A stretch of DNA of 64,000 nucleotides from an uncultured Candidatus Binatia bacterium (GTDB lineage Bacteria; Desulfobacterota; Binatia; Bin18), in contig CBDEVZ010000008.1 of assembly GCA_965243735.1 (NCBI GenBank), positions 1,624,302 to 1,688,301 of the forward strand. The letters run 5' to 3'. The notes beneath the pieces were generated by a model. That model worked only from the letters and a program-made list of their open reading frames with translations, made no database searches and had not been told where the DNA came from. Every line of letters starts with the position of its first letter. Positions within the stretch are counted from its first letter, which is position 1. The position numbers and the translations under genes were made by a program. Positions 1 through 64,000 of this stretch are shown piece by piece.

Positions 1-3000
1 GTGGAGCCTGACCGTCTACGGCCACCGCTCCACCCCCGGCGCACCGGATATCGACGAAGTGACTCCGGGGCCCGGCTCGCTCAGCGTGTCCTGGAAGGCG
101 CCGGACAACAGCGGTGTCTCCGCCGTCACCGGCTATGATGTCCGCTACATCAAGGCCAGCGAGGACGATACCAAGGACGACAGCTGGACGGTGGTGGCCA
201 CCGGCTGGACCTCCGGCGACGATCTGGAATACACCATCCCCAGCTTGGAGAGTGACGTTGCCTACGATGTCCAGGTGCGGGCGGTCAACGCCCAGGGCGA
301 CGGCGCCTGGTCGTCTACGGCCACCGAGAAACCCTCCAGCGACGCGCCCTACTTCTTGGAAGGCACCGCCACCACCCGAAGCGTCGAGGAGAATGCGTCT
401 GCCGGGACGAACGTCGGCGCCCCGGTCGCCGCTCGTGATCCCAGTATCCCCGCCGAGACCTTGACCTACACGCTTTCGGGCGCCGACGCCGGTTCGTTCG
501 ATATCGACAGCACTACCGGGCAACTGTCGGTCGCCACGGGAGCAGCGCTGGACCACGAAGCCACACCCAGCCTGACCGTCATCGTGGCGGCCACCGACCC
601 GGTGACGACCGACGATCCCACCGCCGACTCCGACTCCATCACCGTGACCATTACCGTCGTCGATGTGGATGAGCCGCCCACGCTGACGGGGGAAACCAGC
701 ATTGCGTATGCCGAGAACGGCTCGCTCCCGGTCGCCATCTACACCGCCACCGACCCGGAAGACGAGCCGATCACCTGGCTGCCGCTGACCGGGACGGACA
801 GCGGCGACTTTACCCTCAACAATGGCGTCCTGAGCTTCGCCACCGCTCCCGACTATGAGGCGCGCGGCGACAACGCCTATGCGGTGACCGTGCGTGCCTC
901 TGATGGCACTACGAGTTCCGCGACCCTGGATGTCACGGTCGCCGTCACCAACGTGGATGAAGTCCACACGCTGACGGAATTGTTCCGTATCGCGTCGTAT
1001 GCCGAGAACGGCACCGGGGCGGTGGCGGAATACAGCGTCAGTGACCCGGAGGGCGTGTCACCCACGTGGTCTCTGGCCGGAACCGACCGGGGCGACTTCA
1101 CCATTGCTGGCGGCGTCCTGCGCTTCGCAAACACCCCCGACTACGAGCGACCTGCCGACGCCGGTGGCAACAACGTCTATGCGGTGAGCGTGCAAGCCAC
1201 CGCCGGGGAGCACACCGTCGAGCAGGTTGTCACCATTCGTGTCACCAACGTGGATGAGCCGCCCACGCTGACGGGGCCGACCAGCGTGCCGCCGTATGAC
1301 GAGAACAGAACAACGCAGGTCGCCCGCTACACCGCCACCGACCCGGAGGGGGCGACCGTCCTGTGGTCGGTGGCCGGGGACGACGCTGAGGACTTCACCA
1401 TCAGCGGCGGCGTGCTGCACTTCGACCCCGCTCCCGACTACGAGGCGCGCGCCGACGCCGACGGTGACAATGACTATGAAGTGACCGTGGTCGCCTCCGA
1501 TGGCGGCCTCACCACGCGGCAGGCCCTCACCGTCACCGTCACCAACCTGAACGAAGCGGGCAGTCTGACCCTGTCATCGGAGTATCCGCAGGTCGAGACC
1601 CCCTTCACTGTGACCCTGACCGATCCCGACATCGTCTCTGCTAGCACCTGGGTCTGGGAGCGGTCTGCCAACCGGAGTGCGTGGACGGAGATTGATGGTG
1701 CAACCTCGGACCGCTACACGCCGGCGGACGAGGACATGAATCATTACCTGCGAGTCACGGTGGACTACACCGACGGGCACACGGCGTCCGGCAGCAAAAC
1801 GCTCCAGCACACGGCCCCCAACCGGGTCCGGGCGGAGCCGGGCGAGAACAACTTTCCGGTTTTCCCGGACACTGCCACGACCCGCAGCGTCCCGGAGAAC
1901 ACGCCAGCCGGGAGGAACATCGGCGACCCGGTAGTGGCCACCGACCTGGACGACGACCCGCTGACCTACTCCCTGGACGCTACGGGCGATAGCGTCTTCG
2001 CCATCGACAGCAGGTCCGGCCAGTTGCGGACCGAAGCGGCGTTGGACCATGAGGACACACCCAGCTACGCCGCTACCGTGACGGCCACCGACCCCTCCGG
2101 AGACTTCGATTCCATCGACGTGACCATCACCATTACCGACATAGACGAACCGCTCACGCTGATGGGGCCGAGCACTGTCCCATACGAAGAGAATAGCTCC
2201 GGGACCGTCGCTACCTTTAGCGCTGCCGACCCGGAAGAGGAACCCATCACGTGGACGCTGGCGGGAACTGACCGCACCGCCTTCACCCTCAGCGGCGGCG
2301 TCCTCACCTTCAACGATCCCCCCGACTACGAGGCGGACAACCGCTACAGCGTGACCGTGGAAGCCACCGCCGGCAGCCATACCGCGCGGCAGCCCGTCAC
2401 CGTCCGCATCACCAACGTGAACGAGGAGCCGGCAATCACCGGGCCGACCGCTATTGCCGATTATCTGGAGAACTCTACGGGACCCGTGGCCACCTACCGC
2501 GCCACCGACCCGGAACGCGATCCGATTCAATGGACGCTGGAGGGCACCGACTCGGACGCCTTCACCCTCAACGCCGGGGTGCTGCGCTTCCTCGCTCCGC
2601 CCGACCACGAAACCCAGGCGAGCTACTCGGTGACCGTAGTGGCCTCCGATGGGGAACTGACTGATGCACTGCCCGTGACGATTACCGTGACCAACGCGGA
2701 CGAAGCGGGCGATCTGACCCTGTCGTCGGTGCAGCCGCAGGTGGGCACCGAGCTGACTGCCATCCTGAGCGATCCCGACTGTAACCCTGACTGCGCTTCC
2801 GGTTCTAGCTGGGTCTGGGAACAGTCGCGTGACCGGCGGACATGGGAGGCCGTTAAGGGGACGCCCACCACCAAGTATACGCCGGAGACGGACGACCTGG
2901 GTACCTACCTGCGCGTTACGGCGACGTACACCGACGGGACCGGGTCGGCCAAGAGATCGCAGGTCATCTCGCCCCATGCGGTGCGGACGGAACCGCCCAC

Positions 3001-4642
3001 CAACGACCCTCCGGCCTTTCCTGCGTCCCCGCCCACTCGCACCGTTGGCGCCGATGCGAGCGCGGGCAGCCGCGTTGGGGCGCCGGTGACAGCCGCGGAC
3101 CCCGAGGACGACCCGCTTACCTACACGCTGAAGGATGAGCCGGGCGCGGCCTGTTTCGCTATCGATTGGGTCAGCGGCCAGATCGCGGTGGGCTCACAGG
3201 GACTGCTGCCCTGTGCCAGCACGGCCACGATCTCAGCCGGGCAGCGGACGATCAGCCCGCGAGTCGAGGTCCCCAATACCTACGAATTCACCGTGACCGC
3301 CACTGACCCGTCCCTGGACTCCGCCGTAATTCCCGTCTTCATCACCGTCGCGTCTTCTCCGTCGCCGCCCCCGCCAGGGCCGGGCGGTGGCGGTGGCAGC
3401 GGTGGAGGCGGTGGGGGGGGTGGCGGCGGAGGCGGCAGCCGTGAATCCACCTGCGCCGAGGACCTGCACGGCAACAGCGCGACTCAAGCCACCGGTATAG
3501 CCCTGGCCACCGAGACTGCCGGAGCCGTCTGTCCAGCTGCGGACGTGGATTATTTTACCGTGGCCGCTCCCGGCCGGGGCCTCCTGTTTGTCGATACCAC
3601 CAGTGGCGTGCCGACCCGCGGCACGCTCTGGCAGAACGGCGTGGTCTTAGCGTCCGGCTCCACGCGGGACAGTCGGCAGCCGGGGGACCGCCTCGGCGCC
3701 CGCGTGGAGGCCGGCCCAGTTGTCGTGGCGCTGCAAGGGCAGGGGGGGGCGACTGGGGCGTACACCCTCGTCATCACCTTCGCGCGGGGCTTTCTGGAGA
3801 ACCCGGGTCTCGACTCCTTCCAGAGCGGCGTTGGTGTGCTGTCGGGTTGGGTGTGTGAAGCGGACCTGGTGGAGATCGAGCTGAATGGGATGCCGCAGGA
3901 GGCGGCGTATGGCACGGATCGGCTGGACACCCAAGGCGTATGCGGGGACACGAACAACGGCTTTGGCCTCTTGTTCAACTGGAACCTGCTGGGGGATGGC
4001 GCGCATGAAGTGGTGGCCGTGGTCGATGGCGTCGAACTCAGGCGCGCCACCGTCACGGTAACGACGCTGGGGGAGGAGTTCGTGCGGGGGGTGAACGGGG
4101 AATGTACTGTCGCGGACTTTCCCAGTGTCGGCGAGAGTGTCCGGCTGGTGTGGCAGGCAGCCAGTCAGAGCTTCGTGCTGGCTGAGGGCGCCGTACCGAC
4201 CGGGGCGTCCCGCTCTGGGATAGCCGGGGTGGGGTATCTGGAGAACCCGAGCGCCAACTCGTTTCAGAGCGGCATCGGCGTCCTCTCGGGCTGGGTATGC
4301 GAGGCTGAGGAGGTGGTCATCGCGATTGGCGACCTGATCCCACAAGTGGCCGGCTACGGCACAGAGCGCCTGGACACCCAAGCAGTGTGCGGCGACACGG
4401 ATAATGGCTTCGGCTTGCTGTTCAACTGGAACCTGCTGGGGGACGGGGAGCACGAAGTGGTGGCCACCGTCGATGGCACAGAGTTAGGCCGGGCCACGGT
4501 GCGGGTGACGACCTTGGGCGAGGAGTTCGTGCGGGGGGCCGTGGGGGAATGTACGGTGGACGACTTCCCTGTGCCCGGCGAGACGGTCACGCTCACCTGG
4601 CAACACAACAGTCAGAACTTTGTCATTACCCAGGTCGAGTGA
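1..4642 (+). CDS. 5'-truncated giant secreted surface protein: FN3 + ~10 cadherin-like repeats + Gly-rich linker + PPC domain + tandem novel C-terminal domain (CTD-A 3788-4215, CTD-B 4234-4639)
   Basis: ORF 59..4642 stays open to base 1 in the same frame, so the gene starts before the window. FN3 signature (SVSWKAP...YDVQVRAVN). Cadherin-like repeats (ATDPEDEPITW...PDYE). DVDYFTV...AGPVVVALQG matches a PPC domain. The terminal tandem ~135-aa module is shared with six other genes in the window. Confidence 0.85.
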   Translation, partial: WSLTVYGHRSTPGAPDIDEVTPGPGSLSVSWKAPDNSGVSAVTGYDVRYIKASEDDTKDDSWTVVATGWTSGDDLEYTIPSLESDVAYDVQVRAVNAQGDGAWSSTATEKPSSDAPYFLEGTATTRSVEENASAGTNVGAPVAARDPSIPAETLTYTLSGADAGSFDIDSTTGQLSVATGAALDHEATPSLTVIVAATDPVTTDDPTADSDSITVTITVVDVDEPPTLTGETSIAYAENGSLPVAIYTATDPEDEPITWLPLTGTDSGDFTLNNGVLSFATAPDYEARGDNAYAVTVRASDGTTSSATLDVTVAVTNVDEVHTLTELFRIASYAENGTGAVAEYSVSDPEGVSPTWSLAGTDRGDFTIAGGVLRFANTPDYERPADAGGNNVYAVSVQATAGEHTVEQVVTIRVTNVDEPPTLTGPTSVPPYDENRTTQVARYTATDPEGATVLWSVAGDDAEDFTISGGVLHFDPAPDYEARADADGDNDYEVTVVASDGGLTTRQALTVTVTNLNEAGSLTLSSEYPQVETPFTVTLTDPDIVSASTWVWERSANRSAWTEIDGATSDRYTPADEDMNHYLRVTVDYTDGHTASGSKTLQHTAPNRVRAEPGENNFPVFPDTATTRSVPENTPAGRNIGDPVVATDLDDDPLTYSLDATGDSVFAIDSRSGQLRTEAALDHEDTPSYAATVTATDPSGDFDSIDVTITITDIDEPLTLMGPSTVPYEENSSGTVATFSAADPEEEPITWTLAGTDRTAFTLSGGVLTFNDPPDYEADNRYSVTVEATAGSHTARQPVTVRITNVNEEPAITGPTAIADYLENSTGPVATYRATDPERDPIQWTLEGTDSDAFTLNAGVLRFLAPPDHETQASYSVTVVASDGELTDALPVTITVTNADEAGDLTLSSVQPQVGTELTAILSDPDCNPDCASGSSWVWEQSRDRRTWEAVKGTPTTKYTPETDDLGTYLRVTATYTDGTGSAKRSQVISPHAVRTEPPTNDPPAFPASPPTRTVGADASAGSRVGAPVTAADPEDDPLTYTLKDEPGAACFAIDWVSGQIAVGSQGLLPCASTATISAGQRTISPRVEVPNTYEFTVTATDPSLDSAVIPVFITVASSPSPPPPGPGGGGGSGGGGGGGGGGGGSRESTCAEDLHGNSATQATGIALATETAGAVCPAADVDYFTVAAPGRGLLFVDTTSGVPTRGTLWQNGVVLASGSTRDSRQPGDRLGARVEAGPVVVALQGQGGATGAYTLVITFARGFLENPGLDSFQSGVGVLSGWVCEADLVEIELNGMPQEAAYGTDRLDTQGVCGDTNNGFGLLFNWNLLGDGAHEVVAVVDGVELRRATVTVTTLGEEFVRGVNGECTVADFPSVGESVRLVWQAASQSFVLAEGAVPTGASRSGIAGVGYLENPSANSFQSGIGVLSGWVCEAEEVVIAIGDLIPQVAGYGTERLDTQAVCGDTDNGFGLLFNWNLLGDGEHEVVATVDGTELGRATVRVTTLGEEFVRGAVGECTVDDFPVPGETVTLTWQHNSQNFVITQVE

Positions 4643-4644
4643 GC

Positions 4645-4770
4645 CAACCCCGGCGGCCCTGCTGGGGTTGGTGCTCCCCGCTCATTCCTTTTCCCCCCTT
4701 TGTCCGTTTTTTCCGTGCTTTCCTGCCCATTTGAGCAGCGCACTTTTCCGGCCAGCCGGGTATAGGCAGC
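4645..4770 (+). promoter_or_regulatory. Conserved post-stop module M1: GC hairpin (4645-4672), CT-rich tract (4681-4722), 18-bp palindrome CTGCCCATTTGAGCAGCG (4723-4740), TATAGG box (~4763)
   Basis: Same arrangement recurs after six other CTD genes at a fixed distance from the stop. CCAACCCC...GGGGTTGG inverted repeat. TGCCCA/TGGGCA half-sites. Confidence 0.45.
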
Positions 4771-4886
4771 GAGGTCTGAGCCTGCGCCCGGCCCTTGGCC
4801 GGTATTGCCGGAGTACGCGGAAGCACGAATGCGCATGAGGACGGAGCCTGACCCCGAACAGTGAAGGCTAACAGACATCACATAAT

Positions 4887-7800
4887 GTGATGGAATCCAA
4901 CTCTCAATTTTGGATATGGCCACGCTGGTGGGCGGCCGGGCTGCTCGTCCTGCTGCTCGTGGGGTGGTCTGCCAGTGCCCACGCCCAATCGGCCCCCTAT
5001 CAGGTAACCTTTGAGGGCAACTGGACCACTACCGCGACTCCCGATGGGGTGCCCGCCGGGGCACATTTCTCGCCCTTGATCGGGGCCGTCCACAATGACC
5101 AGGTCACTTTCTGGCAGAGTGGCGGTACGGCCAGCACGGGGATCGAGAGTATGGCGGAGATTGGGGGCACGAGCGCCCTCAAATCCGAGATCACCAATGC
5201 CGGCTCAGCGGCGTCCAGCACCATTGAGCGCAGTGGCAATATCGGCGTGACTGCTGAAGTCACGGTGGATATCACGCTCAGCCCCACCCATCCTCTGGTG
5301 ACCCTGGTGACGATGATTGCCCCGAGCCCGGATTGGTTTGTGGGTGTGGCCGACCTGTCCCTGCTTGATGCCCAGAACAAATGGCTGGCGTCACATACGA
5401 TCAACTTGTTTCCGTACGACGCCGGGACCGAGGACGGCACCGAATTTTCGCTAAGTAACGCCGCGACCGATCCCCAGGGCACGATTACCAGCATCGAGGG
5501 GACCGGGAAGTTCTCGAATGAGCCGATGGCGACCCTCACCTTCACGCTGCAGGATGCCGCCCCCGAGATCACCAGCGCGACGACCTTCCCGGTTGACGAG
5601 GGCACCACGACCGTGACGACGCTGACCGCCGTAGACGCGAACGACGACCCGCTGACCTGGACGATTCCGGCAGATGCGGCGGGCGGGGCGGATGCCGCGC
5701 AGTTCACGCTCAGCTCTGCGGGGGTTCTGGCCTTTGCCACGGCCCCGGACTACGAAGCCCCGGCCGACGCGGACACAGACAACCGCTACGAGGTGACGGT
5801 CCAGGTGAGCGACGGCGCCACTCCCGTCACGGCCGCCCTCGAAGTCACGGTCGCCAACGTTATCGAACTGACGGCGATCAGCGGACCGGCAACGGTCTCG
5901 TTCGACGAAAACGGTTGGGGCCGGGTGGCCACGTTCACGGCCTCGTCGGAGGAGGACCGGGCCGGCATCGAATGGGTCCTGGGCGGGGATGATGCGGCCC
6001 ACTTCACGATCGATAGTCCGCCGGGCGCGCTCCGCTTCGACATCGATCCGGTCGCGCCGCGCCTCTTCGCCCAGCCGCCGGACTTCGATGCGCCGGTGGA
6101 CGACGATACGGACAACGCGTACGCGCTGACCCTGCTGGCCCGAGCAGGGTCGGCCATCAGCGACACGGCCTTCCCGGTCACGGTCACCGTCACCGACGTG
6201 GACGAGGACGGCACGCTCTCGCTGTCCGCGACGCGTCCTGCGCTCGGTGTGGCGTTGACCGCCACGCTCGCCGACGCGGACGGGGTGGTTGACGAATCGA
6301 CGGTTTGGACGTGGGAGCGATCCGCGGGCCGCAACGTCTGGGCCGCAGTCGACGGGGCGGATGCGGCCGCGTACACGCCGGTGGCCGCCGACACGGGCGA
6401 GTTCCTGCGGGTCACGGCGACCTATACGGACGAGCACGGGAGCGGCAAGACGGTCCGCGAAGTGGCGGCGGACGTGGTGCGGGGGCCGCTGCTGACGAGC
6501 CTGACGGCCGAGACGACGGATTCCCAGGCGGACTCAACGCAGTCCCTGTTCCCGGCGTTCAATGCGCAGACGCTGCACTACGGCATTGGCTGCAATACCA
6601 CCGACACGATGACGCTCACCGTGTCGGGGCCGGCCAACGCCCGAATCTCAGTTGATGGCGTACAGGCCGCAAGTGCGACCGCGATCAGCGTTTCTGTGGG
6701 CGAAGACGACGACGTGTCGATCACCGTCACCGACACCAGCGGAGCCCGCACGACGTACACCGTCCACTGCATGGCGGACGAGTTGTTTGAGTTCGAGATG
6801 CACAGGTACCCGGGCGCCACCGACGTGACGGAGGATCTGTACATGTTCACGCTGCAAGGTGTGGAGTATCTCGTGGCCCTGGACCGGAACGGCGTACCGA
6901 GAATTGGCCGTAGCGCCGCCATTCGCCATTGGTTCGCCATCAGGTTCACCCGGGTCGGCGCCGACGGCGCGTACCGGTACGCGTACGCCCCCAAAGACGG
7001 GGATGGGTACTGGATTCTGGACGAGAACCTGGAAGTGATCGACGATACGGTGAGGACCGTGGCGCCGCTGACCACCATCAACTGGCATGACTTCCGGTTG
7101 CTGGAGGACGGGAATTACCTGCTGATGGCCTGGGAACCGGCCACCCGCGATCTCAGCGGGCTCGACCTGCCGTTTCCCGCCGGGCAGGATTTCACCGCCG
7201 TCAGTGTGCTCGACTCAGCGGCGCAGATCGTCACGCCCGACGGCGAGGCCGTCTTCAACTGGAATTCCTGGGACCAGGTGGCCCTTGAAGACTGCGTGCA
7301 GCACCGCTTCCCCGTGGTGCTCCCCGCTGCTCCCCAAGGCAGGCAAGCAGGTGGGGGCTACGCGCATATCAACGGAATGGATGTTGCGGATGGTGTGTTC
7401 GTTGGCTCCCTGCGTGGTTGTTCGCAAGTCGTGGGCGTCGATCTGGACACCGAAGAAGTGATCTGGCGGATGGGCCGCACCAACCTCAGCGACGAAGAGT
7501 GGAGGGAGCGTGGGCTCGTGCCGCCGTTGGACTTGATCAACGATCCTGAGGGGGAGTTCTGCGGACAGCACACAACGCAGTTTCTGCCCAACGGGAATGT
7601 CTTCTTCTACGACAACGGTGTGGTTTGCGTGATCGATCCGTTGACGTTCGAAGAGTTGGGGCGGGAAGGACGGGACTTCAGCCGGGCGGTGGAGTACGCG
7701 CTGGACCTTGACAACGACGAAGCGGTCTTCGTGCGCGATCACTCCCTGCATGGCGAAAGAGTGCATCTTGCCCCTGCCACGGGCAGCGTGGATCCCCTGG

Positions 7801-10800
7801 ACAACGGGGACTGGCTGGTCAGTTGGGGCCGCCCCTCGGAGGAGTATCTCCCGAACAATGAAGCCGTCACGCTGGTCGACCCGGACACCGGCCAGGAGAA
7901 ACTCGCCATTCGGTTCACAGTCGTGGACCCCAACGCGGAGCGCCTTCGCCACATCAACGCGAGCGTTGTGCCGGCGGAGGCGCTGGCGCCGCAACCGACG
8001 CCATTGACGGCCGAGATCACGGACAGCCCGTCTCCCGCCACGTTCCACACCGGCGCCGAGGGCGCGCCGCAAGTCGTGGTGGCCTTCAGCCGGCCCGTCG
8101 TCGATTTCGCCCCGACCACGCCCTCGCTCAGCGTGACCGGTGCGACGGTCGCCAGCGTCAGCGCCCACGTCGTGGCCGGCGCACCGGCCAACGCCTACCT
8201 GGTCACGCTCACGCCCGACGGCGACGGGGCCATCACCTTCGGCTTCGTGACCGACCAGCCCTGCGCCGACGGCGGCATCTGCACGGCCGACGGGACGCCG
8301 CTGTCGGAAGTACCGACCGCCCTCACCATCCCCGGCCCGGTCACCGCCAGCTTTGGTGCGGCGAGCTATAGCGTCAACGAGGGGGAGAGCGTCAGCGTCG
8401 TCGTGGAGCTGGACCGCGCCCACGGGCGGCCGGGAGACGTCACGATTCCCCTGGCCGTGGAGAGCGGCAGCACGGCAACGGCCACCGACTATACCCTGCC
8501 CCTCCAGGTGACGTTTGGCCCGAGTGAGACTCGCCAGACGGTCTCACTCGCCACCCACGCCGACACCAGCCTTGAAGAGGCCGAGACCGTTGAGGTCACC
8601 TTCGGTGCGCTGCCGTCCGGTGTCAACGCGGGGACCACCACGGTAACAAGCGTCACGATCACCGACCGGACTCCTGCGGCCCGGTTTAATCTGACCCTCA
8701 ATCCAACCACCATCGTGGAGGGCGGCACGGCCGACGTGCGCGCCAGTATCACCAACGGCGTCACGTTTACCACGGATCAGACCCTCACCCTCGGCTTCAG
8801 TGGCAGCGCGACACAGGAGACGGATTACACCATCGACTCTGCCACCCTCAGCCTGCTGGCAGGACAATCATCGGTCGCGACTATTTTGCGGGCGACGGAC
8901 GATGCCGATACGGAACCCGCCGAGACAATCAGGGTGGCGGTCCACCACGAGACGACCCAGGTCGCGACGCAGACGGCCACGGTCCCGGCCAGCGACCAGC
9001 CAGCAGTGACCCCCCAGATTGCGGTCCGCGCCGGGCGGAATCCGGCCCAGGAAGCCGAGGGCGCGCTCTTCACCGTGACGCGGACCGGCGAGACCACGAC
9101 GAATTTGACCGTGGCCGTCGAGGTGACGGCGAGTGGGAGCATGCCGCTGGCGGGCACGCCGCCCACGGCGGTGACCTTCAGCGTGGGGCAGGAGAACGTG
9201 TCCCTGGCTGTCCCCACCGTGGACGATACGATTATTGAAGGTCCCAGCGAGCGGAGCGTGGTGCGGGCCGAGGTGGTGGCCGACCCGAACACCCCACCGC
9301 TCTACCTGCGCGGCTCCCCGGCCAGTGCCGAGGTAACCGTCGAGGACGATGACGAGGCCGAGTTTGGCGTGACGGTTGCTCCGAACCCGGTGGCAGAGGG
9401 TAGCACGGCTAACGCGCAGGTCGCGATCACCAACGGCGTCACGTTTACGGACGATCAGACGGTGAGCCTCACCTTCAGCGGCGTGGCGACACGGGAGACG
9501 GATTACACCGTGGGAGCCACCACCCTGACCCTCACGGCGGGACAGTCGTCCGTTGTAGCGACCCTCAGCGTGACCGACGACGGCGACAAGGAACCGGCCG
9601 AGAGCGTGCATATTATCGCCCAGCATGCGGGCCGGGAGGTGGGGCGGGCAACGCTCACCATCGCGGCCAGCGAAGACACCAAGCCGCCGACCCTGGAGCG
9701 GGCGGAAGTGCTGCGGGATGGGCGCACCCTGCGGCTGACCTTTAGTGAACCGCTTGACGAAGCCGCGCCCTACCGCCCGGCCGCCACGGCCTTCGCCGTC
9801 ACGGTAGCGGGCGCGCCGCGTGGGGTCAGGACGGTGACGCTCACCGGGGAGACGGTCGTCCTGGGGCTGGCCCGCCCGGTCGGACCGGGCCAAGAGGTGA
9901 CGGTGAGCTACACCGCGCCTGAGAGCGGCAGTGGGCACCCCGCCTTGCAGGACCCAGCGGCCCATGTCGTGGCGAGCTTTGTCGATGCGGCGGTGGACAA
10001 TCAGGCCCAGGCCCGCAGTCAGCCGCCCGGTGGCTCCGGTGGTGGGGGGGGCGGGGGGGGCAGTGGCAGCGGGGGCAGTCCGGACGCTCACGGCAATACC
10101 GCGGCGCAGGCTACGGTCGTCTCGCTCGGCGCGCCCGCCCCGTGGCGGTCGGCCACGAGCGGGCAGCTCAGTCCGGCCAGCGATGTGGATTACTTCACCT
10201 TCACGGTCCCTCAGGCCGGAGTCCTGGTGGCCGAAACCACCGGCGCCACCGCTACGGTCGGGACGGTGTGGCAAGATGGGGTCGCATTGGGCACGGCGGC
10301 CAGTGGCGGGGCGGGCCCGAACTTTCGGCTGACTGTCCCTGTACACGCCGGGCCGGTGGTGGTGGCCGTGCGGGGCCAGGGGGAGCAGACCGGGGCGTAT
10401 CGGTTGGTAACGCGCCTGGTCGTCGGCTTTCTGGAGAATCCCGGTCCCGATTCCTTTCAAAGCGGTATTGGCGTGGTGTCGGGCTGGGTGTGTGGGGCGG
10501 CCAGGGTCGAGATTGCACTCAACGGCGTACTCCACGAGGCGGCGTACGGGACGGAGCGGCTGGACACGGAGCCGGTGTGCGGGGCCAGCGCCACCGGCTT
10601 TGGGGTGTTGTTCAACTGGAATCTGCTGGGCGATGGCGCGCATGAAGTGGTGGCGTTCGTGGACGGCATCGAACTGACCCGGGCTACGGTCACGGTAACG
10701 ACGCTGGGGGAGGAGTTCGTACGGGGTGTGAGCGGGGAGTGTACTGTCGCGGACTTTCCGAGCGGAGGTGAGACGGCCACCCTGGCGTGGCAAGAGGCGC

Positions 10801-11279
10801 AGCAGAGCTTCGTGCTGGCCGAGGGCAGCGCACCGACCGGGGCTTCCCGCTCCGGGATAGCCGGGGTGGGCTTGCTGGAAAACCCGAGTGCCACCTCGTT
10901 TCAGAGCGGCGTCGGGGTGCTGTCGGGCTGGGTGTGTGCGGCGGAGGCAGTCACGATTACGCTCGGCGACCTGGCTCCGCAGGTGGCCGGCTACGGCACC
11001 GAACGGCTGGACACGCTGGATGTCTGCGGGGACACGGCCAACGGCTTTGGGCTGTTGTTCAACTGGAACCTGCTGGGCGATGGCGAGCATGAGGTCATTG
11101 CCACGGTGGATGGGACCGAGCTGGCCCGCACGACGGTGCGGGTGACGACCTTGGGCGAGGAGTTCGTGCGGGGGGCCACAGGGGAGTGCATCGTGGCGGA
11201 CTTCCCGCATCCGGGCGAGACCGTCACGCTCACGTGGCAACAGACCAGCCAGAACTTTGTCCTCACCGACGTGGAGTGA
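4887..11279 (+). CDS. Giant secreted protein: signal peptide, spondin_N-like domain (SPDWFVGV), cadherin-like repeats, arylsulfotransferase-like beta-propeller (tentative), multiple Calx-beta and Ig-like domains, Gly-rich linker, PPC, tandem novel CTD (A 10425-10850, B 10868-11276)
   Basis: 2130-aa ORF with GTG/ATG start at 4887/4890. N-terminal hydrophobic signal (WWAAGLLVLLLVGWSASAHA). Calx-beta-like blocks (ASFGAASYSVNEGESVSV...). DVDYFTF PPC motif. The CTD tandem is the same as in the other giants. Confidence 0.85.
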   Translation: MMESNSQFWIWPRWWAAGLLVLLLVGWSASAHAQSAPYQVTFEGNWTTTATPDGVPAGAHFSPLIGAVHNDQVTFWQSGGTASTGIESMAEIGGTSALKSEITNAGSAASSTIERSGNIGVTAEVTVDITLSPTHPLVTLVTMIAPSPDWFVGVADLSLLDAQNKWLASHTINLFPYDAGTEDGTEFSLSNAATDPQGTITSIEGTGKFSNEPMATLTFTLQDAAPEITSATTFPVDEGTTTVTTLTAVDANDDPLTWTIPADAAGGADAAQFTLSSAGVLAFATAPDYEAPADADTDNRYEVTVQVSDGATPVTAALEVTVANVIELTAISGPATVSFDENGWGRVATFTASSEEDRAGIEWVLGGDDAAHFTIDSPPGALRFDIDPVAPRLFAQPPDFDAPVDDDTDNAYALTLLARAGSAISDTAFPVTVTVTDVDEDGTLSLSATRPALGVALTATLADADGVVDESTVWTWERSAGRNVWAAVDGADAAAYTPVAADTGEFLRVTATYTDEHGSGKTVREVAADVVRGPLLTSLTAETTDSQADSTQSLFPAFNAQTLHYGIGCNTTDTMTLTVSGPANARISVDGVQAASATAISVSVGEDDDVSITVTDTSGARTTYTVHCMADELFEFEMHRYPGATDVTEDLYMFTLQGVEYLVALDRNGVPRIGRSAAIRHWFAIRFTRVGADGAYRYAYAPKDGDGYWILDENLEVIDDTVRTVAPLTTINWHDFRLLEDGNYLLMAWEPATRDLSGLDLPFPAGQDFTAVSVLDSAAQIVTPDGEAVFNWNSWDQVALEDCVQHRFPVVLPAAPQGRQAGGGYAHINGMDVADGVFVGSLRGCSQVVGVDLDTEEVIWRMGRTNLSDEEWRERGLVPPLDLINDPEGEFCGQHTTQFLPNGNVFFYDNGVVCVIDPLTFEELGREGRDFSRAVEYALDLDNDEAVFVRDHSLHGERVHLAPATGSVDPLDNGDWLVSWGRPSEEYLPNNEAVTLVDPDTGQEKLAIRFTVVDPNAERLRHINASVVPAEALAPQPTPLTAEITDSPSPATFHTGAEGAPQVVVAFSRPVVDFAPTTPSLSVTGATVASVSAHVVAGAPANAYLVTLTPDGDGAITFGFVTDQPCADGGICTADGTPLSEVPTALTIPGPVTASFGAASYSVNEGESVSVVVELDRAHGRPGDVTIPLAVESGSTATATDYTLPLQVTFGPSETRQTVSLATHADTSLEEAETVEVTFGALPSGVNAGTTTVTSVTITDRTPAARFNLTLNPTTIVEGGTADVRASITNGVTFTTDQTLTLGFSGSATQETDYTIDSATLSLLAGQSSVATILRATDDADTEPAETIRVAVHHETTQVATQTATVPASDQPAVTPQIAVRAGRNPAQEAEGALFTVTRTGETTTNLTVAVEVTASGSMPLAGTPPTAVTFSVGQENVSLAVPTVDDTIIEGPSERSVVRAEVVADPNTPPLYLRGSPASAEVTVEDDDEAEFGVTVAPNPVAEGSTANAQVAITNGVTFTDDQTVSLTFSGVATRETDYTVGATTLTLTAGQSSVVATLSVTDDGDKEPAESVHIIAQHAGREVGRATLTIAASEDTKPPTLERAEVLRDGRTLRLTFSEPLDEAAPYRPAATAFAVTVAGAPRGVRTVTLTGETVVLGLARPVGPGQEVTVSYTAPESGSGHPALQDPAAHVVASFVDAAVDNQAQARSQPPGGSGGGGGGGGSGSGGSPDAHGNTAAQATVVSLGAPAPWRSATSGQLSPASDVDYFTFTVPQAGVLVAETTGATATVGTVWQDGVALGTAASGGAGPNFRLTVPVHAGPVVVAVRGQGEQTGAYRLVTRLVVGFLENPGPDSFQSGIGVVSGWVCGAARVEIALNGVLHEAAYGTERLDTEPVCGASATGFGVLFNWNLLGDGAHEVVAFVDGIELTRATVTVTTLGEEFVRGVSGECTVADFPSGGETATLAWQEAQQSFVLAEGSAPTGASRSGIAGVGLLENPSATSFQSGVGVLSGWVCAAEAVTITLGDLAPQVAGYGTERLDTLDVCGDTANGFGLLFNWNLLGDGEHEVIATVDGTELARTTVRVTTLGEEFVRGATGECIVADFPHPGETVTLTWQQTSQNFVLTDVE

Positions 11280-11285
11280 GCCCCG

Positions 11286-11508
11286 CCAGAGCTAGGGCGT
11301 TTCACGTTAGGCTGTAGTCATGCCGTTCCGCTCTCGTTCTGCTGGCCGCGATCCGATATCCCTGCTTCGACTTCGCTCCGCTACGCTCAGCACGAACGGG
11401 AGACCGTTAGTCCTGAGCCTGTCCTGAGCCGTGTAGGTCAGGTTAGCCGGAGGCGTAACCTGACATCCCGTACGTGTCGGATTACGCTCCGCTCATCCGA
11501 CCTACTAC
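11286..11508 (+). repeat. MITE-like palindromic repeat (halves A+B) inserted at the 3' end of the preceding gene
   Basis: Half A (11286-11400) matches the reverse complement of 44700-44800. Half B (11428-11508) is near-identical to 54456-54537 and to the reverse complement of 49715-49796. B contains two 9-bp-stem hairpins: GTCAGGTTA-N10-TAACCTGAC and GTCGGATTA-N8-TAATCCGAC. Confidence 0.6.
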
Positions 11509-11586
11509 TTCCCGCATCCGGGCGAGACCGTCACGCTCACCTGGCAGGAGTCCAGCCAGAACTTTGTCCTCACCGACGTGGAGTGA
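11509..11586 (+). repeat. Imperfect ~78-bp duplicate of the last ~25 codons + stop of the CTD gene (cf. 11202-11279)
   Basis: CTTCCCGCATCCGGGCGAGACCGTCACGCTCAC...GTGGAGTGA is repeated with 5 mismatches. The two copies encode WQQTSQNFVLTDVE* and WQESSQNFVLTDVE*. Confidence 0.6.
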
Positions 11587-11706
11587 GCCCCGCCGGGGGC
11601 AGTCACCACCTACTCGGGCCTCTTTTTTCCCATTTTTCGTTTTTTCTTGTCCTTTCTACCCATCTGGGCAGCGATATTTTCATACCGATGTGGTGTGGGC
11701 AGCAGA
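11587..11706 (+). promoter_or_regulatory. Post-stop module M2: hairpin GCCCCGCCGGGGGC (11587-11600), CT tract, palindrome CTACCCATCTGGGCAGCG (11656-11673), GTGTGGGCAG box (~11694)
   Basis: Member of the conserved module family described for M1. Confidence 0.4.
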
Positions 11707-11748
11707 ACTCTTCGCTTGGTGTCCGCTTGGGCTTCGGAGTTGGCTGAT

Positions 11749-12054
11749 ATGCATATTGAACACATGGGTTTGCCTGCCGCCTCCCCAGACAGGGGAAGTC
11801 GGGAGTGGGAGGCGGGACGACAGGAACGGGCCAGGTCGCTGATAAACGGGCGGTTCCTCGCCGCGCTGCCCGTCCTCGTCCTGATGACCCTGGTGGTCAA
11901 CGGGGCGACCGTGGCGGGCACGGTACGGACATTGGACGGAACCTATCATATCCGCTCGGTGGGTGACGGCTTATACGCCATCAGCGAGGTAGAGGAGCCT
12001 TCGCTCAACTGCGGGGTCGAGGAGCCCCATGCTGAGACGGATCACCAGCATTGA
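11749..12054 (+). CDS. Small (~101 aa) protein with hydrophobic segment and C-terminal ...LVVNG.TV.GTVR...IRSVG.GLY.ISEV.E.PLNCGVE.PH.ETDHQH; propeptide-like partner of the downstream metzincin
   Basis: ORF 11647..12054, trimmed to ATG 11749 because the listed 11647 start overlaps palindrome M2. Paralog of ORF 22959..23579. Its TGA stop overlaps the TTG start of the next gene (ATTGA). The NCGVEEP motif resembles a metzincin cysteine switch. Confidence 0.5.
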   Translation: MHIEHMGLPAASPDRGSREWEAGRQERARSLINGRFLAALPVLVLMTLVVNGATVAGTVRTLDGTYHIRSVGDGLYAISEVEEPSLNCGVEEPHAETDHQH

Positions 12055-15000
12055 CGACATCGCCGGCCTCCTGGACTCTCTCCCGACACCTCATACGCCT
12101 GCTGCTCGTGGTGCTCGTGCTCCTGCCCTGCTTGCCAGGGGGGCTCGTCCACGCGCAGTCGGTGATTGATGTCGCCGTCTTCTATACGACCGCCGCCAAA
12201 GACGATGAGGGCGGGACCGATCAGATCAAGACCAAGATCGACGAGATGGTTGCAGCGACCAACCTCGCCTACGCAGACAGTGGCGCGAACCAGACCATCA
12301 AATTGGTGCATGTAGGAGAAGTAGCATACACCGCGTCGGACAGGCTGAGTACAGATCGCAGTCGTCTCGAGAATCCGTCGGACGGCCATATGGACGAAGT
12401 CCACGCCACTCGTGACCGAGTCTGGGCGGACATCGTCATACTGCTCCGCCGTCCGGGCGACGTAGGGGGGGTGGCGTCCCTGATGCACACGCTATCGACG
12501 GACCATGCCGCCGAAGCCTTTGCCGTTTCTACCGTCCACGCCGGCAATTTCATGCATGAACTGGGCCACATCATGGGGCTTGCCCATGACCGGTATGAAG
12601 CCTGCTCGCACGATACAAGCAATCCGCAGTGTCCCACGCTGGTGACACCCTACGCGTATGGCTATGTGAACCAGGAGGCGTTTGAGTCGGGAGCGTCATC
12701 ATCAAAACGGTGGCGCACGATCATGTCATACTCTAATCAGTGTGACGATGCCGGGGTTTCCTGTTCCCCGAGCTTGCTCCGCTTCTCCAATCCAAATAAG
12801 ACCTACCGGGGCGATCCCATGGGCGCGGCCGGTACCCAGTTCACGAACGATCTGGACGGGCCGGTCGATGCGGCGCGCACCCTTAACGACACCCGCCGGA
12901 CCGTGGCGAACTTTCGGCAGGGGCGAGCCGTGCAGGTGAGCTTTGGGTCCGCGACCTACGCGGCGACCGAAGGGGGGCGGGCGCTCGTGGCGGTGAAGCT
13001 GAACACTGCGCCGGGCCGGGAGTTGGTCATTCCGCTCACGGCGCGGAGCACGGACGGGGCGTGGTCCGGCGACTATAGCCTGCCGACGAGCGTGACCTTC
13101 AGCTCCACCGCTGTCAGAAAGACCTTCATCTTCGAGGTCACCGACGACGCCATCGACGAGCGCGCCGAGACCGTCGAGCTGGGCTTCGGGCTGCCGCTGC
13201 CCGGCGGCGTCACCGTGGGCAGTCAGGACAGTGCGACAGTGACCCTGCGGGACAACGATCCCGCGACAACCGCCGCCCCGCACATCAGCACGGTCGCCAT
13301 CACCTCGGACCCTGGGCCGGGCGGCGTCTACTCCGTCGGCGATCAGATCGAGGTGACGGTCGTCTTCACCAAGCCTGTGACCGTGATCGGGACACCCGTG
13401 CTCGCGCTGACGGTCGGCACGGATACGCGCCAGGTGCTGTGTCGGGACGCGGCGAGCGAGACCCTGACGTGTGCCGACAGCGTTCCGCTGGGCGCCAGTG
13501 ACGCCGACGGGGTGAGCGTCGCGGCAAACAGCCTGAGACGGGCCGGGGCGACGATCCGGGACGCCGACAACCAGAACGCCACCCTGACCCATGCCGCCGT
13601 AGCCGCTGACAGCGGCCACGCCGTGGACGCGGTGAAGCCGGTGTTGCAAACCGCGACCGTGGATGGCGGGACAGTAAAATTGACGTATAACGAAGCGCTG
13701 GACGAGACCTCAGTTCCCACAGCGGACGCTTTTACGGTGAGCGTCGATGGGACGACCCGGCCGATTGACAGCATACAGATATCCGGGCAGGTCGTCACGC
13801 TGAGACTGGTCTCCTGGATACGTGCCGGCCGACTCGTGCGGCTGAGATACCGTCTCCACGGCCGCGACTTCATTCAGGACGTGCCCGGTAACCTCGCCCT
13901 GGCTTTTTCCAACCAGACGGTCCAGAACCTGACCCCGGAGCCGGTGTACGACGCGGACGCGGACGGGCTGATTGAAATCACGACCCTGGCCCAGTTGGAT
14001 GCGATCCGGCACGATCTGGACGGTGATGGCACGCCGACGGACACCGGGGCAGCAGCCTATGCCACAGCGTTTCCCGATGAGATACGGGTCGTCTGCGACA
14101 CCAGTAGCGAGGTCTGCGAGGGGTATGAGCTGACGGCCGACCTGGACTTCGACACCGACGAGGACGGGCAGGTCGATGCGGAAGACACCGCCTACTGGAA
14201 CGACGGGAAGGGCTGGCAACCCATCGGCACGAGTGCTGACGCGTTCCATGCGATGTTTGAGGGCAACGGCCACACCATCCGCCATCTCTTTGTTGATCGG
14301 GACACTTCCTACACGGGACTGTTCGGTCAGACAGGCTATCACTGCGATATCCGTGGTGTCGGGCTGATCGATGTCGAAGTGACGGGGAACAACTACGTCG
14401 GAGGACTGGTCGGAGACAATGGTGGCCTGATTCACGCCAGCTACGCGACCGGGCGGGTGACGGGGAACAGCGACATCGGGGGGCTGGTCGGGAGAAATGC
14501 TGGCGGCGGGATCACGACCAGTTATGCGACTGGGCGGGTGACGGGCGTGTCGCGGGTGGGGGGGCTGGTCGGAGACAATGGCAGTAGCTTTGGCTTTGGC
14601 GCGATCACGGCCAGCTACGCGACCGGACGGGTGCCGGGCCAGGACCGGGTGGGGGGGCTGGTCGGGAGCAACGGTGGCACGATCACGGCCAGCTACGCGA
14701 CCGGGCGAGTGACAGGCCGCCGGGTGCGGGTGGGGGGGCTGGTTGGATACAATGTTGGTGGCACGATCACCACCAGCTACTGGGACACGGCCACCTCGGG
14801 CCGGTCGAGCGGGTCTCTTGGGACGGGCCAGACCACCGCCCAGTTGCAGACGCCTACCGGCTATAGCGGGATTTATGCGGACTGGAACGTGGACCTGGAC
14901 GGCGATGGTACGGACGACGACCCGTGGCACTTCGGCTCAGGGAGCCAGTATCCGGCGCTGCGGGTAGACTTTGACGGGGATGAGACGGCGAGCTGGCAGG

Positions 15001-18000
15001 AGTTCGGCTATCAGCTCCGCGCCGGTTCGACCCTGACGACGATGGCCGAGACGGGGCCCATGGAGCTGAGCTGGACGGCGGCGGACGTGAGTGATTGGAC
15101 CCCCGCGCCGGACGTGACCTACGCCGTCTACCGCAACACCGGCTCGACACCCGTCGCGCAAGACCTCACCGCGCGCGAGTATGCCGACCCCGCTGTGATC
15201 CGTGGCACCACCTACGCCTACCAGGTGGCTGCGGTGGTGGATGGGGGGGAAGCCGCCCGCAGTGGGCTCGTAGAGGCGACCGCGCCCAACCAGCCGCCGA
15301 TGTTCGATGACGTGACCGGCACGGCCCGCACCATCGCCGAGAACACGCCGGCGAACCGGCCCATCGGGGAGCGGGTGACGGCGACGGACCCGGACGGCGA
15401 CCAACTGACCTACTACCTGGAAGGCACGGACGCGGACTTCTTTTCCATCACTGGAAGGACCGGCCAGCTACGGACCAAGGCCGCGCTGGACTACGAGACC
15501 CAGGACACCTACGCAGTCACCGTGGCGGTCCGGGACAGCAAGGACATCAACGACACGGCCGACATGGCGATGGATGATGAGATCGATGTGACCATCACCG
15601 TTGCCGATGTGAACGAGGCGCCGGTGTTCGATGCGAGTCTCCCCACCACCTACCGTGTGGCCGAGAATACGCCACGGGGCCAGCGTATCGGGGTCTTCTC
15701 CGCTATGGACCCGGACACCTTGACCCCGGACTATGCCGACCTGACCTACAGTCTGAGCGGCACCGACGCCGCAGTGTTCTTCCTTGACCCCATCACCGGG
15801 GAGTTACAGACCCGCGAACCCCTGGACTACGAGAGCCGGCACACCTATCAGGTCGCCGTGGCGGTTCGCGACGGCAAGGATGCCGACGGCGTTGAAGCGC
15901 TGACGGAGACGGATGCCGAACTTGCGGTGACGATCACTGTCCTGAACGTGGATGAAGCGGGCATGGTCGCGCTGTCGTCAAGCCTGCTGCAGGAGAAACG
16001 GGCGCTGACGGCCACACTGAGCGACGTGGACGGGACGCTGAGCGCCATCACGTGGCAGTGGGCGCGGTCTCCCGACCAGACCACCTGGACCGACATCCCC
16101 GGGGCGATGTCCAGCGGGGCGCTGACGGCGACCTACACGCCGGACGCGACCGACGTGGGGCAATACCTGCGGGCGAGGGCGATGTACACCGACGGCCACA
16201 GCATGGGGAAGACCGCCCAGGCGGTGACGGGCACCACAGTGCAGGCCGCCCCGCAGGTACGGTTGGTGCTGTCGCCGGATGCGTCGATCACGGAGAGCGG
16301 CACGGGGAACACCGTCACCGTGACCGCCGAACTGACGCCGGCGGCTGAGGACGAGACGGCGGTGAAGCTGAGCGAGATGCCGGAGCACTACACCTTGAGC
16401 GGCACCACCCTGACCATCCCGCTGGGCGCCACGCACAGCAACGCCGTGACACTGACGGCTACGGACGACGCCGTGGACGGGCCGGAGGAGACCAAGGCAA
16501 TCCCTGTCACGGGGATACTCACCAAGAACCTCCTGGTGACCGCTCCGGATGCGGTCACGCTTCGCATCACGGATGACGATACCCGCGGAGTGATGGTCAC
16601 CCCGACCGAGCTGACCGTAGAAGAAGGTTCGTCCGAGGACTACGAGGTGATCCTGACTTCCGAGCCGACGGAACCGGTGACCGTGACGGTGACCGCGCCG
16701 ACGAACCCGGACGTGACCGTGAACCGGACCGAGCTGGTCTTTCAGCCGGGGCGCTGGAATACGGCGCAGCCAGTAACAGTGGCGGCGGCGCAGGACCCCA
16801 CCGCCGATGACGAGCCGGCGACGATCAGCCACACGGTGAGCGGCGGGGACTACACCGGAGAAAGCGTGGAACCGGTGGCCGTGACGATCGAAGACGACGA
16901 GGGGCCATCCACGGCGGTCGTGCTGAGCGTGCAGCCACCGACGGTGGGAGAAGGAAGCAGCCGGACGGTGACGGTGAGGGGCAGCCTCAATCGGGCGCTG
17001 CGCCAGCAGGCGACCCCGGTGAGTGTGGAGGTCGAGGCGGGCACGGCCACACAGGGCACGGACTTCACCGCCATATCGCCCTTCACCCTGACAATTCCGG
17101 CGAACACGAAGAGCGGGACGGCAACCTTCACCCTGACGCCGGTAGACGACAGCCTGGATGAGCCGGATGAGACCGTGACGGTGAGCGGCAGTACCACAGT
17201 TGGGCTGGATGTGACCGATGCGTCGCTGACCATCACCGACACCGACGCGCCGCCCACGGTGACACTGATCCTGACCCCGGACGCAATCGGCGAAGACGGT
17301 GGGCAGAGCACGGTCACGGCGACGCTCAGCCATCCGTCGAGTGCGGCGACGGAGGTCGCAGTGGCGGTCACGGCAGACGCGGACGTCGTGCGACAAAGCG
17401 GCACCACCCTGACGATTGCAGCCGGAGAGACAGCCAGCACCGGGACCGTGACGCTGACGGCGGTGGACAACTCCGTCGACGCGCAGGACACGCTGGTGAC
17501 GGTGAGCGGGCAGGCAGACAACGCGCTGGCTGTGAACGGGCCGGCTGCGGCCACGTTGACCATCACCGATGACGATCCGCCGGAGGTGGAGGGCGAGAGC
17601 GCTCCACAGTACGTGGAGCACGACACCGCGCCGGTGGCCACGTACACGGCCACGAACCCGGCCGGCGGCAGGTTGACGTGGTCTCGGTCCGGGCCGGATG
17701 CGAGCGAGTTCCGTGTCGACCAGAACGGCGTGCTGCGCTTCGTTGCGCCACCCGACTTTGAGGCGAGGCGGAGCAATGTCTACCACGTGACGGTCGCCGC
17801 CTCCGACGGAACCCGCACCGGCTCCCTCGCTGTCACCGTCACTGTGCAGGATGCCCCCGGTACGGTCCGCCTGTCTCCGGCGCAGCCCCGGATCGTCTCG
17901 CCGCTGCGCGCGACGCTGCGCGACCCGGACGGGGTGGAGACGGTCGCCGAGTGGTGCTGGGAGCGGTCCCGCTACCACGACTTTCAGACCGATAGCAGCC

Positions 18001-19100
18001 TCCTTGCCTGCACCGTCACCGACAGCGCCGCCGCCACCTATCAACCGGAGGACGCCGACCTCGGCTACTATCTGCGGGCCACCGCGACCTATACCGACGG
18101 CCACGGCGCGACCAACAAAACGGCGGCGGCGGCCACGACCACGACCGTCTCGGTTCGGCCGCCCCCGTCTCAGGGCGGTGGCGGGAGCAGCGGCGGCAGC
18201 GGCAGTAGCAGCGGCGGTGGCGGTCAGCCGCAGGAAGCCCCCATCGGATATTTGGAGAACCCGGGGACTCATTCCTTTCAGAGTGGGATCGGCATCATTT
18301 CGGGTTGGGTGTGTGCGGCGGAGACCGTGGAGATAGAGCTTGCCGGCGTGCGGCAGCCGGCGGCGTACGGCACGGCGCGGCTGGACACCCACGGCGTGTG
18401 CGGAGATGCGGACAACGGGTTTGGGTTGCTGCTCAACTGGAACCTGCTGGGCGACGGCGCACATGAGGTCGCGGCCTACGTGGATGGTATTGAGTTGGGC
18501 CGGGCGACGGTGACGGTGACGACGCTGGGGGAGGAGTTCGCGCGGGGGGTGAGCGGGGAGTGCACCGTCGAAGACTTTCCGAGTGCGGGCGAGGGGGTGC
18601 GGTTGGTGTGGCAGGAGGCGCAGCAGAACTTCGTGCTGGCCGAGGGCAGGGCGCCTACGGGCGTGCACCGGTCGGGAACCGCCAACGTAGGCTATCTGGA
18701 GAACCCGAGTCCGCACTCGTTTCAGAGTGGCATTGGGGTCATCTCGGGTTGGGTGTGCGAGGCCGAGGAAGTCGTCATCACGCTCGGAGACCTGGCCCCA
18801 CAGGCAGCGGGCTATGGCACGGAGCGGCTGGACACGCGAGATGTCTGCGGAGACACGGACAACGGCTTCGGGTTGTTGTTCAACTGGAATTTGCTCGGTG
18901 ATGGGGAACATGTGGTCGTGGCGGTCGTGGACGACGTGGAACTGGGCCGGACCACCGTGCGGGTGACGACCCTGGGCGAGGAGTTCGTACGGGGAGCCGA
19001 GGGGGAATGTACCGTCCCGGACTTCCCCAGTCCGGGGGAGCGTGTGACGCTCACCTGGCAGCAGAACAGTCAGAATTTTGTCGTCACGGGAGTGGAGTGA
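12051..19100 (+). CDS. Giant secreted metzincin: signal peptide, reprolysin-like Zn-metalloprotease domain (HELGHIMGLAHD), Calx-beta, Ig-like (SwmB-like), GLUG-like Gly-rich repeats (GGLVG...SYATGRV), FN3, cadherin repeats, Calx-beta array, Gly/Ser linker, tandem novel CTD (A ~18247-18650, B ~18690-19097); no PPC
   Basis: 2349-aa ORF. HExxHxxGxxHD zinc site. Repeated GGLVG motifs. Cadherin-like DPDGD...LDYE. The CTD tandem is the same as in the other giants. Start listed as TTG 12051; GTG ~12108 is an alternative. Confidence 0.85.
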   Translation: MTTSPASWTLSRHLIRLLLVVLVLLPCLPGGLVHAQSVIDVAVFYTTAAKDDEGGTDQIKTKIDEMVAATNLAYADSGANQTIKLVHVGEVAYTASDRLSTDRSRLENPSDGHMDEVHATRDRVWADIVILLRRPGDVGGVASLMHTLSTDHAAEAFAVSTVHAGNFMHELGHIMGLAHDRYEACSHDTSNPQCPTLVTPYAYGYVNQEAFESGASSSKRWRTIMSYSNQCDDAGVSCSPSLLRFSNPNKTYRGDPMGAAGTQFTNDLDGPVDAARTLNDTRRTVANFRQGRAVQVSFGSATYAATEGGRALVAVKLNTAPGRELVIPLTARSTDGAWSGDYSLPTSVTFSSTAVRKTFIFEVTDDAIDERAETVELGFGLPLPGGVTVGSQDSATVTLRDNDPATTAAPHISTVAITSDPGPGGVYSVGDQIEVTVVFTKPVTVIGTPVLALTVGTDTRQVLCRDAASETLTCADSVPLGASDADGVSVAANSLRRAGATIRDADNQNATLTHAAVAADSGHAVDAVKPVLQTATVDGGTVKLTYNEALDETSVPTADAFTVSVDGTTRPIDSIQISGQVVTLRLVSWIRAGRLVRLRYRLHGRDFIQDVPGNLALAFSNQTVQNLTPEPVYDADADGLIEITTLAQLDAIRHDLDGDGTPTDTGAAAYATAFPDEIRVVCDTSSEVCEGYELTADLDFDTDEDGQVDAEDTAYWNDGKGWQPIGTSADAFHAMFEGNGHTIRHLFVDRDTSYTGLFGQTGYHCDIRGVGLIDVEVTGNNYVGGLVGDNGGLIHASYATGRVTGNSDIGGLVGRNAGGGITTSYATGRVTGVSRVGGLVGDNGSSFGFGAITASYATGRVPGQDRVGGLVGSNGGTITASYATGRVTGRRVRVGGLVGYNVGGTITTSYWDTATSGRSSGSLGTGQTTAQLQTPTGYSGIYADWNVDLDGDGTDDDPWHFGSGSQYPALRVDFDGDETASWQEFGYQLRAGSTLTTMAETGPMELSWTAADVSDWTPAPDVTYAVYRNTGSTPVAQDLTAREYADPAVIRGTTYAYQVAAVVDGGEAARSGLVEATAPNQPPMFDDVTGTARTIAENTPANRPIGERVTATDPDGDQLTYYLEGTDADFFSITGRTGQLRTKAALDYETQDTYAVTVAVRDSKDINDTADMAMDDEIDVTITVADVNEAPVFDASLPTTYRVAENTPRGQRIGVFSAMDPDTLTPDYADLTYSLSGTDAAVFFLDPITGELQTREPLDYESRHTYQVAVAVRDGKDADGVEALTETDAELAVTITVLNVDEAGMVALSSSLLQEKRALTATLSDVDGTLSAITWQWARSPDQTTWTDIPGAMSSGALTATYTPDATDVGQYLRARAMYTDGHSMGKTAQAVTGTTVQAAPQVRLVLSPDASITESGTGNTVTVTAELTPAAEDETAVKLSEMPEHYTLSGTTLTIPLGATHSNAVTLTATDDAVDGPEETKAIPVTGILTKNLLVTAPDAVTLRITDDDTRGVMVTPTELTVEEGSSEDYEVILTSEPTEPVTVTVTAPTNPDVTVNRTELVFQPGRWNTAQPVTVAAAQDPTADDEPATISHTVSGGDYTGESVEPVAVTIEDDEGPSTAVVLSVQPPTVGEGSSRTVTVRGSLNRALRQQATPVSVEVEAGTATQGTDFTAISPFTLTIPANTKSGTATFTLTPVDDSLDEPDETVTVSGSTTVGLDVTDASLTITDTDAPPTVTLILTPDAIGEDGGQSTVTATLSHPSSAATEVAVAVTADADVVRQSGTTLTIAAGETASTGTVTLTAVDNSVDAQDTLVTVSGQADNALAVNGPAAATLTITDDDPPEVEGESAPQYVEHDTAPVATYTATNPAGGRLTWSRSGPDASEFRVDQNGVLRFVAPPDFEARRSNVYHVTVAASDGTRTGSLAVTVTVQDAPGTVRLSPAQPRIVSPLRATLRDPDGVETVAEWCWERSRYHDFQTDSSLLACTVTDSAAATYQPEDADLGYYLRATATYTDGHGATNKTAAAATTTTVSVRPPPSQGGGGSSGGSGSSSGGGGQPQEAPIGYLENPGTHSFQSGIGIISGWVCAAETVEIELAGVRQPAAYGTARLDTHGVCGDADNGFGLLLNWNLLGDGAHEVAAYVDGIELGRATVTVTTLGEEFARGVSGECTVEDFPSAGEGVRLVWQEAQQNFVLAEGRAPTGVHRSGTANVGYLENPSPHSFQSGIGVISGWVCEAEEVVITLGDLAPQAAGYGTERLDTRDVCGDTDNGFGLLFNWNLLGDGEHVVVAVVDDVELGRTTVRVTTLGEEFVRGAEGECTVPDFPSPGERVTLTWQQNSQNFVVTGVE

Positions 19101-19230
19101 CGCCGGTCTCGCACTCTTCCGGGGCGGGTGCGGCCTGTTCGGCCTTCTTTTTTCTCGTGGTCCTGTTTTTTTGGTCTTTGCTGCCCATTTAGGCAGCGCA
19201 TTTCTCCTCCCAATCGAGTACAGGCAGGGA
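19101..19230 (+). promoter_or_regulatory. Post-stop module M3: weak hairpin + T-tract (19141-19180), palindrome CTGCCCATTTAGGCAGCG (19181-19198), GAGTACAGGCAG box (~19216)
   Basis: Conserved module family. GCGTATGCGGACGGAGCCTGACC (~19290) also recurs after gene 1 (~4835). Confidence 0.4.
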
Positions 19231-19329
19231 AGCGGATGCCGGGGGCCGGCCCGTCGGCTGCCCCCGCCGCGCACGCGACAGGACAGATGCGTATGCGGAC
19301 GGAGCCTGACCACCCCCTAACCCCCCCCG

Positions 19330-19545
19330 TTGGTCCGCGTGGCCGCCTTGGTCCTGCTCCCTCTGGCGCTTCTGGCAGCCGGAGGCGGTCCGGTGTTTGG
19401 TCAAGGCGGGACGTCGTGTCCGGGCGGCACCGACCCGACTCCGACGGCCGTGCCGGTCACGACGGTCCCCATTGAGGTCACCTCAACGACCGCCGCCGAC
19501 TTCGTGCTCTACGTGCCATTCGACGTGGCCGGCACGGAGCTGTAG
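19330..19545 (+). CDS. Small (71 aa) putative secreted protein (signal peptide VRVAALVLLPLALLAAGGGPVFGQ)
   Basis: ORF with TTG/GTG start lying between module M3 and the next giant gene. Classic n-h-c signal region. No recognisable RBS and no homolog recognised. Confidence 0.25.
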   Translation: MVRVAALVLLPLALLAAGGGPVFGQGGTSCPGGTDPTPTAVPVTTVPIEVTSTTAADFVLYVPFDVAGTEL

Positions 19546-19559
19546 GTCGATTCAGCCAT

Positions 19560-22456
19560 ATGCAGGAAATTCATATGCGTAGAAGCAGATGCCACCACAT
19601 TCTGTGTGGGGTGGTGGTGGCCATATGCGTGGCAGTTGCTGGCAGTCCTGATGCAGCCCATGGCCAATCCATCCCATCCAGTTCGTTTGTCACCACTTGG
19701 CGCACGACAGCGAACAACCAGTCCATCACCATTCCGGCGAGCGGCACGTATACCATCGACTGGGGCGACGGGACCGTGGAAGAGGACGTGCGGGGCAGGC
19801 AGTCCCACAGGTATGATTCCGCTGGTACCTACACGGTGCGCATATCCGACGGTATCACCAGATTCCACCTCAACGGTCAGGCTGGCGCGAACAGGCTGGT
19901 ATCCATCGAGCAGTGGGGGACTGCCCAGTGGACATCGATGCATGAGGCGTTCCAGGGCGCATCCAACATGGAATACAACGCCACTGATGCGCCTGACCTC
20001 TCGCAGGTCACGGACGCCGCCCTCATGTTCTACGGTGCCTCGTCCTTCAACGGTGACATATCCGACTGGGACGTATCGTCTTTGACCAACATGAAATCCA
20101 TGTTCCACAAAGCCGATGCCTTCAACCAGCCCCTGTCCTCCTGGGATGTCTCGTCGGTGGCCAGCATGGCGCTGATGTTCTCCAGCGCCCGCTCCTTCAA
20201 CCAACCCCTGGACTCCTGGGACGTGTCGTCGGTGACCGAAATGAAGCCATGTTCCAGAACACCGATGCTTTCAACCAATCCCTGGACTCCTGGGACGTGT
20301 CGTCGGTGACCAACATGCGCTCCATGTTCTGGAATGCCCGCTCCTTCAACCAACCCCTGTCCTCCTGGGACGTGTCGTCTGTGACCAACATGTTGTGGAT
20401 GTTCCGCGACACCGGCGCCTTCAACCAGCCCCTCTCCTCCTGGGACGTGTCATCTGTGACCAACATGAACGAAATGTTCCGCGACACCGGCGCCTTCAAT
20501 CAGCCCCTGTCCTCCTGGGACGTGTCGTCTATAACCAACATGCTCGGCATGTTCCGCGGCGCCACCGCCTTCAACGGCGACATCTCCGACTGGGACGTGT
20601 CGTCTGTGACCAGCATGGTGTGGATGTTTTACGGTGCCACGTCCTTCAACCAGCCCCTGGACTCCTGGAACGTGTCGTCTGTGACCAACATGCTCGGCAT
20701 GTTCTTCAACGCCACATCCTTCAACCAGCCCCTGAACTCCTGGAACGTGTCGTCTGTGACCAGCATGACTGACATGTTCTATGGCGCTGTCGCCTTCAAC
20801 CAGCCCCTCTCCTCCTGGGACGTGTCGTCTGCGACCAACATGAGCTACATGTTCGATGGCGCCTCCGCCTTTGAGCAAAACCTCGGAAGCTGGCACATCG
20901 TGCTGGATGACACGTCAATCGACTACGGCGATACACCGGGAACCGTCGGAGGCATATCCGCGCAGAACGCCTTCCTTGACCAGCAGAACCCCGTCTACGG
21001 GATAAGCCCCGGCGGCGACTCCGGCTCCTTCGAGCTGAACGGCACCGACCTCGTGATGAAGGAGGTTCCCACCAAGGACTCGTACACGGTGACCCTCACG
21101 GCGACCGCCACGGGAGACTTTGGCACCGGCAACTCCCGGATCTTCACCATAGCGGTGTCGGGCCTGCCCACCTCTCCGCCGCCACCCCCGCCGCCACCCC
21201 CGAGCAACACCGGGGGTGGGGGAAGCAGTGGCAGCAGCGGGGGCGGGGGCAGCCGTTCCCCGGATCAGCACGGAGACACGCCGGGGCAGGCGACGGCAGT
21301 CACCCCGCACGCCCGCGCGCCGTGGGCGGCGTCCACACCGGGCCACCTCAACAGTCCGAGCGATGTAGATTATTTCACGTTGGAGGTGCCGTATGACGGG
21401 GTGTTGGTGGTCGAGACCGCCGGCTCGACCGACACCGTGGGCACGGTGTGGCAGGCCGGGGTCGAACTGGCCACCGCGACCGGCGGAGGTGCGGGCCAGA
21501 ACTTCCACCTCAGCGTCCCCGTGCAGGCCGGAGCGGTGATGATTGCCGTGGCGAGTGCTGGGCGGACGGGGAGCTATCACTTGGAGACACGCCTGGTGGT
21601 CGGCTTTCTGGAGAACCCCGGCCCCGCCTCCTTCCAGAGCGGCATTGGCGTGGTGTCGGGTTGGGTGTGCACGGCCGAGGTGGTGGAGATCGCGTTGAAT
21701 GGGGCCGTGCAGGAAGCGGGATATGGCACGGCACGGAGCGATACGGCCGGCGTGTGTGGGGACACGGACAATGGGTTTGGGTTGCTGTTCAACTGGAACC
21801 TGCTGGGGGACGGCGAACATGAGGTCGTGGCGTATGTAGACGGCGTTGAACTGGCGCGCACGACCGTGACGGTGACGACGCTGGGCGCAGAATTTCTGCG
21901 GGACGTGACCGGCGAATGCACCGTGGCCGACTTTCCGAGTGCGGGCGAGGGTGTGCGGCTTGTGTGGCAGCAAGCGCAGCAGAACTTTGTCCTGGCCGAA
22001 GGCGCTGTCCCGCGCGGCCCGACCCAGGCCGGGACGGCCGGGGTCGGGTATCTGGAGAACCCGAGCCCCAACTCGTTTCAGAGTGGGATTGGGGTGGTGT
22101 CGGGCTGGGTGTGCGCGGCCGGCTTGGTCGAGATCGAGATTGGGCATCTCACGCCGCAAGTCGCCGCGTACGGGACCGAACGACGCGATACCCAAGCCAT
22201 GTGCGGGGACAGCGGCAACGGATTTGGGTTGCTCTTCAACTGGAATTTGCTCGGTGATGGGGAACATGACGTCATTGCCTACGTAAATAACATCGAGTTA
22301 GGCCGGGTCACGGTGCGGGTGACGACGCTGGGCGAAGAGTTCGTGCGGGGCGCTGTGGGCGAATGCACCGTGGCGGACTTCCCCAGTCCGGGGGAGCGTG
22401 TGACGCTCACCTGGCAACAGAGCAGCCAGAATTTTGTGATCAGCGGAGTGGAGTAG
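19560..22456 (+). pseudogene. Secreted DUF285-type (F..A.AFNQPL.SWDVSSVTNM..MF) repeat protein + poly-Pro/Gly linker + PPC + tandem novel CTD (A 21602-22020, B 22047-22453); split into ORFs 19560..20309 and 20249..22456 by a 1-nt frameshift at ~20244-20248
   Basis: Signal peptide on ORF 19560. At least 12 near-identical 78-bp repeat units. Only 5 nt (aagcc) separate the two Met codons where every other unit has 6. Downstream frame carries DVDYFTL PPC and the CTD tandem. Confidence 0.7.
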
Positions 22457-22629
22457 CGCCTTGTATGATAAGTGATCGCTGTGTCAGCCCGCTCGCGTCA
22501 TATCGGACGCGAGCCGGCATCCAGAAGCCGGGAGGCTGGGGGCGGAATGACGGGCGGCCACACAGAATCATAATTTGTTCTATTGGCAGACCCACTCCGG
22601 CCCTTTAGTCACCTCTCCCTGACGTGTGA

Positions 22630-22769
22630 CGCAAAAAGAAACCCACCCCGGCCATCTCCATCCCCTCCTCGGAGGGGTGCCGCGTGAGCGGCGGGGTGGG
22701 TTCTCTCCGGCCAGCGGCTTCTGCACGGTTGGGAAGAGTAGATGCCGGGTAAGGTGCATCACACGTCCC
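22630..22769 (+). repeat. ~140-nt structured repeat, copy 1 (second copy 46593-46731); possible small RNA or REP-like element
   Basis: GCAAAAAGAAACCCACCCCGGCC...CCCCTCC.GAGGAGGGGTGCCGCG.TAGCGGCGGGGTGGGTTCTCT...GGGTAA.GTGCATCACACGTCC is conserved between copies. Long stem CCCACCCCG/CGGGGTGGG enclosing two inner hairpins. Confidence 0.5.
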
Positions 22770-22847
22770 GAGAGGGGGATTGCTCTGTCCCCTGTCCTGA
22801 GTCCAGTCGAAGGGTGGGTTTCTTATGCGCGCCTGCACGGCCCTCTT

Positions 22848-22927
22848 TTTCCGTCCTTTTTTGCATTTTTCTTATGATTGCTGCCCAACTGGGCAGCGAC
22901 ATTTGCGTATCGACGGGGTATGGATTG
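22848..22927 (+). promoter_or_regulatory. Post-stop module M4 (displaced by repeat insertions): CT tract, palindrome CTGCCCAACTGGGCAGCG (22881-22898), GGGTATGGA box (~22915)
   Basis: Conserved module family. Confidence 0.4.
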
Positions 22928-22958
22928 CGGAATTTTTGTCTGAAGAAGAGGCTGCCCT

Positions 22959-23579
22959 ATGGTACGAGTCTGGTGGTTCGTTTCATGTGTTGCTACCCTG
23001 ATCCGGCCTGTCCGGCGCATGTGTCTGGCCGTCACGGTGGCGGTGCTGACTACGTTGGTCCCGCCCCCGTCCGAGGCCCAGTCCCCGGTTCTCTTTACCT
23101 CGGTCAATGAAACGCCGCCGCCCGGCCCGCTCGGCACCGAGACATTGCGCAGCCGGCTGGTGACCATGGACCTCGGGCAAGTCCAGCACGCCCGGGCTGC
23201 CGCCGCCACGGCGTCCGGCCAGCCTCCGCAGACCAGAGACACGTCCGGGCGTACAGACAAATCCAGCGCGGCGCCCGCCCCAGGTACGCTCCTGACCCTT
23301 AATCTGTTTGACGACGTGGTGGTCACGGGCGTGGTGGAGCGAACCGCGCCGACGTTTTCGGGGGGCTATTCCGTGGCGGGCCACCTGGTCGAAGAGCCGC
23401 TCGGCACCCTGACCCTGGTGGTCAACGGGGAGACGGTGGTGGGCACGGTACGGATGTTGGGGGAGACCTATCAGATCCGCTCGGTGGGAGGCGGATTGTA
23501 TACCATCAGCGAGGTGAAGGAGCACCCGCTCAACTGTGGGGTTGAGGGGCCCCATTCTGAGACGGACCATCAGCATTGA
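22959..23579 (+). CDS. Small secreted propeptide-like protein (paralog of 11749..12054) with C-terminal ...PLNCGVEGPHSETDHQH; translationally coupled to the downstream metzincin
   Basis: Signal peptide (MCLAVTVAVLTTLVPPPSEA). ~55-aa C-terminal block conserved with the first small ORF. Its stop TGA 23577-79 overlaps the TTG start 23576 of the next gene. Confidence 0.55.
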   Translation: MVRVWWFVSCVATLIRPVRRMCLAVTVAVLTTLVPPPSEAQSPVLFTSVNETPPPGPLGTETLRSRLVTMDLGQVQHARAAAATASGQPPQTRDTSGRTDKSSAAPAPGTLLTLNLFDDVVVTGVVERTAPTFSGGYSVAGHLVEEPLGTLTLVVNGETVVGTVRMLGETYQIRSVGGGLYTISEVKEHPLNCGVEGPHSETDHQH

Positions 23580-26500
23580 TACCCCTGCCGTCCTGGAGTG
23601 CTGCTCCACACCTGAAGCGTCTGCTGCTGGCGGCGTTGCTGCTCCTGCCCCTGCTGTCTGGGGGGATGGTGCATGCGCAGTCGGTGATTGATGTCGCCGT
23701 CTTCTACACGACTGCGGCCAAGGACGCCCAGGGTGGGACCGAGCAGATTGAGACCAAGATCGATGAACTCGTCGTAGCGGCCAACATGGCCTACACAGAC
23801 AGCGACGTGAACCAGACCATTAAGCTGGTCGCGGCGGAGGAGGTGGCATACCCGGAGACAGGGAGCATACGGATAGATGTTGAGCGCCTCCGGGACCCGT
23901 CCGACGGCTATCTGGACGAAGTCCACACCATCCGTGACCGGGTCCATGCGGACATCGTCATACTGCTTCGTGCGCAGTGGGACGGAGAGATAAGTGGAGT
24001 CGCATACACAATGGGCACCGAGTCGACGACTCATGCCCCCAATGCCTTCGGCGTCTCCATTGTCGACGCGTCCACATTCGCCCATGAATTGGGCCACATC
24101 ATGGGGCTTCTCCACGACCGGTATGAAGCCTGCCAGCACAACACGGCCACTCCGCAGTGTCGCAGTTCGGTGGTGGCGCCCTATGCGTATGGCTATGTGA
24201 ACCAGGCGGCGTTCGAGTCGGGCGCAGCGACATCGAAACGCTGGCGTACGATCATGGCGACCAACAAGCAGTGCGCTGACAATAGTCCCAGCTTCAATTG
24301 TGACAGAGTGCTCTACTTCTCCAATCCGGACAATTCCTATCCCGATGCTGATGGCGATCCCATGGGCGTGTCCGGCACCCAAGACACCACCGATATAGAC
24401 GGGCCGGCCGACGCGGCGCAGGCGCTCGACGACACCCGCGACACGGTGGCGGACTTCCGGGAGGGTCGGGCCGTGCAGGTGTCGTTTGCGGCGGGGGCCT
24501 ACGCCGTGACCGAAGGCGGGTCGGTGACCGTCACCGTGCAACTGGACGTCGCGCCGGGCCGCACGCTCGATATGCCCATTGCGCTCACGGCGACGAGCCC
24601 GGACGGCGCTTGGCCCGGCGACTATAGCCTCCCGGCGAGCGTGACGTTTAGCGCGAGCCAGACCACGCAGACCTTCACCTTCCGGGCCACCCAGGACACC
24701 CGTCAGGAGGACGAAGAGACGGTCATCCTGGGCTTTGGCACCCCGCTGCCCGCCGGGGTGTCGGTCGGCAGTCAGGCCACGGCCACGGTCACGTTGACTG
24801 ATAACGACACGGTGGCCGCCGCGCCGAGCGTCAGCACGGTGGAGATCGTCTCGGACCCAGGAGCGGCCTACGCCGCCGGCGAAGAGATTGTGGTGGCGGT
24901 GGTCTTCACCAAACCCATCAGCGTGACCGGCGTCCCCAGCATCGAGTTGACGGTCGGGACGAATACGCGGACGGCATTATGTCAAGACGTTGCGAGCGAG
25001 GTGCTGACGTGCACCTACACCGTGGTGGCCGACGAAAGTGACACCGACGGGGTGAGCGTCGTTGCGAACAGCCTGGCGCTCAACGGCGGGACGATCCAGG
25101 ACGAGGAAACCACGCCCCAGGACGCCGCACTCACCCATGATGCCGTTGCGGCGGACAGCGCCCACACCGTAGATGGCGACACGCCGGACCTGGAGAGCGC
25201 GACGGTGGACGAAGACACCGTGACGCTGACGTATGATGAAGCGCTGGACGAGACCTCGGTCCCGAGGGCGAACGCTTTCACGGTGACGGCCGGTAGTACG
25301 ACCGTGTTGACTACCTCCGTTGAGGTGTCCGGGGAGGTGGTGACGTTGGACCTGGTTTCCAGGGTCGCCCATGATGACAGTGTGACGCTGACCTACTCCC
25401 CCTCGACCGGAACCCCCTCGCTGCGGGATGCAGCGGGCAACGCAGCGGCCACCCTCTCCAGCTACGCTCTGACGAACAACACCCCGCAGCCGGTCTATGA
25501 CACGGACGACGACAGGCTGATTGAAATTGCGACCCTGGCCCAGCTCAATGCCGTACGGCACGACCTGGACGGCGATGGCACCCCGACGACCACCGGGGCG
25601 GCGGACTATGCTGCGGCGTTTCCCGACGCGACGCGGGTGGTGTGCGGGGTCACCAGCGGGGGGTGTGCGGGGTATGAGCTGACGGTGGATCTGGATTTTG
25701 ACACCAGCGGCGACGGCCAGATTGACGCGGACGACGAGTACTGGAACAGCGGGGCCGGCTGGGTGCCCATTGGGACGGCATCCGACCGGTTCCGCACAAC
25801 CTTTGAGGGGAATGGCCGCGCCATCAGGCATCTGTTTATCAAGCGGAGCAGTTCCGACAACGTCGGGTTGTTTGGCTACACCGGCTTGTCCAGTGTCATC
25901 CGCCATGCTCGGCTGCGTGATGTCGCGGTGCAGGGGAAACGTGGCGTCGGTGGGCTGGCTGGGACGAACCAGGGAAGTGTTACCGAGAACTCTGCAACCG
26001 GACGGGTGGAAGGAGGAAGCGGCAGTGTCGGGGGCCTGGTTGGCATAAACTTCGGTGAGATTCATGCCAGCTACGCCACGGTCCGGGTCGTTGGCGGCTT
26101 CCATGCCGGCGGGCTCGTCGGCCAGGTCTCCGGCGACATATTCGCCAGCTATGCCACCGGGCGCGTATCGGGAACGAGTGGGGTCGGGGGGTTGGGCGGT
26201 CGCATGGCGACAGACGGTCAGGGCAACATCCAGGCCAGCTACGCCACGGGGTCGGTGTCAGGCAATAACCACGTCGGGGGGCTGATCGGATCTTTCGCCG
26301 CCGGCACGATACACGCCAGCTACGCCACGGGGCGCGTGGCAGGTAATGGCAGTGCTGTCGGGGGCTTGGTCGGAGAGAGCCCCGACGATCCGACAATCAC
26401 AGCCAGCTACTGGGACACACGCACCTCGGGCCGGACGAACAGCGCCGGGGGTGACGGCCAGACCACCACGGCCTTGCAGACGCCCACCGGCTATACCACC

Positions 26501-29500
26501 GGCAGCATCTATGCCGACTGGAACGTGGACCTGGACGGCGATACTACGACCGACGACCCCTGGGACTTCGGCACGGCCAGTCAGTACCCGGCGCTCCGCG
26601 TGGACTTTGACGGTGATGATACGGCAACCTGGGAGGAGTTCGGCCAGCAACTCCGCGAAATCCCGACCCTGACCCCCGACACCTCGACGGTGGGTCAGGT
26701 AGACTTGAGCTGGACGGCGGTCACGAACTCTGCGGGCTCGGCGGCTGTGACCTACACCGTCATGCGCGGCGACACTCCCATCGCCGAGGACCTCAGCACG
26801 ACGACCTACACCGATACCGATGTGACATCGGGGAGCGAATACACCTACCAGGTGATCGCCCTGGTCGACGGCGGGGAGGCTACGCGCAGCGCCCGGCTGG
26901 CGGTGACCGCGACCGCGAACCAGAAACCGGCGTTCGATGAAGGCGACAGCGCCATGCGCAGCGCGGACGAGAACACGGCCTCGGGTGTCAATATCGGGGA
27001 CCCGGTGGCAGCCACCGACATCGACGACACCAGTCTGATCTACACGCTGGGCGGGACGGACGCGACCTCTTTCGACATCGTCTCGACCACCGGACAGTTG
27101 CAGACCAAGACGGCCCTGAACTACGAGGCCAAGCGTCGCTACACGGTCAGCATCTCGGTCCGGGACGGCAAGAACAACGACGGCGAGGCCGACATGACCA
27201 CGGACGACACCATCACCGTGACCATCGATGTCGGCAACCTGGACGAAGCGGGCACGGTGACGCTCTCGGGGACTCCGGCACAGGCAGGGCGGCAACTGAC
27301 CGCGACGCTGAGCGACCTCGACGGCGGTCTGAGTGGCATCTCCTGGCAGTGGGAGCGGTCCAGCGACCAGAGCAACTGGACCGACATCACTGGGGAGACA
27401 TCCACTCAATACACGCCAGTAGCGGGCGACATGGGGGATTATCTCCGGGCCACGGCACGCTATACCGATGGCCAGGGGTCCGGGAAGAGCGCGGCGGCGG
27501 TGACGGCCCAGGTTCAGGCCGCGCCGGTGGTGGAACTGAGACTGTCGCCGCCTCGGATTGATGAGGACGGGGGGACGAGCACAGGGGTGAGCAGGGTCAC
27601 GGCGCATCTGCTGAACAATCGGACCTCACTCGCAAAGACGACCGTGCGCGTAACAGCCACGGCCCTCGCGCCGGCTCAGGCGGGGGATTTTACCCTCAGC
27701 GGCAATCAGCTGACGATCGCGGCAGGGGCATTGGCGAGCACTGAAACGGTAACGATTACCGCTAGAAACAACAATGTGGACGCCCCGGACAAGACGGTCA
27801 CGGTGAGTGGGCTGGCGACCAACTCTGATGGCGTCACCGGCCCGGCCTCGGTGGACCTGACGATCACGGACGACGACCCAGCCCCGAGCGTAGAACTGGT
27901 GCTGTCGCCCGCCCAGATCAGCGAGAACAACCAAGTGAGCACGGTGTCGGCGCGGCTGAGCCATCCGTCGAGCGCGGATACGACCGTGACCGTCTCGTCG
28001 CAGGCCGTGAGCCCGGCAGTGGCGGGCGACTTCATGCTGAGCACAAACACCACGTTGACCATCACGGCAGGGGCAACGGCAAGCAGCGGCACCGCTGTCA
28101 CGCTGACCTCGGTGGATAATTCCACCGACGCCCCGAACAAGCAGGTGACGGTAAGCGGGACGGCGACGAATACGCACGGTATCGCCGGAAACCCGGATAA
28201 TGCCACGCTCTTGATCACCGACGACGAGGGGGCGCCGAGGGTGACACTGACGTTGTCGGAGACGCAGATCGATGAGAGCGGTGCGGATAATAGCGCCACG
28301 CTGGCGGTGACCCTGAGCCATGCGTCGAGTGCGGCGACGACGGTGACGGTCTCGACAGACCCGGCGGAGGCCGTCACACTCAGCCCAAACCCATTGACGA
28401 TCTCGGCAGGGAACACCGAGGGCACAGTGACGCTGACGGCAGTGGACAACGAGATTGATGGGCCGGAGACCAAGCGGGTAACTATCTCGGCGGAGGCGGA
28501 GAACGACCAGGGGGTCACGGACCCGGCCAATAAGACGCTGACGATTGCAGACGATGACAATCCGCCGGTGGTGACGCTGGAGCTGTCGGCTACTCCGATT
28601 GATGAAAACGGTGGGCAGAGCACGCTGACGGCGAGCTTGGACCGGGCATCGAGCCAGCAGATCGTGGTGACGGTGGCGACAGCGACGGAATATGCCTTGA
28701 GTACGCCCCGCACCCTGACCATCCCGGCGGGGAAGACAGCGAGCGAGGGAAACACGGTCACGCTGACGGCCAAGGACAACAACATCGACGCGGCGGACGC
28801 GGAGATCACGGTGGAGGGGACGGCCAACCTGAGTGGGCTGACAGTGACGGGGGTGGAGCTGACCATCACGGATGACGATACGCGCGGGGTGACGGTCAGC
28901 GAGAGCACGCTGTCGATCAAGGAAGGGCAGACCGACACCTATACGGTGGTGTTGGACTCCCAGCCGACGGCGACAGTAACGGTGACGCTGGCCGTCACGC
29001 AGACTGATGACGCCGTGGGCACCAATCAGGCGAGTCTGACGTTCGCGCCGGGGAACTGGAACACGGCCCAGACGGTCACGGTGCGGGCGGCCGACGATAC
29101 GGTGGAGAACATCCCTCCCAAGACAGCGACGATCACGCACACGGTGACGGGCGGCGACTACGGAGAGAACAACGTCCGGGCGGCCTCTGTATCGGTGACC
29201 GTGACCGACGACGAGAGTGCGTCCACGGCGGTAACCCTGCGGGTGAACCCAGAGGCGGTGACCGAGGGGAGCAGCAACCGGACAGTGACCGTGACCGGCG
29301 AGTTGGATGGGGCACCGCGCGGTACTGACACCACGGTGACTATCTCGGTCACATCCGGGAGCGGGGACGAGGCAGCCGTGGAGGGCACCGATTTTGACGA
29401 GGTGGCGGACTTCACGCTGACGATCAAGGCGGGTCAGCCGAGCGGGATGGCAACCTTCACCCTGACGACGGAGAACGACACTATCGATGAGCCGGACGAA

Positions 29501-31786
29501 ACGGTGACGGTAGAGGGGACGGTGACGGGGCTGACCGTGAACCCGACGACGCTGACCATCACGGACGATGACCCGCCACCGACAGTGACGCTGGAGGTGG
29601 CGGACAATTCGATCACCGAGAGTGGCGCGGATAACAACACGACAGTGAGGGCGACGCTCAGTCATCCGTCAAGCGAGGTGACGACGGTGGAGGTGACGGC
29701 TACGGCCGTGCCGCCGGCGGTGGACGGTGACTTCACCCTGAGCGGAGCGAGTTTGACCATCCCGGCCAGGCAGACAGAGAGCAGCGGGAGCGCGACGCTG
29801 ACGGCGCAGGATAACGCGGAGGATGAGGTGGACAAGCGGGTGCGCGTGACCGCGCGGGCGACCAACACCCAAGGGGTCAGGTCGACGACTGTGGCAGCGG
29901 TCACCGTGACGATCACCGATGACGACCCACCTAAGGTGGAGGGCGAGATCGCTCCAACGTACGTGGAGGGCGGGACGGGGCCGGTAGCGACGTACACGGC
30001 GAGTAACCCGGCCAATGTCAGGCTGACGTGGTCGCTGGATGGCACTGACAAAGACACCTTTACCATCCCGAACGGGGTGCTGCGCTTCAAGCAGTCCCCG
30101 GACTATGAGGATCCGAACAACTCGGACAAAGAATATGCGGTCACCGTGCAGGCCTCCGACGGGACGGTCACCGGCGAATTGCCGGTCCTCGTCACCGTTG
30201 AGGATGCATTGGGCACAGTCCGTTTGTCCGCGTCACAGCCCAGGGTTGGGTCCTCGCTGACGGCGACAGTGAGTGACCCGGACGGCGTGGATACGGCCAC
30301 CACCGAGTGGTGCTGGGAGCGCTCCCTCCTCCCGAGCCCCCAGGCGGATACCACTGAGGCCGACTGCACCCCGACCACGGCGGCGACTTATACGCCGGTA
30401 GACGACGACCTCGGCCACTATCTGCGGGCCACGGTGACCTATACCGACAACCAGGAGACACCCAAAAGAGAGGCCGTAGAGGCGGTGACGACGAACACGG
30501 TCTTGGCGCGAGGCGGCGGCGGTAGGGATGGTGGAGGCGGGGGCGGCGGAGGTGGAGGTGGGGGCGGCGGAGGTGGGGGCGGTAGAGGCGGCGGCAGTGC
30601 CCCTGCCTGTACGCAGGACGATGTGCACGGCAACAGTCCGACCCAGGCCACTGACATTGCGCTGTCTGCTGTGACTGCCGGAGCGATCTGTCCCGCTGGC
30701 GACGTGGATTATTTTGCCGTGACCGCTCCCGGCCGGGGCCTCCTCTTTGTGGAGACCTTCGGTGGGGCGAGTCCTCGCGGCACGCTCTGGCAGGACGGCG
30801 CGGTCTTGGCGTCCGGTCCCCGCCCGGATACTCGGCTGGGCGCCCGCGTGGAGGCCGGCCCAGTCGTCGTAGCGCTGCAAGGGCAGGGGGGAGCGACTGG
30901 GGCATATGAGGTGATCATCACCTTCGTGCAGGGCTTTCTGGAGAACCCTGGCTCCGCCTCGTTCCAAAGTGGGGTGGGGGTGCTGTCGGGCTGGGTGTGT
31001 GAAGCGGACATGGCGGAGATCGAGTTGAACGGGGTGCCGCAGGAGGCGGCGTATGGAACGGATCGGCTGGACACAGCCGGCGTCTGTGGCGACGTGGACA
31101 ATGGGTTTGGCCTCTTGTTCAACTGGAACCTGTTAGGCGACGGCGTGCATGCCATCGTTGCTCTGGTCGATGGGGTGGAGTTAGGCCGGGTGACGGTGAC
31201 GGTGACCACGCTGGGCGCGGAGTTTCTGCGGGGCGTGGCAGGGGAGTGTGTGGTGGCCGACTTCCCGAGTGCGGGCGAAAGTGTGCGACTGGTATGGCAG
31301 GAGGCACAGCAGAATTTCGTGCTGGCCGAGGGCGCTGCGCCGACAGGGGCTTCCCGCTCCGGGACGCCCGGCGTCGGGGTTCTGGAGAACCCGAGTCCAC
31401 GCTCGTTTCAGAGTGGGATCGGCGTGCTGTCGGGCTGGGTATGCGAGGCGGAGGAAGTCGTTATTACGATTGGCGACCTGGCCCCACAAGTAGCCGGCTA
31501 CGGCACCGAGCGCCTGGACACCCAAGGCGTGTGTGGGGACACGGCCAACGGCTTCGGCTTGCTGTTCAACTGGAACCTGCTGGGCGACGGAGCGCACGAA
31601 GTGGTAGCCAGCGTAGATGGGGTCGAGTTGGGCCGGACCACGGTACGGGTGACGACCTTGGGCGAGGAGTTCGTGCGGGGCGCTGTGGGGGAGTGTGTGG
31701 TGGCGGACTTCCCGCATCCGGGCGCGACGGTAACGCTCACCTGGCAGGAGTCCAGCCAGAACTTTGTGATTACCCAAGTGGAGTGA
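23576..31786 (+). CDS. Giant secreted metzincin paralog (2736 aa): reprolysin-like protease (HELGHIMGLLHD), Calx-beta, Ig-like, GLUG-like repeats, FN3, cadherin, ~10 Calx-beta/Ig-like modules, long poly-Gly linker, PPC, tandem novel CTD (A 30931-31350, B ~31375-31783)
   Basis: Same domain order as 12051..19100. DVDYFAV PPC motif. CTD-B is ~95% identical in nucleotide sequence to the CTD-B of gene 38292..41519. Confidence 0.85.
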   Translation: MIPLPSWSAAPHLKRLLLAALLLLPLLSGGMVHAQSVIDVAVFYTTAAKDAQGGTEQIETKIDELVVAANMAYTDSDVNQTIKLVAAEEVAYPETGSIRIDVERLRDPSDGYLDEVHTIRDRVHADIVILLRAQWDGEISGVAYTMGTESTTHAPNAFGVSIVDASTFAHELGHIMGLLHDRYEACQHNTATPQCRSSVVAPYAYGYVNQAAFESGAATSKRWRTIMATNKQCADNSPSFNCDRVLYFSNPDNSYPDADGDPMGVSGTQDTTDIDGPADAAQALDDTRDTVADFREGRAVQVSFAAGAYAVTEGGSVTVTVQLDVAPGRTLDMPIALTATSPDGAWPGDYSLPASVTFSASQTTQTFTFRATQDTRQEDEETVILGFGTPLPAGVSVGSQATATVTLTDNDTVAAAPSVSTVEIVSDPGAAYAAGEEIVVAVVFTKPISVTGVPSIELTVGTNTRTALCQDVASEVLTCTYTVVADESDTDGVSVVANSLALNGGTIQDEETTPQDAALTHDAVAADSAHTVDGDTPDLESATVDEDTVTLTYDEALDETSVPRANAFTVTAGSTTVLTTSVEVSGEVVTLDLVSRVAHDDSVTLTYSPSTGTPSLRDAAGNAAATLSSYALTNNTPQPVYDTDDDRLIEIATLAQLNAVRHDLDGDGTPTTTGAADYAAAFPDATRVVCGVTSGGCAGYELTVDLDFDTSGDGQIDADDEYWNSGAGWVPIGTASDRFRTTFEGNGRAIRHLFIKRSSSDNVGLFGYTGLSSVIRHARLRDVAVQGKRGVGGLAGTNQGSVTENSATGRVEGGSGSVGGLVGINFGEIHASYATVRVVGGFHAGGLVGQVSGDIFASYATGRVSGTSGVGGLGGRMATDGQGNIQASYATGSVSGNNHVGGLIGSFAAGTIHASYATGRVAGNGSAVGGLVGESPDDPTITASYWDTRTSGRTNSAGGDGQTTTALQTPTGYTTGSIYADWNVDLDGDTTTDDPWDFGTASQYPALRVDFDGDDTATWEEFGQQLREIPTLTPDTSTVGQVDLSWTAVTNSAGSAAVTYTVMRGDTPIAEDLSTTTYTDTDVTSGSEYTYQVIALVDGGEATRSARLAVTATANQKPAFDEGDSAMRSADENTASGVNIGDPVAATDIDDTSLIYTLGGTDATSFDIVSTTGQLQTKTALNYEAKRRYTVSISVRDGKNNDGEADMTTDDTITVTIDVGNLDEAGTVTLSGTPAQAGRQLTATLSDLDGGLSGISWQWERSSDQSNWTDITGETSTQYTPVAGDMGDYLRATARYTDGQGSGKSAAAVTAQVQAAPVVELRLSPPRIDEDGGTSTGVSRVTAHLLNNRTSLAKTTVRVTATALAPAQAGDFTLSGNQLTIAAGALASTETVTITARNNNVDAPDKTVTVSGLATNSDGVTGPASVDLTITDDDPAPSVELVLSPAQISENNQVSTVSARLSHPSSADTTVTVSSQAVSPAVAGDFMLSTNTTLTITAGATASSGTAVTLTSVDNSTDAPNKQVTVSGTATNTHGIAGNPDNATLLITDDEGAPRVTLTLSETQIDESGADNSATLAVTLSHASSAATTVTVSTDPAEAVTLSPNPLTISAGNTEGTVTLTAVDNEIDGPETKRVTISAEAENDQGVTDPANKTLTIADDDNPPVVTLELSATPIDENGGQSTLTASLDRASSQQIVVTVATATEYALSTPRTLTIPAGKTASEGNTVTLTAKDNNIDAADAEITVEGTANLSGLTVTGVELTITDDDTRGVTVSESTLSIKEGQTDTYTVVLDSQPTATVTVTLAVTQTDDAVGTNQASLTFAPGNWNTAQTVTVRAADDTVENIPPKTATITHTVTGGDYGENNVRAASVSVTVTDDESASTAVTLRVNPEAVTEGSSNRTVTVTGELDGAPRGTDTTVTISVTSGSGDEAAVEGTDFDEVADFTLTIKAGQPSGMATFTLTTENDTIDEPDETVTVEGTVTGLTVNPTTLTITDDDPPPTVTLEVADNSITESGADNNTTVRATLSHPSSEVTTVEVTATAVPPAVDGDFTLSGASLTIPARQTESSGSATLTAQDNAEDEVDKRVRVTARATNTQGVRSTTVAAVTVTITDDDPPKVEGEIAPTYVEGGTGPVATYTASNPANVRLTWSLDGTDKDTFTIPNGVLRFKQSPDYEDPNNSDKEYAVTVQASDGTVTGELPVLVTVEDALGTVRLSASQPRVGSSLTATVSDPDGVDTATTEWCWERSLLPSPQADTTEADCTPTTAATYTPVDDDLGHYLRATVTYTDNQETPKREAVEAVTTNTVLARGGGGRDGGGGGGGGGGGGGGGGGGRGGGSAPACTQDDVHGNSPTQATDIALSAVTAGAICPAGDVDYFAVTAPGRGLLFVETFGGASPRGTLWQDGAVLASGPRPDTRLGARVEAGPVVVALQGQGGATGAYEVIITFVQGFLENPGSASFQSGVGVLSGWVCEADMAEIELNGVPQEAAYGTDRLDTAGVCGDVDNGFGLLFNWNLLGDGVHAIVALVDGVELGRVTVTVTTLGAEFLRGVAGECVVADFPSAGESVRLVWQEAQQNFVLAEGAAPTGASRSGTPGVGVLENPSPRSFQSGIGVLSGWVCEAEEVVITIGDLAPQVAGYGTERLDTQGVCGDTANGFGLLFNWNLLGDGAHEVVASVDGVELGRTTVRVTTLGEEFVRGAVGECVVADFPHPGATVTLTWQESSQNFVITQVE

Positions 31787-31897
31787 GCCCCACCGGGGTG
31801 AATCCGCGCGGCTTGTTCGCATTTTCTTTCATTTTCTCGGTCCTCTCTGCCCATCTGGGCAGCGTATTTTTCCTGACGATCATGTACAGGCAGTGAA
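31787..31897 (+). promoter_or_regulatory. Post-stop module M5: hairpin, CT tract (31811-31846), palindrome CTGCCCATCTGGGCAGCG (31847-31864), TGTACAGGCAG box (~31884)
   Basis: Conserved module family. Confidence 0.45.
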
Positions 31898-34800
31898 CCT
31901 CTTGCCTGGTGCAGGCAACTCGCTTGTGAGGGGCAGGAGAACTGAACCCGGCCGCAGGGCAGGGAAGAGTGACCATGCGGATGGCCCGGCAATTTTTTCT
32001 ATGCGAACAGGCCATTATGGCAGACAGGGCGCGGAGAAGCGCTTGTTTCTCCTGGTCAGAATTTTTCAAACCGAGACACTCTCTCCATTCCTCCGGCGTT
32101 CCGGTAAGAGACTGCCGCTGCGGCTCGCTTCCCGCAGCGTTCTGGCGCTCCTTGCCGGCATCCTGACCCTGCTGCCTCCGGTCGTTCTGGCCCAGGCGGA
32201 CGACCCGGCGCTGAGCGTGGACATCTGCGACCGCACCGAACAGGTGAGGTCGAGGATACTGCTGAAGGTCTCCGCCACCGACTGCACCGATGTTTCGACG
32301 AGTGAGCTGGCAGCGATCACCACGCTGAGTGCGACCTCGAACGGCGTCCTCTCCTTGCGAGCTGGTGATTTCGCCGGGCTGACCGGTCTGAAGAAGCTGT
32401 ACTTGGCAAGAAATCATCTGATCGGTCTGCCGGCGGATATCTTCGCCGAACTGTCCAGTCTGACGGAGTTGGACTTGGCAAGCAATCGACTGATCAGTCT
32501 GCCGGCGGGCCTCTTCGATGCCCTGTCCAGTCTGGGGAAACTGAACCTGTCAAACAACCCCGACCTGTCCTACTCGCCCTATCTGCTGAGCCCATTGACC
32601 AGCCTGACACAGCTCAACGGTACAGCGTACACCTCCCCGGCGCCTCCCGGCGCCCCGACTGGCCTGACGGCAGCGTTCACCGACGAACACATCGCCCTCA
32701 GTTGGACCTCCCCGGCAACCGGCACCCCTACCAGCTACCGGATTCTGCGCCAAGCGGGCACCGATCCACAGGCAGTCTATGTCGCGGACACCTACGCTGC
32801 CCACCGGGACGCCGTCACGTATACCGACACCGGCGTGACCGCTGGTGAGACCTATACCTACCAGATTCAGGCCCTGAACGCGGGAGGCGCCAGTGCCGGG
32901 TCCAACCTGGCGGTCGCAGTCGTGGACATCTGTGGCCGCACCGAGTCCGTGCGCACCACAATACTCGCGGTGGTCACCGCTACCGACTGCGCGCTCGTGT
33001 CCATTAGCGAACTGGCAGCCATCACCAGCCTGGACCTGAGCGGCGCGTCCATCACCACGTTGCAAGCGGGTGATTTTGCCGGAATGACCGGCGTGACCAC
33101 GCTGGACCAGCCTGACGATCTCGACGCGTCGGCCTACTCGCCCTATCTGCTGAGCCGGCTGACCAGCCTGACGCAGCTCAATGGGGCGTCGTACACCCGT
33201 CCGGCGCCCCCCGGCGCCCCGACTGGCCTGACGGCAACGTTCACCGACGGACACATCGCCCTCCGCTGGACGGCCCCGGCGACCGGCGCCCCCACCAGCT
33301 ACCGGATTCTGCGCCAAGAGGGGGTCGGTTCGCAGGTAGTGTATGTGGCGGACACCTACGCTGCCGGCGGGACGGCGGTGACCTACACCGACACCGGCGT
33401 GACCGCTGGTGAGACCTACTGGTATCAGGTTCAGGCGCTGAACGCGGGGGGCGCCAGCGCCGGGTCCAACATGGCGGCAGCGAGAGCGTTCGTGCCGGTG
33501 AACATCTGTGGTCGCACCAGCCGGATGCAGAGGGCGATACTGGCCAAGCCGGTGGTGATCGCCACCGACTGCGCCCTGGTCTCACCGAACAAGTTGGCCG
33601 CCATCACCAACCTGGAACTGGGAAATGGCTACCTGCACTCGTTGCGCTCGCGTGATTTCGCTGGCATGACGGGCCTGATGAGGTTGGACTTGCACGGCAA
33701 TCGTATAACTCGGTTGCCGGCAGGCGTCTTCGACGAGCTGCCCAACCTCACGTATCTGAATCTCGACGCTACTAACCTGATGGCGTTGCCGGCGGGGGTG
33801 TTTGACAAGCTGACGAAGCTGACCACGCTGGACCTCTGCGCTAATGAACTGAGGACGTTGCCGGCGGGGATATTTGACAAGCTGACGGAGCTGACCACCC
33901 TGGAACTATACCTCAATGATCTGAGGACATTGCCGGCGGGTATCTTCGACCGCCTGCCCAACCTGACCAAGCTGTATCTCTACAGAAATGAGCTAACGTC
34001 GTTACGGGCGGGGGTGTTTGACAAGCTGATGAATCTGAGCAGCTTGCTGCTACACGAAAATGATCTGACCAGTCTGCCGGAGGGCATCTTCGACGAACTG
34101 TCCAGTCTGAGAGAGCTGAACTTGGCAGAAAATGACCTGACCAGTCTGCCGGCAGGCATCTTCGATGAACTGTCCAACCTGACGGAGCTGAACCTCGTAG
34201 ACAACTCCAACCTGTCCTACTCGCCCTATCTGCTGAGCCCGCTGACCAGCCTGACGCGGCTCAGCTATGCCCATTACACCCGTCCGGCGCCCCCCGGCGC
34301 CCCGACTGACCTGACGGCAACGGTCCGAGCCGCTGGTATCCACCTCAGTTGGACCGCTCCGGCGACCGGCACCCCCACCAGCTACCGGATTCTACGCCAA
34401 GCGGGCACCGATCCGCAGGAAGTCTACGTCGCGGACACCTACGACACCGGCGGGACGGCGGTGACCTACACCGACACCGCTGTGGCCGCCGGCGAGACCT
34501 ATACCTACCAGGTCCAGGCGCTGAACGCGGGGGGCGCCAGCGCCGGCTCCAACGAGGCTGAAGCGACCATGTCTTCCGTGGCAAACATTTGCGACCGTAC
34601 CGGGCCAGTCCTGACTGCCATACTGGCGCAGGTCTCCGGCACCGCCTGTGGTCGCGTGCTAACGAGCCAACTGGCAGCGATCACCAGCCTGGACCTGAGC
34701 GGAGCGTCCATCGCCGCGTTGCAAGCGAGTGATTTCGCCGGGCTGTCCGGCCTGACCAGCCTGGGTCTGAGCGACAATACTCTCGGTGCGTTGCCGCCGG

Positions 34801-36032
34801 GCGTGTTTGACCCCCTGTCCAGTTTGACAACGCTGGACTTGAGCGACAATGCCTTGACCGCGTTACCGGCGGGCGTCTTCGATGCCCTGTCCAGCCTGAC
34901 GACGCTGAACCTGGCCAACAACTCCGCTCTGTCCTACTCGCCCGAAGCGTTGAGCCCATTGACCAGCCTGACGCGCCTCAACGGGGAATCGTACACCCCT
35001 CCGGCCCCCTCAAACGCCCCGACTGACCTGGCGGCGACTATCACCACCGGTGGGATCGCCCTCCATTGGACGGCCCCCACGACCGGGGTGGTCACCAGCT
35101 ACCGGATTCTGCGTCAGGAGGGGGCCGGTCCACAGGAAGTCCATGTCGCGGACACCTACGCGAGCGGCGGGGCGGCGGTGACCTATACCGACGCCGACAT
35201 CACGGTCGGCGAGACCTACCGGTATCAGGTTCAGGCGCTGAACGCGGGCGGGGCCAGTCCCAAATCCAACGAGGCGGTTGTGGCGCTGACTGCGGTGGTG
35301 GACCTCTGCGACCGCACAGAGCCCGTGCAGACCGCCGTCGTGGAGGCGGTCCACACCATCACCTGCGCCCCCTTTTCAGCTGTCAAGCTGGCGGCGATCT
35401 CCATCCTGGACCTGAGCGGGCAACACATACGCGCGTTGCGAGCGAATGATTTCGCCGGCATGTCCGGCCTGACGGTGCTGAATCTGCGCGAGACCGATGT
35501 AGAGTCGTTGGAGGCGGGGGTGTTCGACCCCCTGCCCGACCTGATCACGCTGGATCTGCACGGGAATCAGCTCGAGTCGTTACCGGGCGGAGTGTTCGAC
35601 GCACTGTCCCAACTGGCCACGCTGGACTTGAGCAACAATCTCCTGCGCGGGTTACCGGCAGGCGTGTTTGACTACCTGTCCGCGCTCACGACGCTGGACC
35701 TGAGCAACAATAACCTCAGTGCGCTGCCGCCGGGCGTGTTTGACCACCTGTCCAGTCTGACCACGCTGGACTTGAGCAACAATGCGCTGGCCGCACTGCC
35801 GGCGGATCTCTTCGATGCTCTGTCCAATCTGGCCACACTGGACCTGAGCAACAATACGCTAACCGCGCTACCCGCGGGCATCTTCGATGTCCTGTCCAAT
35901 CTGACCACGCTGCGTCTCAACAATAACCCCGACCTGTCCTACTCGCCCGAAGTGTTGAGTCGGCTGACCCGCCTGACGCGCCTCAACGGCGCCCCGTATA
36001 CCCCCCCCAGCGCTCCCGAGCACCCCGACTAG
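31893..36032 (+). CDS. Secreted LRR + FN3 modular protein (six LRR-block/FN3 units); N-terminal portion of a frameshifted gene that continues in ORF 36076..38169
   Basis: Signal peptide (LASRSVLALLAGILTLLPPVVLAQA); probable start ATG 32001. LRR consensus L..L.L..N.L..LP.G.F. FN3 (APPGAPTGL...YRILRQ...YQVQALNAGGAS). The ORF ends just after a C8 tract (36001-36008). The +1 frame continues the same FN3 repeat into the next ORF. Confidence 0.75.
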   Translation: MNLLPGAGNSLVRGRRTEPGRRAGKSDHADGPAIFSMRTGHYGRQGAEKRLFLLVRIFQTETLSPFLRRSGKRLPLRLASRSVLALLAGILTLLPPVVLAQADDPALSVDICDRTEQVRSRILLKVSATDCTDVSTSELAAITTLSATSNGVLSLRAGDFAGLTGLKKLYLARNHLIGLPADIFAELSSLTELDLASNRLISLPAGLFDALSSLGKLNLSNNPDLSYSPYLLSPLTSLTQLNGTAYTSPAPPGAPTGLTAAFTDEHIALSWTSPATGTPTSYRILRQAGTDPQAVYVADTYAAHRDAVTYTDTGVTAGETYTYQIQALNAGGASAGSNLAVAVVDICGRTESVRTTILAVVTATDCALVSISELAAITSLDLSGASITTLQAGDFAGMTGVTTLDQPDDLDASAYSPYLLSRLTSLTQLNGASYTRPAPPGAPTGLTATFTDGHIALRWTAPATGAPTSYRILRQEGVGSQVVYVADTYAAGGTAVTYTDTGVTAGETYWYQVQALNAGGASAGSNMAAARAFVPVNICGRTSRMQRAILAKPVVIATDCALVSPNKLAAITNLELGNGYLHSLRSRDFAGMTGLMRLDLHGNRITRLPAGVFDELPNLTYLNLDATNLMALPAGVFDKLTKLTTLDLCANELRTLPAGIFDKLTELTTLELYLNDLRTLPAGIFDRLPNLTKLYLYRNELTSLRAGVFDKLMNLSSLLLHENDLTSLPEGIFDELSSLRELNLAENDLTSLPAGIFDELSNLTELNLVDNSNLSYSPYLLSPLTSLTRLSYAHYTRPAPPGAPTDLTATVRAAGIHLSWTAPATGTPTSYRILRQAGTDPQEVYVADTYDTGGTAVTYTDTAVAAGETYTYQVQALNAGGASAGSNEAEATMSSVANICDRTGPVLTAILAQVSGTACGRVLTSQLAAITSLDLSGASIAALQASDFAGLSGLTSLGLSDNTLGALPPGVFDPLSSLTTLDLSDNALTALPAGVFDALSSLTTLNLANNSALSYSPEALSPLTSLTRLNGESYTPPAPSNAPTDLAATITTGGIALHWTAPTTGVVTSYRILRQEGAGPQEVHVADTYASGGAAVTYTDADITVGETYRYQVQALNAGGASPKSNEAVVALTAVVDLCDRTEPVQTAVVEAVHTITCAPFSAVKLAAISILDLSGQHIRALRANDFAGMSGLTVLNLRETDVESLEAGVFDPLPDLITLDLHGNQLESLPGGVFDALSQLATLDLSNNLLRGLPAGVFDYLSALTTLDLSNNNLSALPPGVFDHLSSLTTLDLSNNALAALPADLFDALSNLATLDLSNNTLTALPAGIFDVLSNLTTLRLNNNPDLSYSPEVLSRLTRLTRLNGAPYTPPSAPEHPD

Positions 36033-36075
36033 CCTGACGGCGACCATCACTAGCGGCGGGATCGCCCTGCACTGG

Positions 36076-38169
36076 ATGGCCCCGGCGACCGGGGTGGTCA
36101 CCAGCTACCGGATTCTGCGCCAAGCGGGCGCCGGTCCACAGGAAGTCTATGTTGCGGACACCTACGCTGCTGGCGGGGCGGCGGTGACCTACACCGACGC
36201 CGACATCACGGTCGGCGAGACCTACCGGTATCAGGTTCAGGCGCTGAACGCGGGCGGAACCAGTCCCCCGTCCAACGAAGCAGTCCTGACTGCCACGAAT
36301 GCCATTTTCAGGGTGACCAGTGCCGGGCCGTTCACGGTCCAAGAAGGAACGACCGCCGTCGCCACGCTCACGGCCTCAGTCTCCAGCACGTCGAGCAACT
36401 CGCTGACCTGGTCTATTCCGTCCGGTCCAGCCGGCGGGGCGGACGGGCACGCGTTCTCGCTCAGTTCCTCCGGCAGCTTGACTTTCAGAGCCGCGAAGGA
36501 TTTCGAGGCGCCGGACGACGCCGACACGGACGGGATCTACGAAGTCACTGTGCAGGTAGACGGTGACGCGGAGGCAGCCCTCGCAGAGGCAACCCTCCGG
36601 GTGACTTTAGACAACGTTGATGAGCCGGCGGTGATCACCTTGTCAACGACGCAGCCGCAGGTTGGGCGTGCCCTGACCGCTACTCTGACCGATCCCGACG
36701 GCACCGTTTCCGGCATTACATGGACGTGGACGTCTTCCGCAGACCACACAAGCTGGACCCCGATCCCAGGAGCTGATTCGGCCGTCTACACACCGCAGGT
36801 CACCGACTTGGGGCACTACCTGCGGGTCACGGCCTCGTACATTGATGATGTCTTTGGGGCCGGCAGGAGCGCCCCGGCGGTGCTGACCGACATCGTGCAG
36901 GTCGCCCCGGTGCGGCGTCCCCCAGAGGGAGGGGGTGGCGGAGGGGGTAGAGGCAACGGCGGCGGCGGTCCTGCCTGCACCCAGGACGACGTGCACGGCA
37001 ACACCGCCGCCCAGGCGACTGTCATTGCCCTGGACACGCTGACGGCGGGGGCCATCTGTCCGGCCGCTGACGTGGATTATTTTACGGTCACCATCCCCGA
37101 GCGAGGGCTCGTCTTTGTCGAGACCACCGGCACGGGGCCGCTCCGGGGGACGATCTTGCAAGATGGCGTGGTCTGGGCATCCGGCCCGATAGGCGGAAGG
37201 CAGGCGCGCGGCCGGCTGGGGGTGCTCGTCCAGGCTGGCCCCGTGGTCGTGGCTGTCCAAGGCCAGGGGAGCGCGACCGGGGCGTACACCCTCGTCGTCA
37301 CCTTCGTGCGGGGCACTCTGGAGAACCCGAGGCCAGCGTCGTTCCAAAGTGGCGTCGGAGTGCTGTCAGGCTGGGTGTGTGAGGCCGAAGAGGTCGAGAT
37401 AGAGATTGTAGGGACTGGGCGGCAAGGGGCGGCGTACGGCACTGAGCGGCTGGACACGGCCGGCGTGTGTGGCGACACGAATAATGGCTTTGGCTTGTTA
37501 TTCAACTGGAACCTGCTGGGCGGCGGCGAGTATGAAGTGGTGGTCTTCGTCGATGGCCTCGTATTGGGCTGGGCAACAGTGCGGGTGACAACCCTGGGGG
37601 AGGAGTTTCTGCGAGACGTGGCAGGGGAGTGTATGGTGGCCGACTTTCCGAGCGCGGGCGAGAGCGTGCGGGTGGTGTGGCAAGAAGCGCAGCAGAGCTT
37701 CGTGCTGGCCGAGGGCAGCGCGCCGACCGGGGCTTCCCGCTCCGGGATAGCTGGGGTGGGCTTTCTGGAGAACCCGAGTGCCAACTCGTTTCAGAGCGGC
37801 ATCGGGGTGATTTCGGGCTGGGTGTGTGCGGCGGATGAGGTGATGATCACGATCGGGGACTTGGCCCCGCAGATGGCCGGCTACGGTACGGAGCGCCTGG
37901 ACACGTTGGCTGTGTGTGGGGACACGGACAACGGCTTCGGCTTGCTGTTCAACTGGAACCTACTGGGGGACGGGGAGCATGAAGTGATCGCCACGGTGGA
38001 TGGGACCGAGTTGGCCCGCACCACGGTGCGGGTGACGACGCTGGGGGAGGAGTTCGTACGGGACGCCGTGGGGGAATGCACGGTGGCGGACTTCCCGCAT
38101 CCGGGCGCGACGGTCACGCTCACCTGGCAGGAGTCCAGACAGAACTTTGTGATTAGCGAGATTGAGTGA
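36076..38169 (+). CDS. C-terminal portion of the LRR-FN3 gene: FN3, cadherin-like, Gly linker, PPC, tandem novel CTD (A 37311-37730, B 37759-38166)
   Basis: Its frame is open from ~36025 and encodes PTSLTATITSGGIALHWMAPATGVVTSYRILRQ, which continues the FN3 repeat of the upstream ORF. DVDYFTV PPC motif. The CTD tandem is the same as in the other giants. Confidence 0.75.
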   Translation: MAPATGVVTSYRILRQAGAGPQEVYVADTYAAGGAAVTYTDADITVGETYRYQVQALNAGGTSPPSNEAVLTATNAIFRVTSAGPFTVQEGTTAVATLTASVSSTSSNSLTWSIPSGPAGGADGHAFSLSSSGSLTFRAAKDFEAPDDADTDGIYEVTVQVDGDAEAALAEATLRVTLDNVDEPAVITLSTTQPQVGRALTATLTDPDGTVSGITWTWTSSADHTSWTPIPGADSAVYTPQVTDLGHYLRVTASYIDDVFGAGRSAPAVLTDIVQVAPVRRPPEGGGGGGGRGNGGGGPACTQDDVHGNTAAQATVIALDTLTAGAICPAADVDYFTVTIPERGLVFVETTGTGPLRGTILQDGVVWASGPIGGRQARGRLGVLVQAGPVVVAVQGQGSATGAYTLVVTFVRGTLENPRPASFQSGVGVLSGWVCEAEEVEIEIVGTGRQGAAYGTERLDTAGVCGDTNNGFGLLFNWNLLGGGEYEVVVFVDGLVLGWATVRVTTLGEEFLRDVAGECMVADFPSAGESVRVVWQEAQQSFVLAEGSAPTGASRSGIAGVGFLENPSANSFQSGIGVISGWVCAADEVMITIGDLAPQMAGYGTERLDTLAVCGDTDNGFGLLFNWNLLGDGEHEVIATVDGTELARTTVRVTTLGEEFVRDAVGECTVADFPHPGATVTLTWQESRQNFVISEIE

Positions 38170-38300
38170 GCCCCACCCCGCGCTTCTGTCGGGGCGGAGC
38201 TTGCCTGCCCGGTTCTCGTTTGTTCCTCCTTTGTCCGTTTTTTTGCCTTTCCTGCCCATTTGGTCAGCGATAGACGCCGTGGCGCTCTTCTATGCTCGTG
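38170..38300 (+). promoter_or_regulatory. Post-stop module M6: CT tract (38210-38251), palindrome CTGCCCATTTGGTCAGCG (38252-38269), TTCTATGCT box (~38286)
   Basis: Conserved module family. Lies immediately upstream of the next giant gene, whose likely true start is ATG 38340. Confidence 0.4.
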
Positions 38301-41300
38301 GTCGGAGCGGAGCACATGCACGCACGAGGAACAAGAAGAATGCTGCTGCTGCTGGTTCTCCCGGCGGTGCTGTCATTGTGTACAGGTGGTCACGTCCAGG
38401 CTCAGGAGCCCGCCAGCGTCCCGGGGGTCGAGAAGGTCGCTTTCACGGACGGGATAGCTCGTTACAAACTGAACGACATCATCGAAGTGACGGTGACGTT
38501 CAGCGAGGTCGTAGCCGTTACCGGCACACCGCAAATCGACCTGACCATCGGCTCCATGACCCGCCAAGCCGACTATCAAAGCGGCCCGCCCTCGACAGCC
38601 CTGGTCTTCCGCTACACCGTGATGGACACCGATGAAGACACCGACGACGACGGGGCCACGGTTGACGCCAACGGTCTGAAGTTGAACGGCGGCAGCATCA
38701 AAAAACACAATACCGACATTGATGCCGACCTGACGCACGAGGCGCATGTGGAGCCGAAGTATATTAACACGGTCGACGGCATCACGCCGGTCCTGTCGAC
38801 CGCAGCGGCGTACGGCGACCAACTCGTGCTGACCTACGACGACACACTCTGGCCATATTCGCGGACGCCCGCCAGCGCCTACGTCGTGAAGGTGAACAAT
38901 GCGGTGCGCGGTGCCAGCACCCCCTTGATAAGCCACCGTTTCGTCACGCTCACCCTCGCTTCGGCGGTGCTGCCAAGCGATCAGGTGACGGTGAGTTACA
39001 TCGTTGGAGAGCATCCCGTCCGGGACGAGGCGGGCAACCAGGTAGCGGCGCTGGTCAACCAGGCAGTGACGACCTCCGCTCCGTATGTCAGCAGTCTGGA
39101 GATCAGCTCGTCGCCGGCGGCCCGCCGAACCTACGCCGGGGGGGAAGTGATCGAACTCAGGGTGACGTTCAGCGAGAGCGTCACGGTCACGGGCGCCCCT
39201 CGGCTCTTACTCACGTTCGAAAGTACTGGCCCCTATGAACGAGCCGCGCCCTACGTGAGTGGGTCGGGGACGACCGTCCTGGTGTTCAAGTACACTGTTG
39301 CTGAGGGGCTCGACCGCTTCTTTGTGTGGGCTCTGCGCCTGCTTGGGCGTTGGCGGGAGGAGCTGACGGTCGGAGACGAAGACCCCGACGGGTTGAGCAT
39401 CGCCGTCGACGCGCTGGACCTGAACGACGGGACCATCCGCGACAGCGACAACCAGGACGCGCTGCTGGTCCTCGACGAACTGACGGATGTCGGGGGACAC
39501 AAGGTGGATGGTCTCTGGCCACAGTCGGACGTGCTGAATGATCCGTATGTCGTCAATGGGGCGACGCTGATGTTGCACTATGAGGAAATGCTGGACGAGA
39601 ACTCGGTCCCAGCCGGCGATGCGTTCGCGGTGACCGCCGGGGGAACGATGCACGCAGTCACCGACGTTTCGATAGACGACAGGACGGTCACACTGACACT
39701 CGACACTCCGGTTGGAGCAAACGACGCGGTACGGTTGAGTTATACGGCGCCGACTGGAACGGAGGCAATGCCCGTCCAGGACTTGGTCGGAAACGATGCG
39801 CAAGATTTTACCGACCGGCTGGTGAGGCCGCCATTGGGTATTAGCGTGTCTTTTGGTGCTGACCGGTACACCGTGGACGAAGGGCAGGCCGTAGAGGTCA
39901 CGGTCCGGCTGAGTGCAGACCCGGAGCGCCGGGTGGAGATTCCGTTGGCGCTCACACCTGGGGACAATGTAGAGGCGTCTGATTATACGGGCGTCCCGCA
40001 CACGGTTGTGTTCAAGAGCGATGAGCGTGAACAGTCCTTTTCCTTCAGTGCCCTCGCCGATCAGGAGAATGAGCAATCCGAGACCGTCACCATCGGCTTC
40101 GATGCGTCGCTACCGACCGGGATGGAGGCGGGGAGTCCCGCCACCACGGTCGTGACAATCGTGCAGCCGCCTCAGCAAGAGGGGAACGGCCGCGACGAGG
40201 GCAGCAGCAATACGGCGCCGAGCGGGCAGCCGACCATTGCCGGCACGGAGCAGGTGGGCGAGACACTGACGGTGGACGTGAGTGGGATTACGGATCCGAA
40301 CGGACTCACGCAGGCCAGCTTCAGATACGAGTGGGTGCGGGTGGCCGGCGGCAGCGAGACGACTATAGCGGGCGCGACGGGTAGCGCCTACACGGTAACG
40401 GCCGCAGATGTGGGCAGCCGGCTCAAGGTGCGGGTGGGCTTCACGGACGATAACGGGACAGACGAGGCAGTGGAGAGTGCGCTGACGGGAGTAGTGGCGG
40501 CGGCGCCGGCGCCAGAGAACGGGGGCAGCGGGGGCGGCGGGGGCGGCGGCAGGGGCAGTGGAGGCGGCGGTAGTAGCGGCGGGGGCAGTGGAGGAAGTGG
40601 GGACGGCGGCAGTGGCGGTAGCGGCAGCAGTGGGGGCGGCGGGGGGTCGTCAGCGGAGCCGGTCGGGTACTTGGAGAACCCAGGGGACAATTCCTTTCAG
40701 AGCGGGCTTGGGGTGATTTCGGGCTGGGTGTGTGCGGCCGATACCGTCGAGATTGAACTCAACGGGGTGCCGCGCGTGGCGGCGTACGGGACCGAGCGGT
40801 TGGACACCCAAGGCGAGTGCGGGGACACGGACAACGGCTTTGGGTTGCTGTTCAACTGGAACCTGCTCGGGGATGGCGAGCATGAGGTCGTGGCCTACGC
40901 GGATGGCATTGAGTTGGGCCGTGTCACGGTGACGGTGATCACGCTGGGCGCGGAGTTTCTGCGGGGCGTGGCAGGGGAGTGTGTGGTGGCCGACTTCCCG
41001 AGTGCGGGCGAAAGTGTGCGACTGGTATGGCAGGAGGCGCAGCAGAATTTCGTGCTGGCCGAGGGCGCTGCGCCCACGGGCGTGACCCAATCCGGGACGC
41101 CCGGCGTCGGGGTTCTGGAGAACCCGAGCCCACACTCCTTTCAGAGTGGGATTGGCGTGCTGTCGGGCTGGGTCTGCGAGGCGGAGGAAGTCGTTATTAC
41201 GATTGGCGACCTGGCCCCACAAGTAGCCGGCTACGGCACCGAGCGGCTGGACACGTTGGATGTCTGCGGGGACACCGACAATGGCTTCGGCTTGCTGTTC

Positions 41301-41519
41301 AACTGGAACCTGCTGGGCGACGGGGCGCACGAAGTGGTGGCCAGCGCAGATGGGGTCGAGTTGGGCCGGACCACAGTGCGGGTGACGACCTTGGGCGAGG
41401 AGTTTGTGCGGGGCGCTGTGGGGGAGTGTGTGGTGGCGGACTTCCCGCATCCGGGCGAGACGGTGACGCTCACCTGGCAGGAGTCCAGCCAGAACTTTGT
41501 GATTACCGATCTGGAGTGA
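38292..41519 (+). CDS. Giant secreted protein: signal peptide, multiple Ig-like (SwmB/SbsA-like, GTP.L.L..G...Y.SG motif) domains, Calx-beta, long Gly/Ser linker, tandem novel CTD (A 40663-41090, B 41108-41516); no PPC
   Basis: 1075-aa ORF. Signal peptide MLLLLVLPAVLSLCTGGHVQA begins at the third in-frame ATG (38340). Over 170 nt of its CTD-A are identical to gene 23576..31786. Confidence 0.85.
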   Translation: MLVVGAEHMHARGTRRMLLLLVLPAVLSLCTGGHVQAQEPASVPGVEKVAFTDGIARYKLNDIIEVTVTFSEVVAVTGTPQIDLTIGSMTRQADYQSGPPSTALVFRYTVMDTDEDTDDDGATVDANGLKLNGGSIKKHNTDIDADLTHEAHVEPKYINTVDGITPVLSTAAAYGDQLVLTYDDTLWPYSRTPASAYVVKVNNAVRGASTPLISHRFVTLTLASAVLPSDQVTVSYIVGEHPVRDEAGNQVAALVNQAVTTSAPYVSSLEISSSPAARRTYAGGEVIELRVTFSESVTVTGAPRLLLTFESTGPYERAAPYVSGSGTTVLVFKYTVAEGLDRFFVWALRLLGRWREELTVGDEDPDGLSIAVDALDLNDGTIRDSDNQDALLVLDELTDVGGHKVDGLWPQSDVLNDPYVVNGATLMLHYEEMLDENSVPAGDAFAVTAGGTMHAVTDVSIDDRTVTLTLDTPVGANDAVRLSYTAPTGTEAMPVQDLVGNDAQDFTDRLVRPPLGISVSFGADRYTVDEGQAVEVTVRLSADPERRVEIPLALTPGDNVEASDYTGVPHTVVFKSDEREQSFSFSALADQENEQSETVTIGFDASLPTGMEAGSPATTVVTIVQPPQQEGNGRDEGSSNTAPSGQPTIAGTEQVGETLTVDVSGITDPNGLTQASFRYEWVRVAGGSETTIAGATGSAYTVTAADVGSRLKVRVGFTDDNGTDEAVESALTGVVAAAPAPENGGSGGGGGGGRGSGGGGSSGGGSGGSGDGGSGGSGSSGGGGGSSAEPVGYLENPGDNSFQSGLGVISGWVCAADTVEIELNGVPRVAAYGTERLDTQGECGDTDNGFGLLFNWNLLGDGEHEVVAYADGIELGRVTVTVITLGAEFLRGVAGECVVADFPSAGESVRLVWQEAQQNFVLAEGAAPTGVTQSGTPGVGVLENPSPHSFQSGIGVLSGWVCEAEEVVITIGDLAPQVAGYGTERLDTLDVCGDTDNGFGLLFNWNLLGDGAHEVVASADGVELGRTTVRVTTLGEEFVRGAVGECVVADFPHPGETVTLTWQESSQNFVITDLE

Positions 41520-41640
41520 GCCGCCCCGTCGTCCCACCGGGGCAGTGGCTGACCGGTCAGTCCTCTTTTCCCGTCTTTTTCGCCGCTTCTGCTTATATGG
41601 GTAGTGCATTCCTCGTGCCAGTCGTGTATAGGAAGTGGCC
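41520..41640 (+). promoter_or_regulatory. Post-stop module M7 (degenerate): hairpins, CT tract, CTGCTTATATGGGTAGTG (41589-41606), TGTATAGGAAG box (~41624)
   Basis: Same layout as M1-M6 but the palindrome half-sites have mutated. Confidence 0.35.
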
Positions 41641-41689
41641 TTTTTGTCTGGCATCGGTACGCAGTCTGGACCAGAGGCATGACTGGGCT

Positions 41690-41815
41690 GGGCTGCACCC
41701 ATCGCCTGGGAGCCGCCTACGGCACCGCGCGGGCCGATACCGCTGAGACGGCAGAGGGCGAGGAGTTTCTGCGGGGTGTCACGGGCGAGACGGTTGTTCC
41801 TGACTTTCAGTATGC
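41690..41815 (+). pseudogene. Relic fragment of the novel CTD (...AAYGTARADTAETAEGEEFLRGVTGETVVPDF...) with no intact ORF
   Basis: One-frame translation of 41604..42020 contains a degenerate YGTERLDT...TTLGEEFLRGV.GECVV.DF block. Overlaps the 5' end of the ankyrin gene. Confidence 0.5.
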
Positions 41816-42576
41816 GTCGATTCTTGCATCCTTGCCTCTTCGTCCTGTGTCTGCTGGCGGGCGGGGCGTGGCCGGCGTGGGGCCAGTCGTTGTTAGACGC
41901 GACGTGGCTCGCAGCAGCGACGCCGGCCGAGGTGCACACGCTCCTGGAACGGGGGGCGGATCTGGCGGCGCGCACCCCGGATGGTCTCACGCCTTTACAC
42001 GTAGCGGCAGCGGGGAATAGTCAGCTGGCGGTGATCGACCTACTCCTGGAGCGGGGGGCGGATGTGGCGGCGCGTGACATGATCGGTGGGACGCCCCTGC
42101 ACTGGGCGGCGCGGCGCGGCCAGCCGGCGGTGGTCGGCCTGCTGCTGGAACGAGGGGCGGATGTGGCGGCGCAGACCACAGGCGGCGGGACGCCCCTGCA
42201 CTGGGCGGCGGCACAGAACCCGACGCCAGCGGTGGTGGAGTTGCTCCTGGAGCGAGGAGCGGATGTGGCGGCGCGCACCGAGACGGGTCGGACGCCCCTG
42301 CACTGGGCGGCGGCGCAGAACCCGACGCCGGCGGTGGTGGAGTTGCTCCTGGAGCGAGGGGCGGATGTGGCGGCGCGCACCGAGACGGGCCGGACGCCTT
42401 TGCACTGGGCGGCGGCACAGAACCCGACGCCGGCGGTGGTGGAGTTGCTCCTGGACCGGGGAGCGGATGCCACCGCTCAGGACGAGGATGGCAAGACGCC
42501 TGTGGATCTCGCGGCCGAGAACGTGGCGCTCACCGGCACGGCCGCGTACCGGCGGCTCCAGGCCGCGCGGTTTTGA
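41776..42576 (+). CDS. Secreted ankyrin-repeat protein (signal peptide + ~6 ANK repeats); start probably ATG 41812
   Basis: MRRFLHPCLFVLCLLAGGAWPAWGQ signal. Repeats G.TPLHWAA...VVELLLERGADVAA. Four near-identical 99-bp DNA units span 42180-42480. Confidence 0.8.
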   Translation: MSRARRLFLTFSMRRFLHPCLFVLCLLAGGAWPAWGQSLLDATWLAAATPAEVHTLLERGADLAARTPDGLTPLHVAAAGNSQLAVIDLLLERGADVAARDMIGGTPLHWAARRGQPAVVGLLLERGADVAAQTTGGGTPLHWAAAQNPTPAVVELLLERGADVAARTETGRTPLHWAAAQNPTPAVVELLLERGADVAARTETGRTPLHWAAAQNPTPAVVELLLDRGADATAQDEDGKTPVDLAAENVALTGTAAYRRLQAARF

Positions 42577-42667
42577 GCCTCGCTGCCCTGGCAAAAAGGG
42601 CGGGTATTCGATTCCCGCCGCCTCCATTCCTGTTTGATTTATCCTGTTCCCGCCCATTTCTTGACAG

Positions 42668-42700
42668 CCCCTGTAATGGGTACAGGGGCTTTTCTGTGAT
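42668..42700 (+). terminator. Rho-independent terminator (CCCCTGTA-ATGGG-TACAGGGG + CTTTTCTGTG)
   Basis: Perfect 8-bp stem followed by a T-rich run, downstream of the ankyrin gene. Confidence 0.5.
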
Positions 42701-42801
42701 TGTCGCTGGGCTGAAAGAGAGTGACGGGTACGCGCATTGACTTCGGTCGGCCCCGCGCGCTAGGGTCGGTGCCTGTTTGCCGCCACTACCAAGGAGGACG
42801 C

Positions 42802-43347
42802 ATGGCTCGTATTCCCTATCCCAATCCTGAAGACCTGCCGGAAGAGGTCCGCGCAGCAGCCGAAAAACTCCCGCCGCTCAATATCATGAAGATGTTTCTG
42901 AACGCGCCGACGAACGCCATCCCGCTGCTCGTTTTCGGTCAGTCCATTCTGACCCAACAAGAGTTGGACGCCCATCTGCGCGAGCTGGCCATCCTGCGGG
43001 TGGCGCATCTGACCGGAGCCACCTACGAGTGGACTCAGCATGTGCCCCTGGCCAAAGAGACGGGCGTGACAGACGCCCAGGTCGCGGCCCTGCCTCAGGG
43101 AGCTGACGCGGACGCTTTTGACGAGGTGGAAAAGGGCGTGCTGCGTTTTACCGACGAGTTTACCCAGGATGCCAAAGTGTCGGCCGAGACCTTCGCCGCC
43201 CTGGAGAAACATTTGGGGCCACGGCAGATGGTCGAGCTGGCCCTGGCCGCCGGATTCTATGGCATGGTGGCGCGGGTGATGGAGTCGTTTGAGGTCGAGT
43301 TGGAGTCCACGGCCGGGACGTATTCGATGGATCAGCTTCGCCGCTGA
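42802..43347 (+). CDS. Carboxymuconolactone decarboxylase (CMD/AhpD-like) family protein
   Basis: ORF 42721.. trimmed to ATG 42802, which is preceded by AAGGAGG. Family-like sequence pattern. Confidence 0.7.
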   Translation: MARIPYPNPEDLPEEVRAAAEKLPPLNIMKMFLNAPTNAIPLLVFGQSILTQQELDAHLRELAILRVAHLTGATYEWTQHVPLAKETGVTDAQVAALPQGADADAFDEVEKGVLRFTDEFTQDAKVSAETFAALEKHLGPRQMVELALAAGFYGMVARVMESFEVELESTAGTYSMDQLRR

Positions 43348-43426
43348 ATTCAGGCCGCGAGGGAAATCCGGGGAACTTTCGGGCGCCCGAAGAAACCGGT
43401 TCGTCCCCTGTCTTGAGGGCTGCGAC

Positions 43427-44644
43427 ATGGAAGACACCCAATCAATCCGCGCTCAGATCAGCTACGAAACCGACCGCAAGGGACCGCCCGAGGGCTTTCC
43501 GCAATTCCCCGACCTGCCGGGAAAACGGTACACCGATCCCCGTTTTTACGATCTGGAAAAGCAGCAGCTGTGGCGTAAAGCGTGGCTGTTTGCCGGGCAT
43601 ATGGATGAGATTCCAGAGCCGGGCTGTTTTAAGCTGTGGGAAACGGCCGGACAACCGGTTGTCATTGTCCATGCGCGTAGCGGCGAGGTCCGGGCGTACT
43701 ACAATACCTGCCGCCACCGCGGCGCACCGCTCGTCCGCGAGGCCAGCGGGAAAGCCGACCGCTTCACCTGTGGCTATCACGGCTGGACCTATAACCATGC
43801 CGGTGAGCTGATCGGTCTGCGCGATGAGCGCGATTTTGTCGATCTCGATTTTTCGTGTCGGTCGCTGTATCCAGTCCGTATTGAGCGGCTTGGCAAGTTT
43901 CTGTTCGCCAACTTTGACCCCGACGCCCGTCCGCTGACCCAAGAGCTGGCGCCCCTGCTTCCGCAGTGGGAGCAGTTTCAGTTCGAACGCCTGCGCTTTG
44001 TTCACAAAGACTCCTTCAACCTGAACTGCAACTGGAAGATCGCCATGGAATCCAACATGGAGGTCTATCATGTCCGGTCGATTCATCCGCAGACCGTTTC
44101 ACCCATGCTGGATCATCGCGGCAATGTGAATACCCTCTACCCGGGTGGACACGGGCGCATGATTGCGCCACTCAAAGCGCACAACCATACCGAGACTGCC
44201 GCAATCGTCGATGACCGGCCGGATATTGAAACCGTGGGTGAGATCCCGCGAACCTGTATCGTGTCTTTTAATATCGTGCCCAATCTTGTCTCGCCCATGA
44301 GTGAGAAGGGGCTGCCGATTTTTGCCTTCTGGCCAACCGGCATCAACACCACACGGCTTGAGCTGTGGTGGTTTGGAGAGGATTGGGGAACTGCGCCCAA
44401 ACCGAAGAGTTGGGACACGTATATCGACTATTTCAACGGAATTGTTGCCGAAGATACGCAGTTTGGTAACGGCATTCAGCGCGGAGTCGAGTCCTACGCC
44501 TTTGGCGGGGTGCCGCTAAGCTACCAGGAAGCCCGCCTGTATCACTGGCATCAAGCTGTCGATGAGATCATCGGGATCGAGCATATTCCGCCCGAACTTC
44601 GCGTCGCGCCGGTCATTGAGCCGGGCTGGATTTCGCACGCCTAG
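43427..44644 (+). CDS. Rieske [2Fe-2S] aromatic ring-hydroxylating oxygenase alpha subunit
   Basis: Rieske motif CRHRG...CGYHGWTY (CxH-x17-CxxH) and a downstream mononuclear-iron His region. ORF 43289.. trimmed to ATG 43427. Confidence 0.8.
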   Translation: MEDTQSIRAQISYETDRKGPPEGFPQFPDLPGKRYTDPRFYDLEKQQLWRKAWLFAGHMDEIPEPGCFKLWETAGQPVVIVHARSGEVRAYYNTCRHRGAPLVREASGKADRFTCGYHGWTYNHAGELIGLRDERDFVDLDFSCRSLYPVRIERLGKFLFANFDPDARPLTQELAPLLPQWEQFQFERLRFVHKDSFNLNCNWKIAMESNMEVYHVRSIHPQTVSPMLDHRGNVNTLYPGGHGRMIAPLKAHNHTETAAIVDDRPDIETVGEIPRTCIVSFNIVPNLVSPMSEKGLPIFAFWPTGINTTRLELWWFGEDWGTAPKPKSWDTYIDYFNGIVAEDTQFGNGIQRGVESYAFGGVPLSYQEARLYHWHQAVDEIIGIEHIPPELRVAPVIEPGWISHA

Positions 44645-44654
44645 CGCAAATAAC

Positions 44655-44800
44655 GATGCCGTGTAGCCCTTCGACTTCAGGCGCGCTGCGCCTTACGCTC
44701 AGGACCAACGGCTTCCCGTTCGTGCTGAGCGTAGCGGAGCGAAGTCGAAGCACGGATGCCGGATCGCGCTCGGCAGGGCTACAGCCTAACGTGAAACGCT
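44655..44800 (-). repeat. MITE-like repeat (half A type), reverse orientation
   Basis: Reverse complement of 44700-44800 aligns with 11286-11400, sharing GCGTTTCACGTTAGGCTGTAG and TGCTTCGACTTCGCTCCGCTACGCTCAGCACGAACGGGA. Long internal hairpin CTTCGACTTC...GAAGTCGAAG. Confidence 0.5.
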
Positions 44801-44828
44801 CTAAATGACCCCAGCGCGGTGTGCCGCG

Positions 44829-45701
44829 TCACACCTCGGCCAGCATCATCGCCGCGCAATTGGGGTAGCTCAGCCCATCGGTCCGTTTCGCACAGTAGCG
44901 AGCGTTTGCCTCTTGTGCTTCGACGCTTCGCGCTGTTGCAAAGCCACACGCCAATAACTGTTGCTCGAGTTGGGCCGGAGCCGAATAACTTTTGAAGGGT
45001 TCCAGCTCGCGCTGCGGCGAGTCCTGTAGCAGTTTCCCGGCGCGCCTGCCGATTCCACTCCAGCTCGTATCGGGCGTCATGAAGTCGGACACGAGTTGCG
45101 TCCCGGACGGACAGCTGGCCACGACGCGGGCCGTCTCAAGAACGTGTTCGATGGCAAGGTATGGCTGAACGCCGAGCCAGACAAAAAAGGCCGGTTTTTC
45201 GGGCTGAAACCCATGCTCCGCAAGCGTTGGTAGAAGCAAATCGGGTCCCTCGGTAAAGTCCATCTCAACGAAGTGCAGGGTGTTGTGAACGGGCAGACCA
45301 GCCTCGGCAAAAAGGCTGCGGGTCCATCTCGACGTGTCGGGATGATCCACGGCAAAGACCGGCACATCTGTCTCGGAGGCGAGCGACAGGTCCAAACCGG
45401 CTCCGAGCAGCACGATCTGCTCAAGGCCGCTGTCGAAAAACGTATCTCTCGTGAAACGCGAGCGGACAACGGTGAACATGCGCAGGCTTGCGGCGACCCG
45501 CAGCGCGTAGTGCGGGTCGCCATGCTGTGCCGCTGCGGCCTGCTGCTCCTGAAGTGCCGTCTCCAGCAGCTGCCGGTCAAGTTGCAACAGCGGCTGGGCA
45601 ACACGGTCGACGAAGATACTGGGCTGCGGATCCAGCACCATGTGGATGGCACGTAGTACAGCGGACAGTTCTGCCGTGAGGCTTCTGTGCCCGCGCCGCA
45701 T
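44829..45701 (-). CDS. Class I SAM-dependent methyltransferase (leucine carboxyl / TcmP-like O-methyltransferase family)
   Basis: VLLGAGLD...AVDHPD pattern typical of the LCM family. Confidence 0.65.
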   Translation of the reverse strand: MRRGHRSLTAELSAVLRAIHMVLDPQPSIFVDRVAQPLLQLDRQLLETALQEQQAAAAQHGDPHYALRVAASLRMFTVVRSRFTRDTFFDSGLEQIVLLGAGLDLSLASETDVPVFAVDHPDTSRWTRSLFAEAGLPVHNTLHFVEMDFTEGPDLLLPTLAEHGFQPEKPAFFVWLGVQPYLAIEHVLETARVVASCPSGTQLVSDFMTPDTSWSGIGRRAGKLLQDSPQRELEPFKSYSAPAQLEQQLLACGFATARSVEAQEANARYCAKRTDGLSYPNCAAMMLAEV

Positions 45702-45733
45702 ACCGGTCCTCCCCAGGACCCGAGCTGGGCGGC

Positions 45734-46567
45734 TTACTCCGGTTTGTTGAGGTGCATGCCGAGCAACTCATGCGCGACATGAAAGCCCAGATCCTGCACC
45801 AGCCGCTGCTTCCACTGTCGCCGCAGCACCGCACTCGTCATGCGTCGGATGGCGCGCGGCTTCTGCATGACCTTTTCGGCAATCTCCCAGGCCCGGTCCA
45901 GCAGACCGTCGAGCGGCAGCACCTCGTTGACCAGGCCCAGCTCCTTGGCCATCTGGGCGTCGATGGTGTCACTGGTGTACAGAAAGTAGGCGGCGCGTTT
46001 GAGCCCCATCAACTCCTGGAACGTCAAGCCCTGGCCGTCCCCGGGCACCAGGTTGAACTTGAAGTGCGGATCGAACAGCTCGGCGTGCTCCGCGCACAGC
46101 GTAATGTCGCACAGCAGGGCGAATTCGGTGTGTAAGCCCGAGCCGTTGATGCAGGCAATCGTGGGAATATCGATATTGAAGATGAAGGCTTCCAGCAGCT
46201 TGGTCGCGTCCGCGTAGATCTGATCGTAGAACACATCTGCGGTCATCTCGTGGAAGGGCAGCTTGGCCATTTCCGGGTCAAAGCCGGCGATCCACTTATC
46301 CCCCGTGCCGCTGAAGATCAGCACCTCGTTGTCGGGGTCGTTGCCGATGTCGATCCACAGCTGGGACCAGGCGTTGTGAATCGGCAGGCCGTAGATGACG
46401 GGCCCGCCGTCGGTGTGCATGTGCACCTGGAGGATGCCGTTGCGGCGCTCCATGTTGAAGTAGGTGGCGTATTTGTCGCGATAGTCCTCGAAGCGCGGTC
46501 GGCTCACAAAGCCCAGGCGTTGTTCCCGTTCGCGCGCATTCGGCCGTTCGTCAGTCTTCGTACTCAT
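45734..46567 (-). CDS. Enoyl-CoA hydratase/isomerase (crotonase) family protein
   Basis: Crotonase-fold pattern. Start trimmed to ATG 46567 (RBS GGAGGAG) because the listed start overlaps structured repeat copy 2. Confidence 0.8.
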   Translation of the reverse strand: MSTKTDERPNAREREQRLGFVSRPRFEDYRDKYATYFNMERRNGILQVHMHTDGGPVIYGLPIHNAWSQLWIDIGNDPDNEVLIFSGTGDKWIAGFDPEMAKLPFHEMTADVFYDQIYADATKLLEAFIFNIDIPTIACINGSGLHTEFALLCDITLCAEHAELFDPHFKFNLVPGDGQGLTFQELMGLKRAAYFLYTSDTIDAQMAKELGLVNEVLPLDGLLDRAWEIAEKVMQKPRAIRRMTSAVLRRQWKQRLVQDLGFHVAHELLGMHLNKPE

Positions 46568-46592
46568 GCGTCTCTCCTCCTTTACGTATGAT

Positions 46593-46731
46593 GCAAAAAG
46601 AAACCCACCCCGGCCTTCGGCCACCCCTCCGAGGAGGGGTGCCGCGCTAGCGGCGGGGTGGGTTCTCTGCGGCCCAGCGGCGTCTGCATAGCTGGTAGGA
46701 GCAGACTCTGGGTAACGTGCATCACACGTCC
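46593..46731 (+). repeat. ~140-nt structured repeat, copy 2
   Basis: Near-identical to 22630-22769; same nested-hairpin architecture. Confidence 0.5.
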
Positions 46732-46797
46732 TTTTTTCAGGTTCGGGCCGGTGTGGGTGCCCTGTCCCTCAGGGCGCCCTTGCGTAGCGATGCGACG

Positions 46798-47652
46798 TCA
46801 GCTGGCCGGCTTATCGAAGTCGCTGGAGCTGTGGCGCTCGATGAGTTGTTCTTCCTCTGGACCCCAGGACTTGTTCACGCGGCGGCCGCGCTGGACGGCG
46901 GGCCGGGCTTCAATGTCTTTTGTCCAGCGGATGACATGCGTGTACGACTGAACGTCCAGAAACTCAGCGGCTTCATAGATGTTCTGCCCGACTAAGGCGC
47001 CGTACCAGGCGTAGTTGGCGATGTCGGCGATGGTGTACTCGTCACCACACAGATACGGCCGGTCGCTGAGCTGACGATTCAACACATCGAGGAGGCGTTT
47101 TGTCTCCATGGCGAAGCGATTGATGGGGTACTCTAACCTTTCCGGCGCGTAGGCATAAAAATGCCCAAACCCGCCGCCTATGTAAGGAGCGCTGCCCATC
47201 TGAAAGAACAGCCACGACAGACATTCCGCGCGGGCGGACGGCTCGGTCGGTAGAAAGGCGCCGAACTTTTCCGCCAGATAGACGAGCATGGCGCCCGACT
47301 CAAAGACGCGCGTCGGGGGGCTGGTGCTGCGGTCAAGCAGCGCCGGAATTTTGGAATTGGGGTTGATGGCGACAAAGCCACTGCCGAATTGCTCACCCTC
47401 ACCAATGTTGATGAGGTAGGCATCGTACTCGGCCTCCTTGATGCCGAGTTCGAGGAATTCTTCCAGCAGGACGGTGACCTTGACGCCATTCGGCGTGGCC
47501 AGCGAATAGAGTTGCAGGTCGTGTTCGCCGACCGGCAGTTCTTTGTCGTGCGTCGCGCCGGAGATCGGTCTATTGATCTTTGCAAAACGACCACCACTTT
47601 CTTTGTCCCACTGCCAGACTTTCGGCGGTGTGTAGGTACTGTTTTCTGCCAT
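46798..47652 (-). CDS. Glutathione S-transferase, Nu-class (YghU/YfcG-like)
   Basis: Thioredoxin-like N-terminal domain plus helical C-terminal domain with an N-terminal extension, length 284 aa. Confidence 0.75.
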   Translation of the reverse strand: MAENSTYTPPKVWQWDKESGGRFAKINRPISGATHDKELPVGEHDLQLYSLATPNGVKVTVLLEEFLELGIKEAEYDAYLINIGEGEQFGSGFVAINPNSKIPALLDRSTSPPTRVFESGAMLVYLAEKFGAFLPTEPSARAECLSWLFFQMGSAPYIGGGFGHFYAYAPERLEYPINRFAMETKRLLDVLNRQLSDRPYLCGDEYTIADIANYAWYGALVGQNIYEAAEFLDVQSYTHVIRWTKDIEARPAVQRGRRVNKSWGPEEEQLIERHSSSDFDKPAS

Positions 47653-47708
47653 AGTTTCTCCTTTCAGCTGTGTGGAATGGTTTTCTGGAGTCTGCGTAAT
47701 GGGGCGGA

Positions 47709-48608
47709 TCAGCGCGTGGGCGACCAGTTGTAGATGCGGGCCAGGCTGCCGCCCATGAGTGCGACGCGCTCGGCGTCGGACAGCTGGTCGGTGACCCGAA
47801 AGGCCTCAACCCCCTGCTCGTAGCTCAGCAGGCCGACCGCCCGGGTCCAGTCCGTGCCCCACAGGCAGCGCGCAAAGCCGTAGGCTTCGAAGATTCGTCC
47901 CAGGGGCTCCCAGATGTCGGCGTAGGGGAATGGCTGGTGCGACAGGGTGCACGCCCCGGAAATCTTGATGGCCACATTGTCATGCGCGGCCAGGGCGATG
48001 ACCTGACCGAGATCGGCAAAGGGCTCGGGCGGCGCGGGTGGCTCGAAAGGTTGGTGCAGGCCGACATGGTCCACAACGATCTGGGTGTTGGGGTTTCGGC
48101 GCGCCAGCTCGGCTAACAGCGGCAGTTTTCCCCAGCACAGCACGTTCACCGGCAGGCCGTGTCGCGCGCCGGCCGCCAGTATCCGATGCAGCCCGGGATC
48201 GTCGGCCGGCGGGTCACCCATCAGCATGATACGCGCCCCGACCACGCCCGGCCGTGCCGCCCATTCGGCAATCTCGTCGCCAACGGCTGCGACCCGGGGG
48301 TCGAACGGCTTGATCAGACCGAACCGGCCGGGATGCGTGGCCTGCACTTCGAGCACATAGCTGGCGTCGAAGCGGTACATGGTCCACGGCGAGACCAACA
48401 GGGCGCCGTCAACGCCAACGGCGTCCATCGCCGCCACCATGTCGTCGCCGGTGACCTCGGCCGGGCCGGGCAAGGGCCTGGCCCACGGCCGCCCCGGGTG
48501 GTCCCGTTCATAGGCGTGGACCTGCGAGTCGATAGTTGGGGTCGGGTCAGTTTGCGAAGCCATGCGCCCATGATGCATGCCAGCGGCTCGCCTGGCAAGC
48601 CGATACAC
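47709..48608 (-). CDS. Amidohydrolase-2 family metal-dependent hydrolase
   Basis: IDSQVHAY... TIM-barrel hydrolase pattern. Confidence 0.65.
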   Translation of the reverse strand: MYRLARRAAGMHHGRMASQTDPTPTIDSQVHAYERDHPGRPWARPLPGPAEVTGDDMVAAMDAVGVDGALLVSPWTMYRFDASYVLEVQATHPGRFGLIKPFDPRVAAVGDEIAEWAARPGVVGARIMLMGDPPADDPGLHRILAAGARHGLPVNVLCWGKLPLLAELARRNPNTQIVVDHVGLHQPFEPPAPPEPFADLGQVIALAAHDNVAIKISGACTLSHQPFPYADIWEPLGRIFEAYGFARCLWGTDWTRAVGLLSYEQGVEAFRVTDQLSDAERVALMGGSLARIYNWSPTR

Positions 48609-48640
48609 ACGCCGGAACCACGCGAGAAGGTCGATTGCGC

Positions 48641-49621
48641 CTAAGCCGGCTCTACACGTTTTGTGACTGGCTGGCTGGCTTTTGCGGCTTGATACTCGTG
48701 CCGCAGCCGGCCAACCAGCTCCCGCACGACCGGCACGTCGTGGATGCAGCCGGCCGTGTGTCCGGCGCTCCAGATGTCGCGGTAGCGCCTTTTGCTGCCG
48801 GGGTCGAGGTCTTTTGCCACATCGATCATGCCCCGCTCGGGAAGGGTGTCGGGGTCGAGTCCGGCGGCCTCAATCGACTGCCGAATCATATTGGTCTCCA
48901 GGCCGCTGAAGGCTTTGGTCAGCGTGATGCCGTCCATGTTGGTGCCGACGATCATGCGCTTATAGGCTTCTGGGGCCATGCTCTCCTGGGTGGCGATAAA
49001 ACGCGTGCCCATATACGCCAGGTTACAGCCCAGCGCTTCGGCGGCGTGCAGCGCCGTGCCGTCGGCCACCCCGCCGGCCAGGACAAGCGGGCCGTCAAAG
49101 ACTTCCCGGACCTGGCGGACAAAGGCGAAGGGGTTGGCCCAGCCGGTCTGACCGCCGGCCCCTGCGGTCAGGAGGATCAGGCCGTCCGAGCCGGCGGCCA
49201 GGGCTTTTTCCACATGCCGCATGCTGGCCACGTCGGCATACACCACGCCGCCGTAGTCGTGGATGGGCTCGATGATGGCGTGCGGGCTGCCGACGCTGGC
49301 GATGACCAGCTCAATCCGGTGCTTTCTGACCAACTCCAGATCGTCCTCCAAACGTGGGTTCGAGCGGTGCACAATCAGATTCGCGCACGGTGGCGCAACC
49401 GGCTGTTCGGGGTGGGCCGCCCGAAAATCGCTCAGCCGCCGGGTAATCTGACTCAGCCAGTCGTCCAACTGCTCAACGGTTCGACAGTTGGCGGTCGGGA
49501 AGGCACCGATAACGCCGGCCTGGCAGGCCTCAATGACCAGTTCCGGGCCGGATACCAGGAACATCGGAGCGGCGATCAGGGGCAGACACAAACGGTCGTC
49601 AAACTGGGCGGGAATGGGCAC
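48641..49621 (-). CDS. Nitronate monooxygenase (NMO / 2-nitropropane dioxygenase family)
   Basis: FMN-binding TIM-barrel pattern (LIAAPMFLVSGPELVIEACQAGVIGAFP). Confidence 0.8.
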   Translation of the reverse strand: MPIPAQFDDRLCLPLIAAPMFLVSGPELVIEACQAGVIGAFPTANCRTVEQLDDWLSQITRRLSDFRAAHPEQPVAPPCANLIVHRSNPRLEDDLELVRKHRIELVIASVGSPHAIIEPIHDYGGVVYADVASMRHVEKALAAGSDGLILLTAGAGGQTGWANPFAFVRQVREVFDGPLVLAGGVADGTALHAAEALGCNLAYMGTRFIATQESMAPEAYKRMIVGTNMDGITLTKAFSGLETNMIRQSIEAAGLDPDTLPERGMIDVAKDLDPGSKRRYRDIWSAGHTAGCIHDVPVVRELVGRLRHEYQAAKASQPVTKRVEPA

Positions 49622-49693
49622 GCAGACTTCTCCTTTGGGCGTCGTCGCCCCAGGTTCAGGCTGAACGGAAGCAGTCTTTGCGGACTGTCAGCA

Positions 49694-49796
49694 CGGTTCA
49701 CGATAGGCTGTCGTAGGTCGGATTAGCGGAGCGTAATCCGACACGTACGGGATGTCGGCTTACGCCTACGGCTCACCCGACCTACACGGCTACACA
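49694..49796 (-). repeat. MITE-like repeat (half B type with terminal inverted-repeat end), reverse orientation
   Basis: Reverse complement matches 54456-54558, including the terminal GCCCTATCGTGAA(G/C)CG. Confidence 0.5.
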
Positions 49797-49811
49797 TAAT
49801 GGTGAATTGCT

Positions 49812-50993
49812 CTAGCGCCGCAGAATGGCCAGACTACCGTCGCCAAAGTCGCCCCAGCCGGTCACCAGTCCGACCTGCGCGTTCGGCACCTGGCGCTGAC
49901 CGCAGTCGTGGCGCAGCTGACGGGTGGCCTCGACCACGTGGTTGAGGCCGGCCACATGGGCTTCCGAGTGCAGGCCGCCGTGGGTGTTCATCGGCAGCTC
50001 GCCGCCAAGCTCCAGACGCTGGTCTTTGACAAAGTCGGCGCCTTCACCCGGCTGACACAGGCCCAGGGCTTCGAGTTGCAGCAGTACGACATAGGTAAAG
50101 CAGTCGTAGACCTCAATGAAGTCGAGGTCCTGGCGGTCGATCTCGGCCATGTGCAGCGCCTTGGGGGTGGCGAAGCTGAGCCCGATCTTGAACGGGTCGG
50201 GTCGGGCCGGAATATCGTCGGCCGGGTAGGGGTGGCCTTCGGCCAGACCCGCGATATACACCGGCGTGTGTGGGCAGTCGGCGGCTCGCTCGGCGGCCGA
50301 GATCACCACCGCACAGGCGCCGTCCGTCTCCAGGCAGCAGTCGAACAGGCGAAACGGTTTGGCCACCCAGCGCGCGTTCAGATAATCCTCCATGGTCAGC
50401 GGACGGCCGCACATATAGGCTTTGTCGTTGAGCTGGGCGTGCTTGCGTGAGGCAAGGGCAATAGCTCCGGTGGCTTCGTCCGGGACCCCGTACAATGCCT
50501 TGTGGCGGGTGGCCATCCAGGCGTACCACTGGACCGGAACCGAGGCGCCAAAGGGCAGGTAGTACTCGTTGATGGTGGTCATCAGCGCGCCCAGGGCGCC
50601 GCTCATGCTGCCGCCCTTGTCGCTGCCCAGGCTGCGCACCCGCGCGCCCGAATAGCCCTTCCAGCCAAACGGCACCAGCACGTGGCGGGCTACACCGCAG
50701 GCTACGGCCAGGGCCGCGCTCTGCAGCGCGGTCACCGAGCTGGCGCCGCCCATATGCACCGTGGCGGCGTAGCGCAGGTCTTCGACGCCGAGGTTGGCCG
50801 CAAAATGCTCGGCCGTGGCAAACGGCGTCGGGGGCGGGATGATGCCGTCGATATCGTGGGGGCTGAGACCGGCGTCGGCAATCGCGTGCATCGACGCTTC
50901 CAGCATGAGGCTGAACTCTTTTTTATCGGTGCCGCGGGTGTAGGCGGTCTCTCCAACTCCCGTGATACACGCCTGATCTTTGAGTGACTGCAT
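49812..50993 (-). CDS. Thiolase-like (SCP-x / lipid-transfer-protein type acetyl-CoA acyltransferase)
   Basis: Thiolase-fold sequence with catalytic Cys region. Confidence 0.75.
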
Positions 50994-51132
50994 GGCTTCC
51001 TCCTGCTCCGCAGGCCTGAATGCTGTCTACATAGCCGGGCGTCCGGCACAACTCAAGGATCGGGCGGGCGGGGACAGCACCGGCCGTGTTTGCTATGCTC
51101 GGACGACCCACGCACACGAGAGGACTCCAGCT

Positions 51133-51981
51133 ATGGCACAGCACATGTTTGGCATGAAGAAATCGTTCATTTCCGAGGTCACTCTTCCGTCGGGCATATC
51201 TGGGCCGGCGTGGTGGTTTGGCTTTCACCGCAACCGTCTGCTGGTGCAGGTCACCGACCGCGGGCTGGCGGTCCCATACACCGAGCGGTTTACCGAGCTG
51301 GGCCTGACCGCCAAGCAGCAGTACTATCTCGGCCGTTACGAGGGACGGCCGTGCTACGCGGTAGACGTGGCGGAAGACACGCCTCCCGGCGGTATGGACT
51401 TCAAGGACTTGCGTCAGGTGTACGGCTCGCTGGAGGAAGACCTGTTCGTCTTGGGCGGCCGGGCGGTCCAGATTGTGGAGTGGGACCGTAACCACCAGTA
51501 CTGCGGCCGGTGCGGCAGCAAGACCTACACCAAGGACAACGAGCGGGCCAAGGCCTGTCACGAGTGCAAGCTGATGAATTTCCCGCGTCTGTCACCCGCA
51601 GTCATCATGGCGGTTGAGAGGGGCGACAAACTGTTGCTGGCCCGCTCGGCGCATTTTCCTACCGGCCTGTACAGCGTCCTGGCCGGTTTTGTCGAACCGG
51701 GCGAGACGATTGAGGAGTGTGTGGTGCGAGAGGTCCGGGAAGAGGTCGGTATTACGGTCGGCAAGGTGCGCTATGTGGCCAGTCAGCCGTGGCCGTTTCC
51801 AAACTCGCTGATGCTGGGCTTTAACGCCGAGTACCTCGACGGAGAGATCAGGCCCGACCCGGTCGAAATTGCCGAGGCCGGCTGGTTCACTGCCGACGCG
51901 CTGCCGTCCATCCCGGGCCGGATAAGCATTGCCCGGCGGCTGATCGACCGCTTTGTGGAAAAGCAGGCGGGCAGAGCCTAG
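51133..51981 (+). CDS. nudC: NAD(+) diphosphatase NudC (Nudix hydrolase with zinc ribbon)
   Basis: CGRCGSK...CHEC zinc ribbon plus Nudix box GFVEPGETIEECVVREVREEVG. ORF 50980.. trimmed to ATG 51133. Confidence 0.8.
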   Translation: MAQHMFGMKKSFISEVTLPSGISGPAWWFGFHRNRLLVQVTDRGLAVPYTERFTELGLTAKQQYYLGRYEGRPCYAVDVAEDTPPGGMDFKDLRQVYGSLEEDLFVLGGRAVQIVEWDRNHQYCGRCGSKTYTKDNERAKACHECKLMNFPRLSPAVIMAVERGDKLLLARSAHFPTGLYSVLAGFVEPGETIEECVVREVREEVGITVGKVRYVASQPWPFPNSLMLGFNAEYLDGEIRPDPVEIAEAGWFTADALPSIPGRISIARRLIDRFVEKQAGRA

Positions 51982-52163
51982 AAAAAGCAGTGCCACCCCA
52001 CGCGAGGTGGCCAGCTTGCCGCAGATCTCGGATCCTTCGGAGATCTTCCAGCACTGATCGGCCTTGACCGAAGATGCGTCCCGGCTACAATCCAATCATG
52101 CGCCCGTCCGGGTGATCGTGAATATACCTTTCCCGAGCAAGAGCAATTAAGGACAGCGATTTC

Positions 52164-53300
52164 ATGTCCACAGAACTCTCTGGCAAAGACCTCCATCTTT
52201 CGAGTCTGGCGATCATGGGGTTTCGGGGGATCGAAGACCTTTCGATCCCCCGTTTAGGCCGCGTGACGCTCTTCGTGGGGAAGAACGGAGTTGGCAAGAC
52301 GACTCTGCTTGAGGCCGTCCGTCTCTATGCTGCGCGCGGGCGTGACTCTCTTTTCGCGGATATATTGCGGAATCGTGAAGAGATGGCTGACACTGTCGAT
52401 GAGGACGGCGACAAAAAGCTCGTACTCAATTGGGAGGCTCTCTTCCATGGTCGGCACGCCTCATCAGATGCTTGTATCTCAATAGGTCCGATTATTGAGA
52501 CAGAACAGCTCTGCATTCGGACCATTCCATTAAGTGAAAAGATCGCTAAGGCATTAGGAAAGCTCACCAGCGGGCATTCCTCAGGCGAGGAGGTGAAGGT
52601 GCTCAGGGTCGAGTTTCACGGTGCGACTCAAGAATATCCGATGTCTGAATCTCCGACCGAGCAAGCATTATTACGTGAGCTGACGAAATTTTTTGATGAT
52701 GAACCCCAGCTGCTATCTGAAATCCTATGCGAGTCTCTGGGACCGAGTTTGCTGACTGATATGGACATGGCGCGGTTCTGGGATGAGATAGCGCTCACAG
52801 ATGATGAACCCCGGGTCGTGCAGGCTCTGAATCTGATCTTTGGCGATATAGTGGACCGTGTCGCGGTAGTTGGAGATGACAGGAAAAATAGTACTCCTCA
52901 TGGCCGCCGGGCGGTCGTGAAGATCAAAGGGCAAGATCGTCCGGTCCCCCTGAAAAGTCTCGGCGATGGAGCTGTGCGCCTGTTTGGTGTCGCTTTGGCT
53001 CTTGCTAACAGCCGAAATGGTCTCCTGGTTATCGACGAGGCGGAAAACGGACTCCACTATGCGGCGCAGCGCAATTTCTGGAAGATGGTTCTGAGAGCGG
53101 CGCACGAGAACAACGCGCAGGTTTTCGCAACGACACATAGCTGGGACTGTGTGGCAGGCTTTGCTCAAGCGGCAACGGATGTAGATGAGGTGGAAGGCGT
53201 TCTTGTTCGCCTTGAGAGGGACGGCAGCCGCATCCGTGCAGTAGAATACTCCGAGGACGATCTCAAAATCGCAGCCGAGCAAGGCATTGAGGTCAGATAG
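52164..53300 (+). CDS. AAA/ABC-like ATPase (AAA_21/OLD-like; RloA/AbiLi-like) of a two-gene putative defence module
   Basis: Walker A (GKNGVGKTT) at the N-terminus. C-terminal LLVIDEAENGLH (Walker B/D-loop) and FATTHS (H-loop). Lower GC than flanks. Confidence 0.7.
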   Translation: MSTELSGKDLHLSSLAIMGFRGIEDLSIPRLGRVTLFVGKNGVGKTTLLEAVRLYAARGRDSLFADILRNREEMADTVDEDGDKKLVLNWEALFHGRHASSDACISIGPIIETEQLCIRTIPLSEKIAKALGKLTSGHSSGEEVKVLRVEFHGATQEYPMSESPTEQALLRELTKFFDDEPQLLSEILCESLGPSLLTDMDMARFWDEIALTDDEPRVVQALNLIFGDIVDRVAVVGDDRKNSTPHGRRAVVKIKGQDRPVPLKSLGDGAVRLFGVALALANSRNGLLVIDEAENGLHYAAQRNFWKMVLRAAHENNAQVFATTHSWDCVAGFAQAATDVDEVEGVLVRLERDGSRIRAVEYSEDDLKIAAEQGIEVR

Positions 53301-53303
53301 TCT

Positions 53304-53921
53304 GTGGCTCAGCCTACTTCGTCACCCTCTCGTATCCTTTTAGTCGAAGGACAGAATGACAAGCACGTCGTTCTGCATCTCCGTGCCAGGCGTCCATTGA
53401 CATTGGACTTTGACGTTCGGGACACGGGAGGTATTGACCAACTGCTCCCGTCTATCGGTCCTGAAATCAAGGTTTCAGGGCGACAGGTCGTCGGTATTCT
53501 CGTGGATGCAGACGACAATATGACAGCGCGTTGGGACGCCGTCACAGATCGACTCTCGAAGGCCGGTATCTCGCCACCGCCGTCTCCCGATTCAGCCGGG
53601 ACGATCATAGACGGAACACCTCGCATTGGTATCTGGCTAATGCCGAATAATGAAGCGTCCGGCGAGCTTGAGGATTTTGTCGTGCGAATGATCCCTGGCG
53701 GGGATCAGGTTTGGCCGTTATCCCGGCGCTACATAGAAGAGATTCCAGAAACGGAGAGAAAGTTTTCAGAGAAGAAAAAGCTGAGGGCGCAGCTCTACGC
53801 CTGGCTGGCGGCTAGGGAGGACCCCAGGCAGATGGGGTTAGCCATTCGCGCGGGCGATTTGGAAGTCGATAGCGAACTCAGCCAGAAATTTATTGCCTGG
53901 CTTACGAAACTGTTCGGATAA
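53304..53921 (+). CDS. TOPRIM-like DUF4435/RloB-family protein, partner of the upstream ATPase
   Basis: LLVEGQND (conserved Glu) and ILVDADDN (DxD) TOPRIM motifs. Starts 4 nt after the ATPase stop. Confidence 0.55.
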   Translation: MAQPTSSPSRILLVEGQNDKHVVLHLRARRPLTLDFDVRDTGGIDQLLPSIGPEIKVSGRQVVGILVDADDNMTARWDAVTDRLSKAGISPPPSPDSAGTIIDGTPRIGIWLMPNNEASGELEDFVVRMIPGGDQVWPLSRRYIEEIPETERKFSEKKKLRAQLYAWLAAREDPRQMGLAIRAGDLEVDSELSQKFIAWLTKLFG

Positions 53922-54213
53922 CTTCGGAGAGAATGCACTCACGCGGCTGGTGTCCGGAAATCTTGTCCTGCCGGCTCCGGCAATCAGCGGATACGCAGGC
54001 GGGTAGAAAGACACAGCATGGTTGTCTCGTCGGGTGACTTCTCTGGAGCCATGAACTTGCCATTCGCCAGAATCCTCCTCTAACACAGGCCGGCCCGTCA
54101 CATCGCAAACCCAGAGCCAAGCCGGCGTCTGAGATCGTTTGCGCTGCGGTTTGAGACAGCCGCTCTGGATCCAGGGTCCAGAAGATGAGGGCTGACGTAT
54201 CCAGCACGATCAT
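53902..54213 (-). pseudogene. Degraded PIN-domain (VapC-like) toxin
   Basis: N-terminus MIVLDTSALIF... is PIN-like and its ATG overlaps the antitoxin stop (TAATG). The rest of the ORF has no PIN features, and its 3' end overlaps the + strand TOPRIM gene. Confidence 0.3.
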
Positions 54214-54443
54214 TACAGCTCGCCCCATTCGTCGGTGGTCGGTGCATTGACATCTTCACGGTAGATGACTTTGCCCTGCATGGTGCCGAACACCTCTTTC
54301 ACTGTCTTTTTTTGGGCAATAGGCTGAATGCGTAAAACGGGGCGATTATGATCTGTGACGATTAATTCTTCGCCGGTTTCTTCAATATCGCGAAAGATTC
54401 GCAGCATGTTGGCTTTCAATTTACTCTTGGAGATGGACGGCAT
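54213..54443 (-). CDS. Type II antitoxin, Phd/YefM (VapB-like) family
   Basis: 76 aa. ISKSKLKANMLRIFRDIEETGEELIVTDHNRPVLRIQP matches the Phd/YefM fold pattern. Coupled to the downstream PIN remnant. Confidence 0.6.
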   Translation of the reverse strand: MPSISKSKLKANMLRIFRDIEETGEELIVTDHNRPVLRIQPIAQKKTVKEVFGTMQGKVIYREDVNAPTTDEWGEL

Positions 54444-54455
54444 TATCTTCTCCTA

Positions 54456-54558
54456 GCCGTGTAGGTCAGGTTAGCCGGAGGCGTAACCTGACATCCCGTA
54501 CGTGTCGGATTACGCTCCGCTAATCCGACCTACTACGCCCTATCGTGAAGCGCACTAG
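54456..54558 (+). repeat. MITE-like repeat (half B + terminal inverted repeat)
   Basis: 54456-54537 matches 11428-11508 with 1 mismatch. Terminal GCCCTATCGTGAAGCGC is the inverted counterpart of GCGTTTCACGTTAGGC at 11288. Confidence 0.55.
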
Positions 54559-56000
54559 GCGGCCACATGCACCGGCGGGCGCTTGTCGGCCCACGGCTTT
54601 GCCTCTTCCAGCTGAGCGGCCAGGCGCAGCAAGCCTGCCTCGTCCCCGAAACGACCGACAAACTGCACCCCAACCGGCAGGCCATCGGCGCTCCAGTGCA
54701 GGGGCAGCGAGATGGCCGGCTGACCGGTCGTATTGAACAGCGGCGTAAAGGGCACGTAGGAGAAGACCTGGCGGGTCCACTCCATCGCCGTCATACCGGC
54801 CCGGTTCTGGTTGACTTCTCCGTGCGGCGCGGGCGGTTTGGCAATGGTCGGCGTCACAAAGACATCGATGTCTTCAAAGAAGCGACCGACGATGCGGGAC
54901 AGGCGACCACCGTGGTCCATGGATTTCAGCAGATCAACCGCGCTGTATTTCTTGCCGTCTTCCCAGACGGCCAGCGTCACGGCTTCCAGTGTATCCGGGC
55001 TCGGCGAACGCCCCATTTCCGTAGCCAGACCTTCAATCGCCATGGTATTATACGCGGCCCAGATCACGTGAACGTTCTCAAGGAACTCCTCCCAGTCATA
55101 CTCCGGCCGGCCTTCATGCACCGTATGGCCGAGTTCCTCCAGTAGCCGCACGGTGTCATGGACCGCTCGCTCGCATTCCGGGTCAACCTTCTCGCCCGAA
55201 GCGGGTGCTGTGGTCCAGGCGATGCGCAGTGTCCCCGGCGCCGCACCTGGTTCCTCACGGTAGGGACGGGCTGGCGGGACCGGCAGGCCGGGCGCACCGG
55301 CATCGGCGCCGGCCACGATGTCGAGCAGCGTCGCGGAGTCGCGGACACTGCGCGAGACAACAAACTCACACGCCAGGCCGCACAGCGGATCAGAAAAGTC
55401 GGGTCCGGTCGGCACCCGGTCGCGCGAGGGCTTGAGGCCGACCAGACCGTTGCACGAGGCCGGAATACGGATAGAGCCGCCGCCGTCGTTGGCATGGGCA
55501 ACCGGCACGATACCGGCGGCGACCGACGCGGCGGACCCGCCGCTCGAACCGCCGGCGCTATGACCGGCCTTCCACGGGTTGTGGACCGGCCCGAACAGAA
55601 CGGTCTCGGTCGTCGGGTTATAGCCCAGCTCTGGGGTTTGGGTCGTGCCGGTCAGCACAAACCCGGCACGCCGAAAGCGCGCCATGAGTTCGGAATCCTC
55701 AGGGGCGACATAGCCCTGGGCCAGCCGTGAGCCCATGTCGAGGCGGACGCCCTTGGCGTGCAGAACCAGTTCTTTGATCAGAAACGGCACGCCGCTGAAG
55801 GGACCGTGCGGCAAGCCTGCCTGAATCTCGGCCCGTGCCTGGTCTGCCAGCACCTGGAGTACGGCGTTCAGTTGCGGGTTGAGCTTTTCGATGGCCTGGA
55901 CTGCGGTGGCCACCAGTTCTTCGGCGCTGACTTCGTTGCGCGCTACCAGCTCAGCCAGTCCGAGTCCGTCATACTTTGCATATTCACTCAGAGACAGCAT
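54555..56000 (-). CDS. Amidase (amidase-signature family)
   Basis: [14 protein letters not shown] amidase signature; 481 aa. Confidence 0.85.
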
Positions 56001-56104
56001 CGTTGCACCCTCCTTTGTTGGGGAGCCCCCAGCCTAGCATGTCGTACTCGAAAGCGTCCACGCATCGGCTGAGGGATCGCACCGTGAGAGAGTTTCTGCA
56101 CTTG

Positions 56105-57313
56105 CTACCGCAGCCCGGACCGCAGGGCCGCAAACCAGAACCCGACCGCGCCGAGGAGGGCCACGCCGAGGAGGACGCCGAGCATCCAGGCCGGGTCGCC
56201 GGTGGCGGTCCAGATGGCGGCCGTGCCGAGCGGGGCCAGGGCCGAGGCGACCATCATCGGCGCGCCCATCACCCCGATGGTCTTGGCGTAGTGCTCCCGG
56301 CCCAGCCACTCGGCCGGCGCCACCCCGCGCAGAATGCTGGTGATGCCGTTGGTGATGCCAAAGGCGGTCGCAAAGAGAATCAGCCAGCCGAGTCGGGGTG
56401 GCGAAACGAGCAGGATTGTGACCGCGCCGAGGCTGAGTGTCGTTGTCAGCGCACCGACCAGACTGATGCGCGCCCGCTCGCCAAAGGCCATCATCGTCAG
56501 GCGTCCGACGAACTGCATCGGACCGATCAAAGCGGCCGCAATCACGATGGTAGCCGTCTCGACCCCGATTGACTTGAGATACGGCACGAGCTGAAACACG
56601 AGGCCGGACAGGCTGGCCCACCAGGCCGTGAACCACACGCACAGTCCCCAGAACAGCGGGTCGCGCAGGCGCAGGCGCATGACTGCCCGAGCCTCGTCCG
56701 AGGACGAGGGCGCGGCATCCTCGGCAGTGCTGCGAGCGAGGGATCGCGACGGCATCAGCCACCAGTGGATGGGAATGCAGATACAGACGTGGAGACCGGC
56801 CAGCACCAGCAGCACCTCGCGCCAGGTGAGCACGGTCAGGAGGCTTTCAATCAGGGGGATGAACACCGTGCTGGCAAAGCCGGCGACGAGGGTCAGGGCG
56901 GTAATCGCCCGCCGGGCGTCGGTCCCAAAGTGCTGGGTGAGGACGGCAAAAGCGGGATCATACAGGATGGCCGCCATGCACGCGCCGAGTCCCAGCCAGA
57001 CGGCGTACAAGGCCACGGGCTGTTCGACCTGCGACCAGACTGCCAGGAGCAGACTCGCGCCCAGCGAGCCGCCGGTCATGATGACCCGCCCGCCGTAGCG
57101 GTCGATAATTGCCCCGACCGGATAGGCGCACAGCCCGGCCGTCAGCAGGCCGACGGTGGCGGCGCCGTTGAGCAGCGGCAGGGACCAGCCGAACGCGTCG
57201 GCCATGGGCAGGACGAACAACGGGAAGCCGTAGAAGATCGATCCCCAGGACACGATCTGAGCGCTGCCGAGCGCCGTAATAATCACGGCCGGATGCCGCC
57301 TCAGCGATTGCAT
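56105..57313 (-). CDS. MFS transporter
   Basis: 12 predicted TM helices with MFS-like loop motifs. Confidence 0.8.
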   Translation of the reverse strand: MQSLRRHPAVIITALGSAQIVSWGSIFYGFPLFVLPMADAFGWSLPLLNGAATVGLLTAGLCAYPVGAIIDRYGGRVIMTGGSLGASLLLAVWSQVEQPVALYAVWLGLGACMAAILYDPAFAVLTQHFGTDARRAITALTLVAGFASTVFIPLIESLLTVLTWREVLLVLAGLHVCICIPIHWWLMPSRSLARSTAEDAAPSSSDEARAVMRLRLRDPLFWGLCVWFTAWWASLSGLVFQLVPYLKSIGVETATIVIAAALIGPMQFVGRLTMMAFGERARISLVGALTTTLSLGAVTILLVSPPRLGWLILFATAFGITNGITSILRGVAPAEWLGREHYAKTIGVMGAPMMVASALAPLGTAAIWTATGDPAWMLGVLLGVALLGAVGFWFAALRSGLR

Positions 57314-57490
57314 GGATCGAATACCGGGTTCGGCCTCGCGGGGCCAACACAGGGATCACGGATGCGTGCCTGCCGACCCTAGCAGGACGCAGCCTGGAAC
57401 AAAACCGTCCGTACCGGGCGGGTGGTGTCTCACTTTGCAATTCTCTTTTCTCGGTAGGGGCGACGCATGCGTCGCCCCTACTCCTGACGC

Positions 57491-57570
57491 AGAAATCCCC
57501 CTGCGCTTCGCGCTTCCCCCTTTGACAAAGGGAACAACATACTTGAAACACACCAACTGATCCGCTAGAC
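57491..57570 (+). repeat. Inverted copy of the IS1595-element terminal repeat (partner of 60205-60283)
   Basis: CCCCCTTTGACAAAGGGAACAACATACTTGAAACACAC matches the reverse complement of 60238-60275 (CCCCCTTTGTCAAGGGAACAATATACTTGACGCACAG) with a few mismatches. Similarity extends to ...TAGACTCTCCC versus ...TAGACTGTCCC. Confidence 0.5.
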
Positions 57571-57764
57571 TCTCCCCCGTCTCACTCTCAAGCGTATGGC
57601 TCGATAGGTCGGGCCTGCGGTTGAATACCACAGTGGCGTGAGACGGAGGAGTAGCTACCCCCGTCGCCGCGAATAGACCGCACAATCTCAGCCATACGCT
57701 GTGAGTGGGACACGGCCCGGCAACTCTCACCCGTCGCGGCCGTGTCCTGCCACAGGAGGCCGCT

Positions 57765-58847
57765 ATGAAGGTGGTTGCGTTCGTGCTCGTGTTCCTTTGT
57801 CCGTCCTTGTCGTTTTGCTCCTCCGCTCATGCCTGGGTCCAGCTTGGCAACTGGGTGGTTCCCGCGAAGGAACTGACCGTGGTCATCAGCCGGTTTTGCC
57901 TGGACTGGCCGACGGGCTGGCAGCTCTCCACCGGCGACCCATGTCTTCGGTATACGGACGATGAGTGGAGGTCGGCCATCAGCAGCGCGGGCCACGAATG
58001 GAATGACGTCGGGAGTAGTTTCACCTTCCATTTCAGAATGGCGCGCGGCGAGGATCATCCCTGTCAACGCTCGGGCGAGGTGTTCGTGATTTTAGCGTTG
58101 CCTCACCAAGCGTGTCCGGGGGATTCGCCGATGGGGAGCGCGGCTGGGAAGGCCGTGTTTACGGGGTCCGCAAGTCCCTCCCCGCGCATTTATATCAACG
58201 CGCACTACCTCAACGCGTACTACACGATTGGTACGTCCTGGATGAGTCTGCGACGGGTCATCCTGCATGAACTCGGGCATGTGCTGGGGCTCGGGCATCC
58301 CCCCGCTCATGTCCAAGCCGTCATGGTGCCGGGTTCCGAATGGCTCCGCTTACAGCCCGACGACATAGCCGGCATTCTGGCGCTCTATCCGCCCGAGCCC
58401 GCCCATACGATTGTGGTGATAGAAAATCCGCTCTTCGAGTCGGCCCAGAGCGGGATCAGTGTGATTTCTGGGTGGGTGTGTGACGCGGAATCCCTCCGCC
58501 TCTTCATCACGCCTGCGGGGAATTGGTACGAGCATCTGGTTGTCACCGGCATTCCCTACGGCGGAGATCGGGCCGACACCGAGAGTCACTGCGGGGACCG
58601 CGACAACGGCTTCGGGCTGCTCTTCAACTGGAACACGCTCGGGGACGGCGAGTACTATGTGATGGTGGAAACCGATGACGGCCGCTTCAGTTGGGCTGCC
58701 GTGACCGTCACCACACTCGGGGAGGAATTCCGACGCGGACTGGAGGGGACATGGGAGGTAGACGGCTTTCCCGACCCGAACAGCTCCGTCACGATTGAGT
58801 GGTCCGAGGCGCTACAAAACTTCGTGATTGTGGAGCATAATCCTTAG
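57765..58847 (+). CDS. Secreted matrixin-like (M10) zinc metalloprotease with a single C-terminal copy of the novel CTD (58419-58844)
   Basis: RBS AGGAGG then ATG 57765. Signal peptide MKVVAFVLVFLCPSLSFCSSAHA. HELGHVLGLGHP followed by Met-turn AVMVP. C-terminus ...SGISVISGWVC...CGDRDNGFGLLFNWNTLGDGE...VTTLGEEFRRG...ALQNFVIVE. Confidence 0.8.
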   Translation: MKVVAFVLVFLCPSLSFCSSAHAWVQLGNWVVPAKELTVVISRFCLDWPTGWQLSTGDPCLRYTDDEWRSAISSAGHEWNDVGSSFTFHFRMARGEDHPCQRSGEVFVILALPHQACPGDSPMGSAAGKAVFTGSASPSPRIYINAHYLNAYYTIGTSWMSLRRVILHELGHVLGLGHPPAHVQAVMVPGSEWLRLQPDDIAGILALYPPEPAHTIVVIENPLFESAQSGISVISGWVCDAESLRLFITPAGNWYEHLVVTGIPYGGDRADTESHCGDRDNGFGLLFNWNTLGDGEYYVMVETDDGRFSWAAVTVTTLGEEFRRGLEGTWEVDGFPDPNSSVTIEWSEALQNFVIVEHNP

Positions 58848-58860
58848 CCCGAAACGCGCC

Positions 58861-58886
58861 GGGCCAGGGCGGCCACCCTGGCCCGG
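58861..58886 (+). terminator. GC hairpin GGGCCAGGG-CGGCCAC-CCTGGCCC
   Basis: 9-bp perfect stem 14 nt after the stop. No T-tract follows, so weak as an intrinsic terminator. Confidence 0.3.
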
Positions 58887-58914
58887 ACCAACACACACCT
58901 AGAAGGAGGTTGTG

Positions 58915-59136
58915 ATGGCAAACTCACCAGAAGAGCTAGAAGGACAGATCGTTGCCCTACGTGCCTTTATGGCGCACCTTGCGTTGCGTGTTGCCCCGAT
59001 CCCGCAAGTCTACGATGATTTTTTGAAGGCGGTGCAAAATGCCCCCATTCCTCCCATTCTCTCTCCCGCTCAGAGCCGGGGCTGGGATGAATTGTGCAAG
59101 GGGCTGGCTGCTGACTTGAAAATCATTCGTCCTTGA
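58915..59136 (+). CDS. Small (73 aa) hypothetical protein
   Basis: Strong RBS (GAAGGAGG) 7 nt before the ATG. No recognisable domain. Confidence 0.4.
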   Translation: MANSPEELEGQIVALRAFMAHLALRVAPIPQVYDDFLKAVQNAPIPPILSPAQSRGWDELCKGLAADLKIIRP

Positions 59137-59139
59137 CAT

Positions 59140-60283
59140 GCCCCGACTTTACCCTTTTGCGCTTGGCTTTACCAGTCAAGCGTTTCTTCGGAGGAGGGGC
59201 AGGCTGTGGCGGGGTGTTGAGCCCCGCTTTCAGCAGCTCCTCAAAGGTCAGATTGATCTTCGTTGGCATTAGCGCGTCAACTCCTCGTAAGTCAGCCGTT
59301 CCCCGATCCCGGCTTTCAGGATCGCATTGACGCGCTGGGCGCTGCTGAGCGGCAGCATGTTCCAGCGGTGCGAGAACTCAGCCAGGTAGCGGGGCAAGTG
59401 CTTCTGCGAGAAGTCGTGGAAGACGCCATGATAGCCGCGCTTGAGCAAGGCCCAGAACGACTCCACGCCGTTCGTATGGGCTTTGCCCCGGACGTACTCC
59501 CCGGCGCTGTGATTGACTGTCTCATGGGTCAGGCGGTTGAACAGGCTCGGCAGGCCGGTATAGCCGCTGTGTTCGTCCGTGTAGACGGTCGCACCCGGGT
59601 CGGTGGCACCTTCCACGAACGGAATGAGCGTGGCCCGGTCGGGCTGGTCGATCTGCCGGGCAACGGCCTGGCCGCTGGTCCGCGACACCACCCCGGCCAC
59701 GGCCATCTTGTTTGCCGTGCCCCGGCCCGGCAGCTTCTGGCTGTCATGGCGGTTCTTTTGCCGACCGCCGAAGTAGCTCTCGTCGGCTTCGACTGGCCCC
59801 GGCAACGTCCCGGCTGCGCTGCCAGCGTGCTCGGCCGCCTTGCGTAGCCGGCCCAGGACGAACCAGGCCGTCTTTTGCGTCGTGCCGATCTCCCGAGCGA
59901 GCTGGTAGCTGCTGATCCCTTTGCGGCTCGTCGTCACCAGGAAGGCCGCCAAGTACCACTTCCGCAGCGGCAAGCGGCTCTCCTCGTACACCGTGCCCTT
60001 GCGGACGCTGAACTGCTTTTTGCAGTCCCCGCACCAGTAACGCCCAGGCCGGGGCAGCCGGTTAAAGTGGCGCGTGCTCGCGCAGAGCGGGCAAATCATG
60101 CCGTTCGGCCAGCGCAAGGCGGCCAGGTGTTCGGCGCAGGCGGCTTCGTCAGGAAAGGCGTCAAGGAGGCCCAGGACATTGTTGTACCCATGATTGTTGC
60201 TCATAGGGACAGTCTACTTGATTTCTTACTGTGCGTCAAGTATATTGTTCCCTTGACAAAGGGGGATTGAGGGGAATTTACCC
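59140..60283 (-). mobile_element. IS1595-family insertion sequence
   Basis: Carries the transposase 59269..60204. Right-end inverted repeat is 60205-60283. Left end is not clearly defined, apart from a strong inverted copy at 57491-57570. Confidence 0.7.
59269..60204 (-). CDS. IS1595-family (ISXO2-like) DDE transposase with N-terminal zinc ribbon
   Basis: CPLC...CGDC zinc ribbon. ESYFGG..., DEHSGY and NGVESFWALLKR motifs typical of DDE_Tnp_IS1595. Confidence 0.9.
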   Translation of the reverse strand: MSNNHGYNNVLGLLDAFPDEAACAEHLAALRWPNGMICPLCASTRHFNRLPRPGRYWCGDCKKQFSVRKGTVYEESRLPLRKWYLAAFLVTTSRKGISSYQLAREIGTTQKTAWFVLGRLRKAAEHAGSAAGTLPGPVEADESYFGGRQKNRHDSQKLPGRGTANKMAVAGVVSRTSGQAVARQIDQPDRATLIPFVEGATDPGATVYTDEHSGYTGLPSLFNRLTHETVNHSAGEYVRGKAHTNGVESFWALLKRGYHGVFHDFSQKHLPRYLAEFSHRWNMLPLSSAQRVNAILKAGIGERLTYEELTR

Positions 60284-60436
60284 GTCGTGGCGACCACCTT
60301 CAGAGCAGGCCGCTGGGGATGAGACAGGCAATCATTGGCAATTGGAGAATTCTGTGCTTGACTCGGCACACACGCAGGTGCCGCGGTTTGGGCGCGGGTC
60401 CTGCGATTCCATTCGATTGGACAGGCCAGTTCTGCC

Positions 60437-61375
60437 ATGAAAGTCGCCACCGGACGTGGATTCTATGAGCGCTATGGCGCGCCGGCCCGACACATTGCGC
60501 CGGATATCGGCTGGGCCCTGCTGGAAGCGGACGGCTCGTGGTCAGAGCCGCCCGACGCGTGCGAGCTGATCGTCCTGGCCGGCGATGCCTACACCCGGGC
60601 GTTTGTTGACACGGTCTCGGCCCTGCCCGAACCGCGCTGGGCGCACACCGAGGACGCCGGCGTGGACGGGCCTTTTTATGACGCCATGCGCGCCAAGGGC
60701 GTGATGCTGACCCACAGCCCGGGGGCCAACGCGCCCGAGGTGGCCGAGTTTGCGCTGAGTTTCATCCTGTGGACGGCCAAGCGGCTGGGTGACTTGCAGG
60801 CTCAGCAGCGGGCTCGCGAATGGCGGCTGCTTGAGCTGCAAAGCCTGAGCGACAAGACGCTGCTGGTTATCGGTCTGGGCGCGATCGGCAGCCGCGTTGC
60901 GCGCTACGCCAAGGGCTTTGGCATGCGGGTGCTGGGGCTGAGACAGTCTGCGGCTGCGGTCGAGCAGGTTGATCAACAGGGCACGCTGGCCGAGCTGGAG
61001 ACGTTTTTAGCCGAGGCCGATTTTGTGGTGGTGGCGCTGCCGCTCACGCCCCAGACCCGGGGACTGATCGGCCGGACACAGCTGGCCCGGATGAAACCGG
61101 GCGCGACCCTGGTCAATATTGCCCGTGGGGCGATTGTGGATACCGGGGCGGTCCGGGACGCCCTGGTGGCGGGTCGGCTTGGGCAAGCCTGTCTGGACGT
61201 GCTGCCGACCGAGCCGTGGCCAAAAGACGACCCCCTGTGGGAGACGCCGAATCTGTTCCTGACCCCGCATAACGCCTGGTCCTCGCCCCTGTATGTGCCC
61301 CGCGTGGCAGACATCTGGCTGGATAACCTGGGGCGCTATGTGCGGGGTGAGGCGCTGTTGCATCGGGCCTTCTGA
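60437..61375 (+). CDS. D-isomer-specific 2-hydroxyacid dehydrogenase (NAD-binding)
   Basis: GLGAIGSRVA Rossmann motif; catalytic-domain pattern. Confidence 0.8.
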   Translation: MKVATGRGFYERYGAPARHIAPDIGWALLEADGSWSEPPDACELIVLAGDAYTRAFVDTVSALPEPRWAHTEDAGVDGPFYDAMRAKGVMLTHSPGANAPEVAEFALSFILWTAKRLGDLQAQQRAREWRLLELQSLSDKTLLVIGLGAIGSRVARYAKGFGMRVLGLRQSAAAVEQVDQQGTLAELETFLAEADFVVVALPLTPQTRGLIGRTQLARMKPGATLVNIARGAIVDTGAVRDALVAGRLGQACLDVLPTEPWPKDDPLWETPNLFLTPHNAWSSPLYVPRVADIWLDNLGRYVRGEALLHRAF

Positions 61376-61383
61376 GCCCGTTC

Positions 61384-62451
61384 TCACAGCTTGTCCATCA
61401 CCTGACGGGCGAAATCCTCGATGACCTGGTACTGGGTCTCAAACGACGGCAGCAGCATGAGCTGCTTGAGCCCGGCCTGCTCCAGCCCGCGAACCTGATC
61501 AATGATCTCCTCCGGGCTGCCGGCCAGACACGTCGATTTGATCAGCTCAGGCGTGACGAATTTGGCCTCTTCGGGCAGCAGATAGGTGCAGTGCCCGGCG
61601 TGGATGCGCATATGCCGGTGGGTCTCGGGGGTGGCCTCGACCTGGGCGCTGTACTCGTCCCATATCTGGCGCAGGTGGCCCGGTGGGTCGCCGCCGAACT
61701 GGCGAATCTTGTCGTACAGGTAATGGATGGAGGCGATCACAAACGCGCCGCACTCGCGCAGCACGCGCTCGGAGTTGAGGGATTCGCCCGGCCGCAAAAT
61801 CACCGCCGTGGTCAGCGAGGCCGTATAAAAGTCGTCGGCCAGGCTCCGCCCGGCGCGCTGAGCCCCGGCCTCGGCGTTCTGCAAGGCGCGGTGCATGAAG
61901 CCGGGGTTGGGCGGCACCGACATGACCAGGCCCTCGCCGTACTCCCCGGCCAGGGCCTGGGCCTTGGGGCCGAAACCGGACACGTACAGCGGGATGGGTT
62001 CCTCGACATTGATGAACTTGTGGTCCTGCATCAGGAACTGGACCGGATGGGTCTGACCCTGCCAGCTGAAGTCGACCTCCTGGCCGCGCAACAGGCCGCG
62101 CAGCACCCGCAGGTAGTCGGCGAACTCCTTGAGTTTCATCGGCTTGTGGCCCATCAGCCGGGTGGCCGTGTTGCCGGTGCCGATGCCCAGGAAGGTCCGG
62201 CCCGGAGCCAGCTGGTTAATGGTGGCGATGCTGTTGGCCGTGACCGGTGCCAGGCGGGTGCCGGCCACCGACACCCCGGTCCCGATCTTCATGCGACGGG
62301 TCTGCTGGGCGGCCAGGGCCAGAACCGCGTAACAGTCCGACCAGATCATCTGGCTGTCGGCTATCCAGGCGTGCGAATAGCCGAGGTTCTCGGCGTGGGT
62401 GATATAGCCGATCTCGTCGATCTTCGAGGCGGTACAAATCCCAAAATCCAT
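61384..62451 (-). CDS. LLM-class (luciferase-like) flavin-dependent oxidoreductase
   Basis: TIM-barrel LLM pattern (MDFGI...LGYSHAWIADSQ). Confidence 0.8.
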   Translation of the reverse strand: MDFGICTASKIDEIGYITHAENLGYSHAWIADSQMIWSDCYAVLALAAQQTRRMKIGTGVSVAGTRLAPVTANSIATINQLAPGRTFLGIGTGNTATRLMGHKPMKLKEFADYLRVLRGLLRGQEVDFSWQGQTHPVQFLMQDHKFINVEEPIPLYVSGFGPKAQALAGEYGEGLVMSVPPNPGFMHRALQNAEAGAQRAGRSLADDFYTASLTTAVILRPGESLNSERVLRECGAFVIASIHYLYDKIRQFGGDPPGHLRQIWDEYSAQVEATPETHRHMRIHAGHCTYLLPEEAKFVTPELIKSTCLAGSPEEIIDQVRGLEQAGLKQLMLLPSFETQYQVIEDFARQVMDKL

Positions 62452-62462
62452 CCTGTCGCTCC

Positions 62463-62864
62463 TCAGTCACACAGGGCGTCGCTGACGAGTTCGGTGTCGA
62501 GGTACTCGGTCAGGGAGTGAATTTTCCCGTCCACAATCCGCCACACCCGGCAGTAGGTATTGTTGTAGTCCTTGCCGGTGTGGGTGCGGGATACGCCGGT
62601 GGCCTGCTCGGCAACGTACTCGCCGTCGGCAATCAGGTTCTCAATCGTCATGACGATTGCCCCGCCTTCGAGGCGCTCGCCCAGGATGGTGGTCAGCCCC
62701 TGCTCAATTGTGTTTTTGCCCCGAATCGTTCCCGACAGCGGGGTGGAGCCGATCAGGGTAAAAGACACGTCGTCGGCGGCATCGGCCAGAAAGCCGGCCA
62801 TGTCGCCGCGGCTGAGGGCATCGATGGCTTTTCGGACAACGGCTTTGTTGTGTTCGCTTGACAT
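62463..62864 (-). CDS. SnoaL-like / NTF2-fold protein (ester cyclase-like)
   Basis: MSSEHNKAVVRKAIDALSRGDMAGF pattern. ORF trimmed to the internal ATG to avoid overlap with the next gene's RBS. Confidence 0.6.
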   Translation of the reverse strand: MSSEHNKAVVRKAIDALSRGDMAGFLADAADDVSFTLIGSTPLSGTIRGKNTIEQGLTTILGERLEGGAIVMTIENLIADGEYVAEQATGVSRTHTGKDYNNTYCRVWRIVDGKIHSLTEYLDTELVSDALCD

Positions 62865-62916
62865 ACGGCCTCCTGTATTTTCAGCTATGCAGGCATAGTG
62901 CGAGGAGGAGGGGGTC

Positions 62917-63567
62917 TTGTCAAGAAACATCGCTGGCTCCCAGCTGGCCATTTTTGCAGGCTGCGGTCTGGCCAGCCTGGTGCTGGGTCTGCTCGACGCC
63001 GGGGCGTGGCTCAGTATGCGGGAGTACGGCCTGTTCCAGAACGTCCAGGCCGGGGTGTTGGGTCTGGCGCTGGGCCTCGGCCTGCTGAGCCTGTGGCGGG
63101 CCGAGGGCCAGGCGCGCGTGTTCTGGGTTTTTGTCCTGGGCTTTGCCTTTTTCTTTGTGTGGCGAGAGCTGGACCTGGATCAGGAATTTTTCGCGGATCG
63201 GATGTTTTCGTGGGCGTATCTGTTTCGGGACAGCGTGCCGCTCAGCACCAAGCTCATCCTCGGCCTGCCCTCAATCGGGCTGAGCCTGGCCTGGGGGGGG
63301 TATGTGGTACGGCGAGCACCGCTGCTGGTGGCCGGGCTGCGGCATTACGGTCGGGGAGCGAGCCTGGTGTGGGCCGGGCTGACCCTGGCGTGTTTCGGGC
63401 TGGGCCAGATCTGGGATAAGGCAACCGCCTTCCAGCGCGATTGGGGGATACGGATCTATGATCGGGCGACCAAAGATCCGTATGTTGAGGAAGCGTTCGA
63501 GCTGCTGGGCGCGGTGGCCTTCGTGTTGCTCATCGTGGAGCTGCGGCGGACTGAATCTGAACGTTGA
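62917..63567 (+). CDS. Hypothetical integral membrane protein (5-6 TM)
   Basis: TTG start right after GAGGAGGAGGGGG. Hydrophobic segments; no recognised family. Confidence 0.45.
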   Translation: MSRNIAGSQLAIFAGCGLASLVLGLLDAGAWLSMREYGLFQNVQAGVLGLALGLGLLSLWRAEGQARVFWVFVLGFAFFFVWRELDLDQEFFADRMFSWAYLFRDSVPLSTKLILGLPSIGLSLAWGGYVVRRAPLLVAGLRHYGRGASLVWAGLTLACFGLGQIWDKATAFQRDWGIRIYDRATKDPYVEEAFELLGAVAFVLLIVELRRTESER

Positions 63568-64000
63568 CCAGCCCGATCCCGATCAGGATGAGGGCGCCGC
63601 CGCTGCCCTGTAGCCACGACACCGACTCGCCGAGCCACAGCCAGGCCAGCAGGGAGGCGCCTACCGGCTCGGCCAGCAGGATGACGGCGACGATGGTTGG
63701 CGAGAGATAGGCCAGCGCCCAGTTCACAACCGTATGGCCGATGAGCTGGGGACCGAGGCCCAGCAGCAGCAGGATCAGATAGGCCGAGCCGGCATAGCCG
63801 AGGATGGGCACCGGGCTGAGCAGACACACCGCCCACAGGCACAAGGCCGCACAGGCGTACACCAGGCCGGCGTACAGCGGCAGCGGAACGCTCGGTCGGA
63901 CCAGGCGTCCACACACCAGATAGGCGGCCATCATGACTGCCCCGCCCAGGGCCAGCAGGTCGCCGTACAGGGCCTGGGGCGGGCTGAGCTGAAAATCGTT
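63530..64000 (-). CDS. DMT-superfamily (EamA-like) transporter, 3' portion (gene start lies beyond the window)
   Basis: EamA-like TM repeats; the ORF is open to the window edge. Confidence 0.65.
   Translation of the reverse strand, partial: NDFQLSPPQALYGDLLALGGAVMMAAYLVCGRLVRPSVPLPLYAGLVYACAALCLWAVCLLSPVPILGYAGSAYLILLLLGLGPQLIGHTVVNWALAYLSPTIVAVILLAEPVGASLLAWLWLGESVSWLQGSGGALILIGIGLVNVQIQSAAAPR

Follow-up and report, generated by a model that had tools for sequence, protein, structure and literature searches.

A tandem Ig-like module on unrelated exported proteins of Candidatus Binatia, a candidate tether to the cell surface or matrix

SLH domains and the non-covalent cell-wall-binding repeats are present in multiple copies, at the N- or the C-terminal end, on many unrelated Sec-exported proteins of the same genome. 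Other described systems with which a recurrent terminal module can be compared are the C-terminal domains (CTDs) of T9SS substrates, the dockerins, and the PEP-CTERM, LPXTG, GlyGly-CTERM and MYXO-CTERM signals. A known trait of sponge symbionts is a large set of eukaryote-like proteins, and little is understood of how these are displayed or delivered. Here we describe a domain pair shared by unrelated proteins of a sponge-symbiont-like genome of an uncultured Candidatus Binatia bacterium. The analysis started from a stretch of 64,000 nucleotides (the window), which shares 82-87% nucleotide identity with the Binatia MAG contig CBDBEO010000001.1.

The tandem and the genes that carry it

A tandem (A-B) of a domain of about 136 amino acids ends seven genes of the window, all on the + strand. 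Gene 1 (59-4642, with its 5' end beyond the window) encodes fn3 and cadherin repeats, both matched in Pfam, and a PPC-like stretch; its tandem at 3788-4639, seen in translation and alignment, consists of copy A (3788-4195) and copy B (4232-4639). Gene 2 (4887-11279) encodes a signal peptide, Spond_N, an ASST-like region, Calx-beta and an SWM repeat ahead of the tandem at 10425-11276. Genes 3 (12051-19100, tandem 18246-19097) and 5 (23576-31786, tandem 30932-31783) are paralogues that combine a signal peptide, a Reprolysin-like M12 protease, GLUG and cadherin, in gene 3 also with a Gly/Ser linker. Gene 4 (19560-22456, tandem 21602-22453) has a signal peptide, a PKD-like domain and DUF285/PARCEL repeats, gene 6 (31893-38169, tandem 37312-38166) has LRR and fn3, and gene 7 (38292-41519, tandem 40665-41516) has a signal peptide, SWM repeats, Calx-beta and a long Gly/Ser linker. 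A matrixin with signal peptide (+ strand, ORF 57705-58847, probable ATG at 57765, Peptidase_M10 in Pfam at E 1.2e-8) carries the domain only once at its end, as a diverged copy (58416-58844; 52% identical). The signal peptides of genes 2, 3, 5 and 7 and of the matrixin are of the Sec type.

The first-pass annotation had described a shared end-module on seven giant secreted proteins and a matrixin, and translation and alignment confirm it. The motif blocks that it quoted are present exactly in both copies when 3788-4639 is translated, its tandem coordinates were accurate to 1-2 nt, and Pfam matches bear out that the N-terminal architectures of the seven genes are unrelated. For two genes the architecture stands, but the gene model had to be revised. 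The DUF285 gene does not consist of ORF 20249-22456 alone; its true start with the signal peptide is at 19560, followed by a frameshift near 20245. The LRR-FN3 gene is broken by a frameshift near 36005-36030 into ORFs 31893-36032 and 36076-38169, whereas its relative in the syntenic locus L001 is one ORF of 2,239 amino acids (3692-10408).

In an alignment of the 15 domain copies, mean column identity is 75% and 46 columns are invariant, and profile matches outside the window reach E 1e-190, so that the module is not a chance pattern. Three cysteines had been described as conserved in each copy; throughout the family only two of them persist (in GWVC and CGD), which may pair as a disulfide, and the third is missing already in the matrixin copy.

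Family, fold and age of the copies

The domain constitutes an undescribed extracellular family of about 136 residues. A profile search gave 2,759 clusters at 50% identity, with a module identity of 60-70% across the family. The homologue search returned almost only proteins of 270 amino acids or fewer, many beginning inside the domain; these were not counted as stand-alone proteins, since they appear to reflect incomplete gene calls or a preference of the search for short sequences. The members are concentrated in Candidatus Binatia MAGs, and one 4.8-Mb Binatia chromosome carries at least 54 ORF segments with the module, which amount to at least 160 kb or at least 3.3% of the chromosome. The module had been thought lineage-specific, which agrees with its mostly Binatia distribution, but there is a second, sister clade, tandem in the same way, in MAGs of Candidatus Competibacteraceae and other Proteobacteria that have no sponge label. 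A contig of 2.65 Mb (L032) labelled Candidatus Poriferisodalis, an actinobacterial sponge symbiont, also carries one copy.

The passengers are unrelated to each other and include fn3, LRR, cadherin, Calx-beta, SRCR, YWTD, FGE-sulfatase and CARDB as well as enzymes (S8 and M10/M12 proteases, GDSL lipase, lysyl endopeptidase). They are adhesin-like or hydrolytic. At one end of these Sec-exported multidomain proteins the domain is nearly always present as a pair, often preceded by a PPC-like domain or a linker rich in Gly, Ser and Pro.

Searches of Pfam-A (2025), NCBIfam r20 and the PDB sequences, run with single sequences and two profiles, agree with the first reading that this is no named Pfam domain: no Pfam or NCBIfam family covers it at E <= 1. 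The only PDB sequence match, 9hiv_F (E 0.18), was discarded because the alignment covers a portion of an outer-membrane protein with no relation to the domain. A full-text literature search by motifs and for Binatia or sponge surface proteins found no description of the domain.

The AF2 model of the gene 1 tandem is confident (pLDDT 93.8, pTM 0.85) and predicts that the two copies pack rigidly in a fixed geometry. The predicted core of each copy is a seven-strand beta-sandwich that superposes on known Ig-like modules, which places the modelled domain in the Ig-like (E-set type) fold class, and the members share a GW...V.V.vdG...G.H pattern that is typical of Ig domains such as Big_7. To this core are added conserved N-terminal strands (xLENP..SFQSG) and a C-terminal extension of about 45 residues (TTLGEEF..DFP..WQ..QNFVI); the modelled tandem is all-beta except for a short helix in each domain. 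Foldseek of the tandem model against the PDB gave generic multi-Ig matches alone (TM ~0.2), with no solved counterpart of the tandem arrangement, and the predicted fold resemblance to generic Ig-like modules carries no functional information. A pair of packed Ig-like domains could be read as an intramolecular pseudo-dimer, with modules of different proteins associating as homo- or hetero-oligomers and thereby joining the exoproteome into a cross-linked coat or mesh. We regard this as quite unlikely, given that generic Ig-like folds resemble many dimerisation domains through chance of topology.

Among the window paralogues, dS ranges from 0.2 to 1.8 (mean ~0.9-1.0) and dN/dS from 0.09 to 0.21, which suggests that the copies are old and under purifying selection by one common constraint, as expected if they share a ligand. 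At dS 0.5-1.8, recent gene conversion was rejected as a general cause of their similarity; the exception is genes 5 and 7, whose B copies have 93% nucleotide identity.

The same values bear on the idea that the tandem is a folding or stability appendage, that is, an intramolecular chaperone or cap comparable to the PPC extensions of proteases, perhaps cleaved after export and without any ligand. That several passengers are proteases, and that a PPC or PPC-like domain often precedes the tandem, would fit such a role. As to the PPC domain noted earlier ahead of the tandem, the stretches 3398-3799 and 21200-21610 of the window have no Pfam match, but relatives carry PF04151 (P0170 is an example), and a PPC-like consensus lies upstream of the tandem in many of them. 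However, most passengers are not enzymes, and N-terminal placement, strong conservation across paralogues and a dN/dS of ~0.1-0.2 exceed what a passive cap needs, making this explanation highly improbable.

Placement, neighbouring genes and sorting

The leading idea of the first-pass annotation was a secretion or sorting signal for an outer-membrane translocon, modelled on the T9SS CTD or PEP-CTERM/exosortase systems. Its motive was a strict C-terminal position, and mostly internal placement had been named as an observation that would speak against it. Placements other than C-terminal do occur. Among the best 150 representatives at 50% identity, 147 of which have two copies, the tandem is C-terminal in 116, directly after the signal peptide in 27 (18%) and internal in 7 (5%). 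In the N-terminal type it can follow the Sec signal peptide immediately (...VWAQ|ATLENP); cases were confirmed in the raw DNA of five Binatia loci (L042, L046, L035, L036 and L008), and no alternative C-terminal anchor was found in proteins of this type. Occurrence at either end or internally argues against a sorting signal of the T9SS-CTD or PEP-CTERM type.

The termini and the size of the module point the same way. No hydrophobic or basic tail follows the ...QNFV[IVL]xxxE end of the window proteins, which thus have no sortase- or exosortase-type signal; the signature motifs of PEP-CTERM, LPXTG, GlyGly-CTERM and MYXO-CTERM proteins, their TM helix and their basic tail are all absent. There is no match to Por_Secre_tail (TIGR04183 / PF18962) or any other CTD model in Pfam or NCBIfam, and where the T9SS CTD is a single unit of about 80-100 amino acids, the module here is a tandem (2 x 136 amino acids) and about three times larger. 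To our knowledge, the lineages that bear the module are not known for T9SS.

Across 72 loci, counted after dropping antisense shadow ORFs, no conserved neighbour encodes a receptor, attachment enzyme, sortase, secretion protein, peptidase or translocon, and T9SS machinery genes (PorU, PorV, SprA and the like) are absent among the recurrent neighbours. Those that do recur (luciferase-like monooxygenase, SDR, CoA-transferase, amidohydrolase, amidase and enoyl-CoA hydratase) are members of expanded metabolic paralogue families only. Together, these results make a sorting signal very unlikely, while an anchoring or a lectin-like binding module, which had been considered alongside it, is still viable.

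A tether model and its relation to known systems

From the architecture of the proteins, we infer that the pair tethers proteins to the cell surface or matrix non-covalently and from any position in the chain, a reading to which we assign a probability of roughly 45%. Speaking for it are the placement at either end, the Sec signal peptides, the variety of passengers, the old and constrained copies, the massive expansion in one Binatia chromosome, the fixed A-B geometry of the model and the lack of another C-terminal anchor in proteins of the N-terminal type. The multidomain passengers would be exported by Sec with the module pair at one end. After export, the pair would bind a single conserved ligand in the envelope or extracellular matrix of the producing cell, with a surface glycan (LPS, capsule or EPS) or a receptor protein as candidates, and dozens of diverse adhesin-like and hydrolytic passengers would thereby stay displayed on the cell surface. 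The absence of a recurrent receptor or attachment-enzyme neighbour in the 72 loci counts against this reading, the passengers would also need a route across the outer membrane of hosts that are presumed diderms, and the copy on the Poriferisodalis-labelled contig, whose host should have a different envelope, is a poor fit to a ligand of the producer itself.

If the ligand is instead one of the host or environment, for example a glycan of the sponge extracellular matrix, the module would be lectin-like and would place its passengers in the host matrix. The sister clade in Competibacteraceae and the occurrence in other proteobacterial MAGs, all without a sponge label, make a ligand on the bacterial side more likely than one specific to sponges. 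Moreover, the module is also found on proteases, lipases and adhesins that have binding domains of their own, and it has no match to a CBM or lectin family in Pfam and no sequence relative in the PDB. We therefore consider the lectin-like alternative unlikely; were it correct, a common host-attachment determinant would have been identified.

A more specific form of the tether reading, which we put forward tentatively and with less confidence, is that the tandem serves as the address tag in a so far undescribed system of surface display, in which a single receptor or envelope glycan of sponge-associated Binatia, matched by a counterpart in Competibacteraceae, would capture the module. In one symbiont lineage, this unannotated pair marks essentially the whole eukaryote-like repertoire, and if the proposal is right, the tag presents all of these adhesins and proteases, about 50 proteins that take up at least 3% of the genome, on the symbiont surface. 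An anchoring function would amount to a new mechanism of non-covalent surface display in diderm bacteria. The module is a candidate for a new Pfam family with over 2,700 clusters; its HMM is a computational handle for defining the exoproteome, and the recombinant tandem would be a single reagent for finding the receptor or ligand.

Compared with described modules, the domain family appears to be new, while the kind of job that it does is probably a known one. The only recurring Pfam family is Big_7 (PF17957), and it is weak: three of 22 members match at E >= 0.017 and one at E 0.0098, the best with 17 bits against a gathering score of 24.1 bits, and only part of the core is covered. The Ig-like or X1 ("Fn3-like") linkers of glycoside hydrolases (Thermotoga Man5, 6tn6; C. 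fimi Man26A, 2bvt; CbhA, 3pe9) and the dimerisation domain of sulfite oxidase have 10-21% identity over about 80 of 136 residues, and the family's top motifs (LENP, SFQSG, TTLGEEF, DFP and WQ..QNFVI) lie outside the shared core. Dockerins (PF00404) are built from a duplicated Ca-binding loop-helix motif and do not match, in contrast to the predicted beta-sandwich here. SLH domains differ as well, as there is no match to PF00395 and the SLH unit is helical, has about 55 amino acids and comes in threes, whereas the module here comes in twos of a 136-residue, Ig-like beta-sandwich. The hosts, too, are different, since Binatia and the gammaproteobacterial Competibacteraceae are presumed diderms. 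Without homology, the tandem would follow a logic like that of SLH, cell-wall-binding or dockerin modules, and if our reading holds, an unrelated Ig-like pair would be functionally analogous to SLH-SCWP, dockerin-cohesin or T9SS-CTD/A-LPS attachment. The likeness to SLH is the closest: conserved across paralogues, separated from its passengers by linkers and found at either end of the protein, the module has the same architectural logic.

The tandem at the ends of unrelated window genes

Translation of window 3788-4639 gives two successive copies of one domain, with all the motif blocks that the first-pass annotation had read from the sequence: [FY]LENP..SFQSG[IV]GV[LI]SGWVC, YGT[ED]RLDT..VCGDT[DN]NGFGLLFNWNLLGDG.HEV, VTTLGEEFVRG..GEC.V.DFP and WQ..SQ[NS]FV[IL]. 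As that annotation had claimed, the same pair stands at the end of seven plus-strand ORFs (59-4642, 4887-11279, 12051-19100, 20249-22456, 23576-31786, 36076-38169 and 38292-41519), and a single diverged copy ends the small matrixin ORF (57705-58847). Over an aligned length of about 136 residues, the 15 window copies have a mean column identity of 75% and share 46 invariant columns.

Domain matches, gene by gene, also bear out that the N-terminal parts are unrelated: fn3 and cadherin (gene 1), Spond_N, arylsulfotransferase-like, Calx-beta and SWM repeat (gene 2), two Reprolysin-like M12 paralogues with GLUG and cadherin (genes 3 and 5), DUF285/PARCEL repeats (gene 4), LRR and fn3 (gene 6), SWM and Calx-beta (gene 7), and Peptidase_M10 in the matrixin. 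Sec signal peptides are clear at the start of genes 2, 3, 5, 7 and the matrixin gene. The reading frame is broken in two of the seven. In gene 6, a 1-nt frameshift lies in a Pro-rich run near 36005-36030 (window 35977-36076), where frame 0 stops at ...TPPSAPEHPD* and frame 1 goes on ...PPPALPSTPTSLTATITSGG...; the counterpart at the syntenic locus L001 (3692-10408) is an intact single ORF of 2,239 aa, and the break marks either a pseudogene or a fault in the assembly. Gene 4 spans 19560-22456, with a frame shift near 20245 that joins 19560-20309, which encodes a signal peptide, a PKD-like domain and the first DUF285 repeats in the other frame, to 20249-22456.

Elsewhere in the window, the matrixin gene is followed, after some 400 bp, by an IS1595-family transposase on the minus strand (59269-60204; DDE_Tnp_IS1595, E 3e-38). 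A two-gene pair of an AAA_15/AAA_21 ATPase and a DUF3226 protein (52164-53921) has hits to PDC-M38, a candidate defence system of PADLOC (A 1.1e-84, B 2.5e-39), and to AbiLi (2.3e-50). Expanded families of metabolic paralogues abound in window 42700-64000 and in the flanks of 72 loci (luciferase-like monooxygenases, SDRs, family III CoA-transferases, amidohydrolases, amidases, enoyl-CoA hydratases and Rieske oxygenases); these families recur near many module-bearing genes because of their sheer abundance in these genomes.

Extent, hosts and predicted fold of the family

When 1.84 billion representatives clustered at 50% identity were searched with a profile of the domain, 2,759 proteins scored at E <= 1e-3, 1,187 of them at E <= 1e-30. 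One genome was scanned for each GTDB species, which yielded 207 coding stretches with the domain. The best 80 of these 207 are nearly all in Candidatus Binatia MAGs. Two other records are notable: a Binatia-like MAG labelled Thermodesulfobacteriota, and a contig of 2.65 Mb labelled as the actinobacterial sponge symbiont Candidatus Poriferisodalis. The latter carries a tandem of 75% identity (L032, 9182-10432) behind a poly-Pro linker, with no recognisable in-frame passenger upstream; it may have arrived by horizontal transfer or be what is left of a gene. The fetched parts of one 4.8-Mb chromosome (OY761159.2) hold at least 54 ORF segments with the domain, which together cover no less than 160 kb (3.3% of the genome).

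Sponge genome projects report Binatia MAGs (PMC12648040), and the sponge-associated lineage of Binatota is the order Bin18 (PMC8262859). The window genome is most likely that of a sponge-associated Binatia, judging by synteny with the Binatia MAG contig CBDBEO010000001.1 (nucleotide identity 82-87%), a G+C content of 64%, and the ankyrin-repeat gene without the tandem that adjoins the seven-gene island directly downstream (41776-42576; Ank E 7e-49). The latter encodes another 'eukaryote-like' protein of a kind typical of sponge symbionts.

The domain is indeed unnamed in Pfam: Pfam-A (2025 copy) and NCBIfam r20 gave nothing but scattered noise at E <= 1, and Big_7, a recurrent weak match, reached 17 bits at best against a cut-off of 24.1 bits. 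No credible relative emerged when profiles were run against all PDB sequences, and full-text literature searches on the domain motifs and on Binatia or sponge-symbiont surface proteins turned up no account of it. From these searches, the large family appears to be undescribed, with an Ig-like sandwich joined to a family-specific extension. The A-B tandem, predicted from an alignment of 139 sequences, has a pLDDT of 93.8, a pTM of 0.85 and no segment of low confidence, with about 12 strands and one short helix per domain. Its core is modelled as a generic Ig-like/E-set sandwich; set against alignment conservation, the predicted secondary-structure map would place the most conserved motifs outside it, in extra N-terminal strands and a C-terminal extension of about 45 residues. 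Foldseek found no solved structure with the same two-domain arrangement (TM ~0.2). The only cysteines conserved family-wide, those of GWVC and CGD, may form a disulfide.

Placement and evolution of the module

Strict C-terminal position, as originally proposed, does not hold. Among the 150 best representatives, the module occupies the extreme C-terminus in 116, follows the signal-peptide cleavage site directly in 27 (for example ...VWAQ|ATLENP) and is internal in 7. Exactly two copies are present in 147 of the 150, three in two and four in one; single-copy versions also occur in the family, as a minority. Raw Binatia DNA contains the N-terminal arrangement at L042 (two genes), L046, L035, L036 and L008, in the order signal peptide, tandem, Gly/Ser/Glu linker and PPC-like or other passengers, and such proteins share no common alternative C-terminal anchor. 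In a sample of 45 representatives, the module is coupled to, among others, fn3, LRR, cadherin-like, He_PIG, Calx-beta, SRCR, FGE-sulfatase, CARDB, subtilase and M12 domains; YWTD propellers and a GDSL lipase are found elsewhere. One gene of the N-terminal type, with signal peptide, tandem and GDSL lipase (L073 7917-10081, also L074 and L075), has its second domain copy broken by an identical frameshift in two NCBI MAGs and one JGI metagenome. As these three assemblies are independent, a simple sequencing error is unlikely.

Pairwise dN/dS of the window's paralogous copies is 0.09-0.21, and all pairs but one have dS of 0.5-1.8 and nucleotide identities of 71-84%. The likeness of the copies accordingly stems from long-term purifying selection on old paralogues rather than recent copying. 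The exception, the B (second) copies of genes 5 and 7 (31376-31783 vs 41109-41516; 93% nucleotide identity, dS 0.21), suggests that these two genes alone have recently exchanged sequence or undergone gene conversion. Across representatives P0121-P0270, the A and B copies within a protein resemble each other more closely on average (72-75%) than do copies in the same position in different proteins (66-69%). The window shows the reverse, with 79-88% between B copies and 66-71% between A and B; concerted evolution and spread as a unit are the candidate modes of evolution. The matrixin copy reaches 52%.

A putative surface tether

Together, the terminal yet position-independent location, the rigidly packed duplicate, the flexible linkers, and the unrelated exported passengers, dozens to a genome, that carry a single strongly conserved sequence most likely mark a shared targeting or tethering module. 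We suggest, with a probability of roughly 45%, that the module tethers its passengers non-covalently to a conserved putative ligand on the producer's own surface or matrix, every step from module to anchor being deduced. The isolated copy in the actinobacterial symbiont and the lack of an identified receptor at the 72 loci call for caution. The packed duplicate might instead serve oligomerisation or cross-linking, which we consider improbable, and a cleavable, stabilising appendage seems less probable still.

The anchoring and lectin alternatives of the first-pass annotation both stand. A lectin for host matrix is unlikely, though the least so of the rivals. A divergent clade (about 50% identity), from MAGs of Candidatus Competibacteraceae and other Proteobacteria, also carries the tandem C-terminally, on fn3 and lysyl-endopeptidase-like proteins, suggesting that the ligand is not sponge-specific. 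The module may serve as a concrete, testable handle on the display of eukaryote-like proteins by a sponge symbiont.

The sorting-signal reading, also raised at first, is disfavoured. T9SS CTDs, PEP-CTERM and their relatives are obligately C-terminal, whereas the module is also N-terminal and internal; their HMMs fail to match it, and it has neither the motif, nor the TM helix, nor the basic tail of C-terminal sorting signals. A signal recognised by a translocon is as improbable as the stabilising appendage. The role that we propose, that of a shared module on the surface exoproteome, is already well known from non-homologous systems.

Follow-up and report, generated by a model that had tools for sequence, protein, structure and literature searches.

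We found that seven copies of a conserved module are distributed along an array of genes for giant secreted proteins in Candidatus Binatia, and we consider it likely that this module is the operator-promoter of a LuxR-type regulator family. The core of the module is a 16-bp palindrome, CTGCCCAnnTGGGCAG, with a 7-2-7 build. Below, we describe the module and its genomic setting, the evidence that ties it to the gene that follows it and to a candidate regulator, and the alternative explanations that we weighed.

Results

A module with a fixed layout recurs in an array of CTD genes

The window, by which we mean the whole 64-kb stretch of DNA that was analysed, has a G+C content of 64%. Its first 42 kb form a tandem, same-direction array of large plus-strand genes for secreted proteins, with fibronectin-III domains, SWM/cadherin-like repeats, Calx-beta, PKD/DUF285 and LRR domains, and an ankyrin-repeat gene is the next gene 3' of the array. 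In seven array genes, the encoded protein terminates in a tandem pair of 149-aa C-terminal domains (CTDs). An eighth CTD gene, the matrixin-CTD gene at 57705-58847, carries a single CTD copy. Searches of Pfam, NCBIfam and PDB sequences returned no match to the CTD. The family is strongly expanded in Candidatus Binatia, with 293 confirmed stretches in the genome collection, and the majority of CTD-bearing Candidatus Binatia genomes come from sponge-metagenome assemblies. The closest relative is CBDBEO010000001.1 (loci L001-L003), and the genomes nearest to this uncultured Binatia bacterium stem from sponge metagenomes. The remainder of the window, 42-64 kb, consists of housekeeping genes and mobile DNA, and no tRNA or tmRNA was found in the window.

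A search of the window for CTGCCCANNTGGGCAG at up to two mismatches gave six sites, at 4723, 11656, 19181, 22881, 31847 and 38252, compared with 0.52 expected; none of 100 shuffles reached six. A seventh palindrome at 41589, CTGCTTATATGGGTAG, is degenerate and was recovered by a whole-module profile (nhmmer E=5e-11). Elsewhere in the window, the profile found no eighth copy, whether at 42-64 kb or around the matrixin-CTD gene. These results reproduce the original prediction, which was made from the sequence alone: all six near-perfect palindromes fall exactly where it had placed them, the degenerate seventh is recovered, and the matrixin-CTD gene lacks a module as it had stated. The order of elements that it described also holds, and all seven modules share phased T-runs, the palindrome, a spacer, and a TAyRnn box. 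The T-runs lie in a 45-nt pyrimidine-rich stretch and are centred at about -32, -21.5, -12.5 and -2 from the palindrome, a phasing of ~10 bp, or one run per helical turn. Counted from the 16-mer, the spacer to the TAyRnn box is 22 nt, or 23 nt in module 6. The features are as follows.

GC-rich hairpin GCCAACCCCGG...CUGGGGUUGG: 4643-4672, plus strand; directly after the gene 1 stop, a possible 3'-end or terminator element of gene 1
Module 1: 4678-4766, plus strand; T-tract 4678-4722, palindrome 4723-4738 CTGCCCATTTGAGCAG, 22-nt spacer, TATAGG 4761-4766; 5' of gene 2 (ATG 4890)
Module 2: 11611-11699, plus strand; T-tract 11611-11655, palindrome 11656-11671 CTACCCATCTGGGCAG, TGTGGG 11694-11699; 5' of a small ORF and gene 3
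Module 3: 19136-19224, plus strand; T-tract 19136-19180, palindrome 19181-19196 CTGCCCATTTAGGCAG, TACAGG 19219-19224; 5' of the PKD/DUF285-CTD gene(s)
Module 4: 22836-22924, plus strand; T-tract 22836-22880, palindrome 22881-22896 CTGCCCAACTGGGCAG, TATGGA 22919-22924
Module 5: 31802-31890, plus strand; T-tract 31802-31846, palindrome 31847-31862 CTGCCCATCTGGGCAG, TACAGG 31885-31890; 5' of the LRR and FN3-CTD genes
Module 6: 38207-38296, plus strand; T-tract 38207-38251, palindrome 38252-38267 CTGCCCATTTGGTCAG, 23-nt spacer, TATGCT 38291-38296; 5' of gene 8 (likely ATG ~38340)
Module 7, degenerate: 41544-41632, plus strand; palindrome 41589-41604 CTGCTTATATGGGTAG, TATAGG 41627-41632; 5' of the ankyrin-repeat gene

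Thirty-five nucleotides past module 4 is the ATG (22959) of a 206-aa ORF, and this ORF and the start of the giant gene 5 overlap. Modules 4 and 5 have orthologs in the relative at L001:3508 and L002:5842, respectively. The profile found six module copies in L001-L003, and there are three more in L127. Many of the copies with this type of palindrome (type A, below) are paralogs or orthologs of each other and are hence non-independent observations.

The distance from the preceding stop codon to the palindrome is 80, 80, 60, 82 and 69 nt for genes 1, 3, 5, 7 and 8, and 424 nt for gene 4. Gene 2 has its stop at 11277-11279, and module 2 sits 377 nt downstream. A distance of 60-85 nt had been claimed, and this claim stands for genes 1, 3, 5, 7 and 8 (60-82 nt), with gene 4 as an exception; it fails for gene 2, probably because the stop of a relic at 11584-11586 (described below) was taken as the stop of the gene. 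Measured from that relic, the claimed distance applies to module 2 as well.

The module is tied to the gene downstream of it

In a head-to-tail array, a position after a CTD gene and a position before the next gene are inseparable, and the loci of relatives, a handful in number, were used instead. At L002:5543 the module is inverted, and 116 nt separate it from the ATG of the minus-strand CTD gene that it precedes. This gene encodes a 535-aa protein that has a signal peptide. Its CTD shares 69% identity with a window CTD (E=1e-62), and no CTD gene lies upstream of L002:5543 on its strand. The minus-strand gene is convergent with the ortholog of window gene 1, and no module follows either of the convergent CTD stops, at L002 3450/3840 or at L127 20618/21008. 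Within the window, there is no module at the junction of the LRR and FN3-CTD genes (36032/36076), which are 44 nt apart. At all seven window modules, an ORF with a signal peptide begins on the same strand ~30-170 nt from the predicted start site. Further, a search for a strict 7-2-7 palindrome plus TA box up to 260 nt after 72 other Binatia CTD stops was positive at L001 only (control, 2/390), which argues that the box is not a general companion of CTD 3' ends.

Taken together, the inverted copy, the module-free convergent stops, and the link to gene starts indicate that the module marks the start of a transcription unit. The window modules would trail CTD genes because the transcription units are packed head to tail. 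As judged from this arrangement of genes, the module appears to belong to the downstream transcription unit and not to the upstream CTD.

A LuxR-type regulator gene follows the module in relatives

Two modules in close relatives, the A-type modules L003:1650 and L127:9837, directly precede an ORF for a 380-aa LuxR/GerE-type regulator, which is at the head of a syntenic cluster in both.

Regulator gene, first relative: L003:1769-2911
Regulator gene, second relative: L127:10001-11143

The order in L127 is box, regulator, CTD relic with repeats, box, 207-aa ORF and giant gene. This giant gene and window gene 1 are orthologs, and its 3' part shares 80% nucleotide identity with window positions 1-3374. 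The window begins within gene 1 and contains no copy of the regulator gene; by synteny with the relatives, the regulator gene of this genome should lie ~5 kb upstream of the window start.

The C-terminus of the regulator is a LuxR/GerE helix-turn-helix (HTH), LGLTPAESRVAAALAEGASVRDIAQATGRQANSVRFLLKQIYRKQGL. The GerE Pfam match is weak for the L003/L127-type regulator, and many homologs carry PF00196. An AlphaFold model of moderate confidence (pLDDT 74.5, pTM 0.46) has two alpha/beta sensor-like domains and the HTH. Foldseek matched the model to bacteriophytochrome PAS-GAF modules, VqmA, LasR, RhlR, TraR, SdiA, CviR, the VqsR ligand-binding domain and EL222. The model suggests that the regulator consists of two PAS/GAF-like sensor domains followed by the HTH. 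We also considered a canonical LuxI/LuxR acyl-homoserine-lactone circuit and rejected it: Pfam and NCBIfam searches of the regulator detected the HTH alone, with no autoinducer-binding domain, and there was no LuxI-type synthase among the window ORFs scanned. The regulator would be at most a "LuxR solo"-like receptor.

The recognition helix and the palindrome vary together

Regulator homologs with 58-66% identity adjoin CTD genes in other Binatia genomes. Their genes are flanked on both sides by 7-2-7 palindromes of differing sequence, and the recognition helix differs in step. We distinguish four pairs of helix and box.

Type A: helix QANSVRFLLKQ, box CTGCCCAnnTGGGCAG; L003, L127
Type B: helix SASSVRWHLKQ, box CCTCCCATTTGGGAGG; L009
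Type C: helix TERSVRWYLHQ, box TCTATCATnTGATAGG; L032, L014
Type D: helix Q(E/V)SSIHWHL(K/R), box CCCCTAAT..ATTAGGGG-like; L058, L128, L129

In OY761159.2, C-type boxes lie ~55 nt past CTD stops (L014:3517, L054:3505), which is the arrangement of the window with a different box. It was predicted beforehand, and then found, that regulators with helix A in other genomes (~69% identical overall) carry A-type boxes. The regulator genes P0007 (L130, GCA_965243855.1) and P0011 (L131, JGI metagenome) each have three A-type boxes before the start codon, 21 and 41-42 bp apart, with TATATA 23 nt beyond the proximal box. In L130, a complete A-type module, together with a CTD relic, lies past the regulator stop as well. 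The case for the palindrome as the predicted site of the regulator itself rests most strongly on this same-helix/same-box outcome.

The palindrome could also be a true promoter operator that is bound by another protein, either a different transcription factor or a nucleoid-associated protein, with the LuxR-type gene as a mere member of the regulon. Such a reading would accommodate the absence of the regulator gene from the window, and boxes upstream of the regulator gene would be expected of a plain target gene as well. It does not account for a box type that tracks the recognition helix of the adjacent regulator across four types, nor for the same helix keeping the same box in distant genomes with different gene neighbourhoods. 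A 16-bp dyad centred near -42.5 (see below) is, moreover, the typical geometry of the LuxR family. We therefore regard binding by another protein as unlikely. The original prediction had proposed a shared promoter/operator, a single dimeric regulator and co-regulation of the cluster, and the orientation of the module, its absence at convergent stops, the adjacency of the regulator and the co-variation of helix and box all support that proposal at the level of sequence.

Sequence, rather than RNA pairing, is conserved in the palindrome

Between the window modules, the palindrome has a pairwise identity of 81%; the T-tract, spacer and box reach 46-54%, and sequence further downstream ~30%. The stretch between the palindrome and the CTD has 46% identity, and the 4-fold codon sites of the adjacent CTDs have 60%. 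The excess of the palindrome over the 4-fold sites indicates that it has been kept by selection and is not merely the product of recent duplication. The module might nevertheless be functionless, a 3' flank that was carried along with duplication of CTD genes or homogenised by gene conversion extending out of the CTD. Both the CTD 3' relics that are attached to modules and the fall of identity with distance from the CTD are in keeping with this reading. However, the palindrome is better conserved than the sequence that separates it from the CTD, as well as the CTD 4-fold sites, and elsewhere the palindrome with the same TA-box spacing stands before regulator genes that have no intact upstream CTD gene. 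With these results, we consider a functionless flank very unlikely.

A further explanation sees in the module the 3' end of a CTD gene, where the palindrome would fold in the RNA as a hairpin, to terminate or stabilise the transcript of the upstream gene, and the T-runs would be U-tracts. The module trails every CTD gene of the array, a terminator scan flagged the palindrome with the T-run that follows it in modules 3 and 5, and the scan also flagged hairpin-plus-T sites at 19122, 38192 and 41547. Yet only 2/7 palindromes pass the scan, and terminator-like counts were not above those of shuffles (7 vs 4.5 and 7 vs 8.6). The gap from stem to T-run is 4-5 nt, the T-run is missing in modules 4, 6 and 7, and box types B-D have no T-run after them. 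The consensus RNA fold consists of the palindrome alone, with a covariation term of +0.14, and the palindrome pairs show 0 compensatory, 4 wobble and 5 pair-breaking changes. The module is also inverted before a gene that has no preceding CTD gene, and it is absent after convergent CTD stops. We conclude that the conserved feature is the sequence of the palindrome rather than its pairing, and that a role as the 3' end of the CTD gene is quite improbable. Membership in the class of Rho-independent terminators was rejected, as the palindrome passes the terminator scan in 2/7 modules and the module is also found where no gene ends. A structured cis-regulatory RNA or small RNA was rejected as well, with no covariation and no Rfam family (0 matches in the whole window at gathering thresholds).

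The GC-rich hairpin that was originally noted after the stop is present: GCCCC...GGGGC recurs across the modules, with loops of 3-13 nt. Only at module 1 does its folding beat shuffles (z=-2.45; MFE -32.9 kcal/mol for the 106-nt stretch 4640-4745), and no canonical U-tract lies directly past the stem there. The hairpin and the first T-run could together be a weak terminator.

We also asked where else the palindrome and the module occur. A metagenome-wide exact scan with TTNCTGCCCANNTGGGCAGCG gave 48 loci, of which 0/48 had the T-tract/TA-box context, and these look like chance or coding matches. The module profile found no copy in 75 other Binatia CTD loci. A dispersed repeat of the REP or MITE kind was rejected, since the profile matches are confined to the cluster and its syntenic relatives.

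Geometry of the putative promoter and a proposed mechanism

Across all four box types, TA[ACT][AG] occurs 21-23 nt past the palindrome in 21/28 sites, and any other offset has at most 3. If the TA box is a -10 element, this fixed spacing places the palindrome at about -50 to -35, with its centre near -42.5. For comparison, the lux box, an inverted repeat of 20 bp, has its centre at -42.5 (PMC3376562). It had been claimed that the operator lies over the -35 region; on the spacing found here, the palindrome would lie just upstream of -35 and not over it.

A scan for the sigma-70 consensus called no promoter at any module, and no -35 hexamer was recognisable. In addition, the TAyRnn box is without the final T that sigma-70 -10 hexamers normally keep. 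Given the lack of a consensus promoter and the poor -10-like box, contact with the polymerase is an assumption of the mechanism below. The missing -35 and poor -10 fit an activator-dependent promoter. As judged by eye, neither sigma-54 (-24/-12) nor ECF-type spacing fits the module consensus.

We propose that every module acts as promoter region for the transcription unit after it. CTGCCCAnnTGGGCAG would be the operator for a dimer of the 380-aa LuxR-family regulator with its GerE-type HTH, and the TAyRnn box would act as the -10-like element. The regulator would be an activator of the class-II type, with a contact to RNA polymerase like that of LuxR at the lux box. The DNA upstream is probably curved by the phased T-runs and UP-element-like, and the first T-run might double as the U-tract of a weak terminator that serves the preceding gene. 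A single signal, sensed by the regulator, would govern every unit of the array as well as the regulator gene itself. From how these elements are arranged, we infer that the regulator binds its operator and that it activates instead of repressing, where transcription starts, and what roles the T-tract and hairpin have. The T-runs fall at about -52 to -85, a zone where class-II promoters often offer A/T-rich DNA to the alpha subunit of the polymerase.

CTD relics are joined to modules

Module 2 is attached to a partial copy of the end of the gene that precedes it.

Duplicate of the last ~80 nt of gene 2 with its stop: 11507-11594, plus strand; 88 bp, 95.5% identical; relic stop 11584-11586; attached to module 2

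By tblastn, this relic of the gene 2 3' end matched at 92% over 25 aa (E=1.6e-11). A ~220-bp dispersed-repeat insertion at 11288-11506 separates the gene 2 stop from the duplicate. A second dispersed-repeat insert, at 22460-22800, is distinct from the modules. CTD 3' relics joined to modules were found in the window (11507-11586), in L003 (~1480-1560), in L127 and in L130. The relic lies ahead of the regulator promoter in L003 and L127 and past the regulator in L130. A supposed CTD relic after module 7 was unconfirmed by tblastn.

These relics indicate that modules were copied along with the preceding CTD end, probably by recombination within CTDs. Because there are modules without CTDs and CTD stops without modules, we interpret the linkage of CTD and module as an evolutionary footprint and not as functional coupling. 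It follows that the claim of a cassette, in which the CTD 3' end, hairpin and promoter travel together, is borne out as a footprint, with CTD 3' relics glued to modules, but not as an obligatory linkage.

Rearrangement of this kind raises the possibility that the palindrome is a site-specific recombination site, integron-attC-like or Xer/dif-like, that shuffles or captures cassettes. There is one imperfect palindrome per gene end in a head-to-tail array, and relics, insertions and gene content that differs between relatives are signs of rearrangement. Nevertheless, apart from an IS1595 transposase (59269-60204) 17 kb off, the window ORFs scanned contained no integrase or recombinase. At 16 bp, the site is far from the 57-141 bp of an attC structure, and it is oriented with the gene downstream. 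In addition, it has a fixed 22-nt spacing to the TA box and co-varies with an HTH regulator. For these reasons, we rejected assignment to the integron attC class, and we consider a recombination site of any kind extremely unlikely.

Discussion

Relation to known systems

The proposed operator resembles the lux box of Vibrio fischeri LuxR, the las-rhl boxes and the tra boxes in being a dyad-symmetric operator of 16-20 bp that is conserved as sequence. If the TA box is the -10 element, its centre would be near -42.5, the position of lux-type boxes, overlapping or abutting the -35 of a promoter without a good -35. The outer CT...AG of the A-type box appears to match the CT-N12-AG signature of las-rhl boxes. 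LuxR, LasR, RhlR and TraR also share with the Binatia regulator a C-terminal GerE-type HTH and, according to the Foldseek matches, N-terminal domains of ligand-binding type, and lux-type systems likewise have boxes ahead of the regulator's own gene. When compared with the LuxR-box class, the dyad operator was found, and the cognate GerE-HTH regulator was found in the relatives only. There are differences from these systems: the Binatia regulator has two PAS/GAF-like domains instead of one and no autoinducer-binding Pfam domain, the box sequence is different, and the targets here are arrays of giant secreted CTD proteins.

VqmA is the DPO receptor of Vibrio and of a vibriophage. Like the Binatia regulator, it has a PAS-type sensor fused to a LuxR-type HTH, and it binds a palindrome upstream of its target. 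VqmA (7dwm) was the best PDB sequence match of the regulator, a weak one (E=0.14), and was also among the top fold matches. In contrast, VqmA has one PAS domain, is ~220-240 aa long, and has a single main target. In class II CRP/FNR promoters, an activator dimer site at about -41.5 replaces the -35, and upstream A/T-rich DNA is available to the alpha subunit. The geometry deduced for the module is alike, whereas neither the site sequence nor the regulator family is related to those of CRP/FNR. The module resembles integron attC sites in that every gene of a same-direction array has an imperfect palindrome at its 3' end; it differs in being far shorter, in its link to a -10-like box and to the direction of the gene after it, and in occurring before the regulator gene as well. 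In the papers searched, we found no description of the palindrome, the regulator subfamily or the regulon.

Implications for Candidatus Binatia

Sponge symbionts, which are uncultured, encode numerous proteins of eukaryote-like or adhesin-like character, whose domains include cadherin, fibronectin-III, LRR, ankyrin, Calx-beta and DUF285.

A broader hypothesis is that Candidatus Binatia may split its very large CTD surface or secreted repertoire into several orthogonal regulons, each with its own paralog of the LuxR-type receptor with two sensor domains and a private box. The CTD 3' end, hairpin and box promoter would form a portable junction, and recombination between CTDs would move passenger genes from one regulon to another. 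Box types B, C and D are all present in OY761159.2, and a type-A regulator with boxes occurs in another assembly that may be from the same species. We put this hypothesis forward tentatively and think it more doubtful than not; if true, it would give these bacteria a ligand-addressable, recombining wardrobe of host-interaction proteins.

Most likely, the operator and regulator are a lineage-specific pair that controls the giant secreted-protein array, with a familiar type of control and a conventional mechanism. Such a pair would provide handles on this class of genes: a defined operator, a candidate ligand-sensing regulator, and a predicted regulon of at least 8 transcription units in a 42-kb array. 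The four pairs of helix and box would make a small natural specificity series for the recognition of DNA by the LuxR-type HTH. Metatranscriptomes could be read for coordinated switching of the array, and the regulator is offered as a candidate receptor whose ligand, from the host or from the community, could be searched for.

The CTD family

The 149-aa C-terminal domain (CTD) of the giant secreted proteins is found in the window as follows:

3746-4639, and the corresponding ends of six more genes: two CTD copies in exact tandem (seven genes in all)
58398-58844: single CTD copy, in the matrixin gene

The domain has a Cys-containing pattern (ENPxxxSFQSGIGVxSGWVC…TTLGEEFVRG…QNFV) and found no match in Pfam, NCBIfam or PDB sequences. 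Searching our genome collection yielded 293 confirmed CTD stretches, which come for the most part from Candidatus Binatia. The CTD may serve in sorting, in anchoring or as a secretion signal. A short distance downstream of the matrixin-CTD gene is an IS1595-family transposase gene (59269-60204).

Between module 7, one of the repeated non-coding units that we read as promoters, and the ankyrin gene, one frame at ~41710-41805 (AAYGTARADT…GEEFLRGVTGETVVPDF) has two short in-frame matches to the CTD, 8/10 and 13/17. The stretch looks as if a CTD relic with an internal deletion had been left behind, on a match that was not significant by tblastn.

Repeat inserts and a split gene

At two places, short, dispersed MITE/REP-type repeats have entered the stretch that separates a CTD stop from the next module, and copies of both lie elsewhere in the window:

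11288-11506: insert 1, between the CTD stop and module 2
54451-54528; 49718-49791 (minus strand); 44697-44803 (minus strand): copies of insert 1
22460-22800: insert 2, between the CTD stop and module 4
46577-46731: copy of insert 2

Around insert 1, the 3' end of gene 2 is directly duplicated over 88 bp; target-site duplications are normally far shorter. Three loci in related genomes (L002, L003 and L127) also carry related repeats.

The PKD/DUF285-CTD gene after module 3 is read as two overlapping ORFs in different frames:

19560-20309: first ORF
20249-22456: second ORF

The gene holds a 75-nt tandem repeat array (20215-20946), and its apparent split could come from a frameshift, from decay into a pseudogene or from misassembly.

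Elsewhere in the window, a gene pair at 52164-53921 encodes an ATPase (AAA_15/AAA_21) and a DUF3226 protein. Each of the two proteins of PDC-M38, a candidate defence system in PADLOC, has its match in this pair (A, E=1e-84; B, E=2.5e-39), and the ATPase also matches AbiLi.

A small ORF ahead of giant genes

Small ORFs separate modules from giant genes:

22959-23579: small ORF, 206 aa, between module 4 and giant gene 5
11749-12054: shorter version, between module 2 and giant gene 3
L127 12440-13063; L001 after 3570: counterparts in relatives

The C-terminal ~100 aa are conserved (…LVVNGxTVxGTVRxLxxTYxIRSVGxGLYxISEVxExxLNCGVExPHxETDHQH), with no match in Pfam or NCBIfam. Because the small ORF overlaps the giant-gene start, we suggest that the two are translationally coupled.

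Regulator paralogs and multiple boxes

One relative (L128 6001-9822, ERZ25072384 ctg341634) has a tandem array of three LuxR-type regulator paralogs in a housekeeping neighbourhood, which shows that the regulator family has been locally amplified there. At least two of the three have their own D-type box (a palindrome built like the module's but with another sequence), followed by TATAGG at 22 nt. Other regulator promoters carry several boxes:

L130 7852-7929; L131 7851-7929: start-to-start spacings of 21 and 41-42 bp
L003 1598-1665: degenerate box 52 bp upstream of the main box

In all three, the boxes fall on the same helix face, an arrangement suggesting that the regulator would control its own expression cooperatively.

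Follow-up and report, generated by a model that had tools for sequence, protein, structure and literature searches.

The palindromic repeats in a 64,000-nt stretch of DNA from an uncultured Candidatus Binatia bacterium (hereafter the window) are two unrelated palindromic families that have common termini in this lineage. Our joint reading, which we consider probable, is that one of them, module B, is a REPIN of the REP/RAYT kind, that the other, module A, is a separate palindrome, and that the copy initially flagged, at 11288-11506, is a truncated mosaic of the two. The original prediction, made from the sequence alone, was largely right in what it observed, but its unifying two-module model and its suggestion that the repeats serve as terminators were not borne out.

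That prediction held that four copies of a single two-module unit were present at 95-99% identity. Self-BLAST of the window showed that both modules occur only at 11286-11508, that the 44.7-kb site carries module A only and that the 49.7-kb and 54.5-kb sites carry module B only. When positions 11280-11520 were compared with the window by BLAST, query positions 14-139 (module A) matched the 44.7-kb site at 76% with gaps, and positions 143-229 (module B) matched the 54.5-kb and 49.7-kb sites at 97.7% and 91.5%, respectively, values that do not sustain the predicted range. The repeats themselves are real and non-random. The REP head GTAGGTCRGRTTA occurred 12 times in the window at no more than 2 mismatches compared with 1.76 expected, and 0 of 100 shuffles scored as high; the flank TTCACGWTAGGSYGT occurred 4 times (0.41 expected) and the 27-nt A arm twice (0 expected). 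The four sites have in common TTCACGWTAGGSYGT(N)GTAG at one side and CTACACGGC at the other, and the inverted termini described for the supposed unit proved to be the same end in two orientations, pieced together from different copies. The repeats are intergenic, as expected, and each of the four copies overlaps a stop codon or follows closely behind one.

Each module B copy consists of GTAG-GTCGGATTA-(8-nt loop)-TAATCCGAC, an 11-nt spacer and GTCRGSTTA-(10-nt loop)-TMACCYGAC-CTAC. This makes a pair of stem-loops that are inverted relative to each other and carry their GTAG tags on the outer side. All six REPs in the window start with GTAG followed by the 9-bp stem, and the units are 30-32 nt long. 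A REPIN is defined as two inverted REPs with a short spacer that form one hairpin (PMC3116915). Because module B contains two inverted GTAG REP hairpins, it matches this published definition, and it likewise fits that of a ‘head-head’ GTAG REP heterodimer (PMC3733652). Three doublets are present in the 64 kb, all of them extragenic and adjoining stop codons. Each folds into a single long hairpin, with z between -4.0 and -5.4 for RNA and between -4.05 and -4.57 for ssDNA.

The complete REPIN is a 124-nt unit on the minus strand (49689-49812), recognized as a clean indel relative to two relatives and by folding (z = -5.4/-4.0 as RNA and -4.05 as DNA). Its two inverted GTAG REPs occupy 49713-49742 and 49754-49785, and its ends, GAGCAATTCAC… and …GTGAACCGTGCTG, are inverted and paired in the fold; it is in this unit that the true inverted termini, AGCAnnTTCAC / GTGAAnnTGCT, are visible. 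This REPIN sits in the stop codon of a thiolase-like gene, upstream of a nitronate monooxygenase (NMO) gene. The 54.5-kb REPIN (54451-54554, plus strand) was delimited from its sequence and folding (z about -5) and has two REP stems (54461-54492 and 54504-54533) together with one outer terminus. It exactly fills the space from the ribosome-binding site of a Phd/YefM-type antitoxin gene, which starts at 54443, to the stop codon of an amidase gene (54555-54557). The double 9-bp stems of the original prediction are both perfect at this site; one stem of the 11.4-kb doublet has a mismatch, and one stem of the 49.7-kb REPIN pairs at 7 of 9 positions.

In the current model, REPINs are excised and reinserted as hairpins of single-stranded DNA by a REP-associated tyrosine transposase (RAYT, of the HUH/Y1 type). 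By this mechanism, a RAYT encoded elsewhere in the genome would move module B units as ssDNA hairpins. RAYT genes adjoin this REP in four sequences, from Janthinobacterium (L078), Marinobacter (L045), a gammaproteobacterium (L044) and Nitrospirales (L093, truncated). The E. coli RAYT query used for tblastn served as a lead only, and the matches were confirmed with NCBIfam and PDB: the three full-length RAYTs match NCBIfam NF047646 at 1e-52 to 1e-57, the truncated one matches it at 3e-30, and the Janthinobacterium RAYT matches the E. coli TnpA-REP structure PDB 4ER8 at 2.7e-52. The REPs flank the RAYT genes in inverted orientation. In a 2.38-Mb ENA contig (L243), an intact RAYT has a 10-nt-loop REP 28 nt upstream and an 8-nt-loop REP downstream, exactly the two types of the window's doublet, one on each side of the gene. 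This contig is probably from Nitrospirales, because the gene upstream of its RAYT and the ORF that precedes the truncated Nitrospirales RAYT have identical final residues. One REP type with its RAYT is thus common to distant bacteria, namely beta- and gammaproteobacteria and probably Nitrospirales (L243 intact, L093 decayed), and the same REP type was found without a RAYT in Binatia and Entotheonella/Tectimicrobiota. Neither the window nor some 200 kb of DNA from Binatia yielded a RAYT when searched with tblastn and a RAYT profile. We infer that a RAYT in this genome moves the copies described here.

The distribution of the REP was examined by scanning one genome per species with the pattern GTAGGTCGGATTA-N6-10-TAATCCGAC, which returned at least 118 stretches in very diverse genomes. 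Hosts among the matches listed include Candidatus Binatia, Nitrospira and Nitrospirales, Entotheonella and Tectimicrobiota, Marinobacter, Cellvibrio, Stutzerimonas, Janthinobacterium, Nitrosospira, Polaromonas, Thiotrichaceae and other taxa; also among the matches listed, related Binatia MAGs had several REP matches each, and the closest full-length matches, termini included, were in Binatia MAGs. A search of viral contigs gave 0 matches. The REP stems are conserved through compensatory changes. Stem variants included GGATTA/TAATCC, GGGTTA/TAACCC, AGGTTA/TAACCT and TTGGAT/ATCCAA, and variants changed on both sides accounted for 43 of 259 hairpins, a sample partly biased by the search pattern. 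Among 18 distinct partner hairpins, 95.7% of cells were paired and two of the nine pairs had changed on both sides; these pairing values were above those of 500 of 500 shuffles and of all slid controls.

Orthologous regions, found through close homologues of the NMO gene (48641-49621), supplied both filled and empty sites. In alignment A5, two relatives with ~90% NMO identity (L244 and L121) lack exactly the 124 nt at 49689-49812, between GGCGCTA and ACAGTCC, whereas two with 97% NMO identity (L119 and L120) carry the insert. The REP doublet, and not the single REP, is therefore what is gained or lost, the whole 124 nt being either present or absent. The thiolase stop codon is TAA in L244 and TAG in the filled allele, the G coming from the element. 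Alignment with L244 and L121 showed clean junctions and no TSD at 49689/49812. At the 44.7-kb site, L119 has 8 nt in place of the 168 nt at 44638-44805, between flanks that are 94.6-96.4% identical. The boundaries of this empty site were set by megablast and by eye, and comparison with L119 revealed no TSD at 44638/44805, 8 nt having been replaced. A Rieske oxygenase gene loses its final two codons and its stop to the 168-nt insert, which supplies substitutes (…SQM* becoming …SHA*). At both resolved sites, then, the insertion falls within or upon a stop codon, and a new TAG is provided by the element. The region of L120 around the amidase junction looks error-ridden and was left out as evidence. 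The 49.7-kb REPIN is fixed at one site in strains that are ~97% identical, so it need not be active at present.

The absence of a TSD at the resolved sites is expected of the ssDNA mode of RAYT. It also bears on the description of the repeats as MITE-like and mobile, which is apt in spirit, since the elements are miniature, palindromic, non-autonomous and intergenic, and close relatives differ in whether they carry a given whole unit. Classical MITEs in the strict sense are internally deleted derivatives of a DDE-transposase IS, recognized by terminal inverted repeats and accompanied by a TSD. The complete units do have short inverted termini that are paired in the fold, and these units of 124-168 nt are polymorphic between strains, as would be expected of such elements. 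However, neither resolved site has a TSD, and a search of the window and the fetched loci for a matching full-length transposase yielded neither a parent IS nor a transposase with these ends. Moreover, module B has a canonical GTAG REP doublet as its core, and the only transposase found between split module A arms is that of an IS110-family element, itself an insertion into the palindrome. We therefore regard an origin as classical MITEs as highly improbable, and module B is better read as a REPIN.

The second family is represented in complete form by a 168-nt unit on the minus strand (44638-44805), seen as an insertion relative to a close relative, in which the module A palindrome is wrapped in REPIN-like termini (…GCCGTGTAG / CTACAGCCTAACGTGAAACGCTCTAAA). 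Module A is complete only here among the window sites; its arms form the CTTCGACTTC...GAAGTCGAAG hairpin at 44669-44750. Thus the long module A hairpin that had been predicted is present at this site, but not in the flagged copy, in which the right arm is truncated. The unit has no REP hairpins, and its folding gave z = -4.1 as RNA and -4.8 as DNA.

Module A, a long palindrome, forms a family of its own that is very widespread in environmental bacteria. Its arm CTTCGACTTCGCTYCGCTACGCTCAG was found in at least 120 stretches in metagenome contigs, and 127 sequences (126 fetched loci and the window) contained 235 arms, of which 54 were clearly paired as palindromes around loops of 12-198 nt. In consensus, the palindrome reads GGCGYCCTTCGACTTCGCTYCGCTACGCTCAGGACGAACGG – loop – its complement, and many copies are nested or half copies. 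The genes near module A are ordinary; clustering of neighbouring ORFs yielded housekeeping families only, with neither a parent IS nor a linked gene in the sampled loci, and tblastn and a RAYT profile, both run over 120 module A loci, found no RAYT nearby. One locus (L199) has an IS110-family element between split module A arms, which was considered as a parent of module A and rejected, having inserted into the palindrome instead. Searched as text in the literature, the sequence strings of module A and module B gave no relevant match.

What distinguishes the window's module A copies is their surroundings. Both are preceded by an identical 21-nt REPIN-type flank, and a 38-nt A arm is identical in the two window copies and in one Binatia locus (L097). 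Outside the window's lineage, module A is without the TTCACG flank, with L097 as the one exception. Hence the combination of flank and A occurs at three unrelated loci in two genomes. Among the sequences compared, the only ones to carry the flank were the window, L119/L120 and a single Binatia MAG (CBDBEO01; L055, L060 and L069), and the lineage-specific flank GCGNTTCACGWTAGGCTGTAG had 0 matches in the JGI metagenome collection. The flank thus seems restricted to the lineage of the window and to that MAG. This distribution, like the closest full-length matches, indicates Candidatus Binatia as the origin of the window. The composite of flank and A recurs at unrelated sites in this lineage, once as a fresh insertion, and has therefore moved at least once recently.

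This composite raises the question of what is mobilized. As the 168-nt unit is REP-less and yet is the most recent insertion, the action of RAYT on REP hairpins offers no obvious explanation for it. One answer is that the termini (TAGAGCnnTTCAC…GTAG / CTAC…GTGAAnnGCTCTA), and not the REP hairpins, define the mobile unit, with either a REP doublet or module A, a widespread palindromic class, as cargo. Were this so, RAYT would move cargo without canonical hairpins, or another enzyme would move both kinds; we put the idea forward only tentatively and think it unlikely. An alternative is that an independent module A jumped into an existing REPIN and destroyed its REP hairpins, both at 44.7 kb and in the A part of the flagged copy. 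The wide occurrence of module A without REPIN termini agrees with such nesting, as does the status of REPs as insertion hot spots, exemplified by the IS110-family element in L199 and by the targeting of REPs by IS110-family elements reported in PMC8450116. But L119 has neither termini nor core at the 44.7-kb site, so that two successive events within ~4% divergence would be needed, and flank and A occur together at the three unrelated loci of two genomes with the 38-nt arm identical in all three. Nesting is to our minds about as doubtful as the termini-defined unit. On our joint reading of A as a separate palindrome, REPIN termini can enclose a foreign palindrome, and if this reflects real mobility it bears on what RAYT recognizes.

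The flagged copy lies beside gene 2 (4887-11279, plus strand), which encodes a 2130-aa surface-protein-like product with Spondin_N, cadherin, Calx-beta and SWM-repeat domains. The gene ends in a TGA codon (11277-11279), followed by eight bases, GCCCCGCC, and then by the 219-nt insert (11288-11506, plus strand), a truncated mosaic of A and B that was defined by sequence, self-BLAST and folding. From its sequence, the insert comprises a REPIN-type terminus, CTAGGGCGTTTCACGTTAGGCTGTAG (11292-11317), a full module A left arm (11363-11399) and a REP doublet without both outer termini (11424-11506). The doublet consists of a REP hairpin with a 10-nt loop (GTAG + GTCAGGTTA / TAACCTGAC; 11433-11464, plus strand) and one with an 8-nt loop and one stem mismatch (GTAG + GTCGGATGA / TAATCCGAC; 11476-11505, minus strand). 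The left terminus is complete, the module A right arm is cut after ~15 nt, and the doublet stops abruptly at CTACTAC, with TTCCCG from the gene tail following directly. Folding of the A part was no better than that of shuffles (z = -0.34), and the B part gave z = -4.25. The order of flank, A left arm and REP doublet is the same as in the Binatia MAG locus L097. These features suggest that the flagged copy is a decayed, truncated and immobile mosaic.

The duplicated gene tail noted downstream of this copy was confirmed and refined to 88 nt. The 219 nt separate two direct-repeat copies: the first (11200-11287, plus strand) comprises the 3′-terminal 26 codons of gene 2 together with the stop codon and GCCCCGCC, and the second, an orphan gene tail (11507-11594, plus strand), is identical to it at 84 of 88 positions, the four differences clustering at 11234-11244. 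The original prediction had the element interrupting the stop/hairpin region of the gene, but the insert begins 8 nt past the stop codon, so that the gene itself is intact; the duplication is a local one. A search for a gene 2 orthologue with a pre-insertion tail returned more than 1250 relatives of the C-terminal module, none above ~81% identity.

It is conceivable that the duplication was created by metagenome assembly, through the collapse of a strain-level insertion polymorphism or of paralogous tails. The population does contain close strain variants (L119/L120, ~97% identical), the related contig L120 is visibly noisy around a REPIN (3900-4660), the window has seven paralogous tails, and the four differences are clustered. 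Against this, the sequence at each junction is unique, the orphan tail resembles the tail of gene 2 itself most closely (84/88, versus at most 79/88 for the six paralogues in the window), and it runs on into a complete downstream region typical of the gene family, with GGGGGC, a T-rich stretch and the CTGCCCAnnTGGGCAG motif. An artefact is in our judgement quite unlikely. Taking the duplication as real, the mosaic probably landed in a small hairpin just past the stop codon of this giant surface-protein gene, and the same event would have duplicated 88 nt of the gene's tail. The duplication most likely reflects illegitimate recombination or template switching rather than transposition chemistry; it could have arisen by template switching at the hairpin or by homology-facilitated illegitimate recombination with a variant allele, and the latter would explain the clustering of the four differences. 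To our knowledge, an 88-nt duplication is the product of no REPIN mechanism, and it is not what HUH or DDE transposition yields.

The original prediction also suggested that the repeats act as terminators or RNA-stability elements. None of the four copies coincided with a terminator-like hairpin followed by a T-run, and the copies occur in both orientations relative to transcription, one of them between convergent genes, so that a role as terminators is not supported. A known structured RNA family, the alternative named at the time, found no match either: Rfam gave 0 matches at the gathering score over the window and 0 at E ≤ 1 over 11200-11700. A scan of the window detected no tRNA or tmRNA, and a look-up of the exact protein of the LCM gene returned no record. 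An effect on neighbouring genes is possible, by analogy with other REPs, through protection of mRNA 3′ ends or translational damping near a stop codon; REPs are associated with mRNA stability (PMC12306157, PMC3733652).

A stronger version of this idea is that the repeats are host RNA elements in the first place and spread only secondarily, being retained for what they would do in the transcript: stabilizing its 3′ end, attenuating between co-directional genes or, near a stop codon, damping translation. The position of all four copies at stop codons fits this idea, as do the strength of the hairpins as RNA and their tolerance of G-U pairs. In the predicted fold, the stop codon of the amidase gene and part of the antitoxin ribosome-binding site are paired with each other at the base of the 54.5-kb hairpin, and E. 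coli REPs less than 16 nt from a stop codon are described as down-regulating translation (PMC12306157). On the other hand, the mixed orientations, the occurrence of the relatives' orthologous junctions without the element, the absence of a T-run after any hairpin and the lack of an Rfam family all speak against it. We consider a primary RNA function rather improbable; it is, however, compatible with the main explanation and not exclusive of a REPIN origin for module B. The hairpins are, on our reading, selfish or domesticated REP/REPIN repeats, and neither a new regulatory RNA nor a gene-disrupting transposon.

Comparison with known systems supports this placement. Like classical MITEs (e.g. 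Correia/NEMIS and other IS-derived elements), the repeats are small, intergenic and strain-polymorphic and have inverted termini; unlike them, they have a REP doublet as core, with no TSD or parent IS found here. They resemble the E. coli REP/BIME system with TnpA-REP (PDB 4ER8; PMC3479197) in the match to that structure of a RAYT adjoining this REP type in another genome (E = 2.7e-52) and in the formation of REP clusters and mosaics, such as the six tandem REPINs of L023, but differ from it in stem and loop sequences.

The GTAG REPs of PMC3733652, which have an unpaired GTAG at one end of a stem-loop of 20-40 bp and are defined as abundant, mostly extragenic repeats, are similar in this tag, in lying after coding regions, in forming dimers with GTAG outside and two different stems and loops, and in the embedding of some dimers in longer palindromes. 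The 9-bp stem seen here, lengthened by 2-3 more pairs with a one-base bulge, resembles the long-stem type described there as GTAG-24, whose reported hosts are P. stutzeri, P. aeruginosa and A. vinelandii; Binatia, Nitrospirales and Entotheonella were not found named as hosts in the passages searched. With REPINs (PMC3116915), module B shares the inverted REP pair with a short spacer, the single hairpin, the extragenic location, the gain or loss of the whole doublet without a TSD, and REPs of the same types flanking RAYT genes, seen here in other genomes. It differs in that the unit has extra conserved inverted termini, AGCAnnTTCAC, beyond the REPs, that no cognate RAYT was found in the window or the Binatia loci examined, and that the host is Candidatus Binatia and not a proteobacterium. 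The repeats are thus a known kind (REP/REPIN) in an under-studied host, together with a common palindrome, and only the chimera of REPIN termini with a foreign core, the insertions at stop codons and the presence of one REP type across phyla are unusual.

Homology between the window and L119, a closely related locus (~97% identical), stopped at window position 42600, within the last 25 nt of the L119 tmRNA gene. The boundary lies at window 42600–42625, with window positions 1–42625 on the island side and 7354–7703 as the L119 counterpart. We found that the window contains only a 3′ fragment of ssrA, GCGGGTATTCGATTCCCGCCGCCTCCA. To the left of this boundary the window carries an ankyrin-repeat gene and, before it, seven giant genes for surface proteins, whereas L119 has ssrA-SmpB-panC-panB instead. 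The same arrangement probably takes the place of the window's left side in another fetched locus, L122, for which the support is SmpB-panC-panB gene order only, as no match between L122 and the window was found at the DNA level. The left part of the window thus has the look of a genomic island, 42 kb or more in length, that integrated at ssrA. The last gene of this candidate island (41812–42576, + strand) encodes the ankyrin-repeat protein (Ank, E = 4.6e-49). Ankyrin-repeat proteins are eukaryote-like and are often encoded by host-associated bacteria.

The seven giant genes are paralogues that span window positions 59–41519, with gene ends at 4642, 11279, 19100, 22456, 31786, 38169 and 41519. 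Their products range from ~700 to ~2700 aa and differ in their N-terminal adhesin-type domains, but all seven have in common a C-terminal module of ~400 aa that contains a tandem 447-nt repeat. Although no Pfam match was obtained for this module, its relatives in the protein database number more than 1250, nearly all of them from ENA assemblies, and it may serve as a sorting or anchoring module. Tandem repeats were also present within two of the giant genes, one with a period of 75 nt (19991–20946, family D7) and the other with a period of 72 nt (35433–36007, family D9).

Inspection of the regions downstream of the paralogues revealed a palindromic motif, CTGCCCAnnTGGGCAG(CG), at 4723, 11656, 19181, 22881, 31847 and 38252, with a variant near 41585. 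For most paralogues the motif lies ~80 nt past the stop codon and before the next gene; for the gene ending at 22456 it lies a few hundred nt past the stop codon. Nine strand-matches were observed versus 0.5 expected. Within the island, this motif may act as an operator or a promoter element.

The REPIN (inverted pair of GTAG-tagged REP hairpins) at 54.5 kb adjoins a toxin-antitoxin candidate and an ATPase/DUF3226 pair (52164–54443, −/+ strands). The Phd/YefM-type antitoxin gave a weak Pfam match (25.7 bits, under the 29.8 cut-off), and its possible partner is a PIN toxin, a call that comes from the relatives L120 and L121 only. In L121, the more distant of these, the AT-rich upstream region of the toxin-antitoxin pair occupies the place of the REPIN. 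The other neighbors, an AAA_15/AAA_21 ATPase, whose domains were read from the L120 orthologue, and a DUF3226 protein, may constitute a defence-type gene pair.

L119 and L120, which belong to one ENA assembly, share a stretch that comprises the thiolase-NMO junction, the REPIN located there and the NMO gene. L119 begins at a contig end just upstream of this REPIN, and the L120 contig stops just past the NMO gene. Because the two contigs overlap there, we suggest that the assembly breaks at the thiolase-NMO region. Positions 3900–4660 of L120, comprising the amidase 3′ end and the REPIN region, look either error-ridden or as if a second, degraded REPIN copy were present.

Module A, the separate family of long palindromes, has an extremely wide distribution among JGI metagenome contigs (at least 120 loci, L123–L242; for example, L137 667–773 and L209 6146–6418). 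The loops are very variable among the metagenome copies, and some of these copies contain related modules nested within them (…CCTGAGCTTGTCGAAGGGC…) or short tandem repeats in their interior. Searching the literature by sequence yielded no name for this family. In the metagenome locus L199, an IS110-family transposase gene (5741–7129; NF033542, 1.5e-62) splits a module A palindrome, with one arm on either side of the gene, and this arrangement suggests that module A palindromes are IS110 targets, like REPs in Pseudomonas. REPs of the window's type also occur in Stutzerimonas tarimensis, where six head-to-tail REPINs with a period of ~115 nt form a tandem array (L023 2995–3718) that resembles a BIME cluster.

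What the first reader, a model, noticed from the sequence alone, without database searches (positions are those of the whole stretch)
11749..12054. Small propeptide-like ORFs with a cysteine-switch-like NCGVE motif, translationally coupled upstream of each giant metzincin
ORFs 11749..12054 and 22959..23579 share a conserved ~55-aa C-terminal block (LVVNG.TV.GTVR...IRSVG.GLY.ISEV.E.PLNCGVE.PH.ETDHQH). Each has a hydrophobic N-terminal or signal segment. Each ends with a stop that overlaps the TTG start of a reprolysin-like metzincin giant (ATTGA at 12051-12054 and 23576-23579). Metzincin zymogens are normally held latent by a cis pro-domain cysteine switch (PRCGxPD) ligating the catalytic zinc. 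These giants have a signal peptide directly followed by the catalytic domain and no pro-domain. The upstream ORFs may therefore encode a trans-acting pro-domain, inhibitor or chaperone. Alternatively a -1/+2 recoding event could fuse them.
Basis: partly seen in the sequence, partly recalled or inferred. Interest (0 to 1): 0.7.

Follow-up and report, generated by a model that had tools for sequence, protein, structure and literature searches.

The report
Split-off protease pro-domain genes (BamI/CpaB-like)
The two small genes encode stand-alone versions of the pro-domain that normally keeps ADAM-type zinc proteases inactive; each sits just upstream of the giant secreted protease it probably guards, an arrangement already known from BamI/Mep72 in Pseudomonas and CpaB/CpaA in Acinetobacter.

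Summary
ORFs 11749..12054 and 22959..23579 share a 55-aa C-terminal block ending in ...PLNCGVE.PH.ETDHQH. Each stop overlaps the TTG start (ATTGA) of a giant whose own signal peptide runs straight into a reprolysin-like catalytic domain.

- About a third of the listed close homologues carry weak precomputed hits to Pfam PF27177, BamI_lipocalin. BamI is the Mep72 inhibitor of Pseudomonas.
- The module forms a large family (2558 clusters). It occurs as a separate upstream gene or fused in cis ahead of the catalytic domain, for example ...WECGVPD... in L039.

The Cys is invariant in 32 of 32 close homologues. Most distant members have Asp or Glu near that position instead, as expected for a zinc ligand. 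Contact between the Cys and the zinc could not be tested.

Recoding is unlikely. Copy 1 is a 5'-truncated "mini" form that has conserved orthologues.

Verdict: a new member of a known kind, of moderate interest.

The parts
22959..23579 (+). Small ORF copy 2 (206 aa): full-length BamI/CpaB-like, pro-domain-like protein
   Evidence: ORF and translation. It has at least 325 homologues, mostly stand-alone and about 193 aa. A protein identical to it (P0001) is on record from an NCBI source. AlphaFold model pLDDT is 79.9, with the core above 90. Fold matches are CpaB and the ADAM17 pro-domain.
22959..23084 (+). N-terminal hydrophobic segment of copy 2: signal peptide or membrane anchor, ending ..SEA|QS
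   Evidence: The hydrophobic maximum is at aa 21-35. Homologues have a typical M..R + hydrophobic + VEAQ signal. Whether it is cleaved or acts as an anchor was not determined.
23142..23516 (+). Beta-rich core of copy 2 (aa 62-186): eight strands plus one helix, carrying the invariant NLF and TFSGGY motifs
23517..23576 (+). C-terminal tail of copy 2 (aa 187-206, KEHPLNCGVEGPHSETDHQH); Cys193 codon at 23535-23537
   Evidence: Coil in the model, pLDDT about 66-71. C193 and H204 are invariant and H199 and E201 nearly so in 32 homologues. The Cys sits at a fixed offset, +6 after the last strand, in 203 of 228 Cys-type modules.
23576..23579 (+). TTGA stop/start overlap: TGA of copy 2 and TTG of giant 2
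   Evidence: Binatia homologues keep a 4-nt overlap (TTGA or GTGA) or a 1-nt overlap (TGATG).
23576..31786 (+). Giant 2 (2736 aa): signal peptide, then the metzincin catalytic domain (about aa 36-300, nt 23681-24475; HELGHIMGLLH at 24083-24115), then repeat domains and a shared C-terminal domain
11749..12054 (+). Small ORF copy 1 (101 aa): 5'-truncated 'mini' form. It has a novel 46-aa N-terminus with a hydrophobic stretch (FLAALPVLVLMTLVV), then the last three strands and the tail. Cys88 codon at 12010-12012
   Evidence: A protein identical to it (P0322) is on record from an NCBI source, and there are full-length orthologues at 86% and 83% identity (P0323, P0324).
12051..12054 (+). TTGA stop/start overlap: TGA of copy 1 and TTG of giant 1
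12051..19100 (+). Giant 1 (2349 aa): signal peptide, then the metzincin catalytic domain (about aa 37-291; HELGHIMGLAH at 12555-12587), then SWM, Glug and cadherin repeats and a shared C-terminal domain

Best explanation
Each small ORF encodes a pro-domain of the ADAM/adamalysin type that has become a separate gene. It belongs with BamI (the partner of Mep72 in Pseudomonas) and CpaB (the partner of CpaA in Acinetobacter).

Shown:
- The small gene lies immediately upstream of a giant metzincin, with an overlapping stop and start.
- Both products carry their own export signal.
- The small protein has the CpaB / ADAM17-pro-domain fold plus a flexible 20-aa C-terminal tail.
- The same module occurs as a cis pro-domain in relatives.
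- The tail Cys is invariant in close homologues, and most distant members have Asp or Glu near that position instead.

Inferred:
- After separate Sec export, the beta-core docks on the catalytic domain. It may assist folding or stability, as CpaB does.
- The tail lies in the active-site cleft, with Cys193 (copy 2) or Cys88 (copy 1) ligating the catalytic zinc. The neighbouring His, Glu and Asp residues may also contribute. This would be a cysteine switch acting in trans.
- This keeps the giant protease latent in the periplasm until it is exported or the partner is removed.
- The stop/start overlap (translational coupling) would favour co-synthesis of the two proteins.

Copy 1 is a truncated paralogue that keeps only the last three strands and the tail. 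It may act as a minimal tethered inhibitor peptide.
For: Gene arrangement and lack of a cis pro-domain.

Family: at least 325 close homologues, almost all stand-alone and about 190-210 aa. A profile search finds 2558 clusters at E <= 1e-3.

BamI link: PF27177 BamI_lipocalin appears as a weak precomputed hit on about a third of the listed close homologues. The best NCBIfam match of the giants' catalytic domain is Mep72 (E 1.5e-19), and metallo_CpaA is second (2e-4). BamI is co-transcribed with mep72, rescues Mep72 toxicity in E. coli, and binds Mep72 in a pulldown (PMC4334185).

Cis forms: L038 and L039 (..SECGVAEW.. and ..WECGVPDS.., no internal signal peptide), plus 26 fused representatives.

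Neighbourhood: in 35 of 44 related loci a script found a metzincin zinc motif downstream or fused; two more show a truncated metzincin start.

Cys: 32/32 in close homologues. Of 318 classifiable modules, 228 have a Cys in the tail, 81 have an acidic residue there and no Cys, and 9 have neither. Cys->Asp or Cys->Glu swaps occur between close relatives: PLDCEVLEP vs PLVDDVLEP and EPMECDV vs RPLVEEP.

The part always kept in independently truncated forms is the last strands plus the tail.
Against: In the model of a fused homologue, most of the linker that begins just after the Cys has pLDDT below 50, so the model gives no support for a position at the zinc.

There is no sequence-level match to CpaB, to any other PDB chain, or to Pfam Pep_M12B_propep.

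The window's own copy 2 has no recorded PF27177 hit (P0001).

About 28% of classifiable modules lack the Cys.

For CpaB, one review reports that CpaA activity is not blocked by CpaB binding (PMC9952577). As I recall the abstract of the structure paper, which I could not read here, the tail is dispensable for CpaA expression and secretion. A chaperone role without real inhibition is therefore possible.

No T2SS genes lie in the window.
Confidence: 0.75

Rival explanations
1. The small protein is purely a folding and secretion chaperone, with no latency function. Like CpaB, it would be needed for stability and export of the giant protease. The conserved tail Cys would serve another purpose, such as metal delivery or a disulfide, and would not inhibit.
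For: CpaB is the best structural match. CpaB is required for CpaA stability and secretion, and one review states that CpaA activity is not blocked by CpaB (PMC9952577, PMC7542363).
Against: The module is a cis pro-domain in many relatives and has the fold of the ADAM17 pro-domain, which carries a cysteine switch (established knowledge). Replacement of the Cys by Asp or Glu fits a zinc ligand and does not fit a disulfide. BamI counteracts Mep72 toxicity (PMC4334185). Truncated forms keep the tail and lose most of the core that a chaperone would need.
Confidence: 0.15
2. The two ORFs are read as one protein through programmed -1 ribosomal frameshifting or another recoding event at the TTGA junction. 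This would give a conventional cis pro-domain zymogen.
For: The 4-nt overlap is conserved in both copies, and the giant's frame is -1 relative to the small ORF. Fused single-ORF relatives exist.
Against: - The giant's frame has a stop only 15 nt upstream of the TTG in both copies, so a shift would have to occur within the last five codons, where there is no slippery X XXY YYZ heptamer.
- A fusion would bury a complete signal peptide in the middle of the protein. Natural fused relatives have no such segment.
- In homologues the junction varies: the giant's start lies from 46 nt upstream of the small ORF's stop to 76 nt downstream, in different frames, using ATG, GTG or TTG.
Confidence: 0.03
3. 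Copy 1 (11749..12054) is a decaying gene remnant with no protein function of its own. Its 3' end would be retained only because it carries the translation-initiation context for the giant's TTG start.
For: It has lost about 450 nt of 5' coding sequence, including the invariant NLF and TFSGGY core motifs. With three strands it cannot form the full domain.
Against: The ORF is intact and has full-length orthologues at 83-86% identity, including the novel N-terminus. dN/dS against copy 2 is about 0.29 over 55 codons (low power). Other independent mini forms keep a signal peptide fused in frame to the same C-terminal piece (P0325, P0327, P0326).
Confidence: 0.25

Closest known systems
BamI (PA2782) / Mep72 (PA2783) of Pseudomonas aeruginosa (PMC4334185, PMC4222646); Pfam PF27177 BamI_lipocalin
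   Same: A small protein is encoded directly upstream of, and in an operon with, a Sec-exported metzincin that has no cis pro-domain. The small protein binds the protease and neutralises its toxicity. Homologues of the window's protein carry weak PF27177 hits. The giants' catalytic domain best matches the Mep72 model.
   Different: - In Pseudomonas the genes are 78 bp apart rather than overlapping (PMC4222646).
- Mep72 is 599 aa with carbohydrate-binding modules, not a 2300-2700-aa repeat giant.
- The sequence relationship is weak, and the window protein itself has no recorded hit.
- I could not obtain the BamI sequence, so I do not know whether BamI has a tail Cys.
CpaB / CpaA of Acinetobacter (PDB 6O38; PMC7542363)
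   Different: - There is no detectable sequence similarity.
- CpaA wraps four glycan-binding domains around CpaB, and the giants here have other domains.
- CpaB's inhibitory role is debated (PMC9952577).
- T2SS dependence is unknown here.
Cis pro-domain of ADAM/adamalysin (M12B) zymogens with the cysteine switch (for example the ADAM17 pro-domain, PDB 9o54, 8snm, 8snl)
   Different: Here the module is a separate polypeptide with its own export signal, and there is no furin-type cleavage site. There is no match to Pfam Pep_M12B_propep. Many family members use Glu or Asp instead of Cys.
AprI / Inh inhibitors of serralysins (mentioned in PMC4334185)
   Same: A small periplasmic inhibitor is encoded next to a secreted metzincin.
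   Different: From established knowledge, these have an unrelated fold and mechanism: the N-terminal residues of the inhibitor insert into the cleft, they are not pro-domain homologues, and the protease is exported by a type I system.
Pro-peptide-like trans inhibitors of other protease classes (MEROPS I9 for subtilisins, I29 for papain-like enzymes, Spi for SpeB); from my own knowledge, not tested here
   Same: The concept is the same: a free-standing homologue of a protease pro-peptide acts as inhibitor or chaperone.
   Different: They act on different catalytic classes and have different folds.

Membership tests
BamI family (Pfam PF27177 BamI_lipocalin) | Significant match to the PF27177 profile | tested here: inconclusive
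   The model is absent from the local Pfam copy. Precomputed annotation shows PF27177 on about a third of the listed close homologues, marked 'weak'. None is recorded for P0001, which is identical to copy 2.
BamI family (Pfam PF27177 BamI_lipocalin) | Encoded immediately upstream of, and co-oriented with, a secreted metzincin lacking a cis pro-domain | tested here: met
   The same holds in related loci.
BamI family (Pfam PF27177 BamI_lipocalin) | The partner protease is Mep72-like | tested here: inconclusive
   NF052434 Mep72 is the best NCBIfam hit: E 1.5e-19, 70 bits, over model positions 1-239. This is far below the 645-bit equivalog cut-off, so the relationship is at domain level only.
BamI family (Pfam PF27177 BamI_lipocalin) | Binds the protease and relieves its toxicity | not testable with these tools
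   This needs co-expression and pulldown experiments, as in PMC4334185.
CpaB-type T2SS chaperone of an adamalysin-like protease | CpaB fold | tested here: met
CpaB-type T2SS chaperone of an adamalysin-like protease | Sequence similarity to CpaB | tested here: not met
   No PDB chain was hit at E <= 10 with the single sequence or with either of two family profiles, apart from two chance hits to unrelated proteins.
CpaB-type T2SS chaperone of an adamalysin-like protease | N-terminal membrane anchor | tested here: inconclusive
   Hydrophobic N-terminal segments are present in both copies. Whether they are cleavable signal peptides or anchors was not resolved.
CpaB-type T2SS chaperone of an adamalysin-like protease | C-terminal tail occupying the protease active site | not testable with these tools
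   A conserved 20-aa coil tail exists.
CpaB-type T2SS chaperone of an adamalysin-like protease | Partner secreted by a type II secretion system | not tested
   No Gsp genes were found among the window ORFs scanned. The rest of the genome was not examined.
M12B (ADAM/reprolysin) pro-domain with cysteine switch | Match to Pfam Pep_M12B_propep (PF01562) | tested here: not met
   No Pfam hit at E <= 1 for either small ORF.
M12B (ADAM/reprolysin) pro-domain with cysteine switch | Pro-domain fold | tested here: met
M12B (ADAM/reprolysin) pro-domain with cysteine switch | Conserved Cys in a short motif between the pro-domain core and the catalytic domain | tested here: met
   C193 is 32/32 in close homologues. 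The Cys is at offset +6 in 203 of 228 Cys-type modules. It is not universal in the family: 81 modules have an acidic residue in the tail and no Cys.
M12B (ADAM/reprolysin) pro-domain with cysteine switch | Covalently N-terminal to the catalytic domain (cis) | tested here: not met
   In the window these are separate genes with separate signal peptides. The feature is met in relatives L038, L039, P0194, P0250 and others.
M12B (ADAM/reprolysin) pro-domain with cysteine switch | Cys thiol ligates the catalytic zinc | not testable with these tools
   No coordinates or complex model were available. Most of the linker that begins just after the Cys has pLDDT below 50 in the fused-homologue model.
Programmed -1 ribosomal frameshift site | Slippery heptamer in the overlap, no independent start for the downstream ORF, and a conserved junction | tested here: not met
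   The overlap window is 15 nt and has no X XXY YYZ heptamer. The downstream ORF has its own start and signal peptide. The junction is variable in homologues.

The most novel reading that the evidence does not exclude
The bacterial BamI and CpaB 'chaperone/inhibitor' proteins may be ADAM-type metzincin pro-domains that have repeatedly been split from, or fused to, their catalytic domains. In the Binatia/Acidobacteriota branch they would keep a working cysteine switch that acts in trans, with a Glu/Asp switch in sister clades. The recurrent 'mini' forms (an export signal, the last three strands and the tail, like copy 1) would be minimal natural latency peptides for giant surface proteases.
Probability: 0.4. 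Interest if true: 0.55.

Novelty: new member of a known kind. Interest (0 to 1): 0.4.

Why it matters
This finding assigns a probable function to two genes for which the protein database gives no name, and to a large uncharacterised family: 2558 clusters at 50% identity, mainly in Binatia and Acidobacteriota.

It ties two separately described systems, BamI/Mep72 and CpaB/CpaA, to the eukaryotic ADAM pro-domain through fold and through natural cis/trans intermediates.

It also suggests a simple experiment. Mutating the tail Cys (or Glu/Asp) would test whether metzincin latency switches can work between separate polypeptides.

In practical terms, the tail peptides could be leads for selective inhibitors of adamalysin-like bacterial proteases.

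It does not reveal a new kind of biology.

Tried and rejected
- **Complex prediction.** I modelled a natural fused homologue instead (A4). Coordinates are not exposed, and the Cys-bearing linker has low confidence, so the Cys-zinc distance could not be measured.
- **PDB sequence searches.** Searches with the single sequence and with two family profiles found nothing relevant. The catalytic domain also found nothing by sequence.
- **Profile libraries.** Pfam and NCBIfam gave no hit for the small ORFs. PF27177 is not in the local Pfam copy.
- **BamI sequence.** I could not obtain the PA2782 sequence to check its tail. No supplements are held for the paper, and no names are attached to the cluster members.
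- **CpaB papers.** The structure and interaction papers (PMC6737226, PMC5712607) are not held.
- **P0001 look-up.** There is no record of an encoding contig.
- **Rejected readings.** Recoding is rejected. An assembly frameshift artefact is rejected because hundreds of stand-alone homologues exist in independent assemblies and the giants have their own signal peptides. A lipid-binding lipocalin or FABP role is rejected because those fold matches are weak (Foldseek probability 0.57 or less) compared with CpaB and ADAM17.

Full report
**1. Observation**

The window has two small + strand ORFs, 11749..12054 (101 aa) and 22959..23579 (206 aa). Their last 55 residues are 78% identical: TLVVNG.TV.GTVR...IRSVG.GLY.ISEV.E..LNCGVE.PH.ETDHQH.

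Each TGA stop overlaps a TTG (cATTGA). That TTG opens a giant ORF: 12051..19100 (2349 aa) and 23576..31786 (2736 aa).

Both giants begin with a signal-peptide-like segment (..RLLL..LLP..GG.VHA|QS). This runs directly into a metzincin catalytic domain:
- Reprolysin_4/_5/_3 match from residue ~36.
- HELGHIMGL.HD lies at aa 169-180.
- The first Calx-like repeat starts near aa 292-304.

There is therefore no cis pro-domain. The description is accurate, with one correction for copy 1. DNA homology between the copies starts only at 11885 <-> 23410. Copy 1 has lost the 5' two-thirds of the gene, including the family's invariant NLF and TFSGGY motifs, and has an unrelated 46-aa N-terminus with a hydrophobic stretch.

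**2. What the small protein is**

Copy 2 has at least 325 homologues with E <= 1e-3. The 120 listed are 60-100% identical, and nearly all are stand-alone proteins of about 190-210 aa with no name from any source.

Related loci come from Candidatus Binatia and from several Acidobacteriota lineages. The window is therefore from a Binatia-like genome.

The local Pfam and NCBIfam libraries give no hit. However, precomputed annotation puts PF27177, named BamI_lipocalin, on about a third of the listed homologues, as weak hits.

BamI (PA2782) is co-transcribed with the metzincin Mep72. It relieves Mep72 toxicity in E. coli and binds Mep72 in a pulldown (PMC4334185, PMC4222646). Consistent with this, the best NCBIfam match of the giants' catalytic domain is Mep72 (E 1.5e-19, domain-level only), and the second is Acinetobacter CpaA.

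**3. Structure**

An AlphaFold model of copy 2, built on a 34-sequence alignment, has mean pLDDT 79.9. The core (aa 62-186: eight strands and one helix) is above 90. A 20-aa C-terminal coil follows.

| Search | Match | Score |
|---|---|---|
| Foldseek, PDB | CpaB | probability 1.0 |

CpaB is the membrane-anchored chaperone of the adamalysin-like protease CpaA. [quoted passage not shown]

There is no sequence-level link to CpaB or to any other solved structure.

**4. Comparative evidence that it is a pro-domain**

A profile search of 1.84 billion representative proteins finds 2558 clusters at E <= 1e-3 and 1047 at E <= 1e-10.

Many hits are long proteins in which the module is N-terminal and HExxHxxGxxH follows 120-280 residues later. 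There are 26 clear cases among the top 150. Some proteins have tandem modules, and in a few the module lies C-terminal to the catalytic domain.

Two Ca. Multivorans loci (L038, L039) are single ORFs. They run signal peptide, module..SECGVAEW.. or ..WECGVPDS.., a 35-45-aa non-hydrophobic linker, then the catalytic domain. The L039 motif resembles the MMP switch PRCGVPD (established knowledge).

A model of one fused homologue (P0194, residues 1-484, pTM 0.79) best matches CpaA (E 1e-10). Next come zymogen ADAM17 and profragilysin, with both domains aligned.

In 35 of the 44 related loci fetched, a script found a metzincin zinc motif directly downstream of the module or fused to it. Two more loci show a truncated metzincin start.

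**5. The cysteine**

- Cys193 is invariant in 32 of 32 close homologues. H204 is also invariant, and H199 and E201 nearly so.
- Across 318 classifiable modules, 228 have a Cys in the tail; in 203 of these it sits exactly six residues after the last strand. Another 81 have no Cys but an acidic residue in the same short stretch, typically LPP.GEP[LI]. Nine have neither.
- Close relatives differ by Cys->Asp or Cys->Glu at the same place: PPLDCEVLEP vs PPLVDDVLEP, and EPMECDV vs RPLVEEP.

This pattern fits a metal ligand and parallels the Cys and Asp switches of different metzincin zymogens (established knowledge). It is still an inference. In the fused-homologue model, most of the linker that begins just after the Cys has pLDDT below 50.

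**6. Recoding alternative**

- The giant's frame carries a stop 15 nt upstream of the TTG in both copies. The remaining five codons contain no slippery heptamer.
- A fusion would bury a full signal peptide inside the protein.
- Homologues show every arrangement, from a start 46 nt upstream of the small ORF's stop to a 76-nt spacer, in different frames, with ATG, GTG or TTG starts.

Binatia relatives keep the TTGA, GTGA or TGATG overlap, which is ordinary translational coupling.

**7. Copy 1**

A protein identical to the truncated ORF (P0322) is on record from an NCBI source. It has full-length orthologues at 86% and 83% identity (P0323, P0324).

Other assemblies hold independent short forms:
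- P0325 and P0327 join a signal peptide directly to ..EEPLGTLTLVVNG.
- P0326 looks like a deletion between two PLGT repeats.

What is always retained is the last three strands plus the tail. dN/dS between copies 1 and 2 over the shared 55 codons is about 0.29, though this test has low power. Copy 1 may be a minimal tethered inhibitor, or a remnant kept for the coupling context. I give the remnant reading about 0.25.

**8. Mechanism proposed**

Shown:
- operon-like overlap of the two genes
- separate export signals
- the CpaB / ADAM-pro-domain fold with a conserved tail
- cis homologues

Inferred:
- After Sec export the core docks on the catalytic domain and stabilises it.
- The tail occupies the cleft, with the Cys (plus nearby His, Glu and Asp) at the zinc.
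- The protease is released when it is exported or when the partner is degraded.

A chaperone-only role cannot be excluded, because reports on CpaB inhibition conflict (PMC9952577 vs PMC7542363).

**9. Novelty**

The kind is known: BamI/Mep72, CpaB/CpaA and a Pfam family. This is a new, distant member in an uncultured phylum.

Three points may be new:
- the explicit bridge from BamI/CpaB to the ADAM pro-domain through natural cis and trans forms
- the trans cysteine-switch reading, with Glu/Asp variants
- the mini forms

No paper in the searchable library mentions ADAM17, prodomain and CpaB together, or PA2782 and lipocalin together.

Interest is moderate, at 0.4.

Noticed in passing
window 4250-4642, 10890-11279, 18710-19100, 31400-31786, 37780-38169, 41130-41519, 58400-58847 (3' ends of seven ORFs): Seven secreted proteins end in the same ~125-aa C-terminal domain: ..SFQSGIGVLSGWVC..GYGTERLDT..VCGDT.NGFGLLFNWNLLGDGEHEV..VRVTTLGEEFVRG..GEC.V.DFP.PGETVTLTWQ..SQNFVIT.VE*. 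Six are large or giant proteins and one is a 380-aa matrixin-like protease. The domain looks like a lineage-specific sorting or anchoring domain. It was not identified.
   Followed up: partly
window 4680-4745, 11615-11680, 22845-22900, 31810-31865: A T-rich tract followed by a near-perfect palindrome, CTGCCCAnnTGGGCAG (CTACCCATCTGGGCAG at ~11661), lies upstream of each giant-gene unit. It may be a shared promoter or operator. The small ORFs start 60-75 nt downstream of it.
   Followed up: partly
window 57705-58847 (+): A 380-aa protein has a matrixin-like (Peptidase_M10) HELGHVLGLGH domain and the shared C-terminal domain. No BamI-like gene was noted next to it.
   Followed up: no
P0185-P0190, P0198; P0225, P0263, P0303, P0309, P0316-P0320 (representative proteins): Some family members carry two to four tandem copies of the pro-domain-like module ahead of one catalytic domain. 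In others the module lies C-terminal to the HExxH domain. The meaning of this is unknown. Some cases could be gene-call read-through.
   Followed up: no
L010, L013-L017, L019-L033, L035, L041, L042, L044 (downstream genes): In most Acidobacteriota and some Binatia loci, the partner protease has an extra ~140-aa N-terminal module after its signal peptide and before the catalytic domain. The module (..ATDKAALVALYNATDG.NW..) looks like an LRR cap. HExxH lies at about residue 290-435.
   Followed up: no
L006 (ERZ25072854 contig, 6001-8330): A second, identical copy of a BamI-like gene (P0078) is followed by a 583-aa fn3/LRR protein with no HExxH, instead of a metzincin. The window's own LRR/fn3 ORF (31893..36032) has no such upstream gene.
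   Followed up: no
window 52164-53300 (+): An AAA_15/AAA_21 (AbiEii-like) ATPase gene is followed by a 205-aa ORF (53304..53921). This could be a defence or toxin-antitoxin pair. It is unrelated to the finding.
   Followed up: no
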